From: Bacilli bacterium
GTDB taxonomy: Bacteria > Bacillota_I > Bacilli_A > RF39 > UBA660
Assembly (NCBI GenBank): GCA_017544165.1
Contig: JAFYER010000012.1
Location: 131,538 to 195,537, forward strand
Length of the DNA: 64,000 nucleotides
Reading direction: 5' to 3'
Shown here: piece by piece, positions 1 through 64,000 of the stretch
Layout: each line of letters opens with the position of its first letter
How positions within the stretch are numbered: position 1 is the stretch's first letter
Position numbers and translations under genes: made by a program
The notes under the pieces: generated by a model
What the model was told of the DNA's origin: nothing
The model's input: the letters and a program-made list of their open reading frames with translations, nothing else
Database searches by the model: none

Positions 1-681
1 AGCTCTATTTATAGCAAGCACACGATGAGGTTTGATTTCTTTAACTGGTTCGTGAAAATCATAATACATCTCATAAACTTTCTTTTCATCACTTGCATCT
101 TTTTTTAATTTACATACAATTTGTCCATTTTTATAAAGATAACTTCTTATCCACTTACGATAATAAGCATTATCACTAATATATTCGGCAATAATATATG
201 AAGCGCCTTGAATAGCATCTTCCTTTGTTTTTACTTTATCATTAATAAAATTTTGACATAACAAATCCATACTGCCATTTGTAGGAAAAGACATAATCAT
301 TTTAGCAAGTGGTTCAAGACCATTATTGATAGCATCAGTTGCTTTAGTTTTTTTCTTTTCTTTATATGGGCGATAAAGATCTTCGACTTCAACAAGTTTA
401 GTACATGTCATAATTTTTTCTTTAAGTTCATCAGTCATTAAACCTTTTTCATCAATAAGCCTAATTACATCCTCTTTCCTTTTCAAAAGATTTAATTCAT
501 ATTCATATACTTCGCTTATTTTACGAATTTGGGTTTCATCTAGAGCACCCGTTACTTCCTTTCGATATCTTGCTATAAAAGGAATTGTATTTCCCTCTTG
601 CAAAAGATTTAAAGTAGCAATTACTTTTTTTTGTTCTACATTTAATTCATTACTTATTTCACTAATAATATGTTCGTTCAT
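1..681 (-). CDS. tex: RNA-binding transcriptional accessory protein Tex, N-terminal part (gene continues beyond window start)
   Basis: Minus-strand translation from ATG at 681 gives MNEHIISEISNELNVEQKKVIATLNLLQEGNTIPFIARYRKE..., which is the characteristic Tex/YqgF N-terminus. The ORF runs off the window edge. Confidence 0.7.
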   Translation of the reverse strand, partial: MNEHIISEISNELNVEQKKVIATLNLLQEGNTIPFIARYRKEVTGALDETQIRKISEVYEYELNLLKRKEDVIRLIDEKGLMTDELKEKIMTCTKLVEVEDLYRPYKEKKKTKATDAINNGLEPLAKMIMSFPTNGSMDLLCQNFINDKVKTKEDAIQGASYIIAEYISDNAYYRKWIRSYLYKNGQIVCKLKKDASDEKKVYEMYYDFHEPVKEIKPHRVLAINRA

Positions 682-766
682 TATTTACTCCTAACTGCAA
701 TAAATAATATACCACGCAAATAAAAAAAACGTAATTCTTAATTTCAAATTTTACGTTTTAATTATA

Positions 767-1339
767 TTATTTTTCTTTTACTTCTTTTACTTCAATTATT
801 TGTTTCTTATCTTCTTTTTTATCTATTTTCTCATTTCCTACAAGCAAACTGCTTACAATACTCATAACCCCAAAAACAGTCATCAATATCCCTATAAATT
901 GTAAGATAATATCTGGCAAAATAAACTTACCTAAAATGCATAATATACCTAATACAATACATATGCCATACATTATCATCGGTTTACTCATTTTATGCCC
1001 TGATACTTTATAAAAAGAAAGAGCATTAATAAAGCCATTGATACTTGCAAGAACAATATAAATACCAACAATAAATGATATCATTTCTTTAAGAAAACTT
1101 GCTCTAAAAATTAAAACACCACCAATAACAAGCAAAATAATAGCAAAGATTAAATCAAACGAACTACAAAACTCCCTATTTTTATAATAACTAATAATTC
1201 TAACTGCCCCGAATAAAACAAAGATAGTTCCAATAGCTATTGACAATAATTTTGTAATACTATCTGCCCATGCAACTAAACATATACCAAATATTGTTAT
1301 AAATAATGATCCTATAATGTCACTAATCTGATTTTTCAT
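767..1339 (-). CDS. polytopic small membrane protein (HdeD/DUF308-like)
   Basis: 190-aa ORF composed almost entirely of hydrophobic helices with a Lys/Glu-rich C-terminal tail. The family assignment rests on composition and topology only. Confidence 0.45.
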   Translation of the reverse strand: MKNQISDIIGSLFITIFGICLVAWADSITKLLSIAIGTIFVLFGAVRIISYYKNREFCSSFDLIFAIILLVIGGVLIFRASFLKEMISFIVGIYIVLASINGFINALSFYKVSGHKMSKPMIMYGICIVLGILCILGKFILPDIILQFIGILMTVFGVMSIVSSLLVGNEKIDKKEDKKQIIEVKEVKEK

Positions 1340-1349
1340 AAAATACCTC

Positions 1350-1799
1350 CTACAAAGAAAATTCTAAAGTAACTTCGCCATTACCAAGGATTGATTTTAA
1401 ATACGATGCATTCGTGCTCTCAATTTTACCAATTTTAGTGTAACTATAATCGTTTTTTCCGTAAAAAACTACTATTTTATTACCTTGATACAAAAAAACA
1501 TCACCAGCCCTAGCCGTAATTGTTTCATCATTCATAGGTAAACTATATTCGAGTGTGGCCACCTTTTCAAAACCACCATTATCAACTGCTACAACTTTCA
1601 GATTACCATTTTTCAATTTTTCATAAAACGCTTCAGCAGAAGGATTATTATATAGTTTAATTTTAAGTGTCGCAGCATTAACAATAAGCTTTACATATTT
1701 ATCAGAATAATCCTCTTTTGGTTTTAAAATAAAGATTATAACCCCTATTAATAAAAGTACTATTAAACAAATAATAATGATTACTTTTTTATTTTTCAT
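1350..1799 (-). CDS. membrane-anchored cyclophilin-like-fold domain protein
   Basis: N-terminal TM helix followed by a domain containing LYNNPSAEAFYEKL...GGFEK...AGDV..Y..GN.IVVFYG motifs, typical of the cyclophilin-like (non-PPIase) family found in Clostridia. Confidence 0.45.
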   Translation of the reverse strand: MKNKKVIIIICLIVLLLIGVIIFILKPKEDYSDKYVKLIVNAATLKIKLYNNPSAEAFYEKLKNGNLKVVAVDNGGFEKVATLEYSLPMNDETITARAGDVFLYQGNKIVVFYGKNDYSYTKIGKIESTNASYLKSILGNGEVTLEFSL

Positions 1800-1850
1800 A
1801 AACTCTCCATCCTAATTATAATACTACTATTGTTTTAGTTATTAAGCAAA

Positions 1851-2171
1851 TTATTTCACATCTTCAAGGTAGATCATTTTATCAAATGCACCACGTTTTA
1901 GTCTTTTTTGTTCACAAACATTAATAATATCTTCGAATGTTTTTCCTTGTAATTTGCCTAAAGCTATTATAACCTCTAAAAGGTCAGCTAGTTCTTCAAT
2001 TCTAGAATCATCAGTTTCCAAAACTTCATTACATTCCTCTAAAAGCTTCTTTTCTAGTTCATTTTTATATTCCTCTTTTGATAATATCCTAGTAATTGGT
2101 TCTTCACCATTTTGCTTAATAATATTTGGTATATTATCTCTAACAAGCTTTCCATAAGACATTTTTATCAC
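1851..2171 (-). CDS. MazG-like nucleotide pyrophosphohydrolase (house-cleaning NTPase)
   Basis: 106 aa with the KLVRDNIPNII motif and an EE..E..E helical core typical of the small MazG/YpjD family. Confidence 0.6.
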   Translation of the reverse strand: MIKMSYGKLVRDNIPNIIKQNGEEPITRILSKEEYKNELEKKLLEECNEVLETDDSRIEELADLLEVIIALGKLQGKTFEDIINVCEQKRLKRGAFDKMIYLEDVK

Positions 2172-2229
2172 CTATTTTAATTATACCACAATATAAAAAC
2201 GAACACATCACATGTTCGTTAATAACTTG

Positions 2230-2313
2230 TGGTGCAGGTAAAGGGACTCGAACCCCCACGGATGATCCATTAGATCCTAAGTCTAACGCGTCTACCAATT
2301 CCGCCATACCTGC
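2230..2313 (-). tRNA. tRNA-Leu (anticodon UAG)
   Basis: Reverse complement reads GCAGGTATGGCGGAATTGGTAGACGCGTTAGACTTAGGATCTAATGGATCATCCGTGGGGGTTCGAGTCCCTTTACCTGCACCA. It has a cloverleaf with a long variable arm, anticodon loop CTTAGGA, and an encoded CCA end. Confidence 0.85.
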
Positions 2314-2322
2314 ATATTATAG

Positions 2323-2399
2323 TGGTGGGCCTCATAGGACTCGAACCTATGACCATTCGGTTATGAGCCGAGTGCTCTAACCAACTGAGCTAGAGGCCC
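2323..2399 (-). tRNA. tRNA with CAU anticodon, most likely tRNA-Ile2 (lysidine) rather than elongator Met
   Basis: Reverse complement reads GGGCCTCTAGCTCAGTTGGTTAGAGCACTCGGCTCATAACCGAATGGTCATAGGTTCGAGTCCTATGAGGCCCACCA. The anticodon stem-loop CGGCTCATAACCG matches B. subtilis tRNA-Ile2(CAU). Confidence 0.8.
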
Positions 2400-2480
2400 G
2401 TTATACAAAGATAACAAAGATATTATATTATAATAAAAGATAAAAATCAATAAACTTTTAAAAAATAGGACTATTTAGCC

Positions 2481-2900
2481 CTATTTTCCTTGTAACATGT
2501 TTAGTAAATCAATTTTAAACTTTTCTTTCGAAGCATTCTCTTTAGAAATCATAATGCCTTTATAAGTAGTAAGCTCACTTCTATGACCTTCAAGTAAGAT
2601 ATCTTCTGGTGTCAAAGTTTCAAGCATAACAACTTCTTCTTTTTTATGAACTGTATAAATTAACTTGATTTCACCATGAATTTGAGCAAATATCTTATCA
2701 CTAGGTAATTTAAGTTCGTACTTTTCAGTACCGTTTTTCTTGTTACTTTCAACAAGTTCTCCTAGAAACTTACCACTTCTTAATGATGGATAGTATTCAA
2801 AATTTAATTTTTTAAATGCTATCATATTATACTTCTTAAGAGCTCTTTCTAGCTTTCTAAATTCGTTTTCATTGACGTAATCCAAAACATACCCCTTCAT
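2481..2900 (-). CDS. hypothetical protein (C-terminal region weakly RelE/ParE-toxin-like)
   Basis: 139-aa ORF. The C-terminal segment IKLIYTVHKKEEVVMLETL...GHRSELTTYKG resembles the RelE/ParE '..iiY..d...v.il..GHRkd.Y' ending. No small antitoxin partner is evident. Confidence 0.45.
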   Translation of the reverse strand: MKGYVLDYVNENEFRKLERALKKYNMIAFKKLNFEYYPSLRSGKFLGELVESNKKNGTEKYELKLPSDKIFAQIHGEIKLIYTVHKKEEVVMLETLTPEDILLEGHRSELTTYKGIMISKENASKEKFKIDLLNMLQGK

Positions 2901-3053
2901 AATCTCTACCCCCTATGACAAGATAATTATATCATATCTTGATGTGTATGTCAATTTGGTGTCTATCTATATTATCTCACCATGTGCTTAAAATATACCA
3001 TATTTTGAGTTTTTTGTCAAGTATATATGTAAAGATATTAAAAAAGTATGGAC

Positions 3054-3731
3054 TTAATCCATATTTTGTAGTATCTTTCTAACTCTTCCTGGGCCAATTA
3101 ATTCTGGTTGAATGCTTTTTTTATCTTCGATTTCAACAGGTTTATAACTATATTTCAAGCCTAAAGAAGCCATTAATCTCGTATAAAATTTCATTGCTCC
3201 TGGATAATTGCTAAAGCTTACCATCTTGGCAAAAGAATCCATTGTTGGTAAAAGTTCAGATTCCATGAATAAAAGTGTTTGCTCTTTATTTTCGTTGTAG
3301 GCATCAAGTAATTTATTAGCAAGTCTTAGACCATTAACATCATATTCTCCCAAGAATTCTATTCCACTTTGAATACTGATTGCAAACTCTCTAAACTCCT
3401 TGAAAGCATTTAAATAAGAACTGATTTGCTCTTTTCTATCTTCGCCATATTCGATTGAAAGAATCTTACAAATTGTTGATACAACATACCAGTAAGATGA
3501 ATCAGGTTTTGGGTCATATCCTTTTCTAACTCTAAATGATACAGCGTCATCCATTTGATTATTTCCTCTTACTTTATCGAAGTCATATGAACTGCAACTT
3601 TCATCAAAAGCCATTGGTCGATGATGATGTTTGCATCTAAAACCCCGATGAGTTGAGTCACTATAGCTATATATATCATATTCTTTACATGTTAAACAAT
3701 GATCTTTAAATTCTTTTCGATAATCGCGCAT
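3054..3731 (-). CDS. hypothetical protein with Cys/His-rich (putative metal-binding) N-terminus
   Basis: 225-aa ORF. The N-terminal 50 aa contain C..C...C.HHH...C. No recognisable catalytic motif. It lies immediately upstream of the 139-aa ORF. Confidence 0.5.
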   Translation of the reverse strand: MRDYRKEFKDHCLTCKEYDIYSYSDSTHRGFRCKHHHRPMAFDESCSSYDFDKVRGNNQMDDAVSFRVRKGYDPKPDSSYWYVVSTICKILSIEYGEDRKEQISSYLNAFKEFREFAISIQSGIEFLGEYDVNGLRLANKLLDAYNENKEQTLLFMESELLPTMDSFAKMVSFSNYPGAMKFYTRLMASLGLKYSYKPVEIEDKKSIQPELIGPGRVRKILQNMD

Positions 3732-3779
3732 AAAAACCTCCTTAAATGCTCAAATATTATATCGCAAACATAGAAAAAG

Positions 3780-4031
3780 TCAAACTTTAAGTTTGACTAT
3801 CGTTTGACCTATATTCCAATTATCAAGTTTAAACTCTAGGACATTTTTATTATTTTTTAATACCTCATGCGTCTTCTTTGTTAAAATGCCAGTACTTTTG
3901 CCATGAACAATAACCACTACCTCGTTATGCATTTTGACGTTATCATTAATAAACTCAATTATTAGTGCCTCCACCATAGCCTCAATTTCGCCATGTAAGT
4001 CTAAGTGAGGTGTCTTACTGGTTACTAGCAC
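3780..4031 (-). CDS. stand-alone Smr-domain protein
   Basis: 83 aa with the LDLHG motif and HGKSTG core of the Smr (MutS2 C-terminal-like) nuclease domain. It overlaps the upstream kinase gene by 17 nt. Confidence 0.65.
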   Translation of the reverse strand: MLVTSKTPHLDLHGEIEAMVEALIIEFINDNVKMHNEVVVIVHGKSTGILTKKTHEVLKNNKNVLEFKLDNWNIGQTIVKLKV

Positions 4032-5025
4032 TTTGATTGCTTTCTGGTGTCGACTCAGCAGTTGGAGCTGGTACAGGTGTTGGTGCAGCAGCCGGTGTTT
4101 CCGCTGGAGATACTACTTGATCCGGATATTTTTGCTTGAAATAAGTCATTATTTCACTCATTTCCGGTACAGCTTCTCTAGTACCAATTTTTCCACACGT
4201 TAGACCTGCAGCAATATTAGCAAAGGTTACCATTTTTTCAATATCATAATTTTGAGTTATGGCATATATAAATGCTGCTCTAAAAATATCGCCAGAACCA
4301 GTTGTATCTTTAACATCTAACTTTAAACCTGGCATAACTTTAATTTGGTTATTATTAATATATAATGCGCCTTGATCTTCAAGAGTAATTATTATTTCTT
4401 TACGAACTAATTTATTAAGCATCGTTGAATAAACAGTTACAAGTGATCCCGGATTATTAAAATCAATTTTTGTACCACTTAACCACTCTGCAAACTCTTT
4501 CGAAGCAATAATATATTTACAATATTTACATAATTCAAGAACTTCTTTATCGCATCTTTTCGCACCAATGACACTTGGCCTTTCTGGGAAACGATTTAGT
4601 AAAGAAAGAGTTGCTCCATAATCGTATCCATCAGTATAAATTATATCAGGTTCAAACTGAACTTCGCTTTTCTTTAAAAGAAGCTTTTCTTTGCTTATAT
4701 TATTTACTACTTTTTCTTTGGTTTCCGGATCAATAGTTATGAAAGATATTGATGTCCTTTTTTCATAAGCTGTTTCAACATATTCTGTATGAACCCCTTC
4801 TTCTTCGAGTTCTTTTTTAATAATTGTTCCGTAAGAATCATCGCCAACTACTGAAGCCAAATAAGAATCAAGTTTATACTTTCCTAAAGTATACGCAACA
4901 TTGCAAGCACTACCGCTGCCACATTCGATGAAATCATCATAATAAAATTCTCCATTTACGTTAACCTTCCCGTTTTTTTGTGCAATAATATTTATTTTAC
5001 TTTCTCCGATTACTAGTGCCTTCAT
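4015..5025 (-). CDS. PfkB-family carbohydrate/nucleoside kinase with Pro/Ala/Thr-rich C-terminal tail
   Basis: Ribokinase-like fold signatures are present: GGS.N N-terminal region and the DTTGAGD-like GSGDIFRAAFIYA anion-hole motif. A low-complexity tail PAETPAAAPTPVPAPTAEST follows. Confidence 0.75.
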   Translation of the reverse strand: MKALVIGESKINIIAQKNGKVNVNGEFYYDDFIECGSGSACNVAYTLGKYKLDSYLASVVGDDSYGTIIKKELEEEGVHTEYVETAYEKRTSISFITIDPETKEKVVNNISKEKLLLKKSEVQFEPDIIYTDGYDYGATLSLLNRFPERPSVIGAKRCDKEVLELCKYCKYIIASKEFAEWLSGTKIDFNNPGSLVTVYSTMLNKLVRKEIIITLEDQGALYINNNQIKVMPGLKLDVKDTTGSGDIFRAAFIYAITQNYDIEKMVTFANIAAGLTCGKIGTREAVPEMSEIMTYFKQKYPDQVVSPAETPAAAPTPVPAPTAESTPESNQSASNQ

Positions 5026-5106
5026 TTTACCGACCCTTTCTATTTTACATAATTATTATACAATAAAAGATAGATATTTTAAAGTAATAAATGTATAATA
5101 TTATTT

Positions 5107-5361
5107 ATGGGTGATATAAAAATGAGAGAAATTAAAGAAAATACGACATATAGGCATTTTAAAGGAAATGTCTACAGAGTACTGTATATCGGATATGATG
5201 CTGAGCATGATAAAGATGGAGAAATGGAAAAACTTGTCATTTATCAATCTAATCATGATGGTAAAATTCTTGTAAGAAGTTATGATAATTTTATATCAAA
5301 AGTTGATAAAGAAAAATATCCAAATGCAGATCAAGAATATCGTTTCGAAGAAGTAAATTAA
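5107..5361 (+). CDS. DUF1653 domain protein
   Basis: 84 aa, YRHFKGNVYRV...YQS...W.R pattern typical of DUF1653. Confidence 0.5.
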   Translation: MGDIKMREIKENTTYRHFKGNVYRVLYIGYDAEHDKDGEMEKLVIYQSNHDGKILVRSYDNFISKVDKEKYPNADQEYRFEEVN

Positions 5362-6014
5362 TTTTTACTTTTTTTTATGATAAATATTTTACTTTTATTA
5401 TAAAATCCATAAAAAATATCTTTTAATTCGACATTTTGATTATCGAGCATATTTAAAAGCCATCTTTCATTTTTATGTAAATATTTCAAAGTTTCTTTTT
5501 CTATTCTTCCATCTAAAACAAGTGGCATTGGATAACTGCCTTTTAATTTAAATGGTTTATACTTAAATACTGATAACTTACCATTTGTCTCTAAAAAAGC
5601 ATATTCTACTTCACTTATATCCCTAACATCTTTTTGACGAAGGGATAAAAGTAAATCATCAAGATTATATCTTTGCTTAACCATTTCGTGGTAATTAATA
5701 TGGCCATTTGCAATAATAAGTGAAGGTTTACCTTCAAGGATAATTCTTAACTTCCTATCTTTCGTCGAAATAAAAGCTAAGAATATCTCTAAAATAACAA
5801 GCAATAAAATGGGAACAATTGTCAAATATATTGGGTCAAAGAGATTTTCTATCGAAATAGCGACAAGTTCTGCAATTAATATAGAAACAATTAAATCAAT
5901 TATACCTAACTGACCTATTTCTCTTTTTCCCATCATTCGATAAGAAATTGTAATAAAAAAATAAAAAAAGATAGTTCGGAAAACAACTGTAAATAATCTC
6001 ATTATAATCACCAA
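5358..6014 (-). CDS. DUF421 (YetF/YdfS-like) membrane protein
   Basis: N-terminal TM helices, then the conserved GKREIGQL...D...I...A...I motif and a C-terminal YetF-like soluble domain. Confidence 0.65.
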   Translation of the reverse strand: MVIIMRLFTVVFRTIFFYFFITISYRMMGKREIGQLGIIDLIVSILIAELVAISIENLFDPIYLTIVPILLLVILEIFLAFISTKDRKLRIILEGKPSLIIANGHINYHEMVKQRYNLDDLLLSLRQKDVRDISEVEYAFLETNGKLSVFKYKPFKLKGSYPMPLVLDGRIEKETLKYLHKNERWLLNMLDNQNVELKDIFYGFYNKSKIFIIKKSKN

Positions 6015-6067
6015 TATAATTATGCATCAAAACATATTTTTTTAATCATTTCATATTATTTATTAAG

Positions 6068-6428
6068 GTGATTAATATAAAAAATTTATTTAAAAAATTT
6101 GGTATTTTTATCTTAATTGAGGTTCTTCTAGTCCTTGTTATGAGTTTTTTTAATTTAATCGGTGTTAATTCATCATTTACCAAAATATTAATCTTTATTT
6201 CTAACATTGTTATTTTCTTTGTCTTTGGTTTTAAATCAGGCAAAAAATCAAATAGAAAAGGATTAAATGAAGGATTAATAAATGGATTTATCTTAATAGG
6301 CATACTTTTTCTAATATCCCTAATTTTTTATGCTAAATCATTTTCTTTGGGAACTATTTTTTACTATTTAACGCTGATGACTACCTCGATTATTTCTGCA
6401 ATAATTGGCAAAAATAAAAAAGTAGAAA

Positions 6429-6442
<14 letters not shown>
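6068..6442 (+). CDS. small polytopic membrane protein (TIGR04086-like)
   Basis: 124-aa ORF with 4 predicted TM helices. The antisense 85-aa ORF 6046..6303 is considered spurious. Confidence 0.45.
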
Positions 6443-7905
<1,463 letters not shown>

Positions 7906-7945
7906 TTAATCTATTTTATTCTTATAATTGAAAGGAAGTTAAAAT

Positions 7946-8452
7946 ATGCCTGAATATGTCCCAACTAGCGGTACTCACTATGTTATGCATAATCCTAATG
8001 CCATCAGAAATTTTTATCGTTCAGTAAGATACTCTCATTTTTTAAACTTAACACCTCAAAGAGCATTAGAAATTGACGCACTTGTTGACAAATGGCGCCA
8101 TTTTTTTGAAATGGATATTAATAGCGTTGGTCAAAAAATGACTTTTGCCGCTGAAAGGCTTACAACTAGTGCAAAGCAATTTAAATTATTTACTGGCGAT
8201 GAGGCTTTATACTTTTATATTAAAATGGTAGATCCCGATTTTCTTTTTTTAGAGGCCTATGAAAGTGCTAATACTCGTGAGCAGTTTGTTGCTCTTTGCA
8301 AAAGAAATTTTGGCATAGTTGATTCTATTTTTACCCATCTTGAAAAAGAAATAAATTCCCGGTTTAAAATATATAAAGATGAAGATTTATGGTCAAGAAA
8401 TCGCATTGACAAAAGGATAGAACAATACATAAATATAAATTCAGCTAGATAA
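7946..8452 (+). CDS. hypothetical protein
   Basis: 168-aa ORF with RBS AAAGGAAG and balanced composition, divergent from tgt. The antisense ORF 8257..8523 is considered spurious. Confidence 0.5.
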   Translation: MPEYVPTSGTHYVMHNPNAIRNFYRSVRYSHFLNLTPQRALEIDALVDKWRHFFEMDINSVGQKMTFAAERLTTSAKQFKLFTGDEALYFYIKMVDPDFLFLEAYESANTREQFVALCKRNFGIVDSIFTHLEKEINSRFKIYKDEDLWSRNRIDKRIEQYININSAR

Positions 8453-9475
8453 TTATTTGATAAGCATGGCATCACCAAAAGAAAAGAAACGATATTCATT
8501 TTCGATAGCGTGTTTATAAGCATTTAAGATATTTTCTCTAGAACTAAATGCACTTACTAGCATTAATAAAGTGCTTTTTGGCAAATGAAAATTAGTTATT
8601 AAACCATCGATTGCCTTAAATTCATAACCAGGATAAATAAAAATGTTTGTACTTTCATTACATTCGACAAATTTATTATATTTTGTCATTATTGCCTCGA
8701 GAGTTCTAGTTGAAGTAGTGCCAACAGCGTATATTTTACGCTGATTTTTTTTTGCTAAATTTAACTTTTCCGCAACTTCCTTAGTCATTGAAAAGCTTTC
8801 ATAATGCATTTTATGTTTAGTAATATCCTCTTCTTGAACTGGTCTAAAAGTTCCAAGACCGACATGTAATGTAACATAAAGTATTTCTACACCCAATTGC
8901 TCGATTTCTTTTAATAATTCTTTTGTAAAATGCAATCCTGCTGTCGGAGCAGCTGCACTTCCTAAATATTTAGCATAAACTGTTTGATATCTACTTTGAT
9001 CTTTTAATTTTTCATGAATATAAGGCGGTAATGGCATTAATCCAAGTCTTTCAATTATTTCAATAAAAATACCTTGATATTTAAATTCAACTCTAACTAT
9101 GCCTTCCTCTAGTTTTTCTATAACTTCACATGAAAGGTCATCACTAAAAACTATTTTAGTGCCAACATTTAATCTTTTAAAGGGCCTTGAAAGGCATTCC
9201 CAAATATCGCCTTCGATATTTTTAAGAAGTAATAATTCAATATTAGCTTTAGTATCTTCTTTTTTACCAAGTATTCTAGCAGGTAATACCTTTGTATCAT
9301 TTAAAACTAGAACGTCACCCTTTTTTAAATAGGTTGTTATATTTTTAAAAATATCATCTTTTAATTCACCACTTTTTTTGTCCATCACTAATAAACGCGA
9401 ATCACTACGATTCTTGATTGGAGTTTGGGCAATTAGTTTTTCTGGTAAATCATAATTAAAGTCATCGATATTCAT
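8453..9475 (-). CDS. queA: S-adenosylmethionine:tRNA ribosyltransferase-isomerase
   Basis: [19 protein letters not shown]...SRLL matches the QueA N-terminus throughout. The ATG at 9475 is preceded by GGTGA. The 5' extension to the GTG at 9487 has no RBS. Confidence 0.9.
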
Positions 9476-9576
9476 TTTTTTCACCACGTAGTTAATTATA
9501 ATGAAAATAATGCTTTTTGTCTATTAATTTATTGCTTTATTCTTTGCAAATATTTACTATTTAAGATATAATTAGT

Positions 9577-11856
9577 ATGGTGAATAAAAATATGGCAAAA
9601 CGTAAAAAAAGCAAAGAAAGCTCAAGTAGCTTTTCATATAGTATAGAACTTACAGGAATTATTCTCCTTTTAATTGGAATAATTGGTATGGGTTTTGGAC
9701 CCATTGGTAAATTTGTTAAAGAATTTGCTATCTTTTTAGCGGGCGAATTTTATTTTATTGTTTTAATTTTTTTAATGATTCTCGGTATTCACATGTTATT
9801 TAAAAGAAAAATGCCCAAATTCTTTTCCCCCAAACTCATTGGTATTTATTTGATAATTATAGTAGTGCTAACCCTTGCTCATTTAAACTTTTTAAAACAA
9901 ACAAGCGACTTTAAAGAAATGATGAGTATAACTTACGAAAATTATATGGAAAGAATTGGAACAATATCCTCCTCTGGGAAATTATTTGCAAGTGGTGATA
10001 ACTCAATTGTAATTGGTGGCGGAATTATTGGTGCTTTATCAGTTGGCGCCTTAGGAGCTGCTTTTGGTCTAAAAGGAACAATTGTTGTAATCGTAGCTAT
10101 TACCCTATTTGCGATAGTTTTAGTATTTAATGTTACAATCGCCGATGTATTTAAAAAGATTTTAAATGTTATCAAGAAAAACAAAGAAGCTATAGAAAAT
10201 GATATACATAAAGAATATATAATTGAAGGTGATGAACTTGTTGGAGTAAAAGAAGATAATCAAGGTAAAAAAGAAATTGAGCCTACAGAAAATAAAGATA
10301 ATAAAATTGTAATTACGAGTATTGATGAATTAAAAAATATGAATACCGATTCTAAACCTTTTGAAAAAGAATCGTTAGATGTTGAAATCAAAGAAGAAGA
10401 TGTCGATACATCAAATTATCGCTTGCCTAAATTCGACTTATTAACTCCAACTTCTAAGAAAAAAACTTCCGGCGAAGAAGCTTATATAAACACTAATAAG
10501 CAAATGTTAGAACGCGTATTAAATGATTTTGAAATTAAAGGTAAAGTTGTGGAAATACATATTGGGCCTGCTGTTACAGAATATGAATTAACTGTTTCAA
10601 ATGGTACTAAGGTTAGTAGAATTGTAAGTCTTAATAAAGAAATTGCTTTGGCAATGGCTGCTAAAGATGTTAGAATTCAAGCCCCTATTCCTGGTAAAAG
10701 CACAATAGGTATTGAAATACCAAATAAAGAAATTGCCAGTGTAGGTTTTAGAGAAGTTCTTGAAGAAACAGCAGATCAAAAAAGTGAGAATAAAATTCTT
10801 GTTGCTTTAGGTAAAAACATTATGGGTAAACCAATTCTTACAGATATTGCCAAAATGCCCCATTTATTAGTAGCAGGTTCCACTGGTTCTGGTAAATCAG
10901 TTTGTATAAATACTATTATTTGTTCAATATTGATGCGATACAAACCAAATGAAGTTAAACTTGTTCTTGTTGATCCTAAAAAAGTTGAACTCTCAAACTA
11001 TAATGGAACGCCTCACCTACTTTGTCCCGTCGTAACTGATCCTAAAAAAGCTAACGCAACACTTCAAAAAATAGTTGTTGAAATGGAAAAACGTTATGAA
11101 ACATTTTCAGAAAAAGAAGTAAAAAATATAGCAGGTTACAATGAATGGATAGATAAAGAAAATAAAAAACATTTAGATAATAAAATGGCTAAAATGCCAT
11201 ATATTGTAGTAATAATTGATGAGCTTGCTGACCTTATGTTAGTAGCTTCCAAAGAGGTTCAAGACTCAATTATGAGAATTACCCAAATGGCTCGTGCTGC
11301 GGGTATTCATTTAATCGTAGCAACCCAAAGACCATCAACTGATATTATTACTGGCGTTATTAAAAACAATATTCCTTCACGTATTGCCTTTGCTGTTTCT
11401 TCCTCTATTGACTCTAGAACGATTCTTGATTCATCCGGAGCCGAAAAATTACTTGGTAAAGGTGATATGTTATTTGCCCCTATGGGTGAAAATGTTCCAA
11501 CTAGAATTCAAGGATGTTTTATCTCCGATAGTGAAATTAGTAAATTAATTGAATATTGTAAAACTCAAGCGGTTGTTAAATATAATGAAGAATTTTCTAA
11601 TGATGAAATCCATACATCATCTTCAGGTTCAAGTAATAGTGATGGTGGCGATGATGATCCGATGTATGATGAAATTGTTGAATTTGCAATTCAAACTGGC
11701 AAAATTAGTGCTTCCCTAATCCAACGAAGGTTTAGGTTCGGCTATAACAGAGCTGCTAGAATGGTTGATTTACTCGAAGCAAGAGGAATAATTGGACCAC
11801 AAAATGGTTCAAAACCACGTGAAGTTCTTGTTAAAATGGAAAACAGCGAAGAATAA
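9577..11856 (+). CDS. ftsK: DNA translocase FtsK/SpoIIIE
   Basis: N-terminal TM helices, Walker A GSTGSGKS, Walker B VVIIDELAD, and the C-terminal gamma (KOPS-binding wHTH) domain RRFRFGYNRAARMVDLLEARGIIG. The start may instead be the second ATG at 9592. Confidence 0.9.
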   Translation: MVNKNMAKRKKSKESSSSFSYSIELTGIILLLIGIIGMGFGPIGKFVKEFAIFLAGEFYFIVLIFLMILGIHMLFKRKMPKFFSPKLIGIYLIIIVVLTLAHLNFLKQTSDFKEMMSITYENYMERIGTISSSGKLFASGDNSIVIGGGIIGALSVGALGAAFGLKGTIVVIVAITLFAIVLVFNVTIADVFKKILNVIKKNKEAIENDIHKEYIIEGDELVGVKEDNQGKKEIEPTENKDNKIVITSIDELKNMNTDSKPFEKESLDVEIKEEDVDTSNYRLPKFDLLTPTSKKKTSGEEAYINTNKQMLERVLNDFEIKGKVVEIHIGPAVTEYELTVSNGTKVSRIVSLNKEIALAMAAKDVRIQAPIPGKSTIGIEIPNKEIASVGFREVLEETADQKSENKILVALGKNIMGKPILTDIAKMPHLLVAGSTGSGKSVCINTIICSILMRYKPNEVKLVLVDPKKVELSNYNGTPHLLCPVVTDPKKANATLQKIVVEMEKRYETFSEKEVKNIAGYNEWIDKENKKHLDNKMAKMPYIVVIIDELADLMLVASKEVQDSIMRITQMARAAGIHLIVATQRPSTDIITGVIKNNIPSRIAFAVSSSIDSRTILDSSGAEKLLGKGDMLFAPMGENVPTRIQGCFISDSEISKLIEYCKTQAVVKYNEEFSNDEIHTSSSGSSNSDGGDDDPMYDEIVEFAIQTGKISASLIQRRFRFGYNRAARMVDLLEARGIIGPQNGSKPREVLVKMENSEE

Positions 11857-11900
11857 TTTACATCAATACAAAGATTTGCTAAAATAAGGATGGTGATATT

Positions 11901-12434
11901 ATGGCAAAGCAAGATAATAAATATTTTCCTTATAAGAATCACTTATACATGATTATTGGTATAGTTGTTATACTTTTAATCGGATGGTATATCGCTTCTT
12001 GGTTAAACATTAAAAATGAGGAAAAATTATCTGCAAGTTATTTAGTTAAAACTAATACAATTACTTATAGTATTGATGATTTAAAAGAAATAAGTAGTAT
12101 TTTTCAAGAATCACCTAGCGAGTATTTTGTATATATAAGTTATACCGGTGAAGAATCAGTTTATAAATTAGAAAAAAGATTAAAAAAAGTAATTGATGAT
12201 TATAATTTAAAAGATGAGTTTTATTATTTAGATATAACATCACTTAAAGATGATGAAAACACTTTAAATAAATTAAACAAAGAATTTGATACTGACAAGA
12301 TAATTAATTATCCTTGTATACTATATTTCAAAGATGGACAAATCAAAGATATAATAGTTGATAAAAATAATGTATTTGATTATAATAAGTTTGTTAATCT
12401 TTTAAAAGATAATACATATGAGAAAGCCATTTAA
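11901..12434 (+). CDS. membrane-anchored thioredoxin-fold-like protein lacking CxxC
   Basis: N-terminal TM helix and RBS AAGGATGGTGA. The domain YFVYISYTGEES...YYLDITS...NYPCILYFKDGQIKDII resembles a Trx fold without redox cysteines. Confidence 0.45.
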   Translation: MAKQDNKYFPYKNHLYMIIGIVVILLIGWYIASWLNIKNEEKLSASYLVKTNTITYSIDDLKEISSIFQESPSEYFVYISYTGEESVYKLEKRLKKVIDDYNLKDEFYYLDITSLKDDENTLNKLNKEFDTDKIINYPCILYFKDGQIKDIIVDKNNVFDYNKFVNLLKDNTYEKAI

Positions 12435-12456
12435 TGGCTTTTTAAATGGAGGAATC

Positions 12457-12969
12457 ATGATAAATATTGTTTTATATGAACCAGAAATACCTCAAAATAC
12501 TGGAAATATTATGAGGACATGTATTGCAACCGGTTCTACTCTACATCTTATAAAACCTCTTGGTTTTAAGCTCGATGAAAATAGTGTAAGAAGATCTGGC
12601 GTCAATTATATCGATAAATGTAAGTATTTCGTTTATGAAAACATCGATGATTTTTATAGTAAAAATAATGGAACATTTTATTATTTTACAAGGTATGGTC
12701 ACAAACCGCATACATCATTTGATTATTCAAATAGTAATGAAAACTTATACTTTATTTTTGGTAAAGAATCAACAGGTATTCCACCCCATCTTTTAAAGCC
12801 GCATTTAGACCACTGTATGCGCATTCCTATGACAGCTGATGTCAGAGCGTTAAATCTTTCTAATTGCGTTGCAATTGTCACTTATGAAGTTTTAAGACAG
12901 CAAAATTATCCAAATCTTCTTTTTGATGAACCGCATAAAAGTAAAAATTATATCGAAGATGCCAAATAA
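12457..12969 (+). CDS. trmL: tRNA (cytidine/uridine-2'-O)-methyltransferase TrmL (SpoU/TrmH family)
   Basis: MINIVLYEPEIPQNTGNIMRTC motif at the start. The start was moved from 12418 to the ATG at 12457, which is preceded by GGAGG. Confidence 0.8.
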   Translation: MINIVLYEPEIPQNTGNIMRTCIATGSTLHLIKPLGFKLDENSVRRSGVNYIDKCKYFVYENIDDFYSKNNGTFYYFTRYGHKPHTSFDYSNSNENLYFIFGKESTGIPPHLLKPHLDHCMRIPMTADVRALNLSNCVAIVTYEVLRQQNYPNLLFDEPHKSKNYIEDAK

Positions 12970-13003
12970 AAACTATTCATTTTATATCGTGAATAGTCTT
13001 TTT
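12970..13003. terminator. bidirectional rho-independent terminator between convergent trmL and frr
   Basis: 8-bp stem ACTATTCA/TGAATAGT with a 10-nt loop, flanked by T-runs on both strands. Confidence 0.5.
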
Positions 13004-13006
13004 ATT

Positions 13007-13534
13007 TTATACTTCCATCAATTCTGATTCTTTTTTCTTTATCTCTTCATCAATAAGTTTATTATATTTATCAACCGTTTCTTGAAGATCATCAAGATAA
13101 AGTTTTTCTTCGTCTTCAGGGTATTGTGCCTTAGTTATTTCTTCTTTAGCCTCAGTTCTAATGTTACGAAGTGCTATTTTGCCTTCCTCCCCAATATTTC
13201 TAGCTAGTTTAACGTATTCCTTACGGCGATCCTCCGTTAACTCAGGTATTGTTAAAATAACCATTTCCCCATTATTCGTAGGATTAATTCCAATATTAGC
13301 TTCTTGAATGGCTTTTTCAATATCCTTAACACATGACTTATCAAATGGTTTAATTAAAAGTTGTCTTGCTTCAGGTGCTGTAATATTAGCTAAACTTTGT
13401 ATAGGAGTAAGCGTACCATAATATTCAACCATAACACCATTAACAAGGGCAGGATTAGCTCTTCCTGCTCTAATAGTAGTAAGTCTTGATATAACATTTT
13501 CTAAAGCTTTTTGCATTTTATTTTCAGTATCCAT
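13007..13534 (-). CDS. frr: ribosome recycling factor
   Basis: 175 aa, TIRAGRANPALV...YYG..TP..Q..............KPFD...IEKAI; ends ELMEV like B. subtilis Frr. Confidence 0.9.
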   Translation of the reverse strand: MDTENKMQKALENVISRLTTIRAGRANPALVNGVMVEYYGTLTPIQSLANITAPEARQLLIKPFDKSCVKDIEKAIQEANIGINPTNNGEMVILTIPELTEDRRKEYVKLARNIGEEGKIALRNIRTEAKEEITKAQYPEDEEKLYLDDLQETVDKYNKLIDEEIKKKESELMEV

Positions 13535-13544
13535 ATAAACCTCC

Positions 13545-14276
13545 TTAAGATAAAATTATAACTTCATTATAATCTTTTTGATCATTTTTGACAACAATAG
13601 ATATTGAAAGTCTTCCCGACCTATCAACAAATATAGCATAGTCATCAATTGCCTCAATCGAAGCATCGGCATCTAACTCTTCATCAGTAAGCAAATTTTG
13701 ATCAGTAATATGATTAGTAATCTTATTTATAACATCTTCTTTTGTTAAATTAAACTTAGCTAATAGTTCATCTTCCGTATATCTATTGCCTGTTTCTTTA
13801 TCAAAAACATAGGTATCACTATCTAAATATGATATTAAATCCTCTCTATCAAAATGATAGTAATTTACGACTAATGAAATATAATTATCATATAAATAAT
13901 ACTCATATGTTTTGTATGTTGCTTTGACAACATTATCAAAATCAGCTTCCTCAAGTTCTTCATCAATAACAAGAGCATCTTTATATTCTTTGGCTTCATC
14001 ATTTAACTGTTTTTGAATGCTTTCATAATTTTTAAAATTAAATATTACATCCTTATATTCAATATCTAAATCATGAGCAATTGTTTCACTATTTTCAAAA
14101 TAAATATAATCTTTATTTTTGTCAATTCTAATATCTTTAGCCTTTTTACTAGTTTTATTTGCTACTTTCGTAGTATTTTCTTTAGGAAAACTTTTTTGCA
14201 TTAAGAAAAAGCCACCAACGATAATTATTAAAACAATAATAGCAAATACAATAAATTTCCAACCATTTTTCTCCAT
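13545..14276 (-). CDS. hypothetical membrane-anchored protein
   Basis: 243 aa with an N-terminal TM helix and an acidic extracellular domain. No family assigned. Confidence 0.5.
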   Translation of the reverse strand: MEKNGWKFIVFAIIVLIIIVGGFFLMQKSFPKENTTKVANKTSKKAKDIRIDKNKDYIYFENSETIAHDLDIEYKDVIFNFKNYESIQKQLNDEAKEYKDALVIDEELEEADFDNVVKATYKTYEYYLYDNYISLVVNYYHFDREDLISYLDSDTYVFDKETGNRYTEDELLAKFNLTKEDVINKITNHITDQNLLTDEELDADASIEAIDDYAIFVDRSGRLSISIVVKNDQKDYNEVIILS

Positions 14277-14277
14277 A

Positions 14278-14886
14278 TTACATCTCCATATATTCTTTTA
14301 AAACTTCATTCAATACTTCTTTTTGAAGTCCTATTTGATATTCACTCCAATATTTTTCAGCATTCATATTACCACTTATAAATGCATTTGAATCATCGAA
14401 ATGAATTACAATGCCATTTTTCTTAACATAAAGCGTTGGCCCATAAATATTAACTGTTCCATCATCTAAATGAGTAACATAATCGCTTAAATATTCAGCA
14501 ATACTTTGATATGTACCATTTTTCTTTTCACGATCATCTGTAATATCATAATAATATATTTCCTCGACATTATTATTCTTAGCTACCTCATTTAAAATAT
14601 TGGCATAATAACCAACATAGTCATTATTTTTTATGCCAAATAAAATAATAACATTATCTTGTTTAATATATGTTAAAGCCTCTTGATTATTAATATATGT
14701 ATAAACATTTTCTTTATCTATTATCGCTTTATGCTCATTAGCAAATTTCTCATTATCGTTAATATCTTTTTTTGAAAAATCAATTGTACTCACATAAATA
14801 AATCCCATTATAAATAAAATAAAAAGGATTAAAGATATAATCATTTGTTTTTGACTTTTAAAAATCCAAACTGGCTTATTATTCAT
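14278..14886 (-). CDS. membrane-anchored thioredoxin-fold-like protein lacking CxxC (paralogue-like of 11901..12434)
   Basis: 202 aa with an N-terminal TM helix. The segments VIILFGIKNNDY...YYYDIT...GPTLYVKKNGIVIHF have Trx-like topology without redox Cys. Confidence 0.45.
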   Translation of the reverse strand: MNNKPVWIFKSQKQMIISLILFILFIMGFIYVSTIDFSKKDINDNEKFANEHKAIIDKENVYTYINNQEALTYIKQDNVIILFGIKNNDYVGYYANILNEVAKNNNVEEIYYYDITDDREKKNGTYQSIAEYLSDYVTHLDDGTVNIYGPTLYVKKNGIVIHFDDSNAFISGNMNAEKYWSEYQIGLQKEVLNEVLKEYMEM

Positions 14887-14981
14887 TTCTTTTCACCATA
14901 TAAATAATACCATAAAAAGTCATTAAATAAAATAATGCCTTGTTTTTTTGTGTAAATAAAAAGAATACATTACTTGTATTC

Positions 14982-15878
14982 TTAGTAATCTTCTAAAAAA
15001 TTAATAGCTTTAGTGGCCGCTATAGCTCCATCACTTGTGGCAGTTGTAAGTTGACGAAGTGTTTTTACTCGGCAGTCTCCTGCAACGAAAATCCCTTCTT
15101 CATTAGTTAAACAATCTTCACTTTGAATGTAGTTATCTTCACTAAGCGTCAACTTATCTTTTACAAGTTCAGTTTGAGCATCTAAACCAATTGATAAGAA
15201 TAATCCTTCGATTTCTAAAGATTTATCTTCTCCATCCATTTGATAGTTAATTCCTGTAAGATGTTCATTACCAATTAATTTAGTAACAACACTTTTGTAA
15301 AGAATTTCAATATTATCAGTCTCTTCGATTTTCTTAATTAAAGTACTATCGCTACGCATTTTATCTTTGCGAACAATCAAATATACTTTATTACATATTT
15401 TTGATAAATAAATGGCATTAACAGCGGCACTATTGCCACCACCTACGACAGCGACATCTTTATTCTTAAAAAAGGCTCCATCACAAGATGTACAAAATGA
15501 GATACCATTGCCGATAAGATTTGTTTCATTTTCAAGGCCTAGTAAACGATATTTAGCTCCGGTTGCTATTATTAAGACTTTACCTTCATAACTAGTATAA
15601 TCAGTTGTAACTTTTTTAACTTTACCAGTAGTAATTTTTAAAACCTCTTCGTATTCGATTTGAACGCCTAAATCTTCAGCTTGTTTTTCAAAAATACTAG
15701 CAAGCTCTACGCCTGATATTTCGGGAGCACCTGGATAATTTTCAACAAGTGGCGAAGATGCAATTTGGCCACCAATAGCATTTTTTTCTAAAACTAAGGT
15801 CTTTAAGCCGGCTCTTACACAGTAGATGCCTGCAGTAATACCTGCAGGCCCTCCACCGATAATTATTACATCATACAT
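14982..15878 (-). CDS. trxB: thioredoxin-disulfide reductase-like flavoprotein
   Basis: FAD site IIGGGPAG, redox-active CTSCDG (compare CATCDG in TrxB), NADPH site GGGNSA with a VRKDKMR (HRRD-like) motif, and C-terminal GIFVAGDC. Confidence 0.8.
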   Translation of the reverse strand: MYDVIIIGGGPAGITAGIYCVRAGLKTLVLEKNAIGGQIASSPLVENYPGAPEISGVELASIFEKQAEDLGVQIEYEEVLKITTGKVKKVTTDYTSYEGKVLIIATGAKYRLLGLENETNLIGNGISFCTSCDGAFFKNKDVAVVGGGNSAAVNAIYLSKICNKVYLIVRKDKMRSDSTLIKKIEETDNIEILYKSVVTKLIGNEHLTGINYQMDGEDKSLEIEGLFLSIGLDAQTELVKDKLTLSEDNYIQSEDCLTNEEGIFVAGDCRVKTLRQLTTATSDGAIAATKAINFLEDY

Positions 15879-15881
15879 ATT

Positions 15882-18278
15882 TTATTTTTTATCCTCGATG
15901 TATTTTTTGATATTAGAAAGGTTAGCAATAAGTGTAGCTTCACCTTTTTTTACCTCGACAAGTGTAGGAGCTTGACTCACACCTAAATATTTAGTAAGTT
16001 CAACTTCTTCTTCAGCGTCAATAAATTTATATTTAATTTTAGCCTTATCTAGTAACTTTTTTGCAGTTGAGCAATTTGGACAAGTTTTGGTTCCAAATAG
16101 ATAAATGCCGTTTTTAACTTTTTCTTTTTTATCTTGGCAACCACATTCACAAGTTTCATCGCAGTTGCAATTATCTTCGCAACCACATTCACAGTCTTTT
16201 GAGCATTTTGAATGTTCAATATCATATGTCTTACGCATTTTAAATTCTTTAGCCTTACCATCATTCCAGTTTTTAACAGGACGATAATATCCTGTAATAC
16301 GGCTGTATACTTCTGTTTCATCGCCACAAGTTGGGCAAGTATATACTTCGCCAGAAATATAACCATGTTTACGACATACAGAATATGTTGGACTCATTGT
16401 ATAATATGGAAGTTTATAATTTTCAGCAATCTTTCTAACTAAATTAGCAGCAGCTTTCCAGTCAGATAATCTTTCACCCATGAAGGCATGAAATACTGTT
16501 CCTGAAGTATAAAGTGTTTGAAGTTCATCTTGAATATCAAGAGCTGTAAAGATGTCTTCCGTATAACCTACTGGTAAATGAGAACTATTTGTATAATATG
16601 GAGTTTCATCATCAGAAGCCGTAATAATATCAGGGTACATTTCTTTATCTTTCTTGGCAAAACGATAAGTTGTTGATTCAGCTGGGGTCGCCTCAAGGTT
16701 ATATAAATCACCATATTCTTCTTGATAATCAGATAATTTATCTCTCATGAAGTTAAGTACTTCTTTAGTAAACTTAACTGCTTTTTCATTTGTTAAATCT
16801 TCGCCTACCCATTTAGCGTTTAAGCATGCTTCATTCATACCTACTAAACCGATTGTTGAAAAATGGTTAGCAAATGTTCCTAAATATCTTTTAGTATATG
16901 GATATAGTCCTTCATCTAATAGTTTAGTAATAACATTTCTCTTAATTTTTAAACTTCTTGCTGCTAAATTCATTAAGTTTTCTAATCTTTCATAGAATTC
17001 TTGTTCATTAGCGGAAAGATAAGCTATTCTCGGCATATTAATTGTAACTACACCAACAGAACCTGTTGATTCACCACTTCCGAAGAAACCTCCACTTTTC
17101 TTACGTAGTTCGCGAAGATCTAGACGAAGGCGACAGCACATACTTCTTACATCAGATGGCTCCATATCACTATTAATATAATTTGAGAAATATGGAGTTC
17201 CGTATTTAGCAGTCATTTCAAATAATAATTTATTATTTTCGGTTTCAGACCAATCAAAATTCTTAGTAATTGAATATGTTGGAATTGGGTATTGGAAACC
17301 ACGTCCATTAGCATCGCCTTCGATCATAAGTTCAATGAATGCCTTATTGACCATATCCATTTCTTTTTGACAGTCTTTATATTTAAAATCTACTTCCTTG
17401 CCCCCAATAATACAATTTAATTCTGCAAGGTCATTAGGTACTGTCCAATCAAGGGTAATATTAGTAAATGGTGCTTGAGTTCCCCATCTTGATGGAGTAT
17501 TAACGCCATATACAAATGATTGAATAGATTGCTTAACTTCTTTATATGATAAATTATCAATCTTAACAAATGGAGCTAAATATGTATCAAATGATGAAAA
17601 TGCTTGAGCACCAGCCCATTCATTTTGCATAATACCTAAGAAGTTTACCATTTGATTACATAATGTTGTTAAGTGTTTCGCAGGACTACTAGTAATCTTG
17701 CCGGGAACACCTCCAAGGCCTTCCTTAATAAGTTGTTTTAAACTCCAACCAGCACAATATCCTGTAAGCATTGATAAGTCATGAATATGAAAATCACAAT
17801 TACGATGAGCTTTAGCTATTTCTTCATCATATACTTCAGTAAGCCAGTAGTTAGCAGTAATTGCTCCGGAGTTACTTAAAATAAGACCACCAACAGAATA
17901 TGTTACAGTTGAGTTTTCTTTAACCCGCCAGTCGGTTACATTAATATAGCTGTTAACAACTTGTTTATAGTCAAGGATTGTTGATGACATAGCTCTTTGT
18001 TTTTCATGCAATTTACGATACAAAATATACGCCTTAGCAACATTTGTGTACCCAGCTTCCGATAAAACTACTTCTACACTATCTTGAATTGTTTCAACAT
18101 CAACAATATTATTTTTTACTTTATCAGCAAAATCTGCGGTAACTTTTAAAGCTAAGAAATCTAACACATTTTCATCGTAATTAACTTTTTCAGCCTCAAA
18201 AGCCTTCTCTATAGCCTCCTTTATCTTAATAATTTCAAATGGAACAATCTTTCCATCTCTCTTTCTAACTTTATACAT
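15882..18278 (-). CDS. nrdD: anaerobic ribonucleoside-triphosphate reductase (class III) with C-terminal Cys-rich segment and fused glutaredoxin/NrdH-like domain
   Basis: ATP-cone N-terminus; NrdD core with HDLSMLTGYC and MCCRLRLD; Zn-ribbon CPTC; and the glycyl-radical motif SRITGYY. This is followed by KCSKDCECGCEDNCNCDETCECGCQD and a CPNC redoxin domain, IYLFGTKTCPNCSTAKKLL... Confidence 0.9.
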   Translation of the reverse strand: MYKVRKRDGKIVPFEIIKIKEAIEKAFEAEKVNYDENVLDFLALKVTADFADKVKNNIVDVETIQDSVEVVLSEAGYTNVAKAYILYRKLHEKQRAMSSTILDYKQVVNSYINVTDWRVKENSTVTYSVGGLILSNSGAITANYWLTEVYDEEIAKAHRNCDFHIHDLSMLTGYCAGWSLKQLIKEGLGGVPGKITSSPAKHLTTLCNQMVNFLGIMQNEWAGAQAFSSFDTYLAPFVKIDNLSYKEVKQSIQSFVYGVNTPSRWGTQAPFTNITLDWTVPNDLAELNCIIGGKEVDFKYKDCQKEMDMVNKAFIELMIEGDANGRGFQYPIPTYSITKNFDWSETENNKLLFEMTAKYGTPYFSNYINSDMEPSDVRSMCCRLRLDLRELRKKSGGFFGSGESTGSVGVVTINMPRIAYLSANEQEFYERLENLMNLAARSLKIKRNVITKLLDEGLYPYTKRYLGTFANHFSTIGLVGMNEACLNAKWVGEDLTNEKAVKFTKEVLNFMRDKLSDYQEEYGDLYNLEATPAESTTYRFAKKDKEMYPDIITASDDETPYYTNSSHLPVGYTEDIFTALDIQDELQTLYTSGTVFHAFMGERLSDWKAAANLVRKIAENYKLPYYTMSPTYSVCRKHGYISGEVYTCPTCGDETEVYSRITGYYRPVKNWNDGKAKEFKMRKTYDIEHSKCSKDCECGCEDNCNCDETCECGCQDKKEKVKNGIYLFGTKTCPNCSTAKKLLDKAKIKYKFIDAEEEVELTKYLGVSQAPTLVEVKKGEATLIANLSNIKKYIEDKK

Positions 18279-18299
18279 AAAACATTTCCTCCTTCTTTT

Positions 18300-18986
18300 C
18301 TATAAGTTCCGAACAATTACGTTTGGAAACTTTTCTCCCACTATTTTTTGTATATTGATTAGTTCTTCTTTACTAAATGATTCTAAAGTTTTATCTACAA
18401 CATACTCGCTTTGCTCAAAGTTTTGTAAAAAATACTTTTCACTATCCCCCAGATATTTGCATATTTCTAATATTTTATCTATATCATGAATATTTTTTAT
18501 GATTGTCGTCCTAAATTCATGATTAATAGATGCTTTTTTAAGCAATTTAATACTTTCCTTAATATTATCTATCTTAACTTTCGTCTTGATAACACTTTCA
18601 TAATCCTCAAAGGTTGTTTTAATATCCATTGCTATATAATCAATTAGGTTTTCTTCGATTAATTCCTTTAACATATTATAATTTGCACCATTAGTATCAA
18701 GTTTAACAAGATAACCTAATTCTTTAATTTTTGTAATAAAATCTTTTAGATCTTTTTGAATAGTTGGCTCCCCGCCAGTAATTACTACACCATCTAAAAC
18801 TGTTTTTCTTTTACTTAAGTAATTTAGTATTTCATCCTCAGTAATTTCTTCATTACCTTTCAAAGGAATAAGCTCTGAATTCTGACAAAAACTACATTTA
18901 AAATTACATCCTTGCGTAAATATAATACATGCTGTTTTTGATGGATAATCCAAAAGCGTTAATTTTTGAAGTCCTGCTATTTTCAT
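18300..18986 (-). CDS. nrdG: anaerobic ribonucleotide reductase activating protein (radical SAM)
   Basis: CNFKCSFCQN, a CxxxCxxC radical-SAM cluster motif, plus a GGEP SAM site. It lies between the two nrdD-type genes. Confidence 0.85.
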   Translation of the reverse strand: MKIAGLQKLTLLDYPSKTACIIFTQGCNFKCSFCQNSELIPLKGNEEITEDEILNYLSKRKTVLDGVVITGGEPTIQKDLKDFITKIKELGYLVKLDTNGANYNMLKELIEENLIDYIAMDIKTTFEDYESVIKTKVKIDNIKESIKLLKKASINHEFRTTIIKNIHDIDKILEICKYLGDSEKYFLQNFEQSEYVVDKTLESFSKEELINIQKIVGEKFPNVIVRNL

Positions 18987-20938
18987 TTTGTACCAACCTT
19001 CATCTTAGCAAAACCAATATCAACATCAATTAGTGATTTTATTAAATCTACTACTTGCTTATTATTAGCTTTCTTAGGAATATCTATAGTCAGTAAACAT
19101 CCACCTTTGAAATAAGATTGAACTTTACTTAATTTTTCCTTATTATCAATAAATTTACTGCTTTCAATTAGATCATAGACATTTTTATCAGTAATATTTT
19201 TGCTTACTCCATATATTGATTTATCAATACCGATAAGATACCTTCTTGATTGCAAATCACTTGGTTCAAAAACATTAAAGTTTATTTTTGCCTCTTCACT
19301 AAAATCAGTACATTTTTTATTAAAATAATCAAGTATTTTAATCATGAAGTCATATTGTTTTGTTTCATCTTTTTCTAATGCTATAACGCATTCTTTTAAG
19401 CCTATAAGGCCAATACTTAGATTGCCTGTTTTAATAATTTTCCGTATTTTTTGGCCGCTTTCAAGTCTCTCATCGCCAAGGATATTGCCATTAAATAGTG
19501 ATGCATAGTTTTCTTTACTTTTATTACCAATTGTTTCAAATGATAATAGTAATTCACTTTTAACTAAATCAAGTTGACTATCAAGCTCTTTATAAAACTC
19601 TTTTAAGTCTTTATTGATATATTTTAAGCCAATTCTTGCAAGGTTAATCGAGGTGCTTGCTACGACCATCCTGCCAGTTGCTTTATTTTCAGTATCATTA
19701 ATGTTTTCAAAAATACGCATGCCATTACTAAAGTATTCTGCTTCATAAGTATCATGGTTATATGAATTATCGACAAATGATAAAGAAATATTTTTTTGAT
19801 TAATGATTAGACTCGCAATTTTTGTTAAATAATGTTCATCACCATCAGACTTAACTTTAAACACAACATGAATATTATTTAAGTAGTTATTATCAGTTAA
19901 AAATGATATTAAGCTGCATCTTATAGTATTACATGCCTTTGATTCATCATTTCCTACGCTAATTGTATATGTGCAGCTTTCTTTAACATTTGTTTTTAAC
20001 ATTCCAAATACTCGACCAATAATATCGTTAATTAAGCCACTCATTTGCTTATCAACATCTTTTATAAGGGTTTTAAAAACATTTTCAATAACCGGATTAG
20101 TAATAAATTGTTTAAAGACATCGATTGAAATGTTTATATCCTCTATTTTATAAATAACTTCTTGAATCTTTTTATATGGAACAAATTCCAAAAGCCCACA
20201 CAAACGCAAATATTTTTTTAAATACTTATCAAGTTGTTTTTGATAGCAAGATATAATAAACTTTTTCAAAATAGAATCTAAAGAATTAATACCTATTTCG
20301 TTACTTACTTCACTTTGTGCATTAATAATATTACTGATAAATTCATCTAAGTATTCATCGTTTTCATCAATAGCAAGTTTAAGATTAACATGTGACAAAT
20401 ATCCTAAAGAAAAAGAGTTTAAATCGTGAATAAAAATATTGCCTTCTTCGAGAGCTCTTACATATTTACTATCTAAAACATATGCTTTAGCATATTCCGA
20501 AGAAATAATCTTACCAAATTTATTTAAAAGTTCTTTCGGAGTTAAACTTGAATCTTTACTATTGCTTTCTCCTTCAACTCTTTCAACTACCTTGACAAAT
20601 TTGTGTTGTTGTTTTTCATTAAAAACTTTTCTCGAAGCAGCTCTTTTTTGACGATAATCTTGAAAAGTTAAAAAAACTCTTTCAAACCCAGCATCCTTTA
20701 AAGTACTTTCTATGATGTCTTGAATATCTTCAACATTAATAGTTTTTCGGTCTTTATAATTAGTATTAATATACTTTAATACTTTTTCAAAAACACTATA
20801 AACTTGTTTCTCATCAGCTTCACCATATACGGCGTCAAACGCCTTTTTAACGGCTATTGCGATTTTGGAAGCGTTGAAATCAACTCTTTGTCCGCTGCGT
20901 TTAACTACAACTAGATTCTCTAATACTTCGTTCCACAT
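18983..20938 (-). CDS. NrdD-like paralogue with ATP-cone but lacking the C-terminal glycyl-radical/Zn-ribbon domain
   Basis: ATP-cone VVKRSGQRVDFNASKIAIAVKKAF; GNIFIHDLNSFSLGY aligns with HIHDLSMLTGYC of NrdD; RMVVASTSINLARIG aligns with VGVVTINMPRIA. The protein ends ...FAKMKVGTK with no RxxGY motif and no CxxC ribbon. Confidence 0.7.
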   Translation of the reverse strand: MWNEVLENLVVVKRSGQRVDFNASKIAIAVKKAFDAVYGEADEKQVYSVFEKVLKYINTNYKDRKTINVEDIQDIIESTLKDAGFERVFLTFQDYRQKRAASRKVFNEKQQHKFVKVVERVEGESNSKDSSLTPKELLNKFGKIISSEYAKAYVLDSKYVRALEEGNIFIHDLNSFSLGYLSHVNLKLAIDENDEYLDEFISNIINAQSEVSNEIGINSLDSILKKFIISCYQKQLDKYLKKYLRLCGLLEFVPYKKIQEVIYKIEDINISIDVFKQFITNPVIENVFKTLIKDVDKQMSGLINDIIGRVFGMLKTNVKESCTYTISVGNDESKACNTIRCSLISFLTDNNYLNNIHVVFKVKSDGDEHYLTKIASLIINQKNISLSFVDNSYNHDTYEAEYFSNGMRIFENINDTENKATGRMVVASTSINLARIGLKYINKDLKEFYKELDSQLDLVKSELLLSFETIGNKSKENYASLFNGNILGDERLESGQKIRKIIKTGNLSIGLIGLKECVIALEKDETKQYDFMIKILDYFNKKCTDFSEEAKINFNVFEPSDLQSRRYLIGIDKSIYGVSKNITDKNVYDLIESSKFIDNKEKLSKVQSYFKGGCLLTIDIPKKANNKQVVDLIKSLIDVDIGFAKMKVGTK

Positions 20939-20967
20939 AACATTACCTCTGCCATTTCCCCTAGGCT

Positions 20968-20983
20968 ATGATAATCTTATCAT
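20968..20983. promoter_or_regulatory. 16-bp palindrome ATGATAATCTTATCAT (Fur/PerR-box-like) in the 5' leader of the nrdD-like/nrdG/nrdD operon
   Basis: 7-2-7 inverted repeat ATGATAA-TC-TTATCAT, 30-45 nt upstream of the start codon at 20938. It resembles the TGATAAT-N-ATTATCA Fur-family consensus. Confidence 0.25.
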
Positions 20984-21150
20984 TTTAAAGATTACTTATC
21001 AATGTTTTTTTAATTAATTTTTTATTTTTTACACTTTTTTGTAAATTTTAAAAAAATAATTTTTTATATAAAAAAACATTTAGCTGTTCTAAGCCAAATA
21101 TTCATTTTTTTATTTTTTCGTTCATTGACAATTAATAGACATTAGTAACT

Positions 21151-21181
21151 AAATAAATAAAAAACCATTCCAATTGGAATG
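21151..21181 (-). terminator. rho-independent terminator downstream of tsf
   Basis: Palindrome CATTCCAATTGGAATG (21166..21181), followed on the minus strand by GTTTTTTATTTATTT. Confidence 0.5.
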
Positions 21182-21190
21182 ATTTAATTA

Positions 21191-22069
21191 TTAATTACCA
21201 TTAACTTGATTCATTACTTCTTCAGCAAAGTTATCGTTTCTTTTTTGCATACCTTCGCCTACTTCGTAGCGAACCATTGACTTAATTTCTCCACCATTGT
21301 TAGTTACGTATTTATTTACAGAAATATCTCCATCTTTGATAAATGGTTGTTCAGCAAGGCATATTTCCTTGTAGTATTTCTTAATACGTCCCTCGACCAT
21401 TTTTTCAGCAATATCAGCTGGTTTGCCTTCGTTGATAGCAAGTTCTTTTTGAACTTGTCTTTCAGCATCAAGTACATCAGCAGGTACATCACTTTCAAAA
21501 ACATATAATGGTTTCATAGCAGCTGATTGCATAGCTACATCTTTAGCAACTTCGTCATTAGCACCTTTAATAACTGTTAATACAGCAATTTTGCCACCCA
21601 TATGAATATAGTTACCAAAATGTTCGTCATCAGCTTTAGTTACTTTTTCAAATCTTCTTAGAGATAATTTTTCACCAATTTTAGCAGTTTTAGCAATAAT
21701 TAAATCTGCTATAGTCCCTTCCTCACAAGCAAGAGCATTTGCTTCCTCTAAAGAAGTTGCATCACTTTTTAAAATAGTATTACCGATTGTATCAATCATT
21801 TCTCTAAATTCTTCATTTTTAGAAACGAAATCAGTTTCACTATTTACCTCAATAATTACAGCATTATTGCCATCAACATAGATATTTGCTAAACCTTCAG
21901 CAGCAATTCTGCTTTCTTTTTTAGCAGATTTAGCAATGCCTTTTTCACGAAGCCAATTGATTGCTTCGTCCATATCGCCATTACATTCGCTTAAAGCTTT
22001 TTTACAATCCATCATGCCTGCGCCAGTTGCTTCTCTTAAATCTTTAACTAGACTTGCAGTTATTTCCAT
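21191..22069 (-). CDS. tsf: elongation factor Ts
   Basis: MEITASLVKDLREATGAGMMDCKKAL, the UBA-like N-terminus of EF-Ts, plus dimerisation core. Confidence 0.9.
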   Translation of the reverse strand: MEITASLVKDLREATGAGMMDCKKALSECNGDMDEAINWLREKGIAKSAKKESRIAAEGLANIYVDGNNAVIIEVNSETDFVSKNEEFREMIDTIGNTILKSDATSLEEANALACEEGTIADLIIAKTAKIGEKLSLRRFEKVTKADDEHFGNYIHMGGKIAVLTVIKGANDEVAKDVAMQSAAMKPLYVFESDVPADVLDAERQVQKELAINEGKPADIAEKMVEGRIKKYYKEICLAEQPFIKDGDISVNKYVTNNGGEIKSMVRYEVGEGMQKRNDNFAEEVMNQVNGN

Positions 22070-22077
22070 AAAAACAC

Positions 22078-22185
22078 CTACTTTAATGCCGCAATAAGGT
22101 CATCTTTTTTCATTGCTGAATAACCTTTAATGCCTTTTTCTTTAGCTAATGCTTTTAATTCTACTAATGTCTTTGAAGATAAGTC
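22078..22185. repeat. ~105-bp dispersed repeat (copy 1) encoding the shared Rho_N-like C-terminal module of S2
   Basis: Roughly 85-90% nucleotide identity with 52291..52398 by manual alignment. Confidence 0.7.
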
Positions 22186-23052
22186 TTCTTTTGCTTCTAC
22201 AGTTTCTTCAGTTTCATCGTCATCATCAACAACATCTTCAACGGTATAAACATCACTTGCTTTTTCAGCTTTTACTTCAGCAGTAACAGGTTCTTCTTTA
22301 ATTAGCTCTTCCATTGTTTCTTTGCCTTTAGTTTTACCTTTATCTTCTTCAGAAACATAGTCAACCATTTCAAGGCCTGTTGCTTCACATATAGCATTTG
22401 CTAATACGCCAAGTAAAACTTTGATACTTCTTACAGCATCATCATTACCAGGAATGACAAAATCAACATCATCTGGATCACCATTAGTGTCTACTACGCC
22501 AAATACTGGAATATGTAATTTTCTAGCTTCTTTTATAGCGTTGATTTCCTTTTTAGGATCAACAATAATTAATGCTTGTGGAAGTTTAACCATTTCTCTA
22601 ATACCACAAAGTAAACGATTAAGTTTTTCATATTCTTTCTTAATACCAATTACTTCTTTCTTAGGTAGAACTTCAAATGTACCATTAGCTTCCATAGCTT
22701 CTATTTCTTCTAATCTTTTAATTCTTCTTCTAATTGTTCTAAAATTAGTAAGAGTACCACCTAACCATCTTTCAGTTACATAATAAGAATTACTACGCAT
22801 AGCTTCTTCTACTGCAACTTCTCCTGATTGTTTTTTAGTTCCAACAAATAAGAACTTTCCTCCATTAGTAGCGATTGTCTTAATTTCTTCATAAGCAACC
22901 TCTAATAATGCTTGTGTTTTTTCAAGGTCAATGATATAAATATCATCTCTTGAATTAAAGATGTATTCCTTCATCTTAGGATTCCATCTCTTTGTTTGAT
23001 GTCCAAAATGAACACCAGCTTCTAATAAGTAGTTCATTGATACTACTGGCAT
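22078..23052 (-). CDS. rpsB: 30S ribosomal protein S2 with acidic linker and C-terminal Rho_N/SAP-like module
   Basis: S2 core [19 protein letters not shown]... followed by an acidic linker and ...[36 protein letters not shown]. This module recurs at the L20 C-terminus. Confidence 0.9.
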
Positions 23053-23206
23053 GAAATATCCCTCCTTCGTTATTACACCTCAATGCCTCATCCCAATTTT
23101 TCACCCTCTTCGGGCACTCGAAATAACCAGTCAGCATTGATGCTATTTGCTTTCATAAGCCATATGTATTTTATCAAAATTTGTCTTAATCTACAAGCAT
23201 TTTTTA

Positions 23207-23518
23207 TTATATACGACTTCCGTTTAATTCAATATATTCTTGATCAATGTATGGTAAAGCAATTTCACCATATACGCGATAAAGAGCATCAAAAAAAATG
23301 TGCTTAATATTTGTCTCAGCATATTTATGTTTATGTTCTGTCATAAACTCCATTGAGCATAAACTTTGCAATACCATCTCTAAGCAAGTAAGAAATTGTT
23401 CTTCTTCACCATCTCTTGCAAAATCATAAAAACTTAGAGTTTCTACGCAATGATTTACCACACTTATATCAAACCCATATTCTTCTGCTAAACTAGCATA
23501 AATTTCTTGTCTGTCCAT
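23207..23518 (-). CDS. hypothetical small protein
   Basis: 103-aa ORF between queH and rpsB. No motif recognised. Confidence 0.45.
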   Translation of the reverse strand: MDRQEIYASLAEEYGFDISVVNHCVETLSFYDFARDGEEEQFLTCLEMVLQSLCSMEFMTEHKHKYAETNIKHIFFDALYRVYGEIALPYIDQEYIELNGSRI

Positions 23519-23521
23519 TTT

Positions 23522-24142
23522 TTACACCTCTTCCTTTATAATTGCATTATCTTTACTATAATGACAGCCACAATAATTTTGACGGTATAAACTATATTCT
23601 TTCGATAGTTCAATCGATTTTTTATATCCGTCCTCTTTTTTAAAATCACTATATAAAAATTCAACACCAACATTTTTAGAAACTATTTCACCAATTTCGT
23701 TGATTATTTGAGAATTTTTATATGGACTTACCGTAAGCGTCGTACCAAAAAAGTCATACCCCTTTTCTTTGGCAATATTTGCGGTTTTCTTTAGACGTAG
23801 TTCGTAACATTTATGGCATCTTTTACCACCCTCTGGTTCTTTTTCAAGGCCTTCAGTCATTCTTTCAAAAGATGCATTATCATAATCGCAGTCCATAAAA
23901 TCAAGTTTATTAATTGGTTTAAATGCTTTAATAAACCTTATTTGTTCTTGTTTTCTTTTTTCATATTCTTCCTGTGGTTCAATATTGGGATTGTAATATA
24001 GCACTGTTATATCAAAATACTTTGTAAGTCTTGTGATACACTCAGTTGAACATGGTCCGCAGCAAGAATGAAGTAGTATCTTAGGCGCACTTTTAAGTGA
24101 GCTAATGATATCATTCATCTTCAGGTTGTAATTTGTCTTCAC
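23522..24142 (-). CDS. queH: epoxyqueuosine reductase QueH (DUF208)
   Basis: ILLHSCCGPCST Cys motif plus downstream C...C pairs (CHKC, CGCH) typical of QueH. RBS AAGGAAGAGGA precedes the ATG at 24142. Confidence 0.75.
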   Translation of the reverse strand: MKTNYNLKMNDIISSLKSAPKILLHSCCGPCSTECITRLTKYFDITVLYYNPNIEPQEEYEKRKQEQIRFIKAFKPINKLDFMDCDYDNASFERMTEGLEKEPEGGKRCHKCYELRLKKTANIAKEKGYDFFGTTLTVSPYKNSQIINEIGEIVSKNVGVEFLYSDFKKEDGYKKSIELSKEYSLYRQNYCGCHYSKDNAIIKEEV

Positions 24143-24863
24143 TAGTATCCTCTTCCTTTGGAGCTTCTTCCTTAGTTTTAAAGATATAGTTTTTACTACT
24201 ACTATCTAAATAAAGAATTCCCCCACTGCCAACGGTTGCATAAATTGTTTGATATTTATTTAGTTTTTCAATATTGACAATGTTTATATAAACTTTATTG
24301 CCATCATTCATTCGCAGAATAAAGCGTTCACTATCAATTATCGTATCATTATAACGATCAGGGCTATACTCAATTTCACTAATCATCATAATTACATTAT
24401 TATCAATCTTGCTAAAGCCTTTGACAAACGCCTCTATTATATCACTTGGGACATAATTTACAAGAGTCGGATAACCGAGATATTTTTTATCATCCTCAAT
24501 TTTTGCACCATTTGATAAAACTAGCTTGTCATCACGCAAATCATAATAAATGATTTTATTTTCCTTGACTGTTATAGTTACTTTGCCAAAAATATTAGCC
24601 TTTATCTTACAATCATTAATTAGGGGTATATTCTTTTTTAATTTTTTTCTTAATGCATGTGAATTAATCTTAAATAGTGGTGTTGTTTCATCAATATTGA
24701 TTACATCAATTATTTGTTTTTCTGTAACTAATTTATTATCTTTTACTACAATGTTTTTAATTGGCATTTTCAAAATGTAATACACTATCATGGCAATAAG
24801 ATATAAAACTAAAAAGAATAATATAAATCCCCGAATGCGTAGTTTTTTACGTGTTTTTTTCAT
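24111..24863 (-). CDS. ftsQ: cell division protein FtsQ/DivIB
   Basis: Basic N-terminus, single TM helix, then a POTRA-like domain. It sits directly downstream of murG-murB. Confidence 0.7.
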   Translation of the reverse strand: MKKTRKKLRIRGFILFFLVLYLIAMIVYYILKMPIKNIVVKDNKLVTEKQIIDVINIDETTPLFKINSHALRKKLKKNIPLINDCKIKANIFGKVTITVKENKIIYYDLRDDKLVLSNGAKIEDDKKYLGYPTLVNYVPSDIIEAFVKGFSKIDNNVIMMISEIEYSPDRYNDTIIDSERFILRMNDGNKVYINIVNIEKLNKYQTIYATVGSGGILYLDSSSKNYIFKTKEEAPKEEDTSEDKLQPEDE

Positions 24864-25738
24864 AACTTATCCCATTTGATGATACTTGGTTCAACGACTA
24901 AATCAATCTGATAAGCATCTTTTACTTCTTTTTTAACATGATTAATTAAATCAACGAAATCTTTGAAAGAGGCATTATCATTATTGATAATAAAGTTAGC
25001 GTGTTTATCACTTACTTTTGCTCCACCAATTGTATAACCTTTTAATTTTAAGTCATCAATCATCTTACCCGCTGAGGCATTTTCAGGATTACGAAAAACA
25101 CTTCCAACGTTATGGTAATTAAGCGGCTGAGTTTCCATCCTTTTGGCATTATTTTGGATTATTTCTTCATAAGCTGCATTAACATCACCTTTAGATAGAG
25201 TAAATACAACATTTAATACAATATATTTATCTTTAAGGGATGTATATCTATAACCATAAGAAATATCTTTTCGATCAATAACAAAAATTTCACCATTTTT
25301 GTCCATTACCTCGACTGATTTGACAAACTCCATTATTTCATGGCCATAACATCCTGCATTTCCAACTACGCTTCCGCCAACATTTCCTGGAATCATCGAA
25401 GCAAATCCAAGTGAAACAAAACCATTATTTAAAGTAGTCTTTGAAAGAAATGCTAGGGAAACACCACTGCCAACCGTTACTTCATTTTCGCAAAAGACAA
25501 TATCTTTGAAATAATCTAATTTAATGATTATACCATTAAAATCACTATCATCTAATATGACATTAGTTCCATTACCTAAAACTAAATATTTCATGTTATT
25601 TTCGTGAATATATTCAAGTAAATTTTGTAGTTCTCCGATATTACGAGGTTTAACCAGATATTTAGCATGTCCTCCGATTTTTAAAGAAGTGTAATTTTTT
25701 AAATCGACATCATTTAATACTTCACCGACATTATTCAT
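24860..25738 (-). CDS. murB: UDP-N-acetylenolpyruvoylglucosamine reductase
   Basis: FAD-binding LKIGGHAKYLV and a MurB C-terminal domain. It overlaps murG and ftsQ by 4 nt. Confidence 0.85.
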   Translation of the reverse strand: MNNVGEVLNDVDLKNYTSLKIGGHAKYLVKPRNIGELQNLLEYIHENNMKYLVLGNGTNVILDDSDFNGIIIKLDYFKDIVFCENEVTVGSGVSLAFLSKTTLNNGFVSLGFASMIPGNVGGSVVGNAGCYGHEIMEFVKSVEVMDKNGEIFVIDRKDISYGYRYTSLKDKYIVLNVVFTLSKGDVNAAYEEIIQNNAKRMETQPLNYHNVGSVFRNPENASAGKMIDDLKLKGYTIGGAKVSDKHANFIINNDNASFKDFVDLINHVKKEVKDAYQIDLVVEPSIIKWDKL

Positions 25739-26829
25739 TTTAATAACTCCTTTATTTGTTCATATATAATTGTACTAGCATTTTTCATATCAAGTTTTTT
25801 CAAATTTTCCTTCATTTTTTGATATTCATCATTGCCACTTAGTAGATCTTTGATACTTTGATACATCTTTTGCGCATCTAAATCTTTTTCTTCACACATG
25901 ATACTTACTTTCTTTGTCTTTAAATCAAGAGCATTATAATATTGATGATTATTAGCAACATATGGTGATGGTATTAAAATGCTAGGAACCTCAAGAGCAA
26001 GTATTTCCGAAATAGTACCAGCTCCGGCTCTTGAAATGATCAAATCAACATCACTCAATAGTCCAGACATGTTATTTAAAAATGGTAAAACCTTAACACT
26101 TTTTGCAAACTCTTTATCTTTAGTAAATTCCTCATAGTAACTCTCACCAGTTATGTATAAGACTTCAAATATATCATTATCATTAACTAAGCTTAAAAAC
26201 TTAGTAGCAAAATCATTTATAGTTGCACTTCCCAAAGATCCTGATACAAACAAAAGGAGCTTTTTATTTTTACTAAATCCTAAACTTTCTTTGGGTATCT
26301 TTTTCGTTGTTAAAGCATTTTCTCCACAAGGATTACCTGTATAAATTACTTTTTTAGCATTTTTAAAATATTTATTACTATTTTCATAAGAAGTACAAAC
26401 TAAGTCGACATTTTTAGTAAATAGTTTATTTGTCTTACCCGGAATACTATTTTGCTCGTGAACTGCTACGGGAATACCCAATTTTTTAGCAGCGGTAATA
26501 ACTGGCATTGTAACATATCCACCTACACCAATTACAATATCTGGTTTAAAATCCTTCATTATTTTTATACATCTATTAACTGCTTTTTTAATAAGAAAAA
26601 TATTTTTTATATCACGAAAAAACATGGTTTTACTAAAACCATATATTTCAATTGCTTCATATTTAATACCCATGCTCGGAATAATATCTTTTTCCATGCG
26701 GTTATGAGTACCTATATATAAAACATTTAAATCTTTTTCTTTTTCTTTAAATTTATTAATAATGGCTACAGCAGGATAAATATGACCCCCAGTACCACCA
26801 GCACTGATTATAATATTCATTATTATCAC
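25735..26829 (-). CDS. murG: UDP-GlcNAc:undecaprenyl-PP-MurNAc-pentapeptide GlcNAc transferase
   Basis: IISAGGTGGHIYPAVAI N-terminal G-loop and GT28 C-terminal domain. Confidence 0.85.
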   Translation of the reverse strand: MIIMNIIISAGGTGGHIYPAVAIINKFKEKEKDLNVLYIGTHNRMEKDIIPSMGIKYEAIEIYGFSKTMFFRDIKNIFLIKKAVNRCIKIMKDFKPDIVIGVGGYVTMPVITAAKKLGIPVAVHEQNSIPGKTNKLFTKNVDLVCTSYENSNKYFKNAKKVIYTGNPCGENALTTKKIPKESLGFSKNKKLLLFVSGSLGSATINDFATKFLSLVNDNDIFEVLYITGESYYEEFTKDKEFAKSVKVLPFLNNMSGLLSDVDLIISRAGAGTISEILALEVPSILIPSPYVANNHQYYNALDLKTKKVSIMCEEKDLDAQKMYQSIKDLLSGNDEYQKMKENLKKLDMKNASTIIYEQIKELLK

Positions 26830-26891
26830 CTATAAATATTATACAAAATACCATGTATATTTACAATTAACTTACCTATTTTATTGACATT

Positions 26892-27950
26892 TTATGTGGT
26901 TAAATCCGCAATATACCAATAACCATCAACTTCGATTAGATATAGTGTTAAATTTGTTTGATATTCTTTTAAATCATCATTAACATAAAATGAATAACTA
27001 TATTTAATATCAACTGAGTAAAGATCATTTTGATACTTTTGCATATTTTCAAAAGCAAAATCCGAAAATTCGGTTGGAGTATGAGCTGCTAACCATATAT
27101 TTGTATTTGCAACCGTTCTTAAAAAATTATAGGCATTCGAGTTTTGAACAACTGCTCCTGAAATGCTGCCAAATGTAGCTTCATTGACAACATACTTTGT
27201 ATAGTTTTTACACCAATCTATCAGAAAATCTTTATGTTCTTCAAGAAGTTTTTCATCGCTTGGATACGTTAAAGAATAAACATTGCCCTCTTTTTGAAAA
27301 CTGCTTTTTTCATAATTAATAACACTATTTTTATAAACATCTGTTATTTCATACATAACAAGTGGTGAAAAATCGACATATGGCAAATCATTATTTAGTT
27401 TTTCTAGATAATAGTTTTCATCAGTTACATCATCTTTTGATAATTCAATACCATTAATTGTAATTATTTCATCTGGTAAAGCGATTATTTTGATGTCTTC
27501 TTTATTAAAGAAATAATCAATATGATCAACTCCCCATTTAACTGTATTAAACATATCTTTTTTTGACGATGATTTTAATTTGACGACAGCAATTTCTTTA
27601 TCATTATCTAGTATGGAGTATACTGGCGTTTTATCCTTGTATTCTCCCCTTTTCTTTTCATATGAAATCTTTGCTTTCTTTAAATCATCTTTCATTATGT
27701 TTTGAGAAGAATCTTTTGTATTATATTTTCCTTCAATTTCAATATATTCTAATAATTTTTCAGTTTTCCCTTTTTGAAATAACTTGCTTACTTTTTCAGC
27801 TTCATATTCCGGTCTACTTTTTTCGTAAAAAACTAGGAATGTCCATAGTAATGCCCATATAAATATAATAATTATAAAAGATATAATTAAAAAAATCCGA
27901 TAATGTTTCCAAAACTTTTTATTTTCTTTTGGTTCCCGTTTCTTTTTCAT
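26892..27950 (-). CDS. hypothetical membrane-anchored protein
   Basis: 352 aa with an N-terminal TM helix. No family assigned. Confidence 0.5.
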   Translation of the reverse strand: MKKKREPKENKKFWKHYRIFLIISFIIIIFIWALLWTFLVFYEKSRPEYEAEKVSKLFQKGKTEKLLEYIEIEGKYNTKDSSQNIMKDDLKKAKISYEKKRGEYKDKTPVYSILDNDKEIAVVKLKSSSKKDMFNTVKWGVDHIDYFFNKEDIKIIALPDEIITINGIELSKDDVTDENYYLEKLNNDLPYVDFSPLVMYEITDVYKNSVINYEKSSFQKEGNVYSLTYPSDEKLLEEHKDFLIDWCKNYTKYVVNEATFGSISGAVVQNSNAYNFLRTVANTNIWLAAHTPTEFSDFAFENMQKYQNDLYSVDIKYSYSFYVNDDLKEYQTNLTLYLIEVDGYWYIADLTT

Positions 27951-27952
27951 TT

Positions 27953-28930
27953 TTACCTCACGATAATACTTGTAGGCATTTCTCTTGCGCCAACTAAAGA
28001 AGAACTATTATTAATGTATTTGCCTTTATAGTATAAAAGACTTGATGATCCACCATCGAGATTAGCAGCATTAATAGCCTTATATTCCAAGAAAACATTC
28101 ATGACATCTTCATATGAAGCACCTAAGCTGTTTGCCTGTCTTCCATCAATTACAAGTAAAAGGACAGCCCCATCTTCCCTTTGACCGATTGCTGTTCTTG
28201 GGTTTAAACCACCACCGGTTCCATTTATTTTCGCAGGTTTACCATTGACAATTAAAATTGGTCCGAAAGAAAGCGCATCTCTTACGCCTCGATTAATTGC
28301 TTGACCTCCTGTCATGTTGCCAACAACAAGTTTATTATCATAATCAAAGCCAATTAATTCATAACTGCGATTTTCAGAGCCATACACTATTTTCCCATTT
28401 GAAATAACAATGCCAATTGGTGTTCCTCCATTACCCATTCCACCAGCATCTTCAAAACCACCACCATTGGTAGCAAGTACAGCATTATAACTTTTAGCCA
28501 TATCTTCAACTGTTTTGCCGGAATAACTAGGACCATACGGGCCACTTACACCAATTGTAACTCTTGATGGATCATGAACTATAGCCATTATTCCCTTAAA
28601 AGTTGAGCCTTTAATATTAATTAGTTCTATTTCATCTAAATTATCTTTAGTACTATCTATTTCTATTAAATCAGAATTGGTTACATCTTTCATAGCTTCA
28701 ACAGAATTATTTTTTTGAATTTCTTTTATTTTACTTTTAGATATAAATAATGTGGCCATAAATTTACCAGCGCTAGACTCCATAGCCGAATTTACAAATA
28801 AATTACGGGCAGTCTTCGAAGGGCCAAATTCTAGCACTAAAATTATACCTGTTAAAAAGATTAAGATAAGAAGAATTACTGATAAAAAATATATGACTAT
28901 TTTCTTTCCTAAGCCTATTTTCTTTTTCAT
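27953..28930 (-). CDS. phosphodiester glycosidase family protein (DUF2233/NAGPA-like)
   Basis: N-terminal TM helix, LATNGGGF...GG.P.G...S.G......G.......NGTGGG...PRTAIG..DG....LV.DGRQ and DGGSSS motifs. Confidence 0.65.
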   Translation of the reverse strand: MKKKIGLGKKIVIYFLSVILLILIFLTGIILVLEFGPSKTARNLFVNSAMESSAGKFMATLFISKSKIKEIQKNNSVEAMKDVTNSDLIEIDSTKDNLDEIELINIKGSTFKGIMAIVHDPSRVTIGVSGPYGPSYSGKTVEDMAKSYNAVLATNGGGFEDAGGMGNGGTPIGIVISNGKIVYGSENRSYELIGFDYDNKLVVGNMTGGQAINRGVRDALSFGPILIVNGKPAKINGTGGGLNPRTAIGQREDGAVLLLVIDGRQANSLGASYEDVMNVFLEYKAINAANLDGGSSSLLYYKGKYINNSSSLVGAREMPTSIIVR

Positions 28931-29045
28931 AATTACTTATACCTCGCATAAATAAGTATAACAATTAATTGCCTTTTTTAAAAGAGATTACCCCAATTTA
29001 ACATTGCCTTTTTACACTAAAAATCAGTGTTTTTTAACACTGACA

Positions 29046-30179
29046 TTAATTTTTTCTTGAATTATCAATTTTAATATTTTGGGAAATAAGCAAACATTTT
29101 TGATATAATTCTCGATTGTATGTTGAATCTGCCTTTTTAAAATGATTTTCTAAATCTTCGATAATACTTAGACATTCATCATTATTTTCATAACATGAAG
29201 CCATATCTCCTAAAGATTTATATATAGCATCTTTATTTTCCCTTACTTCATAATAAGCAATAATAAATATATCCTTTAATAACTGACTAATTGGCAAAGA
29301 CTTAATAACCTCTAGTGATATTATTTCACCCTCGATGTAATCAAGTAAATCATTAAATGACAAAGCTTTTGTTTTTTTATTACTAGTCTTAGGAGTTTTT
29401 GGTTTTGATGGTGTTACTTTACCTTCCTTTTTCATCATAATGCTCTGTTTTAAATTTATAATATTAGGATTATTATTAAACGGTGATTTATCAATCAATG
29501 ATAAAGCTTCATCATATCTTTTTAACTGAGCTAAAATAGATGGTATTTGAATAAAAGCATCCATATTATTGAGGTAATCCATTTTAATAGCTGTTTCTAA
29601 AGCAAGTTCATACTCACCAAGCAACTTTAATATTTTAATCAGATATAAATTTGCCTCAATATTGTCTTTAAATCTTTCATCTGTACAATATCCTTGGGCT
29701 TTACGTAGAAATTGTCTAGCACGGCCAGGATTTCTTTCCTCCTTAGCAGCTTCAATCAATCTGTCAATTTCCTTAATGTAGTCTTCAAATTCATTTGAAG
29801 TAACTTTTGCCTCTATCCCGTTAATTCTAAATAAATCTTTTTTTATTCTCTCTGCCTTTTGAATAAAGCCTGGATGTTCAGCGTATTCAGGACGCATGCA
29901 TATAGCATTTGCCTTTTCATAATTTTTATTGCCAGCATATGCTTCGACTAATTTTAATTGGATAGACATTTCATTTGTAAAATCTAGTCTTTCACCAATT
30001 GCAATTGCTTCACTATATCTTTTAAGCATACATAATATTTCCATTTTTTGATGTTGAATACTAACATCATCTCTATAATCTGGATTATTACATAATTCTA
30101 AAGCTCTTTCTAAGTTATTCTCTGAACGCTTATACTTATTAATTTTAAGTAATATTTTCTTTTTTATGCTATCTGCCAT
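29046..30179 (-). CDS. TPR-repeat protein
   Basis: 377 aa with repeated A..Y...G.Y..A helical repeats throughout. Confidence 0.5.
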   Translation of the reverse strand: MADSIKKKILLKINKYKRSENNLERALELCNNPDYRDDVSIQHQKMEILCMLKRYSEAIAIGERLDFTNEMSIQLKLVEAYAGNKNYEKANAICMRPEYAEHPGFIQKAERIKKDLFRINGIEAKVTSNEFEDYIKEIDRLIEAAKEERNPGRARQFLRKAQGYCTDERFKDNIEANLYLIKILKLLGEYELALETAIKMDYLNNMDAFIQIPSILAQLKRYDEALSLIDKSPFNNNPNIINLKQSIMMKKEGKVTPSKPKTPKTSNKKTKALSFNDLLDYIEGEIISLEVIKSLPISQLLKDIFIIAYYEVRENKDAIYKSLGDMASCYENNDECLSIIEDLENHFKKADSTYNRELYQKCLLISQNIKIDNSRKN

Positions 30180-30243
30180 TAAATCACCTTTTTCAAAAAA
30201 AAATATACCACAATATATTTTTTAAAGCAATTAAAAAAGAGCA

Positions 30244-30804
30244 TTAAGCTCTTCCTGAATATTTTCCATCTTTAGTAGATACAATTATTTTTTCACCTTG
30301 ATTAATAAAAAGTGGAACCTTCACAACATAACCTGTTTCAATAGTAGCATCTTTACTAGCGTTAGTAGCAGTATTTCCCTTGACAGCAGGTTCTGTATCA
30401 ATTATTTCATATTCAACTTTTTCAGGTAATGTTATACCAATAATCTCGCCTTCGAAGAAATCAATTTGAATGTCTAAGCCCTCTTTAATAAACTTTTTAT
30501 TATCGCCAAGCTTATCACCAGGAACTTCAATTTGTTCATATGTTTCATTATTCATAAATGTATAGGTATCGCCAGCATTATATAAATATTGAACATTTAT
30601 TTTTTCAATATGAGCTTTTGTTATTTTAATGTTAGTATTATATGTGTCTTCTGTTGTAGAACCAGTTCTTAAGTTTTTAAGTTTAATTCTAACAAAAGCA
30701 GGACCTTTTCCAGGCTTTACATGTTGAAATTCTTGGATAACACATAAATTGCCATCCATAATAATTGTCATACCATTTTTAATATCGTTAATATTAATTT
30801 GCAT
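30244..30804 (-). CDS. efp: elongation factor P
   Basis: ININDIKNGMTI...KPGKGPAFVRIKLKNLRTG, the EF-P KOW domain with the conserved Lys in KPGKG. Confidence 0.9.
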   Translation of the reverse strand: MQININDIKNGMTIIMDGNLCVIQEFQHVKPGKGPAFVRIKLKNLRTGSTTEDTYNTNIKITKAHIEKINVQYLYNAGDTYTFMNNETYEQIEVPGDKLGDNKKFIKEGLDIQIDFFEGEIIGITLPEKVEYEIIDTEPAVKGNTATNASKDATIETGYVVKVPLFINQGEKIIVSTKDGKYSGRA

Positions 30805-30814
30805 GTTTTACTCC

Positions 30815-30979
30815 TTATTTCTTTTCTTTTGCTACAACATGTTTGCGACATTTAGAACAATATCTTTTAAGTTCTAAACGATCAGTAGTATTTTTCTTAT
30901 TTTTGTTAAGTGGACGAAGTTCTTGACCACATTCACTACATTTATTTGTTACATAAACTCTATTTTCATTTTTAGCCAT
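30815..30979 (-). CDS. rpmG: 50S ribosomal protein L33
   Basis: MAKNENRVYVTNKCSECGQ...NTTDRLELKRYCSKCRKHVVAKE, the Zn-ribbon L33. The start is set at the ATG at 30979 with RBS GGAGGC. The upstream extension of the raw ORF is not used. Confidence 0.8.
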   Translation of the reverse strand: MAKNENRVYVTNKCSECGQELRPLNKNKKNTTDRLELKRYCSKCRKHVVAKEKK

Positions 30980-31022
30980 AGTATTGCCTCCTTTTTTAAT
31001 CTTTCTTATTATATCAAAAGCA

Positions 31023-32978
31023 TTACATATTTTCAAACATAAAATCAGTAATTTCCCTACTTATATAGTATGTAAGAGGATAAACAAAATCGCTTTTATT
31101 ATTAATCGTTGATGCATTAGGAGAAATAATAATCATGCTATATGTTGGATTATCATATGGATAAAAACCTACCATTGTAAGCGTAATTGTAGCAGTATCA
31201 ATTATTCCATTTTCATCAGCATCATAAAATGATTCACTTGTTCCTGTTTTACCAGCTGGAATTAAATTTTGATTCATAAATCCATAGCCAGTTCCTCCCC
31301 TTTCATTCATAACTTGATAAAATCCTTGAAAAATAATTTTATAGTGTTCATCAGTTAAACCAGTTTTAGAAACAATTTCTTTACTATTTTGCCAAATAAT
31401 ATTATTATTATTTTTAATAGATTCTACCAAATAGGGTTTCCTTCGATTCCCTTTATCTGCAAGAGTATTAATATATGTTACTAGTTCAATTGGGGTATAT
31501 GTATCATACTGACCTATAGCTAAATTTAAATATAAATCTGAAGAAATGGTATTGCCAATTAAACCAATCTTTTCATTTGGCAAATCAATACCCGTTTTAA
31601 TTCCAAGTCCATAAGAAGCAAGCATATCGCGATAGATATTAAAGTCATCTTTTGTCACCTCAAAATCCATATCATAAGTATAATTTAATCCAAGCATTTT
31701 TATCGCAAGTAAAAATTGATAATAATTTGAGCTTTGTTCTAAAGCTTTTACAGCATCAATGTATCCCAAACTTTTCCATGAACATTTAGGATTCATATTT
31801 TGAAGTTTTACACAAGAATCTAATATTATTTCATTTGGGTCAAAAATATCATTTTTTAAAGCAACTGACATGGTAGCTCCTTTGACGACTGAACCCATTG
31901 TAAATGATGATGTTAAACATCCAAGTGTAATATCACTAAATTCACCATTTTTTAAAAATCTTTTACCTGAAATAGCTCTTATTTCCCCGGTTTTTGGATT
32001 AGATAAAATAACATATGTATCACTTAAATTGTCTGTGTTTGGATATGTTTTTGATTTTTTTAGATTTTTTTCAATTATTTCTTCGATTTTTAATTGAATA
32101 CTTATATCAATAGCTAAATATAAATCATTTCCTATCTTTTCTTTTTCAAGTAATGTAAGGGAATTATCATTATTAACCAAATATTTGGCTTTAGTGCCCC
32201 TTAAAAAATGATCATACTCTTTTTCTAAATAACTTAATCCTACAATGTCATCTAAAGAATAGCCATTATTTAAATATTCTTCTTTTTCTTCTTTAGTTAT
32301 TTTACCTATTTTTCCAAATATATTTTGTAAAATGTTGCCAAACGGATAATACCTTTTAAAAGAAGATTCGATAGAAATACCTGGTATATTTTGCATAATA
32401 ATTTTATTAACCTCTTCGTCTGTTAAATCTTCTCTAATAATCATTGGGCTTTTGTCATACCCACTATTTAAAAGAGCATAAGCTTTAATAACATTTAATT
32501 CATCTATAGATATGCTATCTATCAAAGATATTATCTTATCATCAATAATTTCATCAAAGGACCTTTCTCTAGTTTTTATCTCATATTTTTCACTTTCAGA
32601 TAACATTTTCGAAGTGTTTTTAGTTTCCTTATACCAATTTATTATCTCCTTTTCACTAGGCTTATCAAAAACAAAAAGATTTGCCACCTTTTTTGCAACA
32701 TCTATTTTATCAATACCTTTCAAATTATAAAAAACAAGATTATTTGTCATTATATTATCGACAAGAGCAATCCCGTTTTTATCATAGATTCTTCCTCTTG
32801 GAGCAGTCTTTCCTTCGACAATTATATTATTTTTACTATCTATTAGGCTTTTCATATAATTATGATTTAAATGATAGAAAATAAGAATGTATGTTAATAA
32901 AATAATAAAAATAATAATTATTATTATTTTAGTTATAAACACTTTTATTTGCACATAACCACCATTATTAGTATTCAA
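31023..32978 (-). CDS. penicillin-binding protein 2-type peptidoglycan D,D-transpeptidase
   Basis: N-terminal TM helix and a PBP dimerisation domain. A transpeptidase region ends with KTGT (AGKTGTSE); the SxxK and SxN motifs are not individually located. Confidence 0.85.
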   Translation of the reverse strand: MNTNNGGYVQIKVFITKIIIIIIFIILLTYILIFYHLNHNYMKSLIDSKNNIIVEGKTAPRGRIYDKNGIALVDNIMTNNLVFYNLKGIDKIDVAKKVANLFVFDKPSEKEIINWYKETKNTSKMLSESEKYEIKTRERSFDEIIDDKIISLIDSISIDELNVIKAYALLNSGYDKSPMIIREDLTDEEVNKIIMQNIPGISIESSFKRYYPFGNILQNIFGKIGKITKEEKEEYLNNGYSLDDIVGLSYLEKEYDHFLRGTKAKYLVNNDNSLTLLEKEKIGNDLYLAIDISIQLKIEEIIEKNLKKSKTYPNTDNLSDTYVILSNPKTGEIRAISGKRFLKNGEFSDITLGCLTSSFTMGSVVKGATMSVALKNDIFDPNEIILDSCVKLQNMNPKCSWKSLGYIDAVKALEQSSNYYQFLLAIKMLGLNYTYDMDFEVTKDDFNIYRDMLASYGLGIKTGIDLPNEKIGLIGNTISSDLYLNLAIGQYDTYTPIELVTYINTLADKGNRRKPYLVESIKNNNNIIWQNSKEIVSKTGLTDEHYKIIFQGFYQVMNERGGTGYGFMNQNLIPAGKTGTSESFYDADENGIIDTATITLTMVGFYPYDNPTYSMIIISPNASTINNKSDFVYPLTYYISREITDFMFENM

Positions 32979-33016
32979 TTATTCAACATATTCATACAAT
33001 ATAACAAGGTGATAAA

Positions 33017-33277
33017 ATGTTTAATATTATAGAAAGATATATCTCAAAACTATCTAAAGAGGATATCAATAATTTTGCTAAAAGCAAAAATATAATTTTA
33101 AATGAAAATGAATTGGATTTTACATATTCCTTTATTAAAAAAAACTATAAAGATATTTTAAAAAATCCTAATCTTTTTAATATTGATTTATATAAAAATA
33201 AATATCAAAGTGATAATTTTAATAAAATAAAAAAAGTATTTGTTGAATACTTTTCTAAATATCAAAAATTTTTATAA
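33017..33277 (+). CDS. hypothetical small protein
   Basis: 86-aa plus-strand ORF with RBS AAGGTGA, between minus-strand genes. Lys/Asn-rich. Confidence 0.4.
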   Translation: MFNIIERYISKLSKEDINNFAKSKNIILNENELDFTYSFIKKNYKDILKNPNLFNIDLYKNKYQSDNFNKIKKVFVEYFSKYQKFL

Positions 33278-34158
33278 TAGTTTTGAACATCTTCCTTTAA
33301 AGTAGGATTAAACTTTTTTTCTATAATTGATTCAATCTCAAATTTGTAAGGTGGGTATTCTTCGATATAAGGTGTTTCGAGGATTTTAGGAACATCTTTT
33401 AATTTTTCGTTATATATTGCATTTATTAAATTGTCAAAACCTATTGTTCCAAAACCAATATTAGCATGACGATCTTTATGAGAACCTATTGGATTCAAAC
33501 TATCATTTACATGGATACAGCCGACCTTTTTTAAACCAATTGTACTTTCAAATAGTTCAAGATACTTATCAAAACTACTTATTTCAATGCCAGAATCATT
33601 TAAATGGCATGTATCAAGACATACACCAATCTTATTTTGATAAATAATATTATCAATAATTGTTTTTAATTCATCAATATTACTTCCTAATTCAGTTCCT
33701 TTACCAGCCATTGTTTCTAGTAAAATAGTTACATTAGTATTTTCATCAATTACTTCATTTAAGGCTTCGATGATGTTATTAATTCCTTCTTCTTTAGTAT
33801 GGGATACAGCACTTCCTGGATGTAAAACAATATATTTAACACCTAATTCTTCACATCTTTTAATCTCTGCCTTTAAAAAATTAATACTAAATTGCCAGGC
33901 ATCTAGTTTAGCTTTATTAGCAAGATTAATTATATATGGGGCATGACATATGACATTATTAATATCCACGTCATTTTCTTCCATTAATTCCCAAGCTTTT
34001 AATGTAGTATTTTTATCAATTGCTTTTCTAACCGTATTTTGGGGTGCTCCAGTATAAAACATAAACGTATTAGCGCCATATGATAAAGTTTCTTTTACAC
34101 TACCTAGTAAACCATCATTTTTAAAACTTACATGTGAACCAATTATCATTTTAAACAT
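33262..34158 (-). CDS. nfo: deoxyribonuclease IV (endonuclease IV)
   Basis: IGSHVS...GANTFMFYTGAPQNT...HAPYIINLAN and the TIM-barrel metal ligands (H/D/E) conserved in Nfo. Confidence 0.85.
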   Translation of the reverse strand: MFKMIIGSHVSFKNDGLLGSVKETLSYGANTFMFYTGAPQNTVRKAIDKNTTLKAWELMEENDVDINNVICHAPYIINLANKAKLDAWQFSINFLKAEIKRCEELGVKYIVLHPGSAVSHTKEEGINNIIEALNEVIDENTNVTILLETMAGKGTELGSNIDELKTIIDNIIYQNKIGVCLDTCHLNDSGIEISSFDKYLELFESTIGLKKVGCIHVNDSLNPIGSHKDRHANIGFGTIGFDNLINAIYNEKLKDVPKILETPYIEEYPPYKFEIESIIEKKFNPTLKEDVQNYYKNF

Positions 34159-34302
34159 CCTTTCGGTAAAAAATATATCTTAATATATTATCTTCTTTCA
34201 TTAATTGTACTAAAATAAGGATTAAATAGCAAACAAAAAACCGACATTTTGAAATGTACACTTTAAAGTAAACATCAATTTCTATCGGTTTTTTATTCTA
34301 TT

Positions 34303-34872
34303 CTATTTTAAACAACCATTACCAGCTTTAGAACAGTAAGTCCATCCTGATATCTTATTTGATGAAGGTGTTTTTCCACAAGCTTTAATTTTAGTTTTAT
34401 TAGCTGCAGTTATAGTACCATCGGTTACAGTATTTGTTGTATCCTCAACATCAAATTTTGCAGGATCAATTCCATTTGTAAGTCCAGTACCTACTCCACC
34501 AAATGTATAAGAACCATTACTTAACCAGAATTTATACGTTAACTTTCCACTCGAATATGTAGCTAAAACTGATCCATAGTAGCCATCACCACCACTAGTA
34601 CATCCCTTTTCAAAATAATTGCTATTGCAAAGCCATTCAAGGTCAAAACAAGCAGAATCTGTTGGGCCAACTTTACCAGATAATTGTTCTGTTTGATAAG
34701 CTGTTTTTGCAGCATTAACCATTCCTACACCTTCAGTACCTAATGCACTTTTTCTTGCTTTAGTCATTAATGGGCCAACTGCAGTAACAGCGATTAACAT
34801 AACAACCGCTAAAATAACGATAACAGCTAGTAATTCAACTAGTGTAAAACCTTTCTTATTTAATTTTTTCAT
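34303..34872 (-). CDS. type IV pilin / pseudopilin (prepilin-type N-terminal cleavage-methylation domain)
   Basis: KKG|FTLVELLAVIVILAV class III signal peptide, then a 150-aa Gly/Ser/Thr-rich globular domain with 6 Cys. No pilus assembly genes lie adjacent. Confidence 0.7.
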   Translation of the reverse strand: MKKLNKKGFTLVELLAVIVILAVVMLIAVTAVGPLMTKARKSALGTEGVGMVNAAKTAYQTEQLSGKVGPTDSACFDLEWLCNSNYFEKGCTSGGDGYYGSVLATYSSGKLTYKFWLSNGSYTFGGVGTGLTNGIDPAKFDVEDTTNTVTDGTITAANKTKIKACGKTPSSNKISGWTYCSKAGNGCLK

Positions 34873-34933
34873 TTAATCTACTCTCCTTATGATTACATAT
34901 TATCACAAGAATGGTATTATTTCAATAGAATAA

Positions 34934-35155
34934 TTAGTTAATTGTGTCAACAATCGAAGAAATTAAATCAATATTATCGATTGCACTATTAATTTTATCC
35001 GAAGGCCTTTCTTTATATAATATTTTCATTTGTTTTTTAAAGATATTTATTGATTCCGGATTACGATTTAATTCTTTAATCCAGTATGAATGATCTTTTA
35101 ATTGGTTAAGAAGTTTTTCATTTTCTAAAAACTTGCTAAATGTTAGTTTATTCAT
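34934..35155 (-). CDS. YlbE-like small protein
   Basis: 73 aa. The F...NP.WY..L.R.P........K..Y pattern resembles B. subtilis YlbE, and the gene sits next to a YlbD-like gene. Confidence 0.4.
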   Translation of the reverse strand: MNKLTFSKFLENEKLLNQLKDHSYWIKELNRNPESINIFKKQMKILYKERPSDKINSAIDNIDLISSIVDTIN

Positions 35156-35500
35156 CTAATCCTCAAAAAATTTGTTAATAGGTCTTGGAGAAACAACTGA
35201 CTTAGTTATTTTTTCTACGCTGTCTTTACTGGTTAATTCTTGCACAAAATCAAGCGCTTTTTGAGCGGTAGAAATATGTTCTTTTATAGAATTAATATCA
35301 ACGTTTTTAATTAAATCATTGATCTTAAATGAATTATTATCTTTACTTCTATCTAAATATTTATCCCAAACTTCACTATTTTCTCCATATAGATCATACA
35401 TTTCATAAAACTTTTGCCATGTCATTGAACCATTTTCAACATAACTTGCAAGTTTTGGCTTACTTGATACAAATTTTCTAAAATCCTCTTTGCTTGCCAT
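35156..35500 (-). CDS. YlbD-like protein
   Basis: MASKEDFRKFVSSKPKLASYVENGSMTWQKFYEMYDLYGENSEVWDKY resembles the YlbD N-terminal signature. The start is set at 35500 (RBS AGGTGA), not the longer raw ORF that overlaps parC. Confidence 0.4.
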   Translation of the reverse strand: MASKEDFRKFVSSKPKLASYVENGSMTWQKFYEMYDLYGENSEVWDKYLDRSKDNNSFKINDLIKNVDINSIKEHISTAQKALDFVQELTSKDSVEKITKSVVSPRPINKFFED

Positions 35501-35546
35501 AATATCACCTAGTAATATATATGAAAAAAAGTAGAATAAATCTACT

Positions 35547-38042
35547 TTAAATCTTAAAATCATTAATAAAATCACTAAATGATAATTGTTCTTCACTATT
35601 TGTTTTTTCTATTTGTTCAACTTCTTTTGCTTCGCTATACTCTATAGCTTTTGGTTTCATATCATCTATTTTATTTTTGGTAATTAAACTTCCCACACTA
35701 TTAATATCTAATATAGATATGTCTGCATTTTTAATCTCTTTTATTTCGCTATCACATTTTAGTAAATTAATAGTCCTACTGTCAGATGGATAAGCGCAAG
35801 CAATAAAGCATTCTTTAGTTTTAGGTTTTTTTAGAATAAGTGCACCCTTTTTAGCTCTTGTTAGAACCTTTAGATCACTTAGTTTTACTCTTTTAGCAGT
35901 ATTATTGCTTGTTAAGACATTTAAATACTCGCTTGTTTCAGTTATTTGATTTGAACTAATTAAATAATCTTCTTTTAAATTAATTGCTTTAACGCCCGAT
36001 GCTTTTGTACCAATAGTTGGTATTTCATTACTTAAATATCTCAAATAATAGCCATTGTTTGTTACTAAAACTGTTTCACTGCCAAGCATTTCTGCTGAAA
36101 GAAGCTCATCACCTTCTTTTAACTTGATGGCACATATTGGTTTAGAGTATCTTTGAACTTCAAAATCATCAAGTAGTACACTTTTAATCATACCATTTTT
36201 AGTAGTTAAAACAATTTGTTTACCTTTTTCTAAAATTGCACTGCCAATTACTCTTTCATCTTGACTCATCATGACAATGTTGTTAACATGTTTACCTAAA
36301 TCTTTCCATTTACTTTCAAGAATTGTGTGAATTGGAATATATAGATAATTACCTAAGTTAGTAAATATTAATAACTTATTTTGGGTATTAGTGTTATAGA
36401 TATTTGTAATAAAGTCACCTGGTTTTAAAGCCATATCACCATCATTACTTGTATATGATTTAACCGATACTCTTTTTAAGTAACCTTCGTTAGTTACTAT
36501 TACTACTGTTTTTTCTTTAGGTATCATATCCATAGCATCAAGTTTAATTTCTGTTACTTCATCTCTTATTTCGGTTCTTCTTGGAGTAGCAAATTCTTTC
36601 TTTATAGCTAACAATTCATTTTTCATTTGTTTCTTTAACACTTCTTCATCACTTAGAATTTGTTTTAAAAATTCGATCATTCTTATCAAATCATTTTTCT
36701 CACCAAGAAGTTGCGTAATATCAGTATTTGATAAACGATATAGTTGCATTGTAACAATAGCGGTTGCTTGTTCCTCGGTAAAATCAAAAACCTTCATTAA
36801 ATTAGCTATTGAATCAGCCTTGTTTTTAGATGCTCTAATTGTTTTAATTACTTCATCCAGAACATCAATTGCCTTTAAAAGGCCTTCGACAATATGCATT
36901 CTAGAAAGTGCATGCTCTAAATCAAAATTAGTTCTTCTTAAAATGACATCCTTTTGATGAGCTATAAAAGCATCAAGAATAGCAAGAATACCTAATTGTT
37001 TAGGACGATGATTGACAATAGCAACCATATTAAAATTATAATTTATTTGTAAATCGGTATTTTTTAAAAGATAATTTAATATTAAATCAGCATTGGCATC
37101 TTTTTTAAGTTCAATAATAAGTTTTGCCATATGTTCACGGTCTGATTCATCACGGACATCAGTAATGCCATCAACCTTTTTATCAATTCTAATATCTTCG
37201 ATTTTCTTACGTAAACCCTCTTTTAAGACATCATAAGGTATTTCATGAATAATAATTTGTTTGCTACCTTTTTCACTAACAATCTCTGTTTTAGCTTTGA
37301 CTATTACCTTGCCTTTACCTGTTTCATAAGCTTGCATAAGGCCTAATTTGCCTTCGACAATGCCGCCAGTTGGAAAATCTGGTCCTTTGATAATATCCAT
37401 AATTGTTTCAAGACGGCAGTTTGGATTACTGATCCGGTGAACGGTTGCATCAATAACTTCCCCTAGATTATGTGGTGGAATATTTGTTGCATATCCAGCT
37501 GAAATACCTGTTGAACCATTAACTAAAAGATTTGGAAAGTTAGCCGGTAATACAGTTGGTTCTAATTCTTCATCACTATAGTTAAGCGCCATTTCTACTG
37601 CATTACGATTGATATCTTTAAGCATTACTTGGGCTATTTTTGTAAGCCTTGTTTCCGTATAACGATAGGCAGCTGGCCCATCACCATCGATTGAGCCATT
37701 ATTACCATGGATATCGATAAATACTTCCCGCATTTTCCACGGCTGTGACATATAAATCATAGCCCCATATATTGAGGAATCCCCATGAGGATGGTATTTA
37801 CCCATGACATCTCCAACCGCTTTAGCGCATTTACGATACGGTCTATCAAATGTATTGTGGTCCTCCCACATTGTATATAAAATTCTTCGTTGAACTGGTT
37901 TTAACCCATCACGAACATCAGGAAGAGCCCGATCTTGAATTATACTTTTAGCATAACGGCCAAAACGTTCACCAATGATATCTTCGAGAGTATAATCATA
38001 TATTTTTTCAATAATTGTTTTTTCTTCCTTTGCCTTTGCCAT
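35547..38042 (-). CDS. parC: DNA topoisomerase IV subunit A
   Basis: Type IIA topoisomerase A subunit with active-site Tyr region and DGLKPVQRRILY. No GyrA-box (QRRGGKG) is present in the C-terminal domain, and the locus is not at dnaA/dnaN-gyrB. Both points favour ParC over GyrA. Confidence 0.75.
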   Translation of the reverse strand: MAKAKEEKTIIEKIYDYTLEDIIGERFGRYAKSIIQDRALPDVRDGLKPVQRRILYTMWEDHNTFDRPYRKCAKAVGDVMGKYHPHGDSSIYGAMIYMSQPWKMREVFIDIHGNNGSIDGDGPAAYRYTETRLTKIAQVMLKDINRNAVEMALNYSDEELEPTVLPANFPNLLVNGSTGISAGYATNIPPHNLGEVIDATVHRISNPNCRLETIMDIIKGPDFPTGGIVEGKLGLMQAYETGKGKVIVKAKTEIVSEKGSKQIIIHEIPYDVLKEGLRKKIEDIRIDKKVDGITDVRDESDREHMAKLIIELKKDANADLILNYLLKNTDLQINYNFNMVAIVNHRPKQLGILAILDAFIAHQKDVILRRTNFDLEHALSRMHIVEGLLKAIDVLDEVIKTIRASKNKADSIANLMKVFDFTEEQATAIVTMQLYRLSNTDITQLLGEKNDLIRMIEFLKQILSDEEVLKKQMKNELLAIKKEFATPRRTEIRDEVTEIKLDAMDMIPKEKTVVIVTNEGYLKRVSVKSYTSNDGDMALKPGDFITNIYNTNTQNKLLIFTNLGNYLYIPIHTILESKWKDLGKHVNNIVMMSQDERVIGSAILEKGKQIVLTTKNGMIKSVLLDDFEVQRYSKPICAIKLKEGDELLSAEMLGSETVLVTNNGYYLRYLSNEIPTIGTKASGVKAINLKEDYLISSNQITETSEYLNVLTSNNTAKRVKLSDLKVLTRAKKGALILKKPKTKECFIACAYPSDSRTINLLKCDSEIKEIKNADISILDINSVGSLITKNKIDDMKPKAIEYSEAKEVEQIEKTNSEEQLSFSDFINDFKI

Positions 38043-38044
38043 GA

Positions 38045-39946
38045 TTATTCCTTTCTAAAAGAGTCCTCTAAGGTGAAATCGACATTTTCATTGATCCATT
38101 CTTTTCTTGGTTCAACTTTATCACCCATTAAAACTGACACCCTTTTTTCAGCTAAAGCAGCATCAGTAATACTTACTTTAATTAAACTTCTTGTTTCTGG
38201 ACACATTGTAGTTTCGTAAAGCTCATCTGAGTTCATTTCTCCTAAACCTTTAAAACGTTGAACCTTATATGTTCCTTTAATAGTTTTCTTTTTTTCTTCT
38301 AATTCTTCATCAGTAGCCACATATTCTTTATATTTACCAAAATCTAAGGCATATAAAGGAGGATTTGCTATATAAAGCATTCCGTTTTCAATAAGGGGTC
38401 TCATGAAACGATAGAAAAACGTAAGTAAAAGAGTTTGAATATGAGCTCCATCATCATCGGCATCAGTCATAATAATGATTTTACCATAATTGCTATCTTT
38501 TGGATCAAATTCATTTCCAATACCTGCGCCAATTGCATAAATAAGGGTATTTAACTCTTCATTTGCATGAATATCATTACTTGAGGCTTTTTCACAATTT
38601 AAAACTTTTCCTCTTAAAGGAAGAATTGCTTGTGTTTCTCTATTTCTTCCCGTTTTAGCACTACCACCGGCTGAATCTCCCTCGACTAAGAATAGTTCAT
38701 TTTTTTCGTTATTTTTACCAGTAGCCTTGGCAAGTTTTCCACTTAATACTTTTTCTTTCTTTTCTTTACCTTTACCACTTCGAACTAGTTCACGAGCCTT
38801 TCGTGCCGCATCTCTTGCTTCCATCGATTTAGTTGCTTTATCAATAATATTTAAAGCAACTTCTCTATTTTCCTCGAGAAAGAACTTCATTTGTTCATAT
38901 GTAATACTTTCCGTAATGCTTCTAGCTTCAGGCGTACCAAGTTTAGCTTTAGTTTGGCCTTCGAATTGCAAAAGAGCTTCCGGTATTTTTAAACTAATAA
39001 CTGCAGATAAACCTTCCCGAACATCAGAGCCATCAAAAAGTGTCCCTTTTCCTATATTATTATTCTTAGCATAATCATTAAATGCTTTGGTAAGACCTGT
39101 TTTAAATCCAACTTCATGCGAACCACCATCAGGAGTTTTAACATTGTTTACAAATGATAAAATATTCTCATTATAAGTATCCGTATATTGAAGGGCAACA
39201 CTTACCTCAATACCATTTTTTACATTATTAAAACTTATGATATTACAAAGGGGATTTTTATCCTCGTTAATATATTCGATAAAACTATTTAAACCATTTT
39301 CATAAAAATACTTTTCTGTTTTATCTTCTTCTTCATCAACTACCTCAATAGTAAGACCAGAGATTAAAAAAGCACTTTCTTGCATTCTTTCACAAATTGT
39401 CGTATATGAAAAACTTGCTCCTTTAAAAACTTCATAATCAGGCATAAATGTTACAGTAGTTCCTGTTTTTTTACTTTCGCCGACCTGTTTTAAAGGAATA
39501 TCAACCTTACCACCATCTTCGAAACGAATATTTGATATTTTACCATCACGGTAAATAACAACATCCATATACTTACTTAGTGCATTAACAACAGAGGCAC
39601 CAACACCATGAAGACCTCCAGAAACTTTATAACCAGATTCGGTAAATTTTCCTCCTGCATGCAAAATAGTGTAAATAACTTCAGGAGTTGATTTACCACT
39701 TTCATGCATTCCTATAGGAACACCACGGCCATTATCACTTATTGTAATACTGCCATTTTTATTTAATACTACTTTAATATAGTCACCATAGCCATTTATT
39801 ACTTCATCTATTGCATTATCGACAATTTCCCATACGAGATGATGTAATCCTCTTTTATCAGTAGAGCCTATATACATACCAGGTCTTTTGCGTACTGCTT
39901 CTAGTCCTTCAAGTATTTTAATTGATGTTTCATCGTAAACTGCCAT
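38045..39946 (-). CDS. parE: DNA topoisomerase IV subunit B
   Basis: GHKL ATPase motifs (N-terminal ATPase region), a TOPRIM domain with EGDSAGG, and PLRGK. It sits immediately upstream of parC. Confidence 0.75.
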   Translation of the reverse strand: MAVYDETSIKILEGLEAVRKRPGMYIGSTDKRGLHHLVWEIVDNAIDEVINGYGDYIKVVLNKNGSITISDNGRGVPIGMHESGKSTPEVIYTILHAGGKFTESGYKVSGGLHGVGASVVNALSKYMDVVIYRDGKISNIRFEDGGKVDIPLKQVGESKKTGTTVTFMPDYEVFKGASFSYTTICERMQESAFLISGLTIEVVDEEEDKTEKYFYENGLNSFIEYINEDKNPLCNIISFNNVKNGIEVSVALQYTDTYNENILSFVNNVKTPDGGSHEVGFKTGLTKAFNDYAKNNNIGKGTLFDGSDVREGLSAVISLKIPEALLQFEGQTKAKLGTPEARSITESITYEQMKFFLEENREVALNIIDKATKSMEARDAARKARELVRSGKGKEKKEKVLSGKLAKATGKNNEKNELFLVEGDSAGGSAKTGRNRETQAILPLRGKVLNCEKASSNDIHANEELNTLIYAIGAGIGNEFDPKDSNYGKIIIMTDADDDGAHIQTLLLTFFYRFMRPLIENGMLYIANPPLYALDFGKYKEYVATDEELEEKKKTIKGTYKVQRFKGLGEMNSDELYETTMCPETRSLIKVSITDAALAEKRVSVLMGDKVEPRKEWINENVDFTLEDSFRKE

Positions 39947-40004
39947 ACAATCACCTTAACTTATTATAATTAAAAAAGAAGATTTTTGCAATCTTCTTGA
40001 CATA

Positions 40005-40760
40005 TTACTTTAACCTTGGTAACTCAATTTCCACAGTTTCATCAAACATTATAGGATCTTTCTTAGGAGCATATACTGAACTAAATACTTCATTAACGAC
40101 CTCTGTTTTTTTAACTTCCGTTGGTTTTACCTCTTCAACGTTTTCTACTGTAGGCATAGAAATAGGTGGTTCAATAGTTTCATTTAAAACTGGTTTTACC
40201 ATTTTATTTTCTAATTCATTTAAATCTTTATCGATGTTCTCTGTTATTTCTTCATATTTAGCCTGAGCAGCTTTATAACCTTCTTCTTCCTCAGGTAATT
40301 GAATTATATCAGGTATAGCTGGTTGTTCTACTTTTACTTCGGGCTCTACTGTTTTTTCAATAACCGGTTCTACTTTTTTAACCTCAGGAGTATTTATAAT
40401 AGGTTCTTCATTAATAACCGGCGCTACTACCTCTTCTTTAATAGGTTCAATCATAGGTTGTTCTGGTATTACTGGTTTTATTTCTTCCTTAACAGCCTCG
40501 TTAGTAACAGGTACATTTTCTTGAGTAACTACCGGTTCAACTTTAGGAGTTTCAACTGAAGTTGGCATTGAAACTTCACTAAATGCATTATTCTCAACTG
40601 TATCTAGCTTCTTAGTTTCTTCTAGTCTTTCTTTATCTTTTTTTCCTAACATATAAACAACAAAAAAGGTGATTAGTAAAACAATTATTACTATTCCTAA
40701 GTATAAAGGAAAATTAGGATTTGAATATAGATTTTGAATAAAATCCTTCACTAGAAACAC
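40005..40760 (-). CDS. membrane-anchored Pro/Glu/Val-rich repetitive protein
   Basis: N-terminal TM helix, then degenerate (E/K)P(V/I)xxx repeats, e.g. EVKKVEPVIEKTVEPEVKVEQP. Confidence 0.5.
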   Translation of the reverse strand: MFLVKDFIQNLYSNPNFPLYLGIVIIVLLITFFVVYMLGKKDKERLEETKKLDTVENNAFSEVSMPTSVETPKVEPVVTQENVPVTNEAVKEEIKPVIPEQPMIEPIKEEVVAPVINEEPIINTPEVKKVEPVIEKTVEPEVKVEQPAIPDIIQLPEEEEGYKAAQAKYEEITENIDKDLNELENKMVKPVLNETIEPPISMPTVENVEEVKPTEVKKTEVVNEVFSSVYAPKKDPIMFDETVEIELPRLK

Positions 40761-40807
40761 CTCTTTATTCTAAGTTTAATTTTAACATTAAAAATTATAA
40801 AATGCAA

Positions 40808-41650
40808 TTAGATTAGCATTATTTTTGCTCGATAATACGTTTCTTCCTTTTCATAAATTGCTATTTCCTTATTGTTCTTAATTAATATTACATATTTACT
40901 ATCACATTTTATTGTTATTTTATTCCCATTTTTTACTTTATTATATTCCTCTTCGCCAAGTTCGTAGACTGGGAAGTCTAAAACATCTCGAGCATTTAGT
41001 ATTTTATAGTTTCCTTTTTCAATATCCTTTATAGTGAAACTATCATTTATTGAAAAATTACCTTGTTTTGTTCTTTCTAAATCACTCATTGTACCAATTA
41101 TATTTAAATTATCACATATTTTTTGAATTAAACTGCGAATATAAGTACCTTTACTGACAGTTGTTTTGAATTTAATATATTCAGCATCAAAATCTAATAA
41201 TTCCATACTATATATTTCAATTTCATTTTCTGGCAAAACTATATTTTTGTTTTCTCGTGCGTATTCATATAATTTCTTACCATTTATTTTCTTAGCCGAA
41301 TATTTAGGAATTATTTGCTTTTGTTTTCCCAAAAGATCATTAAATACAATTTCTATATTCTCTGTTGATATTTTAGGAATATCTCTTGATTCTATAATTG
41401 TTCCTGTAATATCTAAAGTGTCAGTTTTAATACCAAGTTTAATCATAGCTACATATTCCTTTTTTAAAGAAGATAACATATCAACTAACTTTGTATATTT
41501 ACCCATACACATAACAAGTACCCCAGTAGCTATTGGATCAAGAGTACCGGTATGGCCAATTTTTTTCATACCAAAAATATGGTTAAGTTCATTAACCATA
41601 TCTCTACTTGTTTTATCTTTCGTTTTATTTAAGAGTAATATTCCCTCCAT
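40808..41650 (-). CDS. truB: tRNA pseudouridine(55) synthase
   Basis: LLLNKTKDKTSRDMVNELNHIFGMKKIGHTGTLDPIATGVL, containing the catalytic Asp motif GTLDP. Confidence 0.85.
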   Translation of the reverse strand: MEGILLLNKTKDKTSRDMVNELNHIFGMKKIGHTGTLDPIATGVLVMCMGKYTKLVDMLSSLKKEYVAMIKLGIKTDTLDITGTIIESRDIPKISTENIEIVFNDLLGKQKQIIPKYSAKKINGKKLYEYARENKNIVLPENEIEIYSMELLDFDAEYIKFKTTVSKGTYIRSLIQKICDNLNIIGTMSDLERTKQGNFSINDSFTIKDIEKGNYKILNARDVLDFPVYELGEEEYNKVKNGNKITIKCDSKYVILIKNNKEIAIYEKEETYYRAKIMLI

Positions 41651-42269
41651 CTGAAATATCCCTTTCTTCTTTTCTTACTAATTTAATAAAACGAATAACT
41701 CTATTATCTAAATCAGATGAATCTTTAATTTCATAACCCATATTGCGTAATGCTGACCAAATGTCACCATCCTTAGCATAAGTATGAACCTCAAGTCTTT
41801 CAACACTTGGAAACATTTTACATGCTAAATGTTCATAATACTCGAGTATTTTGGAATAAATACCATATCTTAAACGAATGCTTGACTCCGGATCATCCTC
41901 TAATTTATCGCCGTTTTTAATAATTATATCTGTAATAAATGGTTTAAATTCACCAGTTTCAGGTTCTTGATTTATTACCATTGTCGTGTGAGCAATTAGA
42001 TATTTATTATCGTTTTCTAAAGTGATTATTCTTGATGTAAAATCATCATAAGCAAGTTCCAAACTTTTAAGCGCATTTTCATAATTTATATCAAGTTTTT
42101 TTAAAACTTCAGTTGCCCGTCCTCTTCTTGGACCGGAAATTAGTCTATTTAATGCTACGCTTCTAAGTGGGCTTATTGCCCTTCCATGCACTTTTTCACT
42201 CTCTTCATAGTAATCTTCGGCTAACCTACAATAATCCTTTGCGTTAGCACTACTATATTTTAATTGCAT
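41625..42269 (-). CDS. hypothetical protein (occupies the rbfA-truB interval)
   Basis: 214-aa ORF overlapping the truB start by 26 nt. No recognisable family. Confidence 0.45.
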   Translation of the reverse strand: MQLKYSSANAKDYCRLAEDYYEESEKVHGRAISPLRSVALNRLISGPRRGRATEVLKKLDINYENALKSLELAYDDFTSRIITLENDNKYLIAHTTMVINQEPETGEFKPFITDIIIKNGDKLEDDPESSIRLRYGIYSKILEYYEHLACKMFPSVERLEVHTYAKDGDIWSALRNMGYEIKDSSDLDNRVIRFIKLVRKEERDISDGGNITLK

Positions 42270-42287
42270 ATTTCCCCCTATAAAAAA

Positions 42288-42626
42288 CTATTTATGTAAA
42301 TTTTCAATAACTTTTTCAATTCTATTGGCATACTCAATTGATGTATCATATTCAAATCTTAAAAGTGGTGTATTACGAATTTCCATCATATTTGCAAGTT
42401 TGCCTCTTATGAATGAGGATGCTTCATTTACTTCTTTTTCAATTTCTTTTTGTGATAAATCACTAAATGAAGTAAAATACACTTTACAAAAACTTAAATC
42501 ATGAGCAAGTTTACATCCTGTAATCGTAATTGTTTTTAAAAGCTCATCTGATGTTTCTCTTTGAATTATCATCGGAATATATTTTTCGATATCCCTTTCA
42601 ATTCTTTTTACATTGTAATTAGCCAC
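42288..42626 (-). CDS. rbfA: ribosome-binding factor A
   Basis: RIERDIEKYIPMIIQRE..D..L..ITIT.CKL..DLSFCKVYF is the RbfA KH-like fold signature. The gene directly follows infB. Confidence 0.8.
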   Translation of the reverse strand: MANYNVKRIERDIEKYIPMIIQRETSDELLKTITITGCKLAHDLSFCKVYFTSFSDLSQKEIEKEVNEASSFIRGKLANMMEIRNTPLLRFEYDTSIEYANRIEKVIENLHK

Positions 42627-44727
42627 GTTTTACCTCTTGTAATTCATAGATTTGAACAATATCATTTTCTTTAAAGTCATCATATTTTTCTAAAGTAAGA
42701 CCACATTCAAATCCCTTTTTAACTTCTTTAACACTGTCTTTTCCCCTTTGAAGAGCAGCAATATTTGTATCGCACATTACAGTTCCATCACGAATAACTC
42801 TTGCTTTAGCATTCGCTTTAACTAAACCATCTTTAACATAACATCCGGCGATATTACCAATTTTAGAAAATCTAAATAATTGTCTTATTTCAAGTTCACC
42901 TAAAATCTTTTCTTCATATTCCGGATCAAGCATACCTTTTAAAGCAAGTTCCATATCCTCGACTAATTTATAAATAATTGTGTATAGACGAATTTCAATA
43001 TCATATTCTTTCGCCATTTCTTTGGCACCAGGTGAAGCAATAACATTAAATCCTAATACTATCGCTTTTGAGGCACTAGCTAAAACAATATCGCTTTCAC
43101 TAATAGGTCCAATACCACTGCGGATTACTTTAACGTGGACATCCTCAACTTTAATCTTTTCAAGAGCACTTTTAACAGCCTCTTCGGAGCCACGTACGTC
43201 AGCTTTTAAGACAACATCAATTTCTTTTTGGCCACTACTAACTCTTTCAAATAAATCATCTAAAGAAAGCGTTTCTTTTTTATAACTATTTTTAGCAGCT
43301 TGTTCTTTTCTTTTGGCAGCTACTTCTTTAACTTCCTCAAGGGTTTCAAATGCCATAAATTTGTCGCCTGCTTTAGGATTGTCATTAAGTCCAGTAATCT
43401 CAACAGGGGTCGATGGTCCAGCCTCAACAATTGATTCACCTAAATCATTTTTCATTGTTCTAATCTTACCATAAGTTGTTCCTACCGCTACCGGATCACC
43501 AATTCGAAGTGTACCATTTTGGATTAAGAATGAGGCAACCCCACCAACATTTTTATCAAGTCTTTCTTCGATAACAGCTCCTAGAGCATAACGATTTGGA
43601 TTAGCTCTTAAATTACTTACTTCACTAATAGCAAGAAGTGTTTCTAACAAATTATCAACGCCTTCGCCAGTTTTAGCAGAAATGTTGATAAATGGCACAT
43701 CTCCTCCCCAACTTTCAGGCGTAATATTAAGTTCAGCCATTTCCGTATAAATACGGTCTATATTAGCATCGGGTTTATCGATTTTATTAACCGCTACAAC
43801 GATAGGTACTTTGGCTGATAGTGCATGATCTATTGCTTCCTTTGTCTGAGGCATTACTCCGTCATCAGCGGCTACAATAATGATAACAATATCCGTTACA
43901 CTTGCACCCCTAGCACGCATTTGCGTAAAGGCAGCATGACCTGGAGTATCTATAAATGTAAGTTTTTGACCATTATATTCAATTTGATAAGCACCAATTG
44001 CTTGAGTTATACCACCAAATTCGGAATCGACAATTCTTGATTTACGAATATAATCTAAAAGAGTTGTTTTTCCATGATCAACATGGCCCATTATCGTAAT
44101 TATTGGTGGACGTGGTAATAAATCTTCCTCTTTATCAACTATTTCATAATTTTCAAAATTCGATACATCTTGGCTTTCTTCTCTTTTTAATACCTTGCCA
44201 AAATCAAGAGCAACTATCTCAGCATTTTCAAAATCAATTGATTGGTTGATATTAAGCATTAAACCTAAGCTAATTAATTTCTTTAGAATATCATTATTTT
44301 GAACATCTAAAGCACTAGCAAGTTCAGATACTGTCATATTATCATGATATAGAACAATATTTTCATCAGTGCTATTACCCATCAATTTTGATTTATGCTT
44401 GTACATCTCTTTTTTTAGATTTTTGAAATCTTTAGATTCTTTGACACTATCTTTCTTTTTTAACTTTTGTTTACTAGTTGAATTTGAAGTAGTCTTATCA
44501 ATATTTTCGCTTTCTAAAACAGCTTCGACTACTTCATCGATAGCATCTTCTTCCTCATAAGTTGTCTCTTTATCAGTGCTTATAAGATTTAAAGTATTAT
44601 CAAGAATAATGATATCATCATCACTTAAAACTGTTTCACTATCAGCTTTAATACCCATTTCTTGGCATTGCTTTAAAACTGCTGCTACTGACAAACCAAC
44701 ATCTTTGGCATAATCTTTTACGTTCAT
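42619..44727 (-). CDS. infB: translation initiation factor IF-2
   Basis: GTPase domain GHVDHGKTTLLD, DTPGH and NKID motifs, plus C-terminal beta-barrel domains. Confidence 0.9.
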   Translation of the reverse strand: MNVKDYAKDVGLSVAAVLKQCQEMGIKADSETVLSDDDIIILDNTLNLISTDKETTYEEEDAIDEVVEAVLESENIDKTTSNSTSKQKLKKKDSVKESKDFKNLKKEMYKHKSKLMGNSTDENIVLYHDNMTVSELASALDVQNNDILKKLISLGLMLNINQSIDFENAEIVALDFGKVLKREESQDVSNFENYEIVDKEEDLLPRPPIITIMGHVDHGKTTLLDYIRKSRIVDSEFGGITQAIGAYQIEYNGQKLTFIDTPGHAAFTQMRARGASVTDIVIIIVAADDGVMPQTKEAIDHALSAKVPIVVAVNKIDKPDANIDRIYTEMAELNITPESWGGDVPFINISAKTGEGVDNLLETLLAISEVSNLRANPNRYALGAVIEERLDKNVGGVASFLIQNGTLRIGDPVAVGTTYGKIRTMKNDLGESIVEAGPSTPVEITGLNDNPKAGDKFMAFETLEEVKEVAAKRKEQAAKNSYKKETLSLDDLFERVSSGQKEIDVVLKADVRGSEEAVKSALEKIKVEDVHVKVIRSGIGPISESDIVLASASKAIVLGFNVIASPGAKEMAKEYDIEIRLYTIIYKLVEDMELALKGMLDPEYEEKILGELEIRQLFRFSKIGNIAGCYVKDGLVKANAKARVIRDGTVMCDTNIAALQRGKDSVKEVKKGFECGLTLEKYDDFKENDIVQIYELQEVKRG

Positions 44728-44756
44728 TTTTCATCCACCTTTCTTATTTTTCTTAA

Positions 44757-45296
44757 TTATTTTTTTATTCTTGTCAACAATTGTTCCTTTTTTTCTTCAT
44801 TTAAGTTTGTAAATAAACTTTCAAAAATAACTTCTTCGATATCTCTTCCTTCATATTTTTGAATTTCTATTTCTGAAGCCATTGATATTTCTTTAGAAAC
44901 ATCGGCATTATAATCACCATAATATATTACTTTTTTAATTCCTGCGTTGATTAGAGAATTCATACAATCTTTGCACGGAAATGTCGTTACATATATAGTG
45001 GCACCTTTTGTGGAAACACCATGTAAAGCTGCAAAAGCGATTGCATTTTGTTCAGCATGTGAAGCAGGACAAATCTCTAAAAACTTGCCAGAAGCAAAAT
45101 CAGGTTTTGCTCTTCTTACACAGCCACCTTTTTCCTCACAATGAGGAACACCTCTAGCAGGGCCATTATAACTAAAAGAAATGGGATTATCATCTTGAAT
45201 AATAACAGCGCCAACTTTTCTAGAAAGACATGTCGATCTGCTTGAAGCAAGCATTGCCATTGCCATATAATATTCTTCACGATTTGGTCTACTCAC
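44757..45296 (-). CDS. dCMP/cytidine deaminase-family protein (ComEB-like)
   Basis: Zn-deaminase motifs HAEQNAI and PCKDC. It is located between ylxR and infB, where L7Ae-like ylxQ usually sits. Confidence 0.7.
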   Translation of the reverse strand: MSRPNREEYYMAMAMLASSRSTCLSRKVGAVIIQDDNPISFSYNGPARGVPHCEEKGGCVRRAKPDFASGKFLEICPASHAEQNAIAFAALHGVSTKGATIYVTTFPCKDCMNSLINAGIKKVIYYGDYNADVSKEISMASEIEIQKYEGRDIEEVIFESLFTNLNEEKKEQLLTRIKK

Positions 45297-45549
45297 TTGC
45301 TACCTCCTTTAAAAGTTCCTCATAAACTATATCGGGAACTTTTACTTCTAAAAAGTTATCTAAAATTTTTGTTTTTTGAGCTTTTAAGATAACATCTTTA
45401 TCTTTTTTGACATAAGCGCCTTTACCATTAGCTTTACCACTTTTATCAAAAATAACATTACCTTCCGGAGTTCTTACGACTCTAAGTAATAATCTTTTTT
45501 CACATTTTTCTTTAGTAATTACGCAAGTTCTTAATGGAACTTTTTTCAT
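45289..45549 (-). CDS. YlxR/RnpM-family RNA-binding protein (DUF448)
   Basis: PLRTCVITKEK...LLRVV.....V..D..GK..GRGAY, the YlxR signature, immediately downstream of nusA. Confidence 0.75.
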   Translation of the reverse strand: MKKVPLRTCVITKEKCEKRLLLRVVRTPEGNVIFDKSGKANGKGAYVKKDKDVILKAQKTKILDNFLEVKVPDIVYEELLKEVASE

Positions 45550-46661
45550 TATTTATTACCTTCTTCATTAATTTGGCTTAATGATTTAATCTCAATATGA
45601 TAATGAGTAAGTCTTGAGGCAAGTTTAATATTGCTTCCCTTTTTACCAATAGCAAGTGATAGATTATCATCTGTTACAATTGCTAAGGCTTGCTTATTTT
45701 CAGTGTCTGTAATATTGACAATTACATCTTTCGCAGGAGCTAGAGCATTTTTAATAAATTCTTCATCATTTTCTGAATAAAGTACTAAATCTACTCTTTC
45801 ATTACCTAGTTCTTTTAAAATGCCTGCAATTCTAGAACCTCTTTCCCCAATACAAGCTCCGATTGGATCAACTTTTTCATTATTTGAATAAACCGCAACC
45901 TTACATCTAATACCTGGTTCTCTCACTACTTGATAAATTTCTATTGTTCCATTGATAATTTCAGGAATTTCTTGTTCAAATAATCTTTTGACAAAACCAT
46001 AATTCTTTCTAGAAAGCATAATAACAGGTCCTTTTGTACTGCTTTCAACTTTCGTAATATAAACTTTAATACTTGAACCCATTTTAATTTCTTCGTCAGG
46101 AATGATTTCAGTCTTAGGAAGAATTCCTCTTGTTCTACCTAAATCGATATAATAGTTTCTAGCATCTTCCATAGCTACCATTCCAACCATGATTTCGAAT
46201 TCTTTACCATTAAATTCTTCGATAATACTATTTTTTTCAGCTTCTCTAATTTTTTGCGTCAAAACTTGTTTAGCAGTACCCGCAGCTACTCTTCCAAAAT
46301 CTTTCGGAGTTACTTCAACTTGAATAGTATCGCCTACTTTGGCATCAGCTTTAATCTTAACAGCATCTTTCAAAAGAATTTGCGCATCGATGTTGATTTC
46401 TGGTGGAATATTTACAATATTTCCTTCTTCATCCTCAGTTTGTGTTCCTTCATCAATCTTATCGACAACTACTAGATATGAATAAACTTTAATCTCACCA
46501 GTTTCACGATTAATATCGACTAAGACATTAGTCTTGGAATCAAAATTTTTCTTATAAGCTGTTGTTAAAGCTAAAGTTAATCCTTCATAAATAATATCTT
46601 CGCTGATATTTTTCTCATCTACTATTGTTTTTACTGCATTAATAAGTGCTTTACTGTCCAT
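45549..46661 (-). CDS. nusA: transcription termination/antitermination factor NusA
   Basis: N-terminal RNAP-binding domain, S1 domain, and two KH domains with a GxxG motif (GKKGSN). Confidence 0.9.
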   Translation of the reverse strand: MDSKALINAVKTIVDEKNISEDIIYEGLTLALTTAYKKNFDSKTNVLVDINRETGEIKVYSYLVVVDKIDEGTQTEDEEGNIVNIPPEINIDAQILLKDAVKIKADAKVGDTIQVEVTPKDFGRVAAGTAKQVLTQKIREAEKNSIIEEFNGKEFEIMVGMVAMEDARNYYIDLGRTRGILPKTEIIPDEEIKMGSSIKVYITKVESSTKGPVIMLSRKNYGFVKRLFEQEIPEIINGTIEIYQVVREPGIRCKVAVYSNNEKVDPIGACIGERGSRIAGILKELGNERVDLVLYSENDEEFIKNALAPAKDVIVNITDTENKQALAIVTDDNLSLAIGKKGSNIKLASRLTHYHIEIKSLSQINEEGNK

Positions 46662-46665
46662 ATTC

Positions 46666-46911
46666 TTAACCTCTTTCCTTACTAGATATATCTAATATAT
46701 AACTATCACTTGTAAAATTTTCTTTATCGACTATTGGATTTACGATATGTGTAGCCTCGACAATCTCATCTAAATCGATACCACCTACTTTATCTAAGAT
46801 AATATTTAAAAAATTATATTTTCCTTTTTTTACATATTCAATACTATCTACAAATATTTCCATATCTGCGAGTTTTTCATTAATTTTTTCTTTAAGATGA
46901 TCAAAATTCAT
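46666..46911 (-). CDS. rimP: ribosome maturation factor RimP, N-terminal domain only (81 aa)
   Basis: The ...FLNIILDKVGGIDLDEI...YILDISSKERG* pattern aligns with the RimP N-domain, which ends ...YxLEVSSPG in B. subtilis. A stop follows immediately, 4 nt before nusA. Confidence 0.55.
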   Translation of the reverse strand: MNFDHLKEKINEKLADMEIFVDSIEYVKKGKYNFLNIILDKVGGIDLDEIVEATHIVNPIVDKENFTSDSYILDISSKERG

Positions 46912-47007
46912 TAAATCACTCCTTTTTTATAAATAAAAGTGGGATTTTTGTCCCACTTAAAATGTCATGCCTATTATAACATAATGAATTACTAGAGTAA
47001 AGAAAAA

Positions 47008-47517
47008 TTACTTAATAAAGCCATTTTGAACGACTTTTGTCTCATTTATCATTAAAAAGGCATTAGGTTCAGTATTTTTAATAATGTTTATAAGTTTCTT
47101 TAAGCTTTTTTTGTTAAGCTCAATAATTAACATTTCTTTTTTAATTTCATCATAATCATTATTAAGTGATACAATTGAAATACCATATCCATTTTGACGA
47201 ATTGCATTAATTAATGTTTCATTGTTCTTTTTAGTTATTACTTGTACGCACATAAGGCCACTTATAAAATGTTTAGATATAACAATACCTAGTAAAGTTC
47301 CGGTCGCAAAACCTGCAGAATATGCAAGTGGTATCCAAAAGGATTCAATATCAGTGTTTAGAGCCTGTCTTGCAACCATAAACCATATTAATACCTCGAA
47401 AAAAGCAATTATGGTGGCAAAAATTGTTTTACCCTTAACTGATAAAATAGTTCTTACGGTTCCTAAAGATACGTCAATTAACCTTGCACAAAATATTCCT
47501 ATACATAGCTTAAGCAT
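47008..47517 (-). CDS. UPF0316/DUF2179-family membrane protein
   Basis: 169 aa with an N-terminal membrane domain (DVSLGTVRTIL.VKG) and a C-terminal DUF2179-like soluble domain. Confidence 0.55.
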   Translation of the reverse strand: MLKLCIGIFCARLIDVSLGTVRTILSVKGKTIFATIIAFFEVLIWFMVARQALNTDIESFWIPLAYSAGFATGTLLGIVISKHFISGLMCVQVITKKNNETLINAIRQNGYGISIVSLNNDYDEIKKEMLIIELNKKSLKKLINIIKNTEPNAFLMINETKVVQNGFIK

Positions 47518-47551
47518 TTAAAACACATCCTTTTTCCATGTTTAATTATAC

Positions 47552-48331
47552 TCATTTAATAAGTTTACGCAACTTACTCAAAGCATTTTTCTCAATCCTT
47601 GACACCTGAGCTTGGGAAATATTTAATTTCCCCGCTATTTCTGATTGAGTCTTACCTATCACAAATCTTTCCATCAAAATATTTCTTTCTCTTATTGATA
47701 TTTTATTAAATGCTCGATGAAGAGAAATCATCATATCTTTATCAGTATTTAATTCTTTTTTATCTGCAATTTGATCCTCGAGATATATTGTGTCCCCTCC
47801 ATCATTAAAGATTGGTTCTGAAACACTCATTGGTTCTTTAAGGGAATCTAAAGCATAACCTACTTCATATTCACTGATTTTTAAGAAGCTTGCTATTTCG
47901 CTAGGACTAGGTTCTCTTCCATGCATATTGATATAGTCCTCTTTAAATTTTAAGATTTGATAAGCTATATCTTTAGTACTTCTTGAAACCCTAATTGGTG
48001 TATTATTATCTCTTAAATATTTTTTGATTTCCCCGACAATAAGGGGAACTCCATAAGTAGAAAGCTTTAAATTATAGGAAATATCAAAATTATCAATTGC
48101 CTTTATAAGGCCTACAACCCCTACTTGGAATAAATCATCTAAGTTGACATTTCTTTTATTAAACCTTTTTAAGATAGATAAAACTAACTTTAAATTACCA
48201 TTAACCAATTTTTCTTTAGCATCTTTATCTCCCTGCTGCATCTTTTTAAATAATTCAATGTTTTGTTTATGCGTAAGCGATTTAATTTCGCTCGTATTAA
48301 GTCCTGTTATATCAACCTTATAATTGCTCAT
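47552..48331 (-). CDS. sigG: RNA polymerase sporulation sigma factor SigG
   Basis: Near-collinear with B. subtilis SigG: KLVNGNLKLVLSILKRFN...DDLFQVGVVGLIKAIDNFD...PIRVSRS..DIAY...SQAQVSRIEK. Confidence 0.85.
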   Translation of the reverse strand: MSNYKVDITGLNTSEIKSLTHKQNIELFKKMQQGDKDAKEKLVNGNLKLVLSILKRFNKRNVNLDDLFQVGVVGLIKAIDNFDISYNLKLSTYGVPLIVGEIKKYLRDNNTPIRVSRSTKDIAYQILKFKEDYINMHGREPSPSEIASFLKISEYEVGYALDSLKEPMSVSEPIFNDGGDTIYLEDQIADKKELNTDKDMMISLHRAFNKISIRERNILMERFVIGKTQSEIAGKLNISQAQVSRIEKNALSKLRKLIK

Positions 48332-48381
48332 AAAAAAATCCTTTCGCTCTTATAGTGAATCAAAAAGGATTTTTCTATTCA

Positions 48382-49062
48382 TTAACCTATTAAAGATTGA
48401 ATATTATTTATTACTTTCTTTTCAATTCTCGATATATATGACTGGCTTATTCCAAGCATCTTAGCTACTTCTTTTTGCGTATATTCCTTAGTATTATAAA
48501 GACCATATCTAAGTGTCATAATTTCTTTATCACGAGAATTAAGATTATTAATTTCCCTATTTAAAAACTCTTTATTTAAGGCATTTTCAAATGTTTTAGG
48601 TACAATATCATCATCCGTTCCTAAGACATCCTCCAGGTGTAGTTCATTTCCTTCGGCATCAAAATTTAGTGATTCCTCAAGGCTTACTTCCGTTTTTTGT
48701 CTTTTATTTTTCCGAATAAACATTAATATTTCATTAGAAATACACCTACTTGCGTATGTTGCAAGTTTAATATTTTTAGATATCTTATAGGTATTAATAC
48801 CCTTGATTAATCCAATTGAACCAATTGATACCAAATCCTCGATGTCGTATCCTGAGGATTCATACTTTTTGGCTAAGAACACAACTAATCTTAGATTATG
48901 TTCAATCAAAATATTTTTAGCCTGCTCATCACCAGATTTGGCTTTAATTAAATATGATAATTCCTCTTCTTTACTAAGAGGAGGTGGAAGTTTATCAGTA
49001 GCCCCGACAAAAAAGACTTCCCGATACTTTTTAAATAGCTTTTCTAATAGTTTTTTAAACAT
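48382..49062 (-). CDS. sigE: RNA polymerase sporulation sigma factor SigE (pro-sigma-E)
   Basis: A pro-sequence is followed by ALPPPLSKEEE...ILIEHNLRLVVFLAKKYE...KLATYASRCISNEILMFIR...GISQSYISRIEKK, which closely parallels B. subtilis SigE. Confidence 0.85.
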   Translation of the reverse strand: MFKKLLEKLFKKYREVFFVGATDKLPPPLSKEEELSYLIKAKSGDEQAKNILIEHNLRLVVFLAKKYESSGYDIEDLVSIGSIGLIKGINTYKISKNIKLATYASRCISNEILMFIRKNKRQKTEVSLEESLNFDAEGNELHLEDVLGTDDDIVPKTFENALNKEFLNREINNLNSRDKEIMTLRYGLYNTKEYTQKEVAKMLGISQSYISRIEKKVINNIQSLIG

Positions 49063-49846
49063 AATTATCCTCCATTAACTTTTTATTTAATAAGCAGTCT
49101 ATTCCATCCTGAAAATGATAATCGCTTACCCCAATTAAATAGTTATATATCTTTTTTTGATTAATAATTATAAAACTTGGTTTATAGCATTTCATTAAAC
49201 TGCTTCCTGATACCGTATGACAAGGAACATAAACCGGCGATCTAATTTTTTCGATTTCAGACATTTTCTTGTTACTTACAATAATAATTGCTTTTTTAGT
49301 TATGGGATCAATAAGATTATTACCATTATCTAAAAGTGATAAACATTTAATGCATTTTTGATTAAAATAGATTTCGATTACATAATATAAGCTATATGTA
49401 TTTTTTAATTTTTTAGAACTCTTATAGTAAATAAAAAGAATTATCGGTGAAAGAATCATTAAAACTATAATATTGGGATTAGTACCCTTAAAAAAGAATA
49501 GTAAACCTTGATGATCAAGTGATGTTTGCAAGTCTATAAAATATAGGAAGCCCGCTAAAACAAAGCTACACATATACAAATATAATAAATTATTTAAAGT
49601 ATACCTTATACTGACATAACCAAAGGAAATTAAACACATAATAATGCTCGTTATAATTTTAAATAAAAATAAAATAATTGAATTAATATTTAAAAAAAGC
49701 AAAAAAATAGAAATAGCTCCAAATAATGATGCAAAAATGTGATATTTAAACTTTCTATTTCTTTTTAAAGTAACACTTACAGTGAGCATCAATAATAAAT
49801 CATAGAAAAAATTCATAAAAAAAATTAGGTCCAAATATATAATCAT
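49055..49846 (-). CDS. spoIIGA: sigma-E processing aspartic peptidase SpoIIGA
   Basis: Polytopic N-terminal membrane domain plus a C-terminal domain with SLLDNGNNLIDPITK (compare the DSGN catalytic motif). It holds the canonical position upstream of sigE. Confidence 0.75.
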   Translation of the reverse strand: MIIYLDLIFFMNFFYDLLLMLTVSVTLKRNRKFKYHIFASLFGAISIFLLFLNINSIILFLFKIITSIIMCLISFGYVSIRYTLNNLLYLYMCSFVLAGFLYFIDLQTSLDHQGLLFFFKGTNPNIIVLMILSPIILFIYYKSSKKLKNTYSLYYVIEIYFNQKCIKCLSLLDNGNNLIDPITKKAIIIVSNKKMSEIEKIRSPVYVPCHTVSGSSLMKCYKPSFIIINQKKIYNYLIGVSDYHFQDGIDCLLNKKLMEDNYV

Positions 49847-49897
49847 ATTATCACCTAATTTAATCTACTATATTATTTATAAAATAAATGTCATTTT

Positions 49898-50950
49898 TTA
49901 GTCGTTGTTACGTAAAAATGGTGGAATTTCATAATCAGTATCTAGAATCTCTGGTGTCTTTCTTTTTGGTATTTCATCGCCAAATAGAGCATCATCACCA
50001 ACTTGATCATCAAAACCAGTAGCTATTACTGTAACAATAACTTCATCTTGAAGGTTTTCATTTTTGATAGCACCGAAGATAATATTAACATCGCTATTAG
50101 CAGCCTCTCTTACAGTTTCAACAGCATCTTCGATTTCAAATAATGTTAAGTTATTACCACCTGTTACATTGACAATAGCATTCTTAGCTCCATCGATTGT
50201 CTCTTCAAGTAAAGAATTTGATACAGCTTGTCTTGCCGCCTCGATTGAACGGTTTTCTCCAGCAGCACAACCAATACCAATAATGGCAGTACCACTTTTT
50301 TCCATAACAGTTTTAACATCCGCAAAGTCAAGGTTAATTACTCCCGTTACAGCAATCAAATCAGAGATTGATTGAACACCACGGTGTAATACATTATCAA
50401 CTTCTTTAAACGCTTCATCAAATGAAGTAGTTTTATCAATAATATCTCTCAAACGATCATTTGGAATAACAATAAGTGTGTCAACATGCTTACGTAGTTC
50501 CTCAAGACCAATAAGAGCATTTTCCATTCTTCTTTTACCTTCGAACTTAAATGGTTTTGTTACAATACCTACAGTCAAGGCACCAAGTTCTTGAGCTATT
50601 TCTGCAATAATTGGAGCAGCTCCAGTTCCTGTGCCACCGCCAAGTCCACAAGCAACAAAGACCATATCAGCGCCAGTAAGAACTTCTTCGAGTTCAGCTT
50701 TGCTTTCTAGGGCAGCAGCTCTTCCAACTTCCGGATTAGCTCCAGCTCCACGTCCACCTGTAATATTTTTACCAATTTGAATCTTATTCTTGGCAAGTGA
50801 AGCATTTAATACTTGTAAATCAGTATTAACTACATAAAACTCGACACTTTGAACACCTTCGGTTATCATGCGGTTTACGGCATTACATCCGCCACCACCT
50901 ACGCCAACCACTTTAATCTTAGCGATTTGATCCATCAATAAATCTGACAT
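49898..50950 (-). CDS. ftsZ: cell division GTPase FtsZ
   Basis: [13 protein letters not shown], the tubulin signature GGGTGTG, and a C-terminal ...IPPFLR peptide. Confidence 0.9.
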
Positions 50951-50959
50951 ACATCCTCC

Positions 50960-52213
50960 TTAATTATCAAAAAAGTAACCATAGATTTTACCAAGTAATG
51001 AATTTTCGGAAATATTGACTCTTTTATGATTACCGCCAAATTCTTCTTGTTCATCTAAAGAAAATATTGAAAATTCTACATTTCGTAATTTCAACCGGCT
51101 ATTATAGTATTTAATCATACCTAATGCCACAGAGTACTTATTATCGCGAGCACCAATCTCTTCGACTATTCCAACTCTTCCCATTGTACCAAAAAAGTTA
51201 TCGATTAAGCCATCGAAATGATTGAGTTCACTTATTCCTCCTGAGAATATTATATAACTAATTTCTTTCTTTGTTAAGAGGTTAATTTGCTTTTTAATTA
51301 ACCCTAGTAATTCATTTAACCTAGATATTACTACGGCACTGATATCATATTGGCTAATTTTAACATCGCCACCATTGATATTTTTAACCATAATACTCTC
51401 ATTTGGTTGAGCTAAATGAATATCTGCTACAGCTAGTTTTTCCTTTAAATAACTGGCATCTTTGTTAGAAATTTTAAAAACATAAGCTAAATCATTATCA
51501 ATGATACCAGAACCCATATCAATAACTTCACAAGCGGTTAAAATACCTTTATTAAAGATTGAAACAGTAGTATTACTTTGACCGATATTAACTACAGCCC
51601 CAACCTTTTCTTTATCTGGTGTCTTTTTAAATTCATAAAAATCAGCAAGTGGTTCGATACAAATATCGACAACTTTAACACCAATCTTATCTAAAACTTT
51701 AATTATTCCTTCACTATTTTTCTTAGGAATTACCACCGCAACATCATTAACAGTTAAGTTATTAGCAATCAAATTAATTGGTGTTTTAACAACTTCATCT
51801 TCATTAATAATAAATTTTGTTGGTAATATTGTTACTAATTCCTTATTTGGTTCTATTTTATTATAAATACTTGCTTGCATAGCTTTAACTAAATCTGCAT
51901 GAGTAATAACTTTATCAGCACTTTTAATAGTAACAGAGCCGCTTGATATAAAACAATCTACATTAAAGGCAGGTATATTTACTAGTACTTTTTTAACTGG
52001 TAAGCCAAGAAGATTCTCAGTTTTAGTAAAGGCTTCCTTTAAAGCAAATTCCGCACTTTCAGGATTTACAATAAAGCCTTTTCTTATTCCTTCGGAAGGA
52101 ACATCAACGCATGACAAAACATTCAACTTATCTTTTTGAATTTCTCCAACAATTAACTTAATTGAATTTGAACCGATATCCAAACTGGCAATAATCTTGC
52201 GCATATCCCTCAC
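50960..52213 (-). CDS. ftsA: cell division protein FtsA
   Basis: Actin-fold ATPase with IASLDIGSNSIKLIVGE and a C-terminal amphipathic tail. It lies upstream of ftsZ. Confidence 0.85.
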   Translation of the reverse strand: MRDMRKIIASLDIGSNSIKLIVGEIQKDKLNVLSCVDVPSEGIRKGFIVNPESAEFALKEAFTKTENLLGLPVKKVLVNIPAFNVDCFISSGSVTIKSADKVITHADLVKAMQASIYNKIEPNKELVTILPTKFIINEDEVVKTPINLIANNLTVNDVAVVIPKKNSEGIIKVLDKIGVKVVDICIEPLADFYEFKKTPDKEKVGAVVNIGQSNTTVSIFNKGILTACEVIDMGSGIIDNDLAYVFKISNKDASYLKEKLAVADIHLAQPNESIMVKNINGGDVKISQYDISAVVISRLNELLGLIKKQINLLTKKEISYIIFSGGISELNHFDGLIDNFFGTMGRVGIVEEIGARDNKYSVALGMIKYYNSRLKLRNVEFSIFSLDEQEEFGGNHKRVNISENSLLGKIYGYFFDN

Positions 52214-52261
52214 CTATTTTATATAGCATCATTATATCGAAATATTTTTCTTTTAGCAAGT

Positions 52262-52295
52262 TTGAAGCAAACAAAAATAGAGATTTCTCTCTATT
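52262..52295 (-). terminator. rho-independent terminator of the infC-rpmI-rplT operon
   Basis: 8-bp stem AATAGAGA/TCTCTATT with loop TTTC overlapping the rplT stop codon, followed on the minus strand by TTTGTTTG. Confidence 0.55.
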
Positions 52296-52398
52296 TAAGT
52301 GCTTTTAATAATTCATCTTTTTTCATTGATGAATAACCTTTAATTTCTTTTTCTTTAGCTAAAGCCTTTAATTCAGCAAGTGTTTTAGAAGATAAGTC
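52291..52398. repeat. ~105-bp dispersed repeat (copy 2) encoding the shared Rho_N-like C-terminal module of L20
   Basis: Roughly 85-90% nucleotide identity with 22078..22185. The encoded peptides differ at 6 of 35 positions. Confidence 0.7.
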
Positions 52399-52833
52399 TT
52401 CTTTTACTGCTTCTTTTTTGGTTTCTTTAACCTCTGCTTTCTTTTCAGCTTTTTCTTCTTTAGCAGGAGCTACTTTGCCATTTAAAGCATCTTTAGCAGT
52501 TTTAACTAATGCTGCAAAAGCTTTTTCATCATCAATAGCTAGTTCTGAAAGCATTTTACGATTGATTTCAATATTAGCTTTAGCAAGACCATTAATGAAT
52601 TTTGAATAACTGATATCATTCATACGACATGCAGCGTTAATTCGTGTAATCCATAATTTACGGAAATTTCTTTTGTTTTGTTTACGATCACGATAAGCGT
52701 ATGCACCACTATGGAAAAGTTGTTCTTGTGCAGTCTTATACAATCTATGTTTGCTACCAAAATATCCTTTAGCAGCTTTTAATACTTTTCTTCTTCTGTT
52801 TTTAGAAACAGTTCCACCTTTAACTCTTGTCAT
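52291..52833 (-). CDS. rplT: 50S ribosomal protein L20 with Lys/Glu-rich linker and C-terminal Rho_N/SAP-like module
   Basis: L20 core (ARVKGG..RRK..LK.AKGY.G...R.....Q...) followed by a KE-rich linker and ...[36 protein letters not shown]. Confidence 0.9.
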
Positions 52834-52847
52834 TTTTTAAACCACCC

Positions 52848-53042
52848 TTATATTACACTTGAAAGGTTTTTAGACATACCTTTCGCTAAAACGCCCTTAT
52901 TTCTTCTTTGTCTAACGGCTTTAGCTGTATCCTTTCCTGTTTTGTGATTACCATTACCCTTCTTAAAAGTAACAGTACCATTTTTCTTTTTGCTTAACAC
53001 TTTGCTACTAGCTTTATGTGTTTTTTGTTTACATTTTCCCAT
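52848..53042 (-). CDS. rpmI: 50S ribosomal protein L35
   Basis: 64-aa highly basic protein starting M.K.KQKTHKAS.K, located between infC and rplT. Confidence 0.7.
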   Translation of the reverse strand: MGKCKQKTHKASSKVLSKKKNGTVTFKKGNGNHKTGKDTAKAVRQRRNKGVLAKGMSKNLSSVI

Positions 53043-53048
53043 TTTTTA

Positions 53049-53582
53049 TTACTTCCTTTCTATTTTCTTTGGCGCCAACATCATCCAAACTTGACGGCCT
53101 TCAATTTGAGGTTTAGTTTCAATATCAGCAAGATCAGAAAGAGCATCAGCAAAGCGCAAAAGCACATCACTTCCAAGCTCAGGGTGAGCAATTTGTCTTC
53201 CTTTAAAACGAATAAATGCTTTAATCTTATGACCCTTCTTCAAATACTCAGCAGCATTCTTACGACGAGTTTCAAAATCACCGACATCAATTGTAACTGA
53301 TAAACGGTATTCTTTGATCTCTTTGCTATTTTCTCTTTGTTTCTTTTGAGCTTCTTTTAGTTTCTTTTGCTTTTCATAACGAAATTTATTATAATCCATT
53401 ACCTTAGCTACAGCCGGAACTGCATTTCCACTCATCAAAACTAAATCAAGTCCAGCATAATTTGCAAGTGTTAAAGCATCACTCAATTTTTTAATGCCTA
53501 ATTTCTCACCATTAGGTCCTATTACCATTAATTCCTCACATTTAATTTGATTATTAATTGGTAAATCCTCAATCTTTGCTAT
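53049..53582 (-). CDS. infC: translation initiation factor IF-3 (probable non-AUG ATA start)
   Basis: The ORF from the internal ATG (53528) begins MVIGPNGEKLGIK. The upstream in-frame sequence (AKIEDLPINNQIKCEEL) aligns with the IF-3 N-terminus. The ATA at 53582 has GGAGG 7 nt upstream, consistent with the usual AUU/AUA autoregulatory start of infC. Confidence 0.75.
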   Translation of the reverse strand: MAKIEDLPINNQIKCEELMVIGPNGEKLGIKKLSDALTLANYAGLDLVLMSGNAVPAVAKVMDYNKFRYEKQKKLKEAQKKQRENSKEIKEYRLSVTIDVGDFETRRKNAAEYLKKGHKIKAFIRFKGRQIAHPELGSDVLLRFADALSDLADIETKPQIEGRQVWMMLAPKKIERK

Positions 53583-53740
53583 ATATCTTCGCCTCCATAC
53601 AATTTAAAAGATGGATATTACTATCCACCTTAAAAGTCTATAAAATATCTTTATGGCCTTTTACCTATCGACTAACATCAATCAGGTGGATATAAATCGC
53701 TTTCCTTTAAATAACATCAATATCTTATAATAATTATATG
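53583..53740 (-). promoter_or_regulatory. infC-rpmI-rplT leader with candidate long-range pairing (L20-leader-like)
   Basis: Complementary 8-mers TATCCACC (53619..53626) and GGTGGATA (53693..53700) sit in the untranslated leader. L20-mediated feedback leaders are typical of Firmicutes. Confidence 0.3.
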
Positions 53741-53743
53741 TCA

Positions 53744-53769
53744 TTGTCAATAACTATTTATCTTCTTTT
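53744..53769. repeat. 26-bp perfect direct repeat TTGTCAATAACTATTTATCTTCTTTT (copy A; duplicate of the recA 3' end)
   Basis: Identical to 54249..54274, 505 bp away. Lies 13 nt downstream of the KilA-N gene. Confidence 0.85.
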
Positions 53770-53781
53770 ATTTTTTAATCT

Positions 53782-54204
53782 TTAAAACTCCTTAATCAAG
53801 TAAATTTTAAACAAATTATCAATCCAAGATGCAAATTCCAAAGCAATATCAGAATGTGCAAAAGTGCCATCACTATATCTTCCTTTGCTAGAACGAATTC
53901 CCAATGAATTTACCCTTTTAATCCATTGATTAGGGGTCATAGTAAATGATTTCTTAGGAGCCTCAATTATAATTTGGCGGAATTCCGCCGAATTAAAATT
54001 ATCATTACTTAGTTCCTCCCATAATCCTAAAAACTCTATCGTATCATAATTACTTAACCACTTTTTTATTGCATCTGATGGTTCTTTAGGATTTTTATAT
54101 TTTGCTAAATCAGTTAACGAAATATAATCTTCATTATTAATTCTCATAACTCTAACATCATTATCATTAACATTCATAACTGTCATAATACCATTCATAA
54201 TCAT
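53782..54204 (-). CDS. KilA-N domain protein (phage/plasmid-associated DNA-binding domain)
   Basis: 140 aa with RBS AAAGGA. The ISLTDLAKY...W......EFLG.WE.......GTFAHSDIALEFASWID pattern is typical of KilA-N/APSES-type domains. Confidence 0.6.
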   Translation of the reverse strand: MIMNGIMTVMNVNDNDVRVMRINNEDYISLTDLAKYKNPKEPSDAIKKWLSNYDTIEFLGLWEELSNDNFNSAEFRQIIIEAPKKSFTMTPNQWIKRVNSLGIRSSKGRYSDGTFAHSDIALEFASWIDNLFKIYLIKEF

Positions 54205-54248
54205 TCCTTTCTAAATAAGGAGATGATTGTAATAACCACCTCCTTATC

Positions 54249-54274
54249 TTGTCAATAACTATTTATCTTCTTTT
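54249..54274. repeat. 26-bp perfect direct repeat TTGTCAATAACTATTTATCTTCTTTT (copy B; native recA 3' end)
   Basis: Covers the recA stop codon (54259..54261) and the last four codons (K E D K). Confidence 0.85.
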
Positions 54275-55320
54275 TTAGTCTTTTCTTTTAATGGTTCCTC
54301 TACCTTATATTCAATAGGTTTAAAACCATAATGTTCACGAATTTTGTTTTCTATTTCAATAGCTAATTTCCTATCTTGTTTTAAAAGGGTTCTAACATTG
54401 TCTCTTCCTTGGCCAATCTTTTCACCTTGATAAGAATACCATGCACCACTTTTTTCAATAATAGCAAGATCAGATGCTAAATCAACAATTTCACCCTCTC
54501 TTGAGACACCTTCCCCATATAAAATATCTACCGAAGCAGTTTTAAATGGCGGTGCTACTTTATTCTTAACAACTTTAATATTTGTCTTATTTCCATATAC
54601 TTGATCGCCGCTTTTAAGTTGTTCACCTTTTCTAACATCAAGTCTAATACTTGAATAAAACTTTAAAGCTCTTCCACCAGGTGTAGTTTCAGGATTACCA
54701 AACATGATTCCAACTTTTTCTCTCAACTGATTAATAAAAATAGCTGTAGTTTTAGTTTTATTCATACTTCCAGATAATTTTCTAAGAGCTTGACTCATTA
54801 GTCTTGCTTGAAGTCCAACATGCGAATCTCCCATTTCTCCATCAATCTCTGCTTGAGGAACAAGGGCCGCTACTGAATCTATTACAACTAAATCGACAGC
54901 TTCGCTTTTGACAAGCGCATCACATATTTCTAGTGCTTGCTCGCCCGTATCTGGTTGAGATAATAAAAGCTCGTTAATATTTACTCCTAAATTTTTAGCA
55001 TAGACAGGATCAAGAGCGTGTTCGGCATCAATAAAGGCAGCTCTTCCGCCATTTTTTTGTACTTCCGCAATAGCCTGAAGAGCAATCGTTGTTTTACCAC
55101 TACTTTCAGGTCCAAATATTTCTATTATTCTTCCTTTTGGATAACCGCCAACCCCAAGAGCGATATCTAGAGCAAGTGAACCACTACTAGTTGTTTCAAC
55201 TTCGATGTGTTCTTCATTGCCTAGTCGCATAATAGCACCTTCCCCAAATTGTTTTTCAATGTCGGCTAAAACTTGGGCAAGTGCTTTATCTTTATCCTTT
55301 GTTTCTTTTGTAATTTTCAT
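54259..55320 (-). CDS. recA: recombinase RecA
   Basis: Walker [11 protein letters not shown]1/L2 loops, and a KE-rich C-terminal tail. The start is set at the ATG at 55320 (RBS AAAGGAGAA), not the longer raw ORF. Confidence 0.9.
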
Positions 55321-55439
55321 TATGTTCTCCTTTAATATAACTCTGACATTTTTATTGTATCTTATCATTTTATAAAAGTCAACAAAAATATGCAAATATT
55401 TGTTCGCTATTAATATTGCAAAAAAAACCGAGATTTTTC

Positions 55440-56330
55440 TCAGTTTCGATGATTAACTGTAATTAATTCAAAATCTTCGGTTAATTGTTTAATTCTTTCA
55501 ATTATTCTTCTTGCTTTAACAATATCTAAACTATCTTTTGAATTTCCTAAATGTTTTTCGAGTTCTTCGATAGTAAGATTACTTGTAAAAAAGGTAGTCA
55601 TATGATTATTCATTCTTGTCTGTAAGATAGTTGCAAGTACTTCATCTCTTCCCCATTCACTTACCTTTTCAGCACCGATATCATCAATAAGAAGGATTTC
55701 GACATTTGCTAAATATGAAACTTTACTATCAACTAAATTAAAATTATCTTTTAGATTTCGAAGTAGTTCAGGAAAATAAACTATTTCAAAAATAGCATTT
55801 TTCTTTTCTTTGAGTTCATTTAAAAGAGCTGCTAGTAAAAATGTTTTACCTCCACCAAAGCTGCCATGAAGGTATAAACCCTTATTTACCTTTGTAACAT
55901 CATAGTTATCAAAAAAGCTTTTTAACCATTTAATTAATTTAACTCTCTTTTTATCAGTTACGTCTATATCTTTCATCCTAGCATTTAAAAGAGCTGTATC
56001 ACTTTCTTTATTCTTAATATCTGATTCATATTGTTTTAATTTTTTACATGGCACATAATCAAATACCACTTTGCTTTCATTTTTACTTGGATAGTAAACA
56101 TATCCTTTCATCATATTTGGGCATTTACCAATACCAGGACAATTCTTACAATTATCTAGTTCATTTATTGTGTCCTCTAAAGAAGTTAAATTTCTTTTAG
56201 CTTCATCCTCAGTTAACCTTAAAGCTTTAACTAATTTAGAAATTTTAGGATCAAGTTTTTTTAAAGCATAGTTTTTATCAGTAGAACTCTTAACATTATT
56301 TTTTAACATCTTAGCAACTTTTACTTCCAT
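55440..56330 (-). CDS. dnaI: primosomal helicase-loader DnaI (DnaC-like AAA+)
   Basis: N-terminal Zn-binding region [12 protein letters not shown], then AAA+ Walker A GSFGGGKT and Walker B LLIDDIG. Confidence 0.8.
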
Positions 56331-57601
56331 TACTTAAACTCCTTTAATAATTCCTCTAACTCTTTTGCTTCTTCTTCACTAGATTCACTTTTTTCTATTT
56401 TTTCATTAAACCAGCTAGGCTCAATGGCTGCACTCTTTTCTTTAGTCAAAGCTTTCTTCAAAGTTTTTTTATGTTCTTTTTCAGCAAATAACATTGCTTC
56501 TTCCGCTGTTTTTAAATCAGCTCTTTTCCATTGGGATGCAATAGTTTCAACATAATTTGTTGTTAATTTATTGTTATTTTTTCTTAAACAATAATCAAGT
56601 AACACATTGACAACTGCAGGGGTAAGCTCTAAATCAAATAATAGCGATTCAACCAACTTCAAGTCTTTAGCGGTCGGTGATGCTCCTTTATTCTTCTTTT
56701 TTAAATAATCATATGGAGAAATATTTTCAAACATTGCTATTATTTGGGCTCTTTTTGAAGTATCACCCGAAGCCTTTTTTAAATACTCTGGTTGCGTACG
56801 ATATACAATTGTCGGAAGACTATTATTAGAAAGTTGATAATTTTTTTGAGCAGCACTTCTAAGTGCATTTTTATCAATTAAACCAAATTCATTTAAACTT
56901 GCTCTTATAAGTTCAATCATTTTTAGAGTATCTAAATTGTAAATAAAAGATAAATTATCAATCATTTCTTTAGTCTTTTTATTAAAAGCCTTTTGGGATA
57001 AAACATCTTTAGGAATACTTTCTACAATTAAATCATAATCAATTTTACTAGTCAGTTTATAAGAACCGGTAACCTTTTCTTTTATATTCTCTATTTCTTT
57101 AAAGCTTTCTGATTTATAAACATCATCCATATTTCTAGTTATTTCAATAAAGCCTGTTAAATCATACTTTTTCTTTTGATAAGCTTTAATGATTTTTTCA
57201 TATTCTTCACTTCCAACATTGTTATATAAAACAGTACTAAAAATAGGATTATTTAAAAATTCATCAGGATTTAATGGTGAGTATAATTCATAAATATATA
57301 TTAATACATTTTCTTCTTTGACAAATGATTTCAATAAACCGGTTGCCTCTAAGGATTCTCTTGCTTCTTTTAAACTTTTAGAACTACATTTTAAAACACT
57401 TAATAAATGATGGTGTAATAAAAAATCACTTTCCTCACAATTATTATTTAAATCTTGCCATAAAATTAAATATAAAGATACTGCTAAAGGGCCTATAATT
57501 GGACTATAAAAAGTAAGTAAATGTTGACGATCAATATCGCTTAAAATAGTTTTGTTAATTACTTTATAGCGATCAGCTGGTAAAATTGAATAACTACTCA
57601 T
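56330..57601 (-). CDS. dnaB: replication initiation and membrane attachment protein DnaB (Firmicute DnaB/DnaD-like)
   Basis: 423 aa with a DnaB_2/DnaD-like N-terminus (SILPADRY...LLTFYSPIIGPLAVSLYLIL). It is immediately upstream of and overlaps dnaI. Confidence 0.7.
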   Translation of the reverse strand: MSSYSILPADRYKVINKTILSDIDRQHLLTFYSPIIGPLAVSLYLILWQDLNNNCEESDFLLHHHLLSVLKCSSKSLKEARESLEATGLLKSFVKEENVLIYIYELYSPLNPDEFLNNPIFSTVLYNNVGSEEYEKIIKAYQKKKYDLTGFIEITRNMDDVYKSESFKEIENIKEKVTGSYKLTSKIDYDLIVESIPKDVLSQKAFNKKTKEMIDNLSFIYNLDTLKMIELIRASLNEFGLIDKNALRSAAQKNYQLSNNSLPTIVYRTQPEYLKKASGDTSKRAQIIAMFENISPYDYLKKKNKGASPTAKDLKLVESLLFDLELTPAVVNVLLDYCLRKNNNKLTTNYVETIASQWKRADLKTAEEAMLFAEKEHKKTLKKALTKEKSAAIEPSWFNEKIEKSESSEEEAKELEELLKEFK

Positions 57602-57674
57602 AATCCATATTCCTTTCTTAAATATATATTATAAAATTATCATATCATAATTGTAAACAATAAAATTAATATCT

Positions 57675-59669
57675 TTAAACGCCAAAAGAAAATAAGTAAT
57701 AAAAGAACAAAAAGGCTTTTTTGTAAATATTATATTTAACAAGTACAAAACCATCAGTAAAAAATGTTAAAAAATTATATATTATGCCAATAATAACTAA
57801 AAATACCATAGTTTTAAAAATTAACTCTTTATAATTATTACAATTATTATATAAATTCATCCATATTATGACAGAACTTATTGATAGCATAAAACCAAAA
57901 TCGCAAATGTATCTTGGCAATATACCAGCCATTTGAACGTCGGCAATTATAAGGATTATTGAAAAAATAATGGCGCATAAACTAATGTAAAACTCTTCTT
58001 TATGGCTAATATACTTTTTAAATTTGAAAATAAATAAATTAATAATTGTTAACATATTTAAAATAGCAAAACCGCCAATCATTTGCTCATAAATGGTAAT
58101 TCCAATATAATTGCTATCTATATTATAAGCGTGTATAAATGGAAACACTAAATTAACACGGGGAATTTCAAATAAAAAAGCAAATACACCTGAAGCAATT
58201 CGATCAAAATAAAAACCTCTTTTTGTCATATCATTGCTTGTTAAATTAAAATTAACTCCGAAATTAAAAACAGAATGATATCTAACATAATTATAATACA
58301 TTAAAAGGCCCGCTGATATTATCATTGGAATGGCTATTGCTAGTATATTTTTAACTTTAAAAGCCTCTTTGTTTTTTAAATATTTCCAAAAAATAGGTAT
58401 GCCTAGAAAAGCTGCTAAAAATATCTGAGGACGACATCCAGGCACTAAAGCAAGAGCAATACTACCTATCAATAAATCCTTAGTACAAATCTTTTTATCA
58501 TCTCTTGCAGCTTTTAACCAAAATCCTAAACCAAGCATAGCAAATGCAGCTCCAAAGGTTATTGGAATTCCATAAAAGAATCCTTTCCTAATTACCATTG
58601 AAATGCCAGACAAAACTGCTACTGATATAGCACAAACAAAATAATGCTTAAATTTTGCTTTGGGATAAAATCGATTAAATAATTGATATGTTACAAAAAA
58701 GCCTGCTATAACATAGAAAATGCAAGACATAGTAACAGCAAGCGAATTATTTAAATCATGATGAGTGATTAAATAAAACGGAAGATGCATAAATAAACAA
58801 GGTACAATTCCAAAATAAGAATAATATTTGCCATTATAAAATGAATAATCTAGGTAATAATCCTCATTTACTTTTAACTGTCTATCTCTAACAGATACAT
58901 CATAAGGATTTTTTAAAGCTAATAACTTATCAGAAACTTCCAAATCAAGAGTAATCTTTCCCTTAGCAAGAGTTCTTGCCAATACCTGATATTGATAAAA
59001 ATGAGTTATGTGATCAAAATCATATTTATCTTTACCATAATTTGAAAAATTAACAAAAAAATAAATTCCCAAAGAGATTATACCGATACATATTACAATA
59101 AAGGAAAGATATTCTTTATAATTTTTTTCAAATGGTTTAAGTATTTTTATATATGTACATATAAAAGAAATAATAAAAACCATACAAACTCTTATATAAT
59201 TTATTATAATTGGAACTTTAGCATTTAAGGATATGCTTTTAATGTTAGCATCATTAGTTGAACGAATTTTTATCTTAAGGCTATCTAATTTTCCCATTGG
59301 ATGAAGAGAAATATATTTTGTTTGTTTAATGCTATCCACTATTATAACATTACCTGCATCATAAAACTCATCATTGCCCTCATCTTTAAGCATTATCAAT
59401 AACTCGCTTGGGTCTTTCGAAGTACCATTGATATAAATGTTATATACATCTTTTTTAATATCATTTATTTCAATGATTTCCGATTCTTGTATATTAATTT
59501 CAACGTTATTACTAAAATAATAATTTTTATTTATCTCCTTATTAATATCAAATTTTATTGTTTTTGGATAAAATAGTGATTTATAATGCTTAATATTAAA
59601 AACAGTAAATTCTAAACCTACGGCAATTAAAATACTGATTATTATTATCTTTATAATATTTTTATTCAT
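57675..59669 (-). CDS. polytopic integral membrane protein, GT-C-fold glycosyltransferase-like (or polysaccharide polymerase-like)
   Basis: N-terminal TM helix, a ~150-aa extracytoplasmic domain, and then ≥12 TM helices. The first extracytoplasmic loop carries the acidic motif GKDKYDFDH. The start is set at the ATG at 59669. Confidence 0.45.
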   Translation of the reverse strand: MNKNIIKIIIISILIAVGLEFTVFNIKHYKSLFYPKTIKFDINKEINKNYYFSNNVEINIQESEIIEINDIKKDVYNIYINGTSKDPSELLIMLKDEGNDEFYDAGNVIIVDSIKQTKYISLHPMGKLDSLKIKIRSTNDANIKSISLNAKVPIIINYIRVCMVFIISFICTYIKILKPFEKNYKEYLSFIVICIGIISLGIYFFVNFSNYGKDKYDFDHITHFYQYQVLARTLAKGKITLDLEVSDKLLALKNPYDVSVRDRQLKVNEDYYLDYSFYNGKYYSYFGIVPCLFMHLPFYLITHHDLNNSLAVTMSCIFYVIAGFFVTYQLFNRFYPKAKFKHYFVCAISVAVLSGISMVIRKGFFYGIPITFGAAFAMLGLGFWLKAARDDKKICTKDLLIGSIALALVPGCRPQIFLAAFLGIPIFWKYLKNKEAFKVKNILAIAIPMIISAGLLMYYNYVRYHSVFNFGVNFNLTSNDMTKRGFYFDRIASGVFAFLFEIPRVNLVFPFIHAYNIDSNYIGITIYEQMIGGFAILNMLTIINLFIFKFKKYISHKEEFYISLCAIIFSIILIIADVQMAGILPRYICDFGFMLSISSVIIWMNLYNNCNNYKELIFKTMVFLVIIGIIYNFLTFFTDGFVLVKYNIYKKAFLFFYYLFSFGV

Positions 59670-60612
59670 ATTTTGTTTCTCTCTTAATTTTTTTATTAAT
59701 AAAATAGATGAATGGTTTAGCAAGAATTATCGATAATTTCCTATTTTTGCTTCTTCTTTTTTGACGCATATAATAACTTTGTAAAGAATCGTTTCGATAA
59801 CTTAGCAGCTTATTTGAGTCATCACTATCTTTTAAAATGGGACTAGTATAATTTTTCTCACCAAAAACAAGTGTTAAAACATATTTCCAACTTAACCCAT
59901 GATACTTTAAAATGTTTGCACGTAATTCATTGTAAGAACACCGACATGTTTCTCCCCCACCAATGTTAATAATCTTATTGTTTAATTTATTAAATTTATC
60001 TATACATGCACAAAAAGCATATCCAGCATCCTCCTTAGTAATTACTTCAATTTGCTCATTACCCTTGATATTATAAATAAATGGATCTTTACGAAGGTCT
60101 CCTAAAACTAAAGGAACTCTTATTATTATATAATTCTTAACTTTTTTACTTATAATCTTTTCACTAGCAATTTTTGCATTATCAAAATAACGATTATCTC
60201 CTATTCTAAGTTTTTCATGAATATCTGTTATATCTTTACTATATACACTTGTCGAAGAAGCATATATTAATAAACATTTCGGATTATAATAATTAATTGC
60301 TCGAACAATATTTTCTGTGCTTGAATAATCAATTAAATTTACTAACGCTTTTTTATACTCTGCTAAAGGCGGTAAACATGTAGCAAGATGAATCACTATG
60401 TTAGCCTCTTTTATAAGTGGCTCGAGTAAATTGCGATCTAAAACATCGCCATAAATAATATTAATCCGATGACGATAGCGATGTAATCTTTTATAAACAT
60501 TCTTGGTTTTTAAATCTAAAGCAGTAATTTCATATTTACCTTCAGATAATAAGTATTTAATCAAAGATAAGCCAACACTTCCAGCTGCTCCTGTTACTAA
60601 AACTTTTTTCAT
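59662..60612 (-). CDS. NAD-dependent epimerase/dehydratase (SDR, nucleotide-sugar modifying)
   Basis: Rossmann motif VLVTGAAGSVG, the extended-SDR family YxxxK catalytic motif, and a sugar-nucleotide epimerase-like C-terminal region. Confidence 0.7.
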   Translation of the reverse strand: MKKVLVTGAAGSVGLSLIKYLLSEGKYEITALDLKTKNVYKRLHRYRHRINIIYGDVLDRNLLEPLIKEANIVIHLATCLPPLAEYKKALVNLIDYSSTENIVRAINYYNPKCLLIYASSTSVYSKDITDIHEKLRIGDNRYFDNAKIASEKIISKKVKNYIIIRVPLVLGDLRKDPFIYNIKGNEQIEVITKEDAGYAFCACIDKFNKLNNKIINIGGGETCRCSYNELRANILKYHGLSWKYVLTLVFGEKNYTSPILKDSDDSNKLLSYRNDSLQSYYMRQKRRSKNRKLSIILAKPFIYFINKKIKRETKYE

Positions 60613-60651
60613 ATCAATACCTCATATAACAAAATTTTATCACAAAAAAAG

Positions 60652-61278
60652 CTAACATTCTACAACGTTAGCTTCAAAAACTGCTCTATATGCTTTAAAA
60701 TCATTTTGATATTGATAAACATCTTCTAGCCATTTAAATGTTATTTTTGCTTTCCAATAATCGGTTTTAGTAATATTCTTATCAGCTGTTATACTATTTT
60801 TATAAACATTGGAACCATTTTTAATAGGAACCTTTATCACACCAGTTTTAGTAGTAATATCCATGTTAGATATGATACTTTCGTAATTAATTCCATCTTC
60901 AGATTTTATAATGTTTAACACAAGTTCAGGAACTCCTTCTTTTGAATAATGAAACACTTGCTCATCTGGTAAAGTAATTTTAGTTTCATAACAATAAGTT
61001 GCACTTTTATTTGTTGTATCAAGTACAATATTAAAAGTTGCTTCACCAGACACATCATGGCCTTCATAAATTGCAAAATTATTAGAATCAGCTATAAAAC
61101 TTGCATCAGCTTTCTCAAATTTTAATGTATCTACCCCTTTGGAGGTTACATCAATTTGAAATGTGCCATCATATAATTCCCTAGTCGAAAAATAAGCGTA
61201 TGTTCCAACCACAAATAAAAGTGATGCAAATAAAATAGATAATAGTGTCCATATTATTGCTTTATTCTTTCTTGACAT
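60652..61278 (-). CDS. secreted protein with SipW-cognate (TasA/camelysin-type) signal peptide
   Basis: Strong RBS AAGGAGGT. The signal MSRKNKAIIWTLLSILFASLLFVVGTYAYFSTRELYDGTF matches the GGGTFAYFSD signature of the TasA/CalY class. The ~180-aa mature domain has Cys at mid-sequence and at the C-terminus (...ANVVEC). Confidence 0.6.
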   Translation of the reverse strand: MSRKNKAIIWTLLSILFASLLFVVGTYAYFSTRELYDGTFQIDVTSKGVDTLKFEKADASFIADSNNFAIYEGHDVSGEATFNIVLDTTNKSATYCYETKITLPDEQVFHYSKEGVPELVLNIIKSEDGINYESIISNMDITTKTGVIKVPIKNGSNVYKNSITADKNITKTDYWKAKITFKWLEDVYQYQNDFKAYRAVFEANVVEC

Positions 61279-61308
61279 AATACCTCCTTTTTTTTATTTA
61301 TCAATTGT

Positions 61309-63111
61309 CTAACTAATTGTATATGGATTATTCCATGTACCTCTTCCACCTGTTAATGCTGTATCAGCTTTAAGATACAAGACGGGGCGGACCCCAATGT
61401 CAACATTAATATCATCATCACTAATAACGTATTCTTGGCCCAAAGTTCCACCAGATCTCGTTGTAAATACTTCATACGAACTACCAGAATATGGACTAAT
61501 TGTCCATTGATAAGCCCCATATGATCCAGGAGCCGTTGAAGTAATATTTTGAAACAATAACCAATCATTTAACGCACAATCCGTCTTATAACTACCAGTA
61601 CCCCATCCACTCATTTGATATTCTAAACATGTACTTCGATTATAGGTGCTTCCACCATTAGTGGCATAACCATAATCACTTGGATACATTAATCCTATCT
61701 TCCCATACCAATAAACTGCTCTATTTTCTAATAATGACGTATGAGTATATACGGAACCAGAATTACTTATATTTCTTTCTTTATTATATAATGCTGCCGG
61801 ACTTCCTTCAGTCGCTGTTGAATAACTGCTTGTTCCATATAAATTCCAATTTACTGAAGCGACTTTTTCTAATGCACTAGTTCCTATTTTCTTTGGAACT
61901 GTACCTGATGTGTTAGTATAGCTACTTGTCGTAGCACTACTTGGTTTATACACGGTTGTTGTTGAATTTGATTCATTCAAATAATCATATCCAAAGGAAT
62001 AAAACTGTATATTATTTAATCTTGCTTGACCTTGCAAAACACTATAATCACCATGTAAATTTGTATAATTCGCATCATAAGCACTATATAAATAATAAGG
62101 ACCATTTAGCATTAAACTTAGTTGACTATCACTCCATTCATTAGAACCATATGGAGTAATTGAAGAGCCAACTCCCGTTTGCTTATAATCCCATAAAAAA
62201 TTGCCTAAAGAAGCGTTTCTTATAATTTTGACCAAATTGCCTGTAGAGGTGTTATTACATTCGTTAAAATAACCATATGTTCCTGTACAATATGTCATAT
62301 CAGGCATTACACCAATTATCCGCCAAAGTTCTCCATTAAACTGAATATAATTATCAGGATTTTTACCGGCATATCTTAATTCGCCTTCATGATCTGATGT
62401 TAATATCCATGGACTACTTGATACCGCATCAGTTCCACTTCTTGGAGCATTATTTGCAATATAATCAGTTAATAACATTGTATGAGGAGCAGATGAGCAT
62501 GAAACATTTTCAATAGATACTTTGCTTTTATATGAAGCATTATACATTGTTTGATTTAAATCTAGATTATAAAATGACTGAGTAACTGTGTATACTTGGG
62601 TATTTAAAGAACCATGTGAAGAAATTGATCTAGTAGCAATCGTATTACCACTTGTTAACGAATCGATGTTAGTTTCCGCAAAAACAGTGGTGGAATTTTC
62701 ATCGGCGATTGATAAAGTATTTTCTTTTAAACTACCTCGTCCAGTTGTAGGCACATATGTATCTGAATCTGCAAGTTTAGTCCAAACAAAACTGAATGTA
62801 CATGTTATTTCCTCAAGGGGCGTTCCACCGATAAGAGAAACTTCAATTGTCTCATTTGCTGATATAGGCACTGTATTATTAGCTTGAGAAGGAAGCATAT
62901 CAGCATCAGTAACATCTAAAATTAAATCACCACTTGGAACAGCAGTAAAAATAGGAATCATCGATTCATCAATATTAGCGGAAACGTTTATATTACCATT
63001 ACCAACAATGTTTCCACTAAAAAAAGCATATGTAAAGGAAATAACAATTACAATAAGTACTAATAGAGATATAACAATAAAAATAGTATTTTGTTTTCTA
63101 GTGTTAATCAC
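61309..63111 (-). CDS. large secreted S/T/N/Y/G-rich protein with SipW-cognate signal peptide (GTG start)
   Basis: MINTRKQNTIFIVISLLVLIVIVISFTYAFFSGNIVGNGN. The 600-aa sequence is dominated by Ser/Thr/Asn/Tyr/Gly with many N-x-S/T sites. The GTG start has GGTGGAG upstream. Confidence 0.55.
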   Translation of the reverse strand: MINTRKQNTIFIVISLLVLIVIVISFTYAFFSGNIVGNGNINVSANIDESMIPIFTAVPSGDLILDVTDADMLPSQANNTVPISANETIEVSLIGGTPLEEITCTFSFVWTKLADSDTYVPTTGRGSLKENTLSIADENSTTVFAETNIDSLTSGNTIATRSISSHGSLNTQVYTVTQSFYNLDLNQTMYNASYKSKVSIENVSCSSAPHTMLLTDYIANNAPRSGTDAVSSSPWILTSDHEGELRYAGKNPDNYIQFNGELWRIIGVMPDMTYCTGTYGYFNECNNTSTGNLVKIIRNASLGNFLWDYKQTGVGSSITPYGSNEWSDSQLSLMLNGPYYLYSAYDANYTNLHGDYSVLQGQARLNNIQFYSFGYDYLNESNSTTTVYKPSSATTSSYTNTSGTVPKKIGTSALEKVASVNWNLYGTSSYSTATEGSPAALYNKERNISNSGSVYTHTSLLENRAVYWYGKIGLMYPSDYGYATNGGSTYNRSTCLEYQMSGWGTGSYKTDCALNDWLLFQNITSTAPGSYGAYQWTISPYSGSSYEVFTTRSGGTLGQEYVISDDDINVDIGVRPVLYLKADTALTGGRGTWNNPYTIS

Positions 63112-63180
63112 TTTAACTCCACCCTAATATAATAATAACACATTCCTACTAAAACTTTCAATTATTATTTTACCATGCAT

Positions 63181-63210
63181 AAAAAAAGCGACCATAAAAG
63201 GTCGGTTTTT
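63181..63210 (-). terminator. candidate rho-independent terminator after the first TasA-like gene
   Basis: GC-rich 5-bp stem CGACC/GGTCG with a 6-nt loop, followed on the minus strand by TTTTTTTA. Confidence 0.4.
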
Positions 63211-63222
63211 ATTTAAAGATAA

Positions 63223-63852
63223 CTAACATTGAACTTCGTCAACGAAGAATTTAATTTTCCAAGTCTTTCCAGAATTATCATTTTGACTTACATTGAAGTT
63301 ATAAAACTTTGTTTCAATTGTGTACTCTTTAGTTGTTCCACCAGTAGTATGATTATCTGTAATACTATCAGAACCAACTAATTGTGCTGATGTTTCACTA
63401 CTATTAACGATTTGAGTTTCAGCCTTAAAGTTAGCGTTACCAGTAGCAGTTACCTTATATGTAAATTCATTTCCTGTAATACCTGTAGTCTTAGTATATT
63501 CTTCAGTGCCAGTATCCCATTGATATTTAATTTTATAAGTACATGTCAAGCTTTCGGTTGTACCAGCAGTAAATGTTACATTAAAATGACCACTATCATA
63601 TGCAGATGTTGCTGCAAGATTTCCAGCTGAAGTACCATTTGCTTGAACCATATTAGCAGCTGTAACATTCATTTTTATTTCAGCTCCAGTGGAAATAAAT
63701 GAACTACTTGAAGAAGCAGTTGTAGCTGTTAAATTAGCAACATTATTTACATTAGCACTATTTGCGAAATATGCAAATGTAGCTCCTACTACGGCAACTA
63801 ATAAAGTAGCAATAGCAATTACAGTTAATAATAATGTATTCCTCTTTTCCAT
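63223..63852 (-). CDS. secreted TasA/camelysin-like protein with SipW-cognate signal peptide
   Basis: RBS AAAGGAGA 8 nt upstream of the ATG at 63852. MEKRNTLLLTVIAIATLLVAVVGATFAYFANS. The mature domain is a paralogue of 60652..61278, with an internal Cys (LTCTYK) and a C-terminal Cys (FVDEVQC). Confidence 0.6.
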   Translation of the reverse strand: MEKRNTLLLTVIAIATLLVAVVGATFAYFANSANVNNVANLTATTASSSSSFISTGAEIKMNVTAANMVQANGTSAGNLAATSAYDSGHFNVTFTAGTTESLTCTYKIKYQWDTGTEEYTKTTGITGNEFTYKVTATGNANFKAETQIVNSSETSAQLVGSDSITDNHTTGGTTKEYTIETKFYNFNVSQNDNSGKTWKIKFFVDEVQC

Positions 63853-63876
63853 TATTGTTATCTCCTTTCTATTATA

Positions 63877-63937
63877 AATATTAACATATTTAATAACCAT
63901 TAATCAAGTGTTTTTCATAAATAATTAACATATTTAA
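63877..63937. repeat. two direct copies of ATTAACATATTTAA (63880..63893 and 63924..63937) upstream of the TasA-like gene
   Basis: Exact 14-mers 44 bp apart, each preceded by ATAAAT(A), i.e. a ~20-bp imperfect direct repeat. They lie in the promoter/5' UTR region of 63223..63852. Confidence 0.5.
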
Positions 63938-64000
63938 CACCTTATATTACCTGTTACAATGTGAGCTGATAAACTCTTACCAGAAAAATCAGTTTGCACC

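Follow-up and report, generated by a model that had tools for sequence, protein, structure and literature searches.

The thioredoxin-dependent class III ribonucleotide reductases (RNRs), known as NrdD2, were described for the NrdD proteins of Neisseria bacilliformis and Thermotoga maritima (Wei et al., 2014, as summarised in PMC9669993, PMC4493059 and PMC9176816). A beta-A cysteine, a double-cysteine finger loop and a glutamate have been tied to disulfide/thioredoxin chemistry (Burnim et al., 2022, PMC9669993), and a finger-loop methionine supports the formate-dependent chemistry of the E. coli NrdD (PMC9669993). In a second described system, NrdD3 of Methanosarcina barkeri, an NrdH-like redoxin and a ferredoxin disulfide reductase accompany NrdD (Wei et al., 2015, as given in PMC9176816).

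Redoxins joined to RNR polypeptides have also been reported. The glutaredoxin (Grx) of the Facklamia ignava protein Grx::ATP-cone::NrdB was shown to be an RNR reductant (Rozman Grinberg et al., 2018, PMC6187632). The 2018 survey of RNR-Grx fusions holds one NrdD case in RefSeq, the Glutaredoxin:NrdD of Lachnospiraceae bacterium TWA4, in which the Grx is written first (PMC6187632). Finally, the catalytic subunits of class I and II RNRs carry a C-terminal extension whose cysteines take part in the electron transfer between redoxin and active site (PMC5704485), and class III RNRs are said to lack such C-terminal cysteines (Lundin et al., 2015).

The locus presented here lies in a 64,000-nucleotide stretch of DNA from a Bacilli bacterium (the window), and encodes a class III NrdD with a redoxin domain at its C-terminus. 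The likeness to NrdD2 is a glycyl-radical NrdD with the beta-A cysteine, an xCCR double-cysteine loop and the glutamate, for which a Trx-fold protein, recycled by a thioredoxin reductase (TrxR), is the expected electron source. In NrdD2 the redoxin is a separate protein, whereas here it forms the C-terminus of NrdD itself and the operon includes the reductase gene; the loop is SCCR there but MCCR here, with the formate-associated Met kept, and the protein described here has an ATP-cone. The T. maritima NrdD is only distantly related to the fusion NrdD (140 bits).

With NrdD3 the locus shares a class III RNR which would be served by a small Grx-like (NrdH-type) redoxin encoded together with its own reductase. 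In NrdD3, however, the loop is QCCR/A and both Met and Glu are missing, the redoxin is a protein of its own and the reductase depends on ferredoxin, as against MCCR and Glu, a fused redoxin and a TrxR-type flavoprotein partner here. The RNR-Grx fusions (PMC6187632) likewise join a Trx-fold redoxin to an RNR polypeptide, but there the Grx is written first, and in the characterised case it depends on GSH and is attached to a class I radical subunit, whereas here a C-terminal redoxin with the active site CPNC and no classical glutathione-site motifs sits on a class III catalytic subunit next to a TrxR-like gene; that survey holds a single NrdD case, whereas the form described below is widespread. 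The resemblance to class I and II RNRs is the C-terminal cysteine-bearing extension on the catalytic subunit. Those classes conserve the Cys pair or CRD and cannot do without it, whereas the spacer cysteines found here are unconserved and an entire redoxin domain is attached.

The fusion gene and its NrdD core

The features of the operon are collected in Table 1. Direct reading of the sequence found no internal stop in the fusion gene, and three Pfam domains score above their cut-offs on its product, which agrees with the claim of an earlier note on this DNA that NrdD and a C-terminal Trx-fold redoxin with a CPNC site form a single polypeptide. The protein scores 1145.9 bits against NCBIfam NF006126 (cut-off 548) and 544 bits against TIGR02487 (cut-off 326), and the NRDD match spans profile positions 1-562 of 562. 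Judged by the NRDD profile, the putative glycyl-radical and zinc sites and the cognate NrdG, the protein is the catalytic subunit NrdD of a class III RNR. The putative zinc site aligns to the C..H..CPVC segment of the T. maritima protein; C635, C648 and C651 are invariant in the alignment of relatives and H638 is at least 90% conserved.

Table 1. Features of the nrdD-redoxin operon; positions are counted from the first nucleotide of the window
Feature	Position	Strand	Basis
trxB-like flavoprotein disulfide reductase, 298 aa	14982..15878	-	Pyr_redox_2, 151 bits
TrxB-like redox motif C129-T-S-C132	15483..15494	-	sequence
nrdD::redoxin (nrdD::grx) fusion gene	15882..18278	-	uninterrupted ORF, 798 aa plus stop
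Grx/NrdH-like Trx-fold redoxin, residues 724-798 (~75 aa)	15885..16109	-	PF00462 and AF2
redoxin cis-Pro P771	15966..15968	-	sequence
redoxin active site C733-P-N-C736	16071..16082	-	sequence
variable linker, residues 686-723	16110..16223	-	AF2 pLDDT 52-63
two 23-nt copies 42 nt apart, 16129-16151 and 16171-16193	16129..16193	-	repeat search, 96% identical
9-Cys stretch KCSKDCECGCEDNCNCDETCECGCQD, K691-D716	16131..16208	-	direct count
NrdD catalytic barrel and glycyl-radical domain, residues 121-685	16224..17918	-	PF13597, 649.5 bits, cut-off 26.2
glycyl-radical motif R660-I-T-G663-Y-Y665	16284..16301	-	read from sequence; invariant in two alignments of relatives
putative zinc site C635-x2-H638-x9-C648-x2-C651	16326..16376	-	read from sequence; CPTC = residues 648-651
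active-site Glu529 (YNLEATPAE)	16692..16694	-	aligned to T. maritima E495 in FNIEQVPAE
finger-loop S379-M-C-C-R383, double-cysteine type with Met	17130..17144	-	aligned to T. maritima SCCR 328-331
beta-A cysteine Cys175 (GYCAGW)	17754..17756	-	aligned to T. maritima Cys125
ATP-cone, residues 3-92	18003..18272	-	PF03477, 74.4 bits
nrdG activase (radical SAM), 21 nt upstream of nrdD::grx	18300..18986	-	TIGR02495 NrdG2, 230.4 bits, cut-off 131.15
NrdD paralog with ATP-cone, predicted catalytically dead, 651 aa	18983..20938	-	Pfam ATP-cone and NRDD profile positions 4-503 of 562

The core could be aligned to the NrdD structures of T. maritima (4COI/4U3E) and P. copri (8P23). The formate-type P. 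copri enzyme has a Leu where the fusion NrdD has Glu529. C175, SMCCR and E529 are kept in the species loci wherever that portion of the gene was recovered, and Met380 of the finger loop is invariant both there and in the alignment of relatives. Because it has the beta-A cysteine, the double-cysteine finger loop SMCCR and the active-site Glu, the fusion NrdD appears not to be of the formate-only type. The earlier note had pictured a formate-type NrdD to which a redoxin had been added, and had proposed a look at the active site for the thiol pair of the thioredoxin-dependent subtypes; the thiol set (C175, SMCCR, E529) is present, so the picture has to be changed to a core which itself has SMCCR and Glu, while keeping the formate-associated Met. 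The residues by which NrdD2 is recognized (beta-A Cys, xCCR, Glu; PMC9669993) are all found. The absence of Met, which marks the "thioredoxin only" subclades (Burnim et al., 2022), is not, as Met380 is there, and by the logic of the same authors the fusion NrdD could take either reductant.

The redoxin domain

Pfam Glutaredoxin (PF00462) matches residues 726-773 with 31.4 bits, the gathering score being 22.9, and the AF2 model of the domain, with pLDDT 95-98, has the order beta-alpha-beta-alpha-beta-beta-alpha and the topology of Grx/NrdH. The C-terminal region is thus recognized as a redoxin by both profile and model, as had been proposed from the sequence. Together with the CxxC at the N-terminus of helix 1 and the cis-Pro before beta-3, the Pfam score and the fold place it among the small Trx-fold proteins of Glutaredoxin/NrdH type. 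The closest Foldseek matches to the model are desulfothioredoxin 2L6C, short thioredoxins and NrdH 4FIW.

NrdH proteins carry the signature motifs CVQC and WSGFRP. No WSGFRP-like motif was found in the redoxin sequence, whose active site is CPNC, and the NrdH-redoxin profile TIGR02194 gives 21.7-24 bits, below the cut-off of 85.75. The domain may be called NrdH-like in its size and its likely TrxR partner, yet by its sequence it is no member of the NrdH-redoxin family (TIGR02194). A classical glutathione-dependent glutaredoxin has a CPYC-type site and the glutathione-binding motifs TVP and GGxDD. The search of the redoxin sequence for these found CPNC, APT in place of TVP and no GGxDD after beta-4, and the GRX_bact and GRX_euk profiles score 18-23 bits, below their cut-offs of 87-90. 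Neither motifs nor scores fit a classical glutaredoxin.

The active site CPNC is present in 198 of 198 relatives, and in the cis-Pro region A-P never varies and T-L is kept in at least 90%, even among domains only about 40% identical; because of this conservation the fusion appears to be under selection. The redoxin family is small. Only 559 matches at E<=0.001 were obtained among 1.84 billion cluster representatives, and these were largely C-terminal tails of NrdD or fragments thereof; CPNC was found in 134 of the 137 representatives with a locatable active-site CxxC. The AF2 model of the full-length fusion, made from a shallow alignment (84-91% identity), has a mean pLDDT of 57 with the barrel largely below 50, and docking of the redoxin near the active site from this model was dropped, the model being unusable.

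The operon

The first gene of the operon encodes a second NrdD, and its stop overlaps the start of nrdG. This paralog has neither the beta-A Cys nor the finger-loop Cys pair, and the Glu, Zn site and Gly motif are missing as well; it is therefore predicted to be catalytically dead. Its family is conserved, and it is a possibility that the paralog serves as a dedicated allosteric (ATP-cone) partner subunit of the fusion NrdD. We found no description of it in the open-access literature. At one locus (L001) the neighbouring paralog has a 1-nt deletion, which is a metagenome assembly error.

The nrdG gene is directly upstream of the fusion gene in 41 of 52 loci. Downstream, the trxB-like gene begins 3 nt past the nrdD::grx stop, with its Shine-Dalgarno sequence GAGGA within the end of the redoxin coding region. 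Among the 74 species loci with enough downstream sequence, 62 have a homologous trxB-like gene directly downstream on the same strand within 400 nt, with a median gap of about 35 nt between the aligned fusion and trxB-like segments; the adjacent gene is absent in 12 of the 74 and in all IMG/VR loci. An Rfam scan of the window gave two tRNAs only and no riboswitch near the operon, and the largest ORFs of the 64 kb include neither a PFL nor a formate gene.

The TrxB-like protein scores 320.9 bits against TIGR01292 (TrxB), just under the cut-off of 343.45. Its best PDB relatives are all TrxRs, with 4ZN0 at the top (262.7 bits), whereas the ferredoxin-dependent flavoprotein FFTR 6GNA gives only 106.8 bits. 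We considered whether the partner could be such an FFTR and rejected this for the window and for E. muris, the TrxRs scoring 219-263 bits and 6GNA/6GNC 107-114 bits. The protein has GGGPAG for the FAD motif GxGxxG. The NADPH motif HRRxxxR is VRKDKMR in the window; E. muris has the canonical form HRRDAFR, and many Clostridia have QNLDF(F/L).

A model for the electron supply

The reading which we favour, with a probability of about 0.65, is that the fusion is a self-contained, redoxin-coupled class III RNR module in which thiols relay electrons from the TrxB-like protein over the CPNC redoxin to NrdD. We infer each electron-transfer step, and the use of the redoxin over formate, from the observed fusion, fold, motifs, active-site residues and gene order. 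The model proposes that Gly663 of NrdD would get its glycyl radical from NrdG and that the radical would move to the finger-loop cysteine C381 or C382, starting the reduction of NTP. C175, the beta-A cysteine, and the second cysteine of the finger loop would supply the two reducing equivalents while Glu529 takes care of the proton, and an active-site disulfide would be left behind as in the thioredoxin-dependent N. bacilliformis enzyme. This disulfide would be re-reduced by the CPNC dithiol of the redoxin, which is tethered by a flexible spacer to the end of the glycyl-radical domain, and the TrxB-like flavoprotein, whose gene begins 3 nt downstream, would use NAD(P)H to return the oxidised CPNC to the dithiol.

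There are precedents for such a relay: thioredoxin reduces the N. bacilliformis NrdD and an NrdH-like protein serves NrdD3 (PMC9669993 and PMC9176816), and the Grx fused to NrdB works as RNR reductant (PMC6187632). An intramolecular thiol relay had been suggested from the fusion itself; the active-site residues and the trxB-like gene, which is almost always directly downstream, are consistent with it. Against the relay it should be noted that the adjacent trxB is missing in the 12 species loci mentioned and in every IMG/VR locus, that the TrxB-like protein stays below the TIGR01292 cut-off with an altered NADPH motif, and that the active-site disulfide is buried in the barrel where a folded redoxin would have to reach it. 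The finger loop (SMCCR) also retains the formate-associated Met and is compatible with the use of formate.

This retained Met fits a different role as well, namely one in maintenance or activation: the fused redoxin would keep the cysteines of the Zn site and the glycyl-radical domain reduced for NrdG, and formate would stay the reductant. Such a role for thioredoxin with the formate-dependent E. coli enzyme is reported in a 2015 paper. The position of the redoxin, directly after the Zn site and the Gly-radical domain and with 3 residues between them in some IMG/VR versions, is in line with such a function. The second finger-loop Cys and Glu529 would, however, not be needed for formate chemistry, and the fact that 62 of 74 loci have a reductase gene of their own, translationally coupled, points to a stoichiometric flux rather than occasional repair. 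We consider the maintenance role unlikely and prefer the relay in which the redoxin reduces the active site.

The cysteine-rich linker

Between NrdD and the redoxin the earlier note had seen a 26-aa stretch with 10 Cys and had called the linker metallothionein-like. The stretch is real and its Cys content is far above chance, but the count is 9. The two 23-nt copies in the linker duplicate a CECGC unit, and the window's linker has, to judge from this repeat, been enlarged by a recent 42-nt internal duplication. The linker measures 8-55 aa among close relatives, is as short as 3 aa in some IMG/VR fusions (3-55 aa in all), and contains from 0 to 10 Cys. Cys makes up 10.6% of the linker residues versus 1.56% in the NrdD core of 198 relatives, an about 7-fold enrichment, and of the 155 distinct linkers 102 contain two or more Cys, mostly arranged as CxC or CC and located some 10 residues ahead of the redoxin domain, whereas 39 are Cys-free.

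From the enrichment one could argue that the Cys-rich spacer is the key element and is needed to bring electrons from the redoxin into the active site. It would then be a metallothionein-like module which binds Zn or Fe-S, or else a dithiol shuttle resembling the tail of classes I and II, whose RNRs do employ C-terminal Cys pairs or a Cys-rich Zn domain in this way. Linkers with at least 2 Cys are also associated with an adjacent trxB (38/62 versus 3/11, Fisher p=0.05), but the association is weak and its statistics ignore kinship, there being no phylogenetic control, and we have left it out of the evidence. The Cys-free linkers and the 3-residue linkers of some IMG/VR fusions are difficult to reconcile with a required element, as is the recent origin of the window's own stretch. 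The linker cysteines show no positional conservation among relatives, the AF2 confidence is low, and the Pfam and NCBIfam scans gave no family match on residues 686-723. A required spacer is therefore quite improbable, and a metallothionein-like or Cys-rich metal domain was rejected on the lack of a conserved Cys pattern and of a family match. The linker is rather, as far as its sequences tell, a hypervariable spacer than a conserved element, and its cysteines are an optional extra which may add exchangeable thiols or bind metal.

We tentatively suggest, as an idea with the odds clearly against it, that the Cys-bearing spacer and the tethered CPNC domain are to class III what the C-terminal redox tail is to class I and II RNRs: a swinging arm which would enter the barrel when the glycyl-radical domain moves out, the CxC/CC thiols exchanging with the active site.

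Distribution of the fusion

The identical 798-aa protein is encoded on three independent metagenome contigs. Among the 120 best full-length relatives listed every one has a Glutaredoxin or Thioredoxin Pfam match; they are 82-99% identical and 776-812 aa long save one misassembled entry of 950 aa (P0122), which we rejected as a longer variant, the extra length being an assembly duplication. All of the best 80 loci of the species-genome scan encode the fusion in a single frame, the hosts being Bacilli, Clostridia and one MAG labelled Lentisphaerae, and about 28 IMG/VR contigs carry it too; the search for NrdD proteins with a C-terminal redoxin proposed in the earlier note was thus rewarded. Cultured carriers are Extibacter muris DSM 28560 (type-strain draft) and Lachnospiraceae CE91-St61, and one isolate genome with the fusion is complete (AP025573).

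That a frameshift or sequencing error has joined nrdD to a separate downstream nrdH-like gene is effectively refuted: metagenome assemblies do contain such errors, as the L001 deletion and the P0122 duplicate demonstrate, but nothing else speaks for it, and the same in-frame fusion occurs in hundreds of independent assemblies of differing origin, in AP025573 and in the E. muris draft.

The fused NrdDs found form one tight clade with cores 69-90% identical, and therefore the co-occurrence of the fusion, the CC pair and the Glu is a single evolutionary observation and not many independent ones. The C-terminal NrdD-redoxin architecture is abundant in databases and common in gut Firmicutes. We found no description or biochemical study of it in the open-access literature, and in these organisms it has apparently never been studied. 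The architecture, which the earlier note did not recognize as a described one, is not rare.

Implications

The proteins are routinely annotated as just "ribonucleoside triphosphate reductase", which hides a widespread architecture. It occurs in very common gut Firmicutes, culturable strains among them, and on viral contigs. The T. maritima structures and the MCCR clade for which either reductant is considered have left two questions, how class III RNRs choose their reductant and how a protein reductant gets past the glycyl-radical-domain plug, and a fusion with its own redoxin and usually a neighbouring reductase is a ready-made, stoichiometrically defined system for both. If true, the swinging-arm redox tail would do away with the published view of class III RNRs as enzymes without external C-terminal redox cysteines.

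The fusion gene and its product

The nrdD::redoxin gene (Table) joins a complete class III reductase to a C-terminal CPNC redoxin, as the earlier note had proposed; ATP-cone, NRDD and Glutaredoxin domains all have Pfam matches within the same frame, the last above its gathering score, and the CPTC and glycyl-radical motifs that had been pointed out were both located by direct reading. NCBIfam assigns residues 1-687 at equivalog level to 'ribonucleoside triphosphate reductase' (NF006126, 1145.9 bits). The last ~100 residues match YruB-type glutaredoxin-like, NrdH, mycoredoxin and Grx3 families weakly and without preference (20-25 bits each), and the redoxin domain stays below the curated NrdH and Grx equivalog cut-offs (the NCBIfam cut-offs for these tail families lie near 85-90 bits). 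The motifs known for NrdH and for the glutathione site are absent from the domain.

Features of the fusion gene and its surroundings
Feature	Position	Strand	Evidence and remarks
nrdD::redoxin ORF	15882..18278	-	798 codons, uninterrupted frame
ATP-cone	residues 3-92	-	Pfam
NRDD domain, complete	residues 121-685	-	Pfam, 649.5 bits, whole profile
C635/H638/C648/C651 site, includes CPTC	residues 635-651	-	direct sequence reading
Glycyl-radical motif RITG663YY	16284..16301	-	direct sequence reading
Cys-rich stretch KCSKDCECGCEDNCNCDETCECGCQD	residues 691-716	-	direct sequence reading
Two 23-nt direct copies	16129-16151 and 16171-16193		repeat search in window; 42 nt apart, 96% identical
IYLFGTKTC733PNC736 (CPNC), C-terminal of Cys-rich stretch	16071..16082 (CPNC)	-	direct sequence reading
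Glutaredoxin domain	residues 726-773	-	Pfam, 31.4 bits (gathering score 22.9)
trxB-like gene	14982..15878	-	298-aa TrxR-type flavoprotein, CTSC redox motif; TIGR01292, 320.9 bits
NrdD paralog, 651 aa	18983..20938	-	ATP-cone and most of barrel; first gene of operon
Promoter-like site	21002..20974		consensus scan
Terminator-like hairpin 3' of tsf	21185..21162		consensus scan
202-aa protein, directly after trxB	14278..14886	-	no significant family match
DUF6568 (PedC-like) protein	11901..12434	+
Two adjacent tRNA genes	2233..2399	-	only Rfam matches in window

An AlphaFold2 model of the last 198 residues (83 aligned sequences) gives residues 724-798 the order beta-alpha-beta-alpha-beta-beta-alpha with pLDDT 95-98. 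Foldseek places desulfothioredoxin (2L6C), short thioredoxins, glutaredoxins and Corynebacterium glutamicum NrdH (4FIW, 30% identity) at the top of its PDB matches, and a PDB sequence search agrees. Topology and both kinds of match together identify a thioredoxin-fold redoxin of glutaredoxin/NrdH size, with A-P-T-L as its cis-Pro loop. When 1.84 billion cluster representatives were searched exhaustively with HMMER, only 559 matches to the domain came back at E<=0.001, most of them recognisable NrdD tails or fragments beginning within tail or spacer; 12 of the 147 newly returned matches are apparently stand-alone. CPNC is found in 134 of the 137 top representatives with a locatable active-site CxxC, and we treat the domain as a small family of its own.

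Spread of the fusion

The fusion is genuine, not a join created by sequencing error or frameshift: three further metagenome contigs encode the identical protein, and in a one-genome-per-species scan with the tail alignment as query the best 80 loci all carry NrdD and redoxin in one frame. These come from Bacilli/'Tenericutes'-type MAGs, Erysipelotrichaceae, Lachnospiraceae, Oscillospiraceae, Acutalibacteraceae and Christensenellales, with one MAG labelled Lentisphaerae, and include cultured Extibacter muris DSM 28560 and the complete genome of Lachnospiraceae bacterium CE91-St61. The architecture is not the rarity it had been supposed to be: the 120 best full-length relatives listed (776-812 aa, 82-99% identity, except one misassembled 950-aa entry) all combine ATP-cone and NRDD with a Glutaredoxin or Thioredoxin Pfam match, and the fusion is also present on ~28 IMG/VR contigs. 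In NCBI annotation these proteins are called simply 'ribonucleoside triphosphate reductase'. A search with the last 132 residues returned 170 proteins, mostly C-terminal NrdD fragments from Clostridia/Firmicutes MAGs with the NRDD end and the redoxin; in alignments of tail relatives, which reach down to ~40% identity, T-C-P-N-C and A-P show no variation and conservation of T-L is at least 90%.

The IMG/VR contigs are classed as viral; some very long ones (up to 318 kb) are possibly host DNA. Several of their fusions are without the ATP-cone, and in L092, L094 and L106/L107 nrdD is interrupted by ~0.5-1.1 kb, possibly by introns or inteins.

Active site and source of electrons

Class III enzymes fall into two lineages: MGCR enzymes use formate via a Met-Cys thiosulfuranyl radical, and in xCCR enzymes an active-site disulfide can form which is reduced by thioredoxin, a Glu being the proton source (Burnim et al., 2022, PMC9669993). 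The enzyme had been taken for a canonical, formate-using NrdD. Alignment to Thermotoga maritima NrdD places instead C175 (in GYCAGW) at C125, S-M-C381-C382-R at SCCR 328-331 and E529 (in YNLEATPAE) at E495, where the formate-type P. copri enzyme has Leu. Among species loci with the respective gene part recovered, neither GYCAGW nor SMCCR varies, and the Glu motif has only rare single-residue variants.

The trxB-like gene starts 3 nt after the fusion stop codon, with GAGGA within the last redoxin codons; the best PDB match of its product is the thioredoxin reductase 4ZN0 (262.7 bits). Of the 74 species loci that extend at least 1.1 kb downstream, 61 have a trxB homologue following in the same orientation no more than 400 nt away (62 when the overlapping L065 is counted), and the gaps between aligned segments are mostly 3-90 nt. 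The nrdG gene (TIGR02495, 230 bits) is located 21 nt upstream of the fusion, and directly upstream in 41/52 loci. Consensus scans, which are weak evidence, gave no terminator-like element on this strand between any of the four genes. Housekeeping genes (gyrA/B, infB, a PBP, ftsA, tgt, rpsB, tsf, frr) occupy the remainder of the window, consistent with a gut bacterium of Bacilli type that has a cell wall.

With fusion, fold, motifs, active-site residues and synteny observed, the most likely reading is a thiol relay. NrdG would generate the radical on Gly663; NAD(P)H would reduce the TrxB-like flavoprotein, which would pass electrons to the tethered CPNC dithiol and from there to the C175-C381/382 disulfide for nucleotide reduction, with Glu529 as acid/base. 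The relay suggested in the earlier note is plausible and has gained support from the active-site residues and the trxB synteny; we infer every transfer step by 'Rosetta-stone' logic from fusion and operon and by analogy with three systems in the literature, namely Grx-NrdB of F. ignava, N. bacilliformis NrdD with thioredoxin and thioredoxin reductase, and M. barkeri NrdD3 served by an NrdH-like protein. In the main rival reading formate drives turnover, and the redoxin serves activation only, by holding the cysteines of the Zn site and of the glycyl-radical domain in the reduced state. Thioredoxin is reported to have this role with E. coli NrdD, and the retained finger-loop Met makes the reading possible; the extra finger-loop Cys, Glu529 and the dedicated reductase gene argue against it.

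The pyridine-nucleotide motif of the TrxB-like protein (residues 164-174, 15356..15388) reads VRKDKMR in the window, the canonical HRRDxFR in some genomes, e.g. E. muris, and QNLDF(F/L), without basic residues, in many Clostridial loci; lineages may therefore rely on different electron donors. None of the IMG/VR fusions is adjoined by trxB, which fits a mobile enzyme bringing its own adaptor and using the reductase of the host.

The cysteine-bearing spacer

The Cys-rich stretch had been described as a metallothionein-like linker with ten cysteines; it has nine. Among 198 relatives the spacer measures 8-55 residues (only 3 in some IMG/VR versions) and holds 0-10 Cys, which make up 10.6% of its residues vs 1.56% in the NrdD core. 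Of 155 distinct spacers, 102 have at least two Cys, usually arranged as CxC or CC some 10 residues ahead of the domain, and 39 have none. The enrichment is thus both real and recurrent, in an element that is neither conserved nor indispensable, and the metallothionein comparison is not supported. The model gives the spacer pLDDT 52-63. The two 23-nt copies show a duplication of the CECGC unit; related genomes have other expansions, with as many as 10 Cys, and the segment seems prone to slippage-type length change. Cys-bearing spacers are weakly associated with adjacent trxB (p=0.05, no phylogenetic control).

The NrdD paralog

The paralog at the operon head is without the Zn site, the glycyl-radical domain, the beta-A Cys, the finger-loop cysteines and the Glu. 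Over 61 family members the replacements are consistent (C175 to I/M/L, C381 to G, C382 to I/L/M, E529 to F/Y), yet conservation reaches at least 95% at 198 of 651 positions. The protein has the appearance of a conserved pseudoenzyme, possibly with the role of a regulatory partner, and is probably either a pseudoenzyme or a regulatory subunit. The family comprises at least 120 clusters (52-100% identity), named 'hypothetical protein' or mis-named as formate RNR, and no description of it was found in the literature searched. In Bacilli-type MAGs the paralog always comes first in the cassette paralog-nrdG-nrdD::grx-trxB, which sits in varied chromosomal neighbourhoods. L001, another assembly of essentially the same sequence as the window, has lost one nucleotide from a run of A (AAAA to AAA at ~4217, window ~20063); the resulting frameshift divides the paralog into two gene calls and reflects either a mistake in assembly or decay at strain level. 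The cluster representative, with 13 member sequences, has the intact form.

Relation to known systems

A survey of RNR-Grx combinations in RefSeq lists a single NrdD case, written Glutaredoxin:NrdD, from Lachnospiraceae bacterium TWA4 (subclass NrdDd; Rozman Grinberg et al., 2018, PMC6187632). Class III RNRs have been said to be without C-terminal redox cysteines (Lundin et al., 2015), and the analysis of class II C-termini and class III finger loops by Burnim et al. includes no class III C-terminal redoxin. In open-access full text no paper describing a C-terminal NrdD-redoxin fusion was found. Redoxin-dependent class III RNRs and redoxins fused to an RNR are both already known kinds of system, and relative to these the C-terminal fusion is a new variant.

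Follow-up and report, generated by a model that had tools for sequence, protein, structure and literature searches.

Nucleotide control of class III ribonucleotide reductase (RNR) has been resolved structurally only recently, and always as a feature of the catalytic chain itself. Yeast Rnr4 is a catalytically dead partner of Rnr2 in a complex that has been proven, and GrcA/YfiD is a glycyl-radical domain without a barrel, serving as a spare part for a glycyl radical enzyme. The trypanosomatid AdoMetDC prozyme is reported to be a dead paralogue in a proven complex with its active enzyme (PMC5201418); in BSS and HPAD the small subunits are Fe-S or Fe proteins (PMC13450708). NrdR, the ATP-cone repressor of nrd operons, is described in PMC9110341 as an ATP/dATP-binding protein dedicated to RNR control. 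The closest described system is the single-Cys, formate-type NrdD of P. copri (PRK07111; PDB 8P23), a class III RNR for which assembly through the cones is already documented (PMC11226230).

Here we analysed a 64-kb stretch of DNA (the window), whose minus strand carries an NrdD-like ORF at 18983..20938, hereafter the paralogue, in an operon with nrdG, nrdD and trxB (Table 1). As in Rnr4 and the AdoMetDC prozyme, catalytic residues are lost under purifying selection and expression together with the active enzyme is predicted; those complexes are proven, however, whereas an association of the paralogue is suggested by gene linkage, and it belongs to another NrdD subclass than its neighbour, with its would-be dimer interface as its least conserved part. 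With NrdR it shares a non-catalytic nature and a conserved ATP-cone module, but NrdR has about 150 aa and an N-terminal Zn-ribbon DNA-binding domain, whereas the paralogue has 651 aa, a 520-aa dead barrel and no Zn-ribbon or recognisable DNA-binding domain. If its proposed modulating role holds, it would be analogous, as an extra polypeptide, to the accessory proteins of glycyl radical enzymes (GrcA/YfiD, BSS and HPAD small subunits), although GrcA/YfiD is its mirror image, the paralogue being a barrel without a glycyl-radical domain, and the BSS and HPAD subunits are unrelated to the NrdD barrel. A dead-barrel subunit is mentioned neither in the 2026 review of glycyl radical enzymes PMC13450708, which deliberately omits class III RNRs, nor in the RNR literature examined, including PMC9669993 and PMC11226230, and a literature search outside subscription-only papers and RNRdb returned no radical-less, inactive or truncated NrdD paralogue.

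Table 1 Positions of the paralogue, its parts and the surrounding operon features in the window
Feature	Position	Strand	Basis
Promoter-like site: TTGATA, 17-nt spacer, TAAGAT, extended -10 TG, preceding A-tract	20974..21002	-	consensus match only
Paralogue, NrdD-like ORF	18983..20938	-	
Clade-specific N-terminal extension, aa 1-9 (MWNEVLENL), before the ATP-cone roof	20912..20938	-	alignment, AF2
ATP-cone, aa 10-100	20639..20911	-	Pfam PF03477
Linker helix after the cone, aa 101-127, with KQQHKF motif	20558..20638	-	MSA with MGCR-type NrdDs
NrdD-type alpha/beta barrel without catalytic apparatus, aa 128-651	18986..20557	-	PF13597, AF2, Foldseek, MSA
HxHD triphosphate-motif remnant IFIHD, aa 168-172, H171 and D172 kept	20423..20437	-	MSA
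H183 at the betaA catalytic Cys position (P. copri Cys171)	20390..20392	-	MSA; L072 NrdD aligned to 8p23
Degenerate finger loop EYFSNGMRIF, aa 401-410, aligned to AYMGCRTRV	19709..19738	-	MSA, phmmer register
betaF GRMV, aa 422-425, aligned to GRGN	19664..19675	-	MSA
Last barrel strand DIGFAKMKVG, aa 640-649, end of the paralogue	18992-19021	-	MSA
ATGA stop/start overlap of paralogue and nrdG, 4 nt, putative translational coupling	18983-18986	-	sequence
nrdG, class III RNR activase, 228 aa, NrdG2 type	18300..18986	-	TIGR02495, 230 bits vs cutoff 131
Catalytic nrdD, 798 aa	15882..18278	-	PF13597 full length, E 6e-195; PRK08270, 1146 bits; Grx PF00462
trxB, thioredoxin-reductase-like flavoprotein, 298 aa	14982..15878	-	TIGR01292, 320.9 bits, cutoff 343; Pyr_redox_2, E 5.7e-44
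Terminator-like hairpin GAATACA-AGTAA-TGTATTC, then TTTTTATTT, directly after trxB	14954..14981	-	read from sequence

Barrel fold and lost catalytic apparatus

The paralogue is an intact ORF of 651 aa with an ATG start. The initial annotation had described an NrdD homologue with an ATP-cone and collinear blocks, which was borne out by Pfam, where the ATP-cone matches aa 10-100 (PF03477, E 6.5e-16, 59.1 bits against a gathering cutoff of 25.8) and NRDD matches aa 128-645 (PF13597, E 4.3e-38), and by BLASTP against the neighbouring 798-aa NrdD, where a first block of 242 aa (26% identity, E 2e-11) spans FIHDL/HIHDL and a second of 159 aa (27% identity) spans VASTSINLARIG/VGVVTINMPRIA. [quoted passage not shown] The AF2 model (pLDDT 90.2, pTM 0.87) had the NrdDs of P. 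copri, S. thermophilus, T4 and T. maritima as top Foldseek matches in the PDB (E down to 1e-31, TM 0.66-0.78), and both this predicted fold and the PF13597 homology point to an NrdD barrel. AF2 further predicts a short helix (H4-8) in the N-terminal extension, which is near-invariant in the close clade and variable across the wider family, and two helices around the linker (H86-105, H109-125). With P. copri-like NrdDs, its best sequence and structure matches, the paralogue shares the two-nucleotide ATP-cone, the KQQHK linker helix, a 10-stranded barrel over which it is collinear throughout, and a helical insertion of about 75 residues after alphaA/alphaB that the MCCR-type neighbour does not have.

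In contrast to those enzymes, the paralogue is devoid of Zn-ribbon, glycyl-radical domain, finger-loop Cys, betaA Cys, betaF Asn and NxN flap, its loop 2 is degenerate, and its score reaches about one quarter of the equivalog cutoff. In the MSA the family ends where catalytic NrdDs begin their Zn-ribbon; as the paralogue stops right after the last barrel strand, Zn-ribbon and glycyl-radical domain are missing, just as had been annotated, and its 651 aa contain neither an RxxG[YF] motif for the glycyl-radical loop nor a CxxC for a four-Cys Zn-ribbon. The further claim that NrdG could not activate it also stands, a radical-less paralogue being no possible NrdG substrate. The deficit had been put at about 150 aa, which is right relative to the Grx-fused neighbour but comes to about 65 aa (Zn-ribbon, Gly loop and tail) relative to the closest catalytic relatives. 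A C-terminal domain hidden by a sequencing error was not found: none of the three downstream frames encodes a glycyl-radical domain, nrdG alone being encoded there, and tblastn of the 64-kb window with two domain queries returned none beyond that of the catalytic NrdD. Likewise, among the approximately 100 family cluster representatives no C-terminal tail bears a glycyl-radical motif and no Zn-ribbon is complete. One family member (P0208) has a CPGC remnant without a Gly motif and resembles an intermediate in the loss of the domain.

The losses go beyond the initial annotation and include the catalytic cysteines and other active-site elements; when residue retention was checked by MSA with MGCR-type NrdDs and mapping on P. 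copri NrdD, the cone residues proved to be kept and the catalytic Cys not. For this comparison the finger-loop motif (MGCR/MCCR) was defined as in PMC9669993, and the roles of betaA Cys and betaF Asn (formate type) or Cys/Glu (thioredoxin type) were taken from PMC11226230. In the finger loop, N405 stands in place of the radical Cys (P. copri Cys416; YMGCRTRV vs YFSNGMRI), and M[GC]CR is absent from this loop in 85 of 85 loci, where the residue at the Cys position is usually N or D and occasionally T, S, G or L. TTC[CL]Q of catalytic NrdDs aligns to LSHVN with H183, and this betaA position varies between H, Y, N, S and A across the family, with Cys in 0 of 15 aligned family sequences. The betaF active-site Asn (P. 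copri Asn435) is changed to Val, the NxN flap that follows the linker helix in catalytic NrdDs is deleted, and loop 2 is shortened as well as degenerate. A remnant is kept of the HxHD triphosphate-binding motif, which reads HYHD in T. maritima NrdD (PMC4493059), and its H171 is invariant in the close clade. The NCBIfam equivalog scores fall far below their cutoffs, both for the best model, PRK07111 (188.6 bits vs 764), and for TIGR02487 (112.8 bits vs 326). Because radical domain, finger-loop Cys, betaA Cys, betaF Asn, NxN flap and a regular loop 2 are all lost, the paralogue is predicted to carry out no nucleotide reduction. Judged by its residues, it is an NrdD pseudoenzyme, from which all elements needed for radical chemistry are gone and in which barrel fold and ATP-cone are retained.

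Distribution, integrity and descent

Relatives of the paralogue are encoded in at least 289 species genomes and form about 100 clusters at 50% identity, with lengths of 600-715 aa; a few chance RxxG[YF] strings occur in the final barrel strand among the cluster representatives. The hosts are small-genome Bacilli of gut and rumen, abundant and uncultured; all 80 genome loci recovered stem from MAGs of uncultured bacteria or from other metagenome-derived genomes. A phage origin was rejected, there being one weak viral match (26% identity). The order paralogue-nrdG-nrdD(Grx)-trxB was found in 83 of 85 loci, with trxB present wherever the contig extends, and this conservation beside nrdG in related genomes supports the co-expression with nrdG, nrdD-Grx and trxB that had been proposed.

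A truncated or frameshifted nrdD, or a pseudogene, would explain why all catalytic residues are gone and why the paralogue evolves faster than nrdD, and one copy (L044) does contain two in-frame TAA codons. This explanation is nevertheless hardly credible, since 84 of 85 loci carry an uninterrupted ORF (616-675 aa) reaching the same structural end point, dN/dS is 0.08-0.20, similar to nrdG and trxB, and the family extends over the species counted above; moreover, nrdG starts 4 nt before the stop, no downstream frame encodes the glycyl-radical domain, and the AF2 model is confident. The decaying duplicate considered in the initial annotation is thus refuted, and the paralogue is neither absent nor pseudogenised in its relatives. 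It is a stable protein under purifying selection.

The catalytic NrdD of the window comprises an ATP-cone (74 bits in Pfam), a barrel with an SMCCR finger loop, a Zn-ribbon, an SRITGY glycyl-radical loop, a Cys-rich linker and a C-terminal glutaredoxin, and MCCR is a marker of the thioredoxin-type NrdD lineage (PMC9669993). The designation "second NrdD paralogue" holds in that the ORF is an NrdD homologue, but a recent duplication of the neighbouring nrdD was rejected on the grounds that the paralogue scores 188 bits with PRK07111 vs 79 bits with PRK08270, has its helical insertion in common with MGCR-type NrdDs, and stands in tandem with an MGCR-type nrdD in L072. By its sequence it is a descendant of the single-Cys (MGCR, P. 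copri-like) NrdD lineage, the neighbour being of the double-Cys thioredoxin type.

Linkage to class III RNR genes is seen for most family members and takes four different forms. Apart from the main order, the paralogue lies directly upstream of MGCR-type nrdD-nrdG in L072 and L068, nrdG being coupled in L072 (paralogue-nrdD-nrdG) to nrdD and not to the paralogue, and it is divergent from nrdD-nrdG in L087; a distant family member (L086) is a stand-alone gene. The catalytic partner accordingly differs by genome, being an MCCR-type NrdD, an MGCR-type NrdD, or none adjacent. Across the same loci, identity to the window is 34-82% for the paralogue and 76-95% for the catalytic NrdD.

The ATP-cone and the proposed role

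The ATP-cone is the most conserved region of the paralogue (mean conservation 0.67 vs 0.44 in the barrel), and 9 of the 12 residues that are invariant in a 35-sequence family alignment fall in cone or linker. In the phmmer alignment to 8p23, K13, R14, Y95, R96, R99 and R103 correspond to Lys7, Arg8, Tyr83, Arg84, Arg87 and Arg91, the two-nucleotide cone residues of P. copri NrdD (PMC11226230); in the family alignment K13 is conserved in at least 90% and the other five are invariant. The paralogue therefore has, by alignment, a two-nucleotide ATP-cone with every nucleotide-binding residue kept, and nucleotide binding is predicted. Of 85 loci, 84 retain YRxxRxxxR in the paralogue. In the catalytic NrdD encoded alongside, the Arg87 position is occupied by His in about 72 of 81 loci; this difference is a hint only, because His can also bind phosphate.

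Gene context and conservation point to a non-catalytic protein that senses ATP/dATP as a partner of the class III RNR machinery, a reading whose chances we put slightly below even. The paralogue would sense ATP/dATP for the class III RNR system with which it is presumably co-transcribed, and nucleotide-loaded cones would make it assemble with the catalytic NrdD into hetero-oligomers joined by cone-cone and cone-core contacts, as in the dATP-induced tetramer of P. copri NrdD. Alternatively or additionally, it may contact the translationally coupled NrdG. By either contact, reductase activity or its activation would be tuned to the dATP/ATP ratio, with the dead barrel as a scaffold presenting the cone. 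More tentatively, this would make the paralogue a dedicated trans-acting allosteric subunit for class III RNR, in which dead barrel and dATP/ATP-reading cone control NrdD, or its activation by NrdG, via nucleotide-driven hetero-oligomerisation. Being paralogous to an active enzyme and under purifying selection despite its lost catalytic residues, it has the marks of a regulatory pseudoenzyme, and, its gene being linked to that of the active NrdD, it may form a complex with that enzyme and alter its activity. On the other hand, the stand-alone distant members mean that a physical RNR partnership need not hold throughout the family, the well-scoring ATP-cone of the catalytic NrdD makes a second sensor in trans not obviously necessary, and the paralogue evolves much faster than a tight partner usually does.

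Conservation within the family is lowest in the alphaA-to-insertion region (aa 191-320; 0.37 vs 0.67 in the cone), which in catalytic NrdDs is highly conserved. This bears on a classical alpha-alpha' heterodimer, in which the dead protomer would replace one NrdD subunit via the canonical alphaA/alphaB interface and supply half the specificity sites, with turnover by the catalytic protomer only, much as in yeast Rnr2-Rnr4 or with the AdoMetDC prozyme. Such a dimer would suit the shared operon and the EQxGE motif, which is partly kept and aligned to DQHGG at the alphaA end; in the P. copri NrdD dimer one monomer is active and the other inactive, a functional asymmetry (PMC11226230), and dead paralogues that activate active partners are known elsewhere (PMC5201418). 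We consider it unlikely, however, as loop 2, the relay of the specificity signal, is shortened and degenerate, the NrdD subclass of the paralogue differs from that of its neighbour, it occurs with MCCR-type NrdD, with MGCR-type NrdD or alone, and it falls to 34% identity where the partner stays at 76% or above. A partner role through the classical dimer interface is hence disfavoured by the alignments.

In the barrel, invariant positions of the family are N432, G513 and Y588, positions conserved in at least 90% are R435, E468, R499, E516 and D572, and aa 426-520 form a second conserved block. These positions lie beyond the old catalytic set and, together with the partially kept HxHD motif and the existence of stand-alone members, they would also fit a protein that has taken on a function unrelated to RNR control, such as NTP/dNTP binding or buffering, a non-radical enzyme activity or other regulation, its nrd linkage being historical. 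Such a function seems improbable given that most members are still physically linked to class III RNR genes in their four arrangements; furthermore, the SINLxR motif and the IGxxGLxE strand are conserved in catalytic NrdDs too and may thus be structural.

Taken as an ATP/dATP-sensing partner, the paralogue suggests that DNA-precursor synthesis in gut and rumen Bacilli with small genomes has a regulatory subunit of a kind not described in the literature searched. It may serve there as a protein-level substitute for NrdR-type control; canonical NrdR boxes upstream of the paralogue operons were found in 1 of 83 loci, which amounts to no signal. If true, this would add a new layer of control over dNTP supply by a family spanning at least 289 species, and glycyl radical enzymes would gain a new class of accessory protein and, as far as we found, their first described pseudoenzyme regulator. 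The paralogue is also a natural experiment on what cone and barrel can do without catalysis, in abundant uncultured hosts whose nucleotide metabolism is poorly known. One family member is annotated as "hypothetical protein" (NCBI) and another as "ribonucleoside-triphosphate reductase (formate)" (JGI), and metabolic reconstructions may consequently count a non-functional RNR as functional.

Gene junctions and expression signals

The initial annotation had placed 4-nt overlaps throughout the operon except for a 3-nt gap between nrdD and trxB. The overlap of paralogue and nrdG and the nrdD/trxB gap were recovered, but nrdG and nrdD are separated by a 21-nt spacer with an GAAGGAGG ribosome-binding site. 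In all 83 main-clade loci the paralogue/nrdG junction lies within -11 to +9 nt, with overlap in 59 of them, and this tight junction points to coupled, equimolar synthesis of paralogue and NrdG. Together with the separate spacer and ribosome-binding site of nrdD, it would suit an adaptor directed at NrdG, in which the dead barrel is a scaffold, chaperone or gatekeeper bound to the activase and the cone makes radical installation nucleotide-dependent. Activases of glycyl radical enzymes dock on the glycyl-radical domain itself (PFL-AE/PFL), however, and this docking element is missing from the paralogue. Nor does the coupling extend to L072, where nrdG is coupled to nrdD, to the divergent paralogue of L087 or to the solitary one of L086, and, according to PMC11226230, dATP-inhibited P. 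copri NrdD still forms its glycyl radical. We therefore see little chance for an adaptor of this kind.

At the distal end of the operon, trxB scores slightly below the TIGR01292 cutoff, and the terminator-like hairpin behind it was missed by a consensus scan because its stem has just two G-C pairs. In the 252-nt leader no riboswitch or other known RNA was matched in Rfam, the matches in the window being two tRNAs. Related loci in which other genes lie upstream show the promoter-like layout again ahead of the paralogue.

Gene, domains and operon of the paralogue

The radical-less NrdD-like protein, hereafter the paralogue, heads a minus-strand operon in the order paralogue, nrdG, nrdD-Grx, trxB and hairpin. 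As the initial annotation had proposed, it carries an ATP-cone and is collinear with the neighbouring 798-aa NrdD-Grx, BLASTP recovering two blocks of 26-27% identity (E 2e-11 and 5e-4), and both the glycyl-radical loop and the Zn-ribbon are missing, the PF13597 match stopping short of the profile end. The 4-nt overlaps described for the operon hold for paralogue and nrdG only; nrdG and nrdD-Grx are instead separated by a spacer, and the gap reported before trxB was seen in the sequence. With these small corrections the original observation is confirmed. The paralogue scored far under the cutoff of every NCBIfam NrdD equivalog model, the best being PRK07111 (188.6 bits, cutoff 764), and PRK08270 gave it 79 bits versus 1146 bits for the neighbouring NrdD.

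Features of the paralogue operon and its surroundings (window coordinates unless marked aa)
Feature	Position	Strand	Remark
Paralogue ORF	18983..20938	-	intact, 651 aa
ATP-cone of paralogue	aa 10-100	-	Pfam, E 6.5e-16
NrdD barrel of paralogue, PF13597	aa 128-645	-	profile positions 4-503 of 562; Pfam, E 4.3e-38
Promoter-like site TTGATA-17-TGnTAAGAT	21002..20974	-	consensus match, 5' of paralogue
Conserved promoter region	about 20974..21010
Paralogue/nrdG junction		-	ATGA, 4-nt overlap
nrdG		-	NrdG2 type, between paralogue and nrdD-Grx
nrdG to nrdD-Grx junction		-	21-nt spacer with GAAGGAGG
Catalytic NrdD (nrdD-Grx)	15882..18278
ATP-cone of catalytic NrdD	17979..18278
Cys-rich linker of catalytic NrdD	about 16130..16210		aa about 690-715
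nrdD-Grx to trxB junction		-	3-nt gap
Hairpin and T-run after trxB	14981..14954	-
Second terminator-like hairpin	21070..21099	-	ATTTGGCT-TAGAAC-AGCTAAAT + T7
tsf terminator	21185..21162
Two adjacent tRNA genes	2233..2399	-

Spread and conservation of the family

In a word-indexed search, clusters sharing 52-100% identity numbered more than 120, almost all of them 640-653 aa long, and an exhaustive HMMER search over 1.84 billion cluster representatives gave 119 proteins at E<=1e-30, of which about 100 are full-length relatives (600-715 aa, 26-64% identity to the window protein). None of these roughly 100 relatives has a tail glycyl-radical motif or a complete Zn-ribbon, chance RxxG[YF] or CxxC strings occurring in a few; most end in a DIGF.K.KVG-like strand, and catalytic NrdDs (RITGY and CPxC) enter the list only from E about 1e-35. 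Among the distant matches (P0263, P0238, P0250, P0257, P0265) are several catalytic NrdDs with large intein-like insertions, placed exactly between MGC and R of the finger loop or between NLNTMH and SRAG of loop 2; P0238, P0239 and P0250 end just past the Zn-ribbon, before any RxxGY loop, and may be split or truncated genes.

Scanning one genome per GTDB species, we found a relative encoded in at least 289 genomes. The best 80 are without exception assemblies from uncultured gut or rumen bacteria, under labels such as Bacilli, Erysipelotrichaceae, Tenericutes/Mollicutes and Clostridium sp. CAG:762 or CAG:1193. The order paralogue-nrdG-nrdD is kept in 83 of 85 loci despite differing flanking genes, and trxB follows nrdD in those 83 loci wherever the contig reaches far enough. 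In 83/83 loci the distance from paralogue to nrdG is -11 to +9 nt (overlapping in 59), and 84 of the 85 paralogue ORFs are uninterrupted (616-675 aa). The sole disrupted copy (locus L044, 737..2686) contains a pair of in-frame TAA codons, spaced by three codons, within an A/T-rich stretch (YKLY*K*YIY); this may reflect a faulty assembly or a true, recent loss of the gene.

Nei-Gojobori dN/dS, restricted to pairs with unsaturated dS, was 0.08-0.20 for the paralogue, 0.05-0.27 for nrdG, 0.013-0.09 for nrdD and 0.05-0.18 for trxB. Two explanations raised initially, a sequencing error and a decaying duplicate, are refuted by the intact ORFs, the kept order and junction, these dN/dS values and the spread of the family; moreover, a glycyl-radical domain is absent from all frames downstream of the paralogue, the only one within the 64-kb window being that of the catalytic NrdD. 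In the same loci, identity to the window proteins is 34-82% for the paralogue compared with 76-95% for the catalytic NrdD, so that the paralogue evolves much faster than the catalytic subunit.

The family is real and widespread, and apparently undescribed so far: searches of the open literature, covering the principal papers on RNR phylogeny and structure and a 2026 glycyl radical enzyme review, which explicitly sets class III RNRs aside, turned up no account of an NrdD paralogue lacking the radical domain. NCBI annotates one member as 'hypothetical protein', and JGI another as 'ribonucleoside-triphosphate reductase (formate)'.

Loss of catalytic elements and origin

Homology and fold place the paralogue in the NrdD superfamily. 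Its AF2 model (pLDDT 90.2, pTM 0.87) retains the barrel, with P. copri, S. thermophilus, T4 and T. maritima NrdD as top Foldseek PDB matches (TM 0.66-0.78, E down to 1e-31); the SINLxR and IGxxGLxE strands are kept, and the HxHD triphosphate motif partly so, as IFIHD. None of the features that define a functional NrdD is present: the Gly loop, the Zn-ribbon and the two catalytic cysteines are missing, and the scores stay below the equivalog cutoffs. At the Cys416-equivalent position the 85 loci have mostly N or D, occasionally T, S, G or L, and in no case Cys. These data show a non-catalytic NrdD derivative under selection, a pseudoenzyme.

Catalytic elements in P. copri NrdD numbering (PDB sequence index = paper number + 4; residue roles from PMC11226230 and PMC4493059)
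Element	Catalytic NrdD	Paralogue
NxN flap	present	deleted
betaA Cys171	Cys	H183, variable across family
Loop 2	SRAGAQVP	shortened, unconserved
Finger loop	AYMGCRTRV	EYFSNGMRI; Cys416 -> N405
betaF	GRGN	GRMV; Asn435 -> Val
PAEG motif	present	absent
Glycyl-radical domain	about 65 aa	wholly absent

An L-INS-i alignment shows the paralogue family to be collinear, along the entire barrel, with NrdDs of the single-Cys (MGCR) lineage (P0228, P0232, the NrdD of locus L072 and P. copri NrdD), and a helical insertion of ~75 residues common to both is missing from the neighbouring NrdD. The finger loop of this neighbour reads SMCCR, the double-Cys motif that marks thioredoxin-type NrdDs (PMC9669993), in keeping with its glutaredoxin fusion and with trxB as the next gene. 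The paralogue is thus no recent copy of the neighbouring nrdD, which other arrangements also support. In L072 and L068 it lies directly upstream of an MGCR-type catalytic nrdD; L072 (2785..7739) encodes the paralogue (675 aa), 20 nt, an MGCR-type NrdD (782 aa) and, right after the nrdD stop, a short NrdG (185 aa), and looks like an ancestral tandem-duplication state. Upstream of it, on the opposite strand, are a transposase-like and a sigma-factor-like ORF. P0208, in which neither the catalytic residues nor the Gly motif survive but a CPGC remnant does, looks like an intermediate. At L087 a distant member is divergent from an MCCR-type nrdD-nrdG pair, and at L086 another is a lone gene flanked by a glycosyltransferase gene and mscL. 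Such stand-alone members would suit a nucleotide-dependent function independent of RNR, which we regard as improbable; the paralogue shows genetic linkage to class III RNR genes in several arrangements that are independent of one another.

Conserved ATP-cone, putative role and leader region

Across 35 family sequences reaching down to 25% identity, nine of 12 invariant residues fall in the cone or linker (R14, F21, V53, E70, Q73, Y95, R96, R99, R103), and mean column conservation is 0.67 in the cone and 0.44 in the barrel, with a minimum of 0.37 at aa 191-320, the dimer-interface and specificity-site region of real NrdDs. Paralogue K13, R14, Y95, R96, R99 and R103 correspond to P. copri Lys7, Arg8, Tyr83, Arg84, Arg87 and Arg91, all of which except Arg84 hold the two nucleotides of the P. 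copri cone (PMC11226230). By column conservation, the most constrained module is this predicted two-nucleotide ATP-cone. YRxxRxxxR is present in the paralogue in 84/85 loci, and the C-terminal helix of the catalytic cone reads YRxxHxxxR in about 72 of 81, His taking the Arg87 position; the two cones may differ in nucleotide stoichiometry.

We infer that the paralogue would sense ATP/dATP and pass the signal to the RNR machinery, most plausibly by cone-driven hetero-oligomerisation with the catalytic NrdD. This route is favoured because dATP-loaded P. copri cones build tetramers via cone-cone and cone-core contacts (PMC11226230), and because the cone is the only element common to the paralogue and both catalytic partner subclasses. 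A classical alpha-alpha' heterodimer is disfavoured, since the canonical interface region is weakly conserved, loop 2 is degenerate and the partner NrdD subclasses are swapped. The conserved translational coupling to nrdG would agree with a role directed at NrdG, although we consider this unlikely. The regulatory subunit proposed in the initial annotation is plausible, and with the decaying duplicate refuted and the classical heteromer disfavoured, that interpretation as a whole is partly supported. The family makes a specific hypothesis, trans-acting allosteric control of anaerobic RNR, directly testable.

In concept the paralogue resembles NrdR, an ATP-cone protein devoted to RNR control, but it lacks the DNA-binding Zn-ribbon of NrdR, and it is the opposite of GrcA, a spare-part protein. 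Yeast Rnr4, a dead-paralogue partner of an active enzyme, offers another conceptual likeness, the complex of the paralogue with NrdD being putative. The AdoMetDC prozyme (PMC5201418) is a further dead-paralogue partner of this kind.

The promoter region is conserved over divergent genomes (homologous sites in L001-L085) as an A-tract, CATTGAT (-35), a 17-nt spacer and TGnTAnGAT (extended -10), with a TAGCCTAA motif recurring just 3' in closer relatives. A canonical NrdR box lies upstream of the operon in only one of 83 loci, and an Rfam scan of the paralogue leader gave no match. The second terminator-like hairpin is placed between the tsf terminator and the operon promoter. An '[AG]TG + T>=6' element lies at a median of -136 nt from the paralogue ATG in 68 of 83 related loci with differing upstream genes, preceded by a hairpin in many though not all, and this hairpin element could be an insulator, a terminator or part of a regulatory leader.

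The low-complexity linker CSKDCECGCEDNCNCDETCECGCQD of the catalytic NrdD joins its glycyl-radical domain to the C-terminal glutaredoxin; a CxxC-containing C-terminal extension is present in 69/69 full-length orthologues, and the linker could be a metal-binding or redox-relay element. The two tRNA genes are the only Rfam gathering-level matches in the 64 kb. GC content is 24-34% throughout the window, and GC skew of the plus strand is strongly negative nearly everywhere, which fits the majority of genes lying on the minus strand.

Follow-up and report, generated by a model that had tools for sequence, protein, structure and literature searches.

The ribosomal proteins uS2 and bL20 encoded in the 64,000-nt stretch of DNA analysed here (the window) almost certainly carry a real and conserved module of the Rho_N type, with a helix-extended-helix (HeH) fold, at their extreme C-termini. 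A preliminary description of the sequence had placed the same module on S2 and L20, and both ORFs do end in a Rho_N-type tail. The coordinates of the two genes and their parts are given in Table 1; the interval 22078-22185 comprises the stop codon and the last 35 codons of uS2.

Table 1. Coordinates of the two tailed ribosomal protein genes, their parts and the associated DNA repeat in the window.
Feature	Position	Strand	Basis
rpsB, ribosomal protein uS2 with C-terminal extension	22078..23052	-	ORF, 324 aa plus stop
uS2 core domain, residues 9-223	22384..23028	-	Pfam PF00318, E = 1.5e-92
uS2 linker, residues 224-288, acidic, low-complexity	22189..22383	-	predicted disordered (AlphaFold)
uS2 Rho_N-type helix-extended-helix tail, residues 289-324	22081..22188	-	Pfam, AlphaFold, Foldseek, phmmer
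rplT, ribosomal protein bL20 with C-terminal extension	52291..52833	-	ORF, 180 aa plus stop
bL20 linker, residues 120-144, 25 aa, Lys/Glu/Ala-rich, mixed-charge	52402..52476	-	sequence
bL20 Rho_N-type helix-extended-helix tail, residues 145-180	52294..52401	-	Pfam; 30/36 identity with uS2 tail
DNA repeat copy 1, uS2 tail and last linker codons	22100..22205	.	direct-repeat search
DNA repeat copy 2, bL20 tail and last linker codons	52313..52418	.	85% identity to copy 1

uS2 was identified by a full-length match to Ribosomal_S2 (309 bits, residues 9-223, profile positions 1-215 of 216) and by the rpsB-tsf gene order. Likewise, bL20 was identified by a full-length match to Ribosomal_L20 (155.8 bits, residues 3-109, profile positions 1-107 of 107) and by the infC-rpmI-rplT gene order. 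The ORF downstream of rpsB (21191-22069) is taken, from its sequence, to encode EF-Ts, and EF_TS is recorded in the same position downstream of S2 in loci L081 and L083. IF3 is found near rplT at 53049-53528, and a Lys-rich ORF of 64 aa at 52848-53042, which has no Pfam match, is taken to be L35. Exact matches to the uS2 (MBR4231460.1, 100% identity) and bL20 (MBR4231494.1) of the window are present in NCBI under the name 'MAG: Bacilli bacterium', and the proteins were found on 6 and 10 contigs, respectively. A search for Rfam leaders or other RNAs at the rpsB and rplT loci gave none, the whole window yielding two tRNAs only.

The window further includes murB, murG, ftsQ/A/Z, a PBP gene, spoIIGA-sigE-sigG, recA and nusA-infB-rbfA-truB, and has a GC content of 29.6%. 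This gene context points to a walled, AT-rich member of Bacilli and not a mollicute as the host, which is probably spore-forming.

Besides the module, the only Pfam domains in the two proteins are Ribosomal_S2 and Ribosomal_L20, and both proteins end at the module. Rho_N (PF07498) was matched over residues 290-323 of uS2 with 42.5 bits and over residues 146-179 of bL20 with 36.9 bits, and the tails alone scored 47.9 and 41.1 bits, respectively, against a gathering cut-off of 24.9 bits. The tails cover positions 1-34 of the 43 in the profile. By profile score, both proteins thus belong to the Rho_N family (LEM/SAP HeH-type). SAP (PF02037) was the runner-up, with 12.0 bits in full-length uS2 and 20.3 and 14.1 bits for the uS2 and bL20 tails alone, all below its cut-off of 23.9 bits, and the relationship to SAP is at the fold or clan level only. 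Hence, of the two profiles to which a comparison had been proposed, the tails matched Rho_N above the cut-off and SAP below it. When the tail was compared with PDB sequences using phmmer, matches were to Rho N-termini only (8hsj, E = 1.5e-5; 7oqh, E = 1e-3), and no solved ribosome bearing the tail was found among these sequences.

The tail was modelled with AlphaFold2 from an alignment of 56 tail sequences. The model (mean pLDDT 80.5) consists of a helix at 17-27, an extended loop of nine residues and a second helix at 37-44, which is a helix-extended-helix fold. In a Foldseek search, the N-terminal domain of E. coli Rho (1a8v/2a8v) was the top match, with an rmsd of 0.8-0.9 Å over 33 columns and a probability of up to 0.98, followed by the SAP domain of FAN1 and the SAP structure 1h1j; the E-values were weak because the query has only 45 residues. 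In the AlphaFold model of full-length uS2, pLDDT is below 50 at residues 230-288 and about 80-90 in the tail. The low value for the linker together with the well-scored tail indicates that the uS2 module is, as modelled, a folded knob on a disordered leash.

The tails therefore resemble the Rho N-terminal module in Pfam family, in phmmer matches and in fold superposition, and the earlier claim that they match Rho_N holds on both counts, the scores lying above the cut-off and the predicted fold superposing best on the Rho N-terminus. They differ in having two helices in place of the three-helix bundle of Rho. Moreover, the Rho module is N-terminal and is followed by an OB-fold and an ATPase, whereas the tails are C-terminal on ribosomal proteins and lie behind a flexible linker. 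Neither an OB-fold (PF07497) nor a RecA-type ATPase follows Rho_N in uS2 or bL20; hence, the tailed proteins are not Rho paralogues. As the primary RNA-binding site of Rho is the OB fold that follows the helix module, homology to Rho alone does not imply RNA binding. Thus, in the label 'nucleic-acid-binding motif' given to the tails previously, the family assignment stands, and the basis for binding is provided by the relatives RHON1 and SAP, not by Rho.

The tails of uS2 and bL20, each of 36 aa, are identical at 30 of 36 positions when the leading Glu is counted and at 29 of 35 without it, in agreement with the count reported previously. At the DNA level, 86 of 108 nt (80%) are identical, leaving 22 differences, and the best ungapped register gives 85% over 106 nt; the earlier figure of ~88% is therefore somewhat high. 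No direct repeat in the window is longer than this pair of 106-nt segments, the copies of which lie on the same strand with a spacing of 30,213 nt. The similarity extends from AAAGAAGACTTATC (K-E-D-L-S) to the stop codon; the sequences on either side of it are unrelated. With tblastn, each tail found the other with E = 7e-16 and the next best match in the window had E > 0.09; a third copy was not found within the window.

Tails of this type are widespread among relatives. All of the top 120 homologues of uS2 (78-100% identity) contain both PF00318 and PF07498; these came from ENA, NCBI, JGI and Logan assemblies, one cluster being present on 404 contigs, under names such as 'Bacilli bacterium', 'Firmicutes bacterium' and 'Mycoplasma sp.'. 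A scan of GTDB with the tail alignment, using one genome per species, confirmed at least 185 loci, and the best 80 of these, which were kept, contain 82 tails: 35 on uS2, 28 on bL20 and 19 on bL21. Within the best 80, the carriers of uS2 and bL20 tails are uncultured gut Bacilli, including 'Clostridium sp. CAG:609/628', 'Acholeplasma sp. CAG:878' and Candidatus Onthocola, and those of bL21 tails are Flavobacteriaceae, including cultured Tenacibaculum, Lutibacter and Pseudotenacibaculum. Comparison with related taxa thus revealed dozens of gut Bacilli genomes with a tail on S2 or L20. One bL32 with a tail was also found, in a yceD-rpmF context on a single contig. The S2/L20 tails of Bacilli and the L21 tails of Flavobacteriaceae share about 61-66% mean identity, and up to 86%.

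More broadly, 2976 protein clusters of many architectures, phage proteins included, matched the module at E <= 1e-3 when 1.84 billion cluster representatives were scanned in full with HMMER. The highest scores went to HeH proteins with multiple repeats, which match SAP and HeH as well, and among 86 related module proteins 50 co-match SAP and 22 HeH/LEM. In phages, a C-terminal module of the tail type ends small proteins of phrog_2724, EndoVII-like proteins (phrog_3281) and Arc-like repressors (phrog_390/1539), and 111 module loci were confirmed in IMG/VR. The phage copies are 50-70% identical, which is below the best matches between ribosomal tails of different phyla, and the proteins that carry them are DNA-acting or of unknown function. 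At this level of identity, phages are ruled out as a direct recent donor. Stand-alone 'Rho_N proteins' of 41-44 aa, considered as a possible free form of the module, proved to be mis-called or frameshifted S2 tails. One of them (P0155) is flanked by an S2 call without a tail and by tsf, and on its contig the genes for a peptidase M50 and EF-Ts are also split, and another (P0153) is an internal-start call within an intact S2 of 332 aa.

The module is under purifying selection. Ratios of dN/dS for the tail, calculated according to Nei-Gojobori, were 0.29 for uS2, 0.25 for bL20 and 0.14 for bL21. In 84 tails, residues L11, K12, A15, K16, G22 and K27 are invariant, and K28, Y23 (Y or F), E10 and L35 are nearly so; the mean net charge over tail positions 6-36 is about +2.7. 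Linker length varies among species from about 19 to 74 aa on uS2 and from 5 to 192 aa on bL20, one bL20 from Erysipelotrichales being as long as 356 aa. The uS2 linkers of close relatives share a conserved island, MEELIK...DVYTV.DIV. The view that the module was acquired and did not arise by drift is borne out by its conservation across many species and assemblies and by the dN/dS values.

The copies on uS2 and bL20 were shown not to evolve independently, with lineage-specific residues being common to both tails within genomes. Mean amino acid identity among uS2 tails (0.665) is no higher than that between uS2 and bL20 tails (0.674). In the six genomes for which both tails were available, the window included, identity between the two tails of the same genome averaged 0.80 (nt) and 0.79 (aa), as compared with 0.69 (nt) for mismatched genomes, and none of the 265 derangements matched the observed within-genome value; this comparison comprises six pairs from loci chosen by their likeness to the window tails, and MAG binning can err. 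In five of the six genomes, the uS2 tail resembles the bL20 tail encoded in the same genome more than it resembles the uS2 tails of the five remaining genomes.

The clearest case is CANQAK, in which the 3' ends of the uS2 and bL20 genes share a tract of ~165 nt at ~95% identity that has the stop codon as its exact end. Of this tract, 57 nt belong to the linker, and the longest identical run within it is 55 nt. This points to recent gene conversion between the two genes. Against a background of 1002 cross-genome pairs, CANQAK alone gave a strong signal of conversion at synonymous sites (top 0.6%), that of CANQHB being suggestive (top 9%). Within this comparison, the window tails fall in the top 4% for protein likeness, with a pS of 0.50 as against a mean of 0.52, and their codon identity at identical residues (0.72) is reached or exceeded by 32% of the cross-genome pairs. 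Recent gene conversion in the window itself is therefore unsupported. As the synonymous sites are as diverged as those in cross-genome comparisons, exchange in the window lineage either took place long ago or has given way to selection for likeness, and the likeness of the window tails could be due to selection and not to DNA exchange. Non-independent evolution together with the copied tract indicates that the module is generic and interchangeable, and is not tuned to one ribosomal site.

Each tail may be a small, basic, nucleic-acid-binding knob that is held by a flexible leash on the solvent face of its subunit. A role as a nucleic-acid tether on the ribosome, with RNA as the favoured ligand, is the main reading proposed here, and its probability is put at roughly 0.45. 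In the preliminary description, tethering of RNA or mRNA and protein-protein docking had been put forward solely as candidate roles. Binding would be of low sequence specificity, and the most likely target would be single-stranded RNA, either mRNA or nascent or unfolded rRNA. The binding face would be formed by K12, K16, K27 and K28 together with G22 and Y23. Binding of RNA would either raise its local concentration or tether ribosomes or their subunits to transcripts.

The C-terminus of uS2 emerges on the solvent side of the 30S subunit near the mRNA exit, in the area where S1 docks, and the uS2 tail would be expected beside these sites. The C-terminal domain of bL20 is located on the back of the 50S subunit, where it contacts bL21, and the bL20 tail would lie there next to bL21. 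Given this contact, the bL20 tails of Bacilli and the bL21 tails of Flavobacteriaceae would share the same neighbourhood. The bL21 of F. johnsoniae (7jil_R) has an Ala/Lys-rich C-terminal extension that lacks the module; hence, no structure shows the module on bL21.

RNA is favoured as the ligand because the 40-aa Rho-N motif of Arabidopsis RHON1 binds single-stranded RNA. The Rho-N motif of this protein occupies its C-terminal 40 aa, follows an acidic stretch and suffices for binding (PMC3458557). The motif binds fragments of 16S and 23S rRNA and not double-stranded RNA, and binding is weak and variable, in the range of 80-800 nM (PMC3458557). RHON1 resembles the tailed proteins in that a charged low-complexity stretch precedes a terminal Rho-N motif of ~40 aa, and in that it operates in a bacterial-type gene-expression system, that of the chloroplast. 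The stretch in RHON1 is strongly acidic; that of uS2 is acidic, whereas the bL20 linker is of mixed charge and rich in Lys and Glu. However, RHON1 is a free partner of RNase E and not a ribosomal protein, and no orthology is implied.

Double-stranded DNA is the ligand of most clan members that have been characterised (SAP, LEM-like and HeH), and some, such as LEM and the SAP-like CDNF domain, are protein binders. The tail might be a SAP-like binder of double-stranded DNA that links ribosomes or free subunits with the nucleoid, for instance to favour co-transcriptional translation or partitioning, although this is considered rather unlikely. The uS2 tail alone falls just short of the Pfam SAP cut-off (20.3 against 23.9 bits), and the co-matches of related module proteins to SAP (50 of 86) and HeH/LEM (22 of 86) are in line with such a role. 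So are the fold matches, which include the DNA-bound SAP domain of FAN1 and the S/MAR-binding SAP domain 1h1j, and the phage modules that end DNA-acting EndoVII-like and Arc-like repressor families. SAP/LEM/HeH domains (PF02037, PF12949), which share the fold class, are mainly eukaryotic and bind double-stranded DNA or proteins. However, the family closest to the tails by both sequence and fold is Rho_N and not SAP. Further, the local RNA concentration around a module borne on the ribosome is very high, no link of the module to DNA was seen in the window, and the only isolated Rho-N motif tried experimentally bound single-stranded RNA (PMC3458557).

Another reading, to which only a modest chance is given, is that the tail is a protein-docking module. 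It would recruit a common partner, such as RNA polymerase, a factor or a chaperone, or bridge ribosomes or subunits by tail-tail contacts, as in hibernating dimers or arrays. The lineage-specific residues common to both tails within genomes are what would be expected if both tails had to fit a single partner or each other, and the mean identity of about 61-66% (up to 86%) to the L21 tails of Flavobacteriaceae implies a highly conserved target. The SAP-like C-terminal domain of CDNF with BiP is among the fold matches, some HeH folds bind proteins, and uS2 is situated at the 30S-30S interface of the 100S dimers of Firmicutes. On the other hand, the invariant surface is rich in lysine (K12, K16, K27 and K28), which is more typical of polyanion binding, and a candidate partner gene linked to the tailed genes was not found within the window. 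Gene conversion, seen directly in CANQAK, also accounts for the likeness of the tails within genomes.

A wider and more doubtful interpretation is that the S2 and L20 tails match each other by design, their likeness being preserved by conversion and by selection for one common target. They would then be part of an unrecognised ribosome-tethering system that uses different ribosomal proteins in two phyla, namely uS2 and bL20 in gut Bacilli and bL21 in Flavobacteriaceae, with bL32 in one contig. The target of such a system might be the nascent transcript or the nucleoid, in which case ribosomes or free subunits would be coupled to sites of transcription. Alternatively, the tails might bind each other and give rise to ribosome arrays or hibernating pairs.

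It appears improbable that the tail is a passenger with no function, joined accidentally to solvent-exposed C-termini that tolerate it and then both spread and maintained by gene conversion. The promiscuity of the module (2976 clusters with many architectures), the conversion tract in CANQAK and the high variability of the linkers would be compatible with this explanation. However, a passenger would not be expected to show dN/dS of 0.14-0.29 or six invariant and two nearly invariant positions in 84 tails from two phyla, and the module is kept on essential, highly expressed proteins in dozens of species where the linkers vary freely in length and sequence. An artefact of assembly or gene calling (a collapsed repeat or chimeric 3' ends), for which the metagenome-type assembly of the window and the mis-called database entries might speak, is practically excluded. 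The copies, each with its own unique flanks, are distinguished by 22 of their 108 nt; the S2 and L20 proteins recur unchanged on 6 and 10 contigs, respectively; the tail is present in every one of the 120 best S2 homologues, which were drawn from four data sources; and isolate-sequenced cultured Flavobacteriaceae have the L21 tail.

Extensions of ribosomal proteins are known as a phenomenon, as is the Rho_N domain family. In the chloroplast, bL21c has 97 extra residues, and such extensions are located mostly on the solvent side (PMC5071890). Like other extensions of bacterial and organellar ribosomal proteins, the tails described here are terminal, would lie on the solvent side and are of a kind that is often flexible and unresolved. 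The window tails differ in that they end in a defined domain, predicted to fold independently, that is common to both subunits and appears to have been exchanged between S2 and L20. The S2 plus Rho_N and L20 plus Rho_N architectures are already visible in precomputed Pfam annotations; therefore, the novelty lies in their recognition and interpretation and not in a new fold. A literature search for papers on Rho_N or SAP tails of bacterial ribosomal proteins found none and gave only papers on RHON1 and Rho.

New in these data are the occurrence of the same defined domain on proteins of both subunits, its reappearance in another phylum, where bL21 is the carrier, and in one instance on bL32, and the evidence for homogenisation of its copies within a genome. 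Bacterial ribosomal proteins are generally regarded as almost invariant, yet in at least one related genome the module has passed by copying between two essential genes that are not linked. The question is open to experiment, since cultured Flavobacteriaceae (Tenacibaculum and Lutibacter, for example T. discolor DSM 18842 and L. agarilyticus DSM 29150) carry the module on bL21. If the tails do bind RNA or DNA, they would provide a built-in tether that affects mRNA capture, transcription-translation coupling, assembly or ribosome localisation, and would be a bacterial counterpart of the extensions found on organellar and eukaryotic ribosomal proteins.

In the CANQAK genome, a related MAG in which both uS2 and bL20 carry the Rho_N-type tail (loci L028 and L067), the 3' ends of the two genes have ~165 nt in common at ~95% identity. 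Of this tract, which stops precisely at the stop codon, 57 nt are linker sequence, and its longest stretch without a mismatch measures 55 nt. The tract is the product of a recent gene conversion or duplication between the two ribosomal genes. In some lineages (loci L043 and L076), rplT adjoins rpsB and both genes are tailed; the two tails are then separated by ~1 kb and read in the same direction. The first duplication of the module could have taken place in such an adjacent rplT-rpsB arrangement.

The bL20 protein of an Erysipelotrichales MAG (L048, WRBM01000008.1; ORF end at ~4102) is 356 aa long and has a linker of ~190 aa with a high content of Ala, Lys, Pro, Glu and Val. Immediately ahead of its tail lies an additional half-copy of the module, which is degenerate. 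Among close relatives, variability in the uS2 linker (window positions 22189-22383) is uneven, an island MEELIK…K.EKA.DVYTV.DIV being kept, and the linkers of more distant species are plain Lys/Glu-rich sequences (alignment A5). This island may represent another short motif with a function of its own.

Phages frequently carry the same module (protein matches P0199, P0163, P0182 and P0238; loci L084-L163), and 111 module loci at 50-70% identity were confirmed in IMG/VR. Small phrog_2724 proteins contain it, some of them encoded by S. pneumoniae prophages, and it also forms the C-terminal end of the EndoVII-like and Arc-like repressor families of phages.

The database entries for 41-44-aa 'Rho termination factor N-terminal domain-containing proteins' (L081, 4001-4126; L083, 4001-4135) were rejected as artefacts. 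One is a severed S2 tail on a contig that also has split peptidase M50 and EF-Ts genes, and the other is an internal-start call within an intact 332-aa S2. Tailed Bacilli-type L20 or S2, or Flavobacteria-type L21, were also found on contigs of MAGs labelled Muribaculaceae or Candidatus Paceibacteria (L012, L024, L033 and L036), and these contigs are probably mis-binned.

The gene pyrH is normally located between tsf and frr. In the window, nrd-type and reductase ORFs and two ORFs without a Pfam hit are found in its place (see table), and similar ORFs, for which no Pfam hit was recorded, likewise occupy the tsf-frr interval at L081 and L083. The KilA-N-domain ORF between recA and infC is bracketed by a 43-nt direct repeat (53744-53786 and 54249-54291; 84% identity, copies 505 nt apart), an arrangement that resembles a small cassette whose ends were duplicated on insertion. 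The listed infC ORF opens at an internal ATG, its IF3_N match beginning at profile position 12. Translation probably starts further upstream, at a non-ATG codon of the kind usual for infC.

Window features outside the tailed genes
Feature	Position	Strand	Score (bits)
frr	13007-13534		
ORF without Pfam hit	13545-14276		
ORF without Pfam hit	14278-14886		
TrxB-like reductase	14982-15878		
Full NrdD with C-terminal glutaredoxin domain	15882-18278		650
NrdG-like radical-SAM activase	18300-18986		
NrdD-like ORF, diverged	18983-20938		132
tsf	21191-22069		
YlbD-type coat protein gene	35156-35596		
infC	53049-53528		
KilA-N-domain ORF	53782-54204	-	
recA	54259-55395		

The window is AT-rich (29.6% GC), and databases sometimes list its lineage under 'Mycoplasma' or 'Tenericutes'. 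Genes for spoIIGA, a sigE-like and a sigG-like factor (47552-49846) come after ftsA-ftsZ, and a coat protein gene is also present. From this gene content, the lineage appears to be walled and spore-forming.

Follow-up and report, generated by a model that had tools for sequence, protein, structure and literature searches.

A decayed single-gene KilA-N cassette in the recA–infC spacer of uncultured Bacilli, probably inserted with a long target duplication

The DNA between recA and infC in a 64,000-nucleotide stretch from an uncultured Bacilli bacterium (hereafter the window, meaning the whole stretch analysed) is probably a decayed remnant of a single-gene cassette of about 900 bp, which entered the recA–infC spacer through an insertion event that duplicated a long piece of the target, without integrase, transposase or terminal inverted repeats. 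The family to which it belongs is widespread and consists of single-gene cassettes that enter chromosomes with long target duplications. The cassette reached a forebear of this uncultured Bacilli lineage of the gut or rumen, and 26 bp of the target were copied to both sides. The original prediction had read the locus as an att-like, site-specific integration into the recA 3' end. A real insertion, an empty site and a restored recA 3' end were borne out; a larger element with an integrase, att recombination and an intact KilA-N gene were not.

The 26-mer TTGTCAATAACTATTTATCTTCTTTT occurred in exactly two copies in the window, 505 bp apart (exact match), as originally reported. Further matches with up to three mismatches numbered zero in the 64-kb window, and zero were expected from 100 dinucleotide-preserving shuffles. 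The two copies were the sole long perfect direct-repeat pair with a spacing below 6 kb in the whole window. A search for other copies of the 26-mer and of the KilA-N gene, which had been thought worth making, found no second copy of the gene in the window and no other 26-mer in the window or in related contigs. Read on the minus strand, the 26-mer is AAAAGAAGATAAATAG-TTATTGACAA and contains the final codons of recA with their TAG stop, as well as a perfect TTGACA. This TTGACA, a −35 hexamer, goes beyond what had been noted before. In agreement with the earlier description, copy B contained the recA stop (CTA at 54259–54261, which reads TAG on the minus strand) and also the last four complete codons; one base of the next codon was in it as well. 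Copy A lay 12 bp past the stop of the single minus-strand KilA-N gene, where the earlier description had put it. The order on the minus strand was recA, copy B, a 16-bp stem-loop, the KilA-N ORF, copy A, the infC leader, infC, rpmI and rplT. The flanking genes were dnaB-like, dnaI, recA, infC, rpmI, rplT, ftsA, ftsZ, spoIIGA and sigE. The G+C content of the insert was host-like.

Table 1. Features of the recA–infC region in the window (positions counted from the first letter of the window)
Feature	Position	Strand	Basis and remarks
recA CDS, 353 aa	54259..55320	-	ORF list; Pfam RecA (E = 6.5e-141) and RecA_C; last codons and stop inside copy B
Direct-repeat copy B, recA-proximal	54249..54274	.	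Exact match; TTGACA -35 hexamer at 54255..54250 on the minus strand
Promoter-like site of inserted gene, predicted	54226..54255	-	TTGACA, 18-nt spacer, TACAAT; 11/12 consensus matches; top of consensus scan
16-bp stem-loop at 5' end of insert	54213..54249	-	Inverted repeat I14; abuts copy B; UUAUUU follows
Unique inserted DNA, 479 bp	53770..54248	-	Missing from empty-site contigs; deletion derivative of 900-bp insert (comparison of L001-L010)
Truncated KilA-N gene, 138 or 140 aa by choice of ATG	53782..54204	-	Pfam KilA-N E = 2.6e-18
36-bp near-perfect palindrome centred on GAATTC, inside KilA-N CDS	53965..54000	.	Inverted repeat I2; family survey; covariation count; fold
Scar of 421-bp deletion	53768..53786	-	Window insert aligned with L001 and L002; C-to-T at 53784 makes TAA stop (53782-53784)
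Direct-repeat copy A, infC-proximal	53744..53769	.	Exact match; infC -35 hexamer at 53750..53745
infC promoter-like site, predicted	53722..53750	-	TTGACA, 17-nt spacer, TAAGAT; 10/12 consensus matches
infC leader region	53529..53721	-	29-nt inverted repeat I1: 53602-53630 and 53684-53712
infC (IF3), ATG-started ORF, 159 aa	53049..53528	-	Pfam IF3_N and IF3_C; anchor for fetching related contigs

Ten rumen and gut metagenome contigs (L001–L010) with an identical IF3 protein and the same gene order were found by exact IF3 look-up. They belong to the same species as the window or to a closely related one. L005, L006 and L010 had an empty allele, with one 26-mer, corresponding to copy A, in a recA–infC spacer of 226 bp and no insert. 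The empty site that the original prediction had anticipated thus exists in contigs whose IF3 is identical to that of the window, and the DNA lying between recA and the infC promoter is indeed foreign. L001 and L008 had a full allele, with repeats 926 bp apart, a 900-bp insert and a 283-aa gene. In L003, L004 and L009, as in the window, the repeats were 505 bp apart and enclosed a 138-aa gene. The shortest filled allele was that of L002, with repeats 318 bp apart and no ORF. Adding the insert and one more 26-mer to the empty allele reproduced a filled allele exactly, and nothing else had been gained or lost; the spacer of the window was the 226-bp empty spacer plus 505 bp.

Alignment with L001 and L002 showed that the window form is the 900-bp insert minus 421 bp and plus a nonsense codon. 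The 421-bp deletion fell between two internal 19-bp repeats, TTCAAAGATTA[A/G]AAAATAA, of the full-length gene. Because of this deletion and the nonsense codon, the KilA-N gene of the window is a truncated copy of the full-length allele and not an intact gene. L002 had an additional 187-bp deletion, which took away the start codon. These alignments, in which the deletions mapped exactly, show that the full-length gene decayed by deletions, of 421 bp between the internal repeats and then of 187 bp in one lineage. An assembly artefact was rejected, as the structures recurred in independent assemblies from different pipelines. It was also ruled out by the deletion derivatives at the window site, which kept both repeats, and by repeats that had diverged between related genomes at other sites of the family (34 bp in L026 vs 20 bp in L024; 21 bp in L061 vs 12 bp in L044).

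The recA divergence among the strains was 1–5%, and that of L008 was about 10%. Among strains whose flanks diverged by 1–5%, the alleles that coexisted were empty, full, truncated and remnant. The same recA 3' variant was present in the filled L001 and the empty L010, indicating that presence and absence of the insert are interleaved among the strains. In L008, recA differences were dense until 126 bp before the repeat, and then there were none. The insert of L008 differed from that of L001 by about 1%. Two changes were present in the right repeat of L008 and another two in the next 8 bp; L001 did not share them, while the farther right flank matched the L001 pattern. The simplest reading is that the L008 filled allele was imported by homologous recombination, with crossovers in recA and at the start of the right repeat. 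Given a crossover at that point, the right repeat of L008 would be the recipient's own, slightly different sequence. The filled allele has crossed, through recombination in its flanks, into a lineage about 10% diverged in recA.

These alleles bear on whether the KilA-N gene has been here from the start and the repeat arose only through a local rearrangement. The presence of the structure in a lineage as diverged as L008 would suit such an ancient, fixed feature, but L008 got its allele by recombination, with the breakpoint described above. The coexistence of the four alleles among closely related strains and the empty-site contigs contradict it, and no ancestral arrangement could include the recA stop-codon region in a second copy downstream of a foreign gene. 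We consider this explanation extremely improbable. A structure common to all relatives, with diverged repeats, had been named beforehand as an observation that would speak against insertion; empty, full and decayed alleles were found to coexist instead.

The largest allele found was 900 bp plus the repeat and contained one gene, indicating that the element has at no time exceeded a single gene. A recombinase gene was not present within 4 kb on either side of the site in the ten contigs, nor in the largest allele. These findings told against the suggested remnant of a larger element with a lost integrase. Pfam detected only KilA-N, in one ORF, and no transposase domain in the insert. Terminal inverted repeats of the insert were not found (best score 6 vs a shuffled mean of 6.9).

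A consensus scan was applied to the region. Its best two promoter-like sites, as judged by consensus matches only, were those formed by the two 26-mer copies. In the site of the inserted gene, the −35 TTGACA is duplicated target DNA and the −10 TACAAT is insert DNA; together they may form a promoter for this gene. Because the −35 box was duplicated, the infC promoter-like site was left intact downstream of the insert. Its −35 box lies in copy A, and its arrangement was the same in the window and in the empty-site contigs, which answers the earlier question of where the infC promoter now lies. The duplication preserves the recA stop and puts a −35 box before both the inserted gene and infC; neither neighbour is disrupted. 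A duplicated stop codon and −35 box would let a foreign gene wedge between the essential recA and infC, harming neither. The stem-loop at the 5' end of the insert had an RNA fold of −19 kcal/mol (z = −5.8), and 0 of 200 shuffles were as stable. It is a candidate terminator that may stop recA read-through transcripts. An Rfam search over 50000–58000 at E ≤ 0.1 gave no family, and the infC leader was therefore not assigned to the L20 leader family.

The window protein scored 66.3 bits with Pfam KilA-N (PF04383), above the gathering cut-off of 23.8 bits. Its 138-aa form, starting at the second ATG, has the NCBI record MBR4231497.1 (KilA-N domain-containing protein), whereas an exact look-up of the 140-aa ORF gave no record. 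In the 283-aa protein of the full-length allele (P0001), a KilA-N DNA-binding domain at the N-terminus is combined with a C-terminal domain that is conserved. The protein matched the PADLOC model PDC-S22 with E = 1.8e-113 at profile positions 5–275 of 281, and phrog_2657 was matched over the full length. The window protein matched PDC-S22 with E = 4.1e-54 at profile positions 5–136 of 281, indicating a truncated rather than a full-length member. It retains the N-terminal KilA-N domain only, and its C-terminal half is gone. PDC-S22 is a candidate single-gene anti-phage defence family, a database prediction; the literature mention found was in a genome survey. The KilA-N gene of the window strain is probably no longer functional in defence.

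Nothing informative came from NCBIfam with the full protein or from Pfam, at E ≤ 10, with four C-terminal domains. A PDB sequence search with the family profile gave nothing at E ≤ 1. Of two AlphaFold2 models, one built from 25 sequences had a mean pLDDT of 39, and the other, for which 81 sequences were drawn from three subfamilies, had 57.7. Foldseek against the PDB with these low-confidence models gave no match at E ≤ 0.001; an insignificant match to APSES/Mbp1 was obtained, as expected for KilA-N.

The KilA-N gene has at least 8000 close homologues. Protein identity within each subfamily was 75–90% despite sources spanning phyla, which included Bacilli MAGs; Geotalea, Nitrotoga, Bacteroidota and Verrucomicrobia; and Fibrobacter, Treponema and Thermoguttaceae. 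Family members were also found on plasmids and conjugative elements. The viral contigs scanned with the family alignment contained no relatives. In several lineages of other phyla, the gene sat between hsdM and hsdS of a type I restriction–modification (R–M) operon, with 4-nt overlaps at both ends. The sequences of these operons (hsdM, KilA-N, hsdS and hsdR) point to a translationally coupled member.

Flanking repeats were surveyed at 160 further loci from genome and metagenome collections, which gave 74 independent sites after clustering. Exact flanking repeats of at least 14 bp were present at 24 of 162 loci, compared with 16 of 1546 same-sized control windows from the same loci. A local alignment score of at least 20 was reached at 16 of the 74 independent sites and in 0 of 225 control windows. 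The repeats at those 16 sites were 21–152 bp long and 926–1065 bp apart, and each site had a different local sequence as its repeat. At survey sites with repeats, the unique insert was 887–995 bp around an ORF of about 850 bp. About three quarters of the sites had no flanking repeat. Where found, the repeats usually spanned a stop codon, terminator, promoter, ribosome-binding site or start codon. The L025 repeat (52 bp exact, 71 bp aligned) contained the promoter, ribosome-binding site and ATGAAT of the next gene, and the L026 repeat covered seven codons from the start of a gene reading like uvrB, together with its ribosome-binding site. A stop codon and a promoter lay in the 54-bp repeat of L045, terminator hairpins in those of L061 and L193, and the 3' end of hsdM in that of L183.

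The insert ends varied relative to the ORF. One end ranged from inside the start-codon region to 290 bp upstream, and the other lay between a point 65 bp within the ORF and one 140 bp downstream of it; no terminal sequence was common to the insert ends across sites. Family members at other sites have 3' ends that aligned with the first 13–15 nt of the right repeat. Short homology between the lysine-rich tails of the two genes, and not duplication alone, could therefore account for part of the right junction. Two other origins were tried and rejected. Amplification through the repeats was dismissed, since the only tandem pair found (L089) consisted of two divergent members with 69% DNA identity and was not an amplified unit. 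An RNA-intermediate, retrogene-like origin was dismissed because some inserts (L061 and L193) carry their own upstream promoter-like sequences.

A second cassette with the same kind of flank was seen in the L134 group. It is an unrelated, Bro-N-like pseudogene cassette, and the cassettes of this group were bounded by a recurring AGACTAGAAC-containing sequence. We take the neighbouring Bro-N-like cassette protein to be DinD-like. Homology between it and the C-terminal domain of the KilA-N family was rejected (hhalign probability 0.1%), and a C-terminal HMM found no such paralogues.

The survey also bears on an attL/attR origin, in which a site-specific recombinase encoded elsewhere or lost would have targeted the recA 3' end and left the 26-mers around a non-autonomous or remnant integrative element. 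As in integrase-mediated integration, the perfect direct repeat lies across the 3' end of a conserved gene and restores it, a feature typical of integrase targets, and an empty site with one copy exists. In L169 and L170, a GC-rich pair, the same motif of about 30 bp flanked the gene at two different sites, as would be expected of a preferred or element-borne site more than of a random target. The recurring boundary of the L134-group cassettes also speaks for an attL/attR origin. However, neither the 900-bp, one-gene allele nor the 4 kb around it in any of the ten contigs held a recombinase gene, and the 26-mer was confined to this one site in the window and the related contigs. The relatives sat at many unrelated sites, each with a different local repeat of 21–152 bp, and L169/L170 was the exception to the lack of a common core between independent sites. 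Repeat length also varied, unlike in integrase-mediated integration. An attL/attR origin, as favoured by the original prediction, is therefore very unlikely.

Insertion with long target duplication fits the locus better. The term 'insertion with long target duplication' was applied by the Kobayashi laboratory to R–M genes (Nobusato et al. 2000, which is ref. 37 in Furuta, Abe and Kobayashi 2010, NAR 38:2428, PMC2853133). Such insertions have been described for type I–IV R–M systems, for a lone mcrA gene and for orphan methylases; their long, variable duplications occur without other mobile elements and often span start or stop codons (PMC2853133). Double-strand breakage was suggested as the mechanism, with restriction-type DNA breakage suspected of driving it (PMC2853133).

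Like those cases, the present family has a defence-type gene that is present in one genome and missing from an otherwise colinear empty site. The flanking direct repeats each copy one single target sequence, are far longer than ordinary transposon duplications and vary in length by site. Neither a transposase nor an integrase is carried by the insert. Start or stop codons often fall within the repeats, so the neighbouring genes survive, and single-gene cases (mcrA and an orphan methylase) are known there too. The differences lie in the cargo, the repeat length, the hosts and the palindrome. The cargo here is KilA-N/PDC-S22 without R and M homologues, although relatives occur inside type I R–M operons. 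The window repeat is 26 bp against the 30-bp cut-off of the published work; elsewhere in the family it is 32–152 bp. The hosts here are uncultured Bacilli, and the published cases report no conserved intragenic palindrome. Set against the features used by Furuta et al. 2010, the locus had a colinear empty site, a single-copy target and no other mobile-element gene, but had neither a duplication above 30 bp nor homologues of R and M genes. The locus was therefore filed as a variant of the long-target-duplication kind, and not as att integration or a transposon. The repeat length below the operational threshold and the non-R–M cargo count against this assignment.

Among transposable elements, the Mycoplasma element IS1630 of the IS30 family is cited as duplicating 19–26 bp of variable target (PMC2853133). 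As far as that citation goes, the likeness lies in long, variable target duplications in low-GC, Bacillota-related hosts, and the range of 19–26 bp includes the 26 bp found here. Unlike the present insert, IS1630 has a DDE transposase and terminal inverted repeats. Elements of the IS1634 type presumably offer the same comparison. The family differs from an insertion sequence or DNA transposon in having no transposase domain, no terminal inverted repeats and duplications of 14–152 bp.

For insertion with long target duplication, the following steps are proposed. The two strands would be cut 26 bp apart, a gene-sized DNA fragment would be joined into the resulting break, and fill-in synthesis at the staggered break would copy the 26 bp to both sides. 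Replicative template switching would be an alternative route to the same product. Recombination between the two 26-mers would delete the insert precisely, and such a crossover would yield exactly the empty allele. No donor locus that would show junction microhomology was found; among the matches listed, the closest relatives outside the recA–infC site were about 80% identical. The same signature recurred at no fewer than 16 independent sites of one small, very abundant non-restriction family, with a full series of empty, full and decayed alleles at one site. This argues that the process needs no restriction enzyme in the cargo. A unit of 0.9 kb makes the entry of defence genes without recognisable mobility machinery experimentally testable.

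A palindrome was conserved inside the gene. It lay at about nt 216 of the gene in nearly all members and was 28–36 bp long in the family. At least 10 of 12 positions were complementary in 159 of 194 genes, and the palindrome was perfect in 43; in a control region of the same genes, the best palindrome score was mostly 7–8. The arms differed among subfamilies yet remained complementary (AATTCGGCGG/CCGCCGAATT, AATTCCCTCG/CGAGGGAATT, AAACGTGTCG/CGACACGTTT and AAACCCGTCG/CGACGGGTTT). In 84 distinct 36-mers, 91.3% of cells paired, compared with 73.8% in shuffles, and 0 of 500 shuffles reached the observed value. Pairing was at most 58% when the partners were slid, and 9 of 14 pairs changed on both sides. 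These comparisons show that the palindrome is maintained across the family by compensatory changes. The arms are in frame and the codons of one are reverse complements of those of the other; the amino acids therefore covary. G:T (43) and A:C (32) mismatches were similar in number, and selection at the DNA level was thus not distinguished from selection at the RNA level. The covarying palindrome is an unusual case of nucleic-acid-level selection dictating amino-acid pairs.

A self-mobilising single-gene element was also considered, in which the KilA-N/PDC-S22 protein makes staggered cuts or otherwise catalyses the insertion of its own gene and the palindrome is a cis-acting site. The gene stands alone between duplicated flanks at many unrelated sites, and the unique inserts are tightly sized around the ORF. 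The protein identity of 80–90% across phyla indicates very frequent horizontal transfer. The protein joins a DNA-binding domain to an uncharacterised, highly conserved C-terminal domain with many invariant charged, His and Tyr residues, and covariation maintains the intragenic palindrome. Against this, the insert ends vary between sites, with no conserved sequence, and there are no terminal repeats. Pfam, NCBIfam, PDB sequence searches and Foldseek indicated no nuclease or recombinase fold or family, which is weak evidence given the low-confidence models. The Bro-N-like cassette and the published R–M genes have the same flanks without a KilA-N/PDC-S22 protein, and the gene resembles a fixed, translationally coupled subunit in type I R–M operons. 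Self-mobilisation is therefore unlikely. There is likewise only a small chance that PDC-S22 KilA-N genes form a hitherto unrecognised class of single-gene selfish elements that spread across phyla, with insertion duplicating tens of bp and the 28–36-bp palindrome serving as a cis-acting DNA or RNA site or a self-recognition site. If true, this reading would give a tractable model for the unexplained long-target-duplication insertion of defence genes.

Another KilA-N protein, BstA, is a prophage-encoded abortive-infection protein whose DNA-based self-immunity element, aba, overlaps its own gene (Owen et al. 2021, PMC8585504). A PADLOC scan gave PDC-S22 and no BstA model at E ≤ 0.01, and the close subfamily here, unlike the prophage-borne BstA, was not found in viral contigs. 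The aba of BstA spans 63 bp where the gene starts and has direct CCCGCC repeats at its ends, whereas the palindrome lies mid-gene. The likeness is that a functional DNA element lies in or overlaps the gene, which offers a possible analogy for the palindrome. By this analogy, the palindrome may be a self-recognition element like aba.

The KilA-N gene contains a palindrome within its coding sequence. Across the family the palindrome occupied the same position within the gene, around nt ~216, as for example at L170:585-640 and L045:4195-4250. Complementarity was scored across 84 distinct 36-mers. Pairing was found in 91.3% of the cells, versus 73.8% in shuffles, and both sides were altered in 9 of the 14 palindrome pairs. 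The amino acids encoded by the two arms covaried as reverse-complement codons. Compensatory changes keep the palindrome conserved across phyla.

Features of the window and of two GC-rich family loci
Feature	Location	Strand	Description
Palindrome, 28-36 bp	window 53965-54000		GAATTC at centre; within KilA-N coding sequence
infC leader	window 53529-53721		29-nt inverted repeat, 53602-53630 and 53684-53712
Ribosomal protein L20	window 52291-52833	minus	180 aa
~30-bp motif (GTTGGGACGRATGGGGAGTGACGG...)	L169 1352-1383 and 2361-2390		either side of KilA-N family gene; GC-rich subfamily
~30-bp motif (GTTGGGACGRATGGGGAGTGACGG...)	L170 338-361 and 1312-1345		either side of KilA-N family gene; GC-rich subfamily

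The 3' 700 bp of recA were compared between L008 and L001, two contigs with the filled allele. The sequences were ~10% diverged as far as a point 126 bp short of the repeat, beyond which they were near-identical. The transition clearly marks a homologous-recombination breakpoint in L008 recA, through which the filled allele entered another lineage.

In the GC-rich subfamily, L169 and L170 had different outer flanks, yet the same ~30-bp motif bordered the family gene on each side in both loci. This suggests that the target is a preferred one or that the element carries the site itself; a random duplication would be a poorer fit. Family members were also located between hsdM and hsdS in type I R-M operons (L183-L192 and L199-L208), with 4-nt overlaps around the gene in L199-L208. 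In the L183-type loci, a stretch of ~100 bp from the 3' end of hsdM recurred downstream of the family gene; the first 32 bp of this repeat were exact, and the rest was mosaic.

Human-gut Bacilli contigs (L134 1990-2975 vs L146 2930-2975) differed by a second cassette of 941 bp, immediately upstream of the KilA-N gene in L134. It was Bro-N-like and carried a premature stop. An imperfect repeat that included the exact 16-mer TTTTAAAATATAGAAA bounded this cassette, and the motif AGACTAGAAC recurred at its bounds. In L089, two divergent family members (2-811 and 910-1797) lay in tandem with 69% DNA identity. A short stretch containing stop codons interrupts the second, close to an inverted repeat at 1591-1629. 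Promoter regions upstream of several family members (L193 ~1200-1240, and L061 and L044) shared a AACAAATGTAT motif, with the form CGAACAAATGTATGC in L193. This motif may resemble half of a Bacillus LexA box.

The infC leader matched no Rfam family at E <= 0.1, the L20 leader included. IF3 is 177 aa in the NCBI annotation versus 159 aa for the ATG-started ORF, implying that translation begins upstream of that ATG, at a non-ATG codon. In related contigs that carry the identical L20 gene, the precomputed annotation gives a Pfam Rho_N hit in the C-terminal extension of the protein, an unusual fusion for L20.
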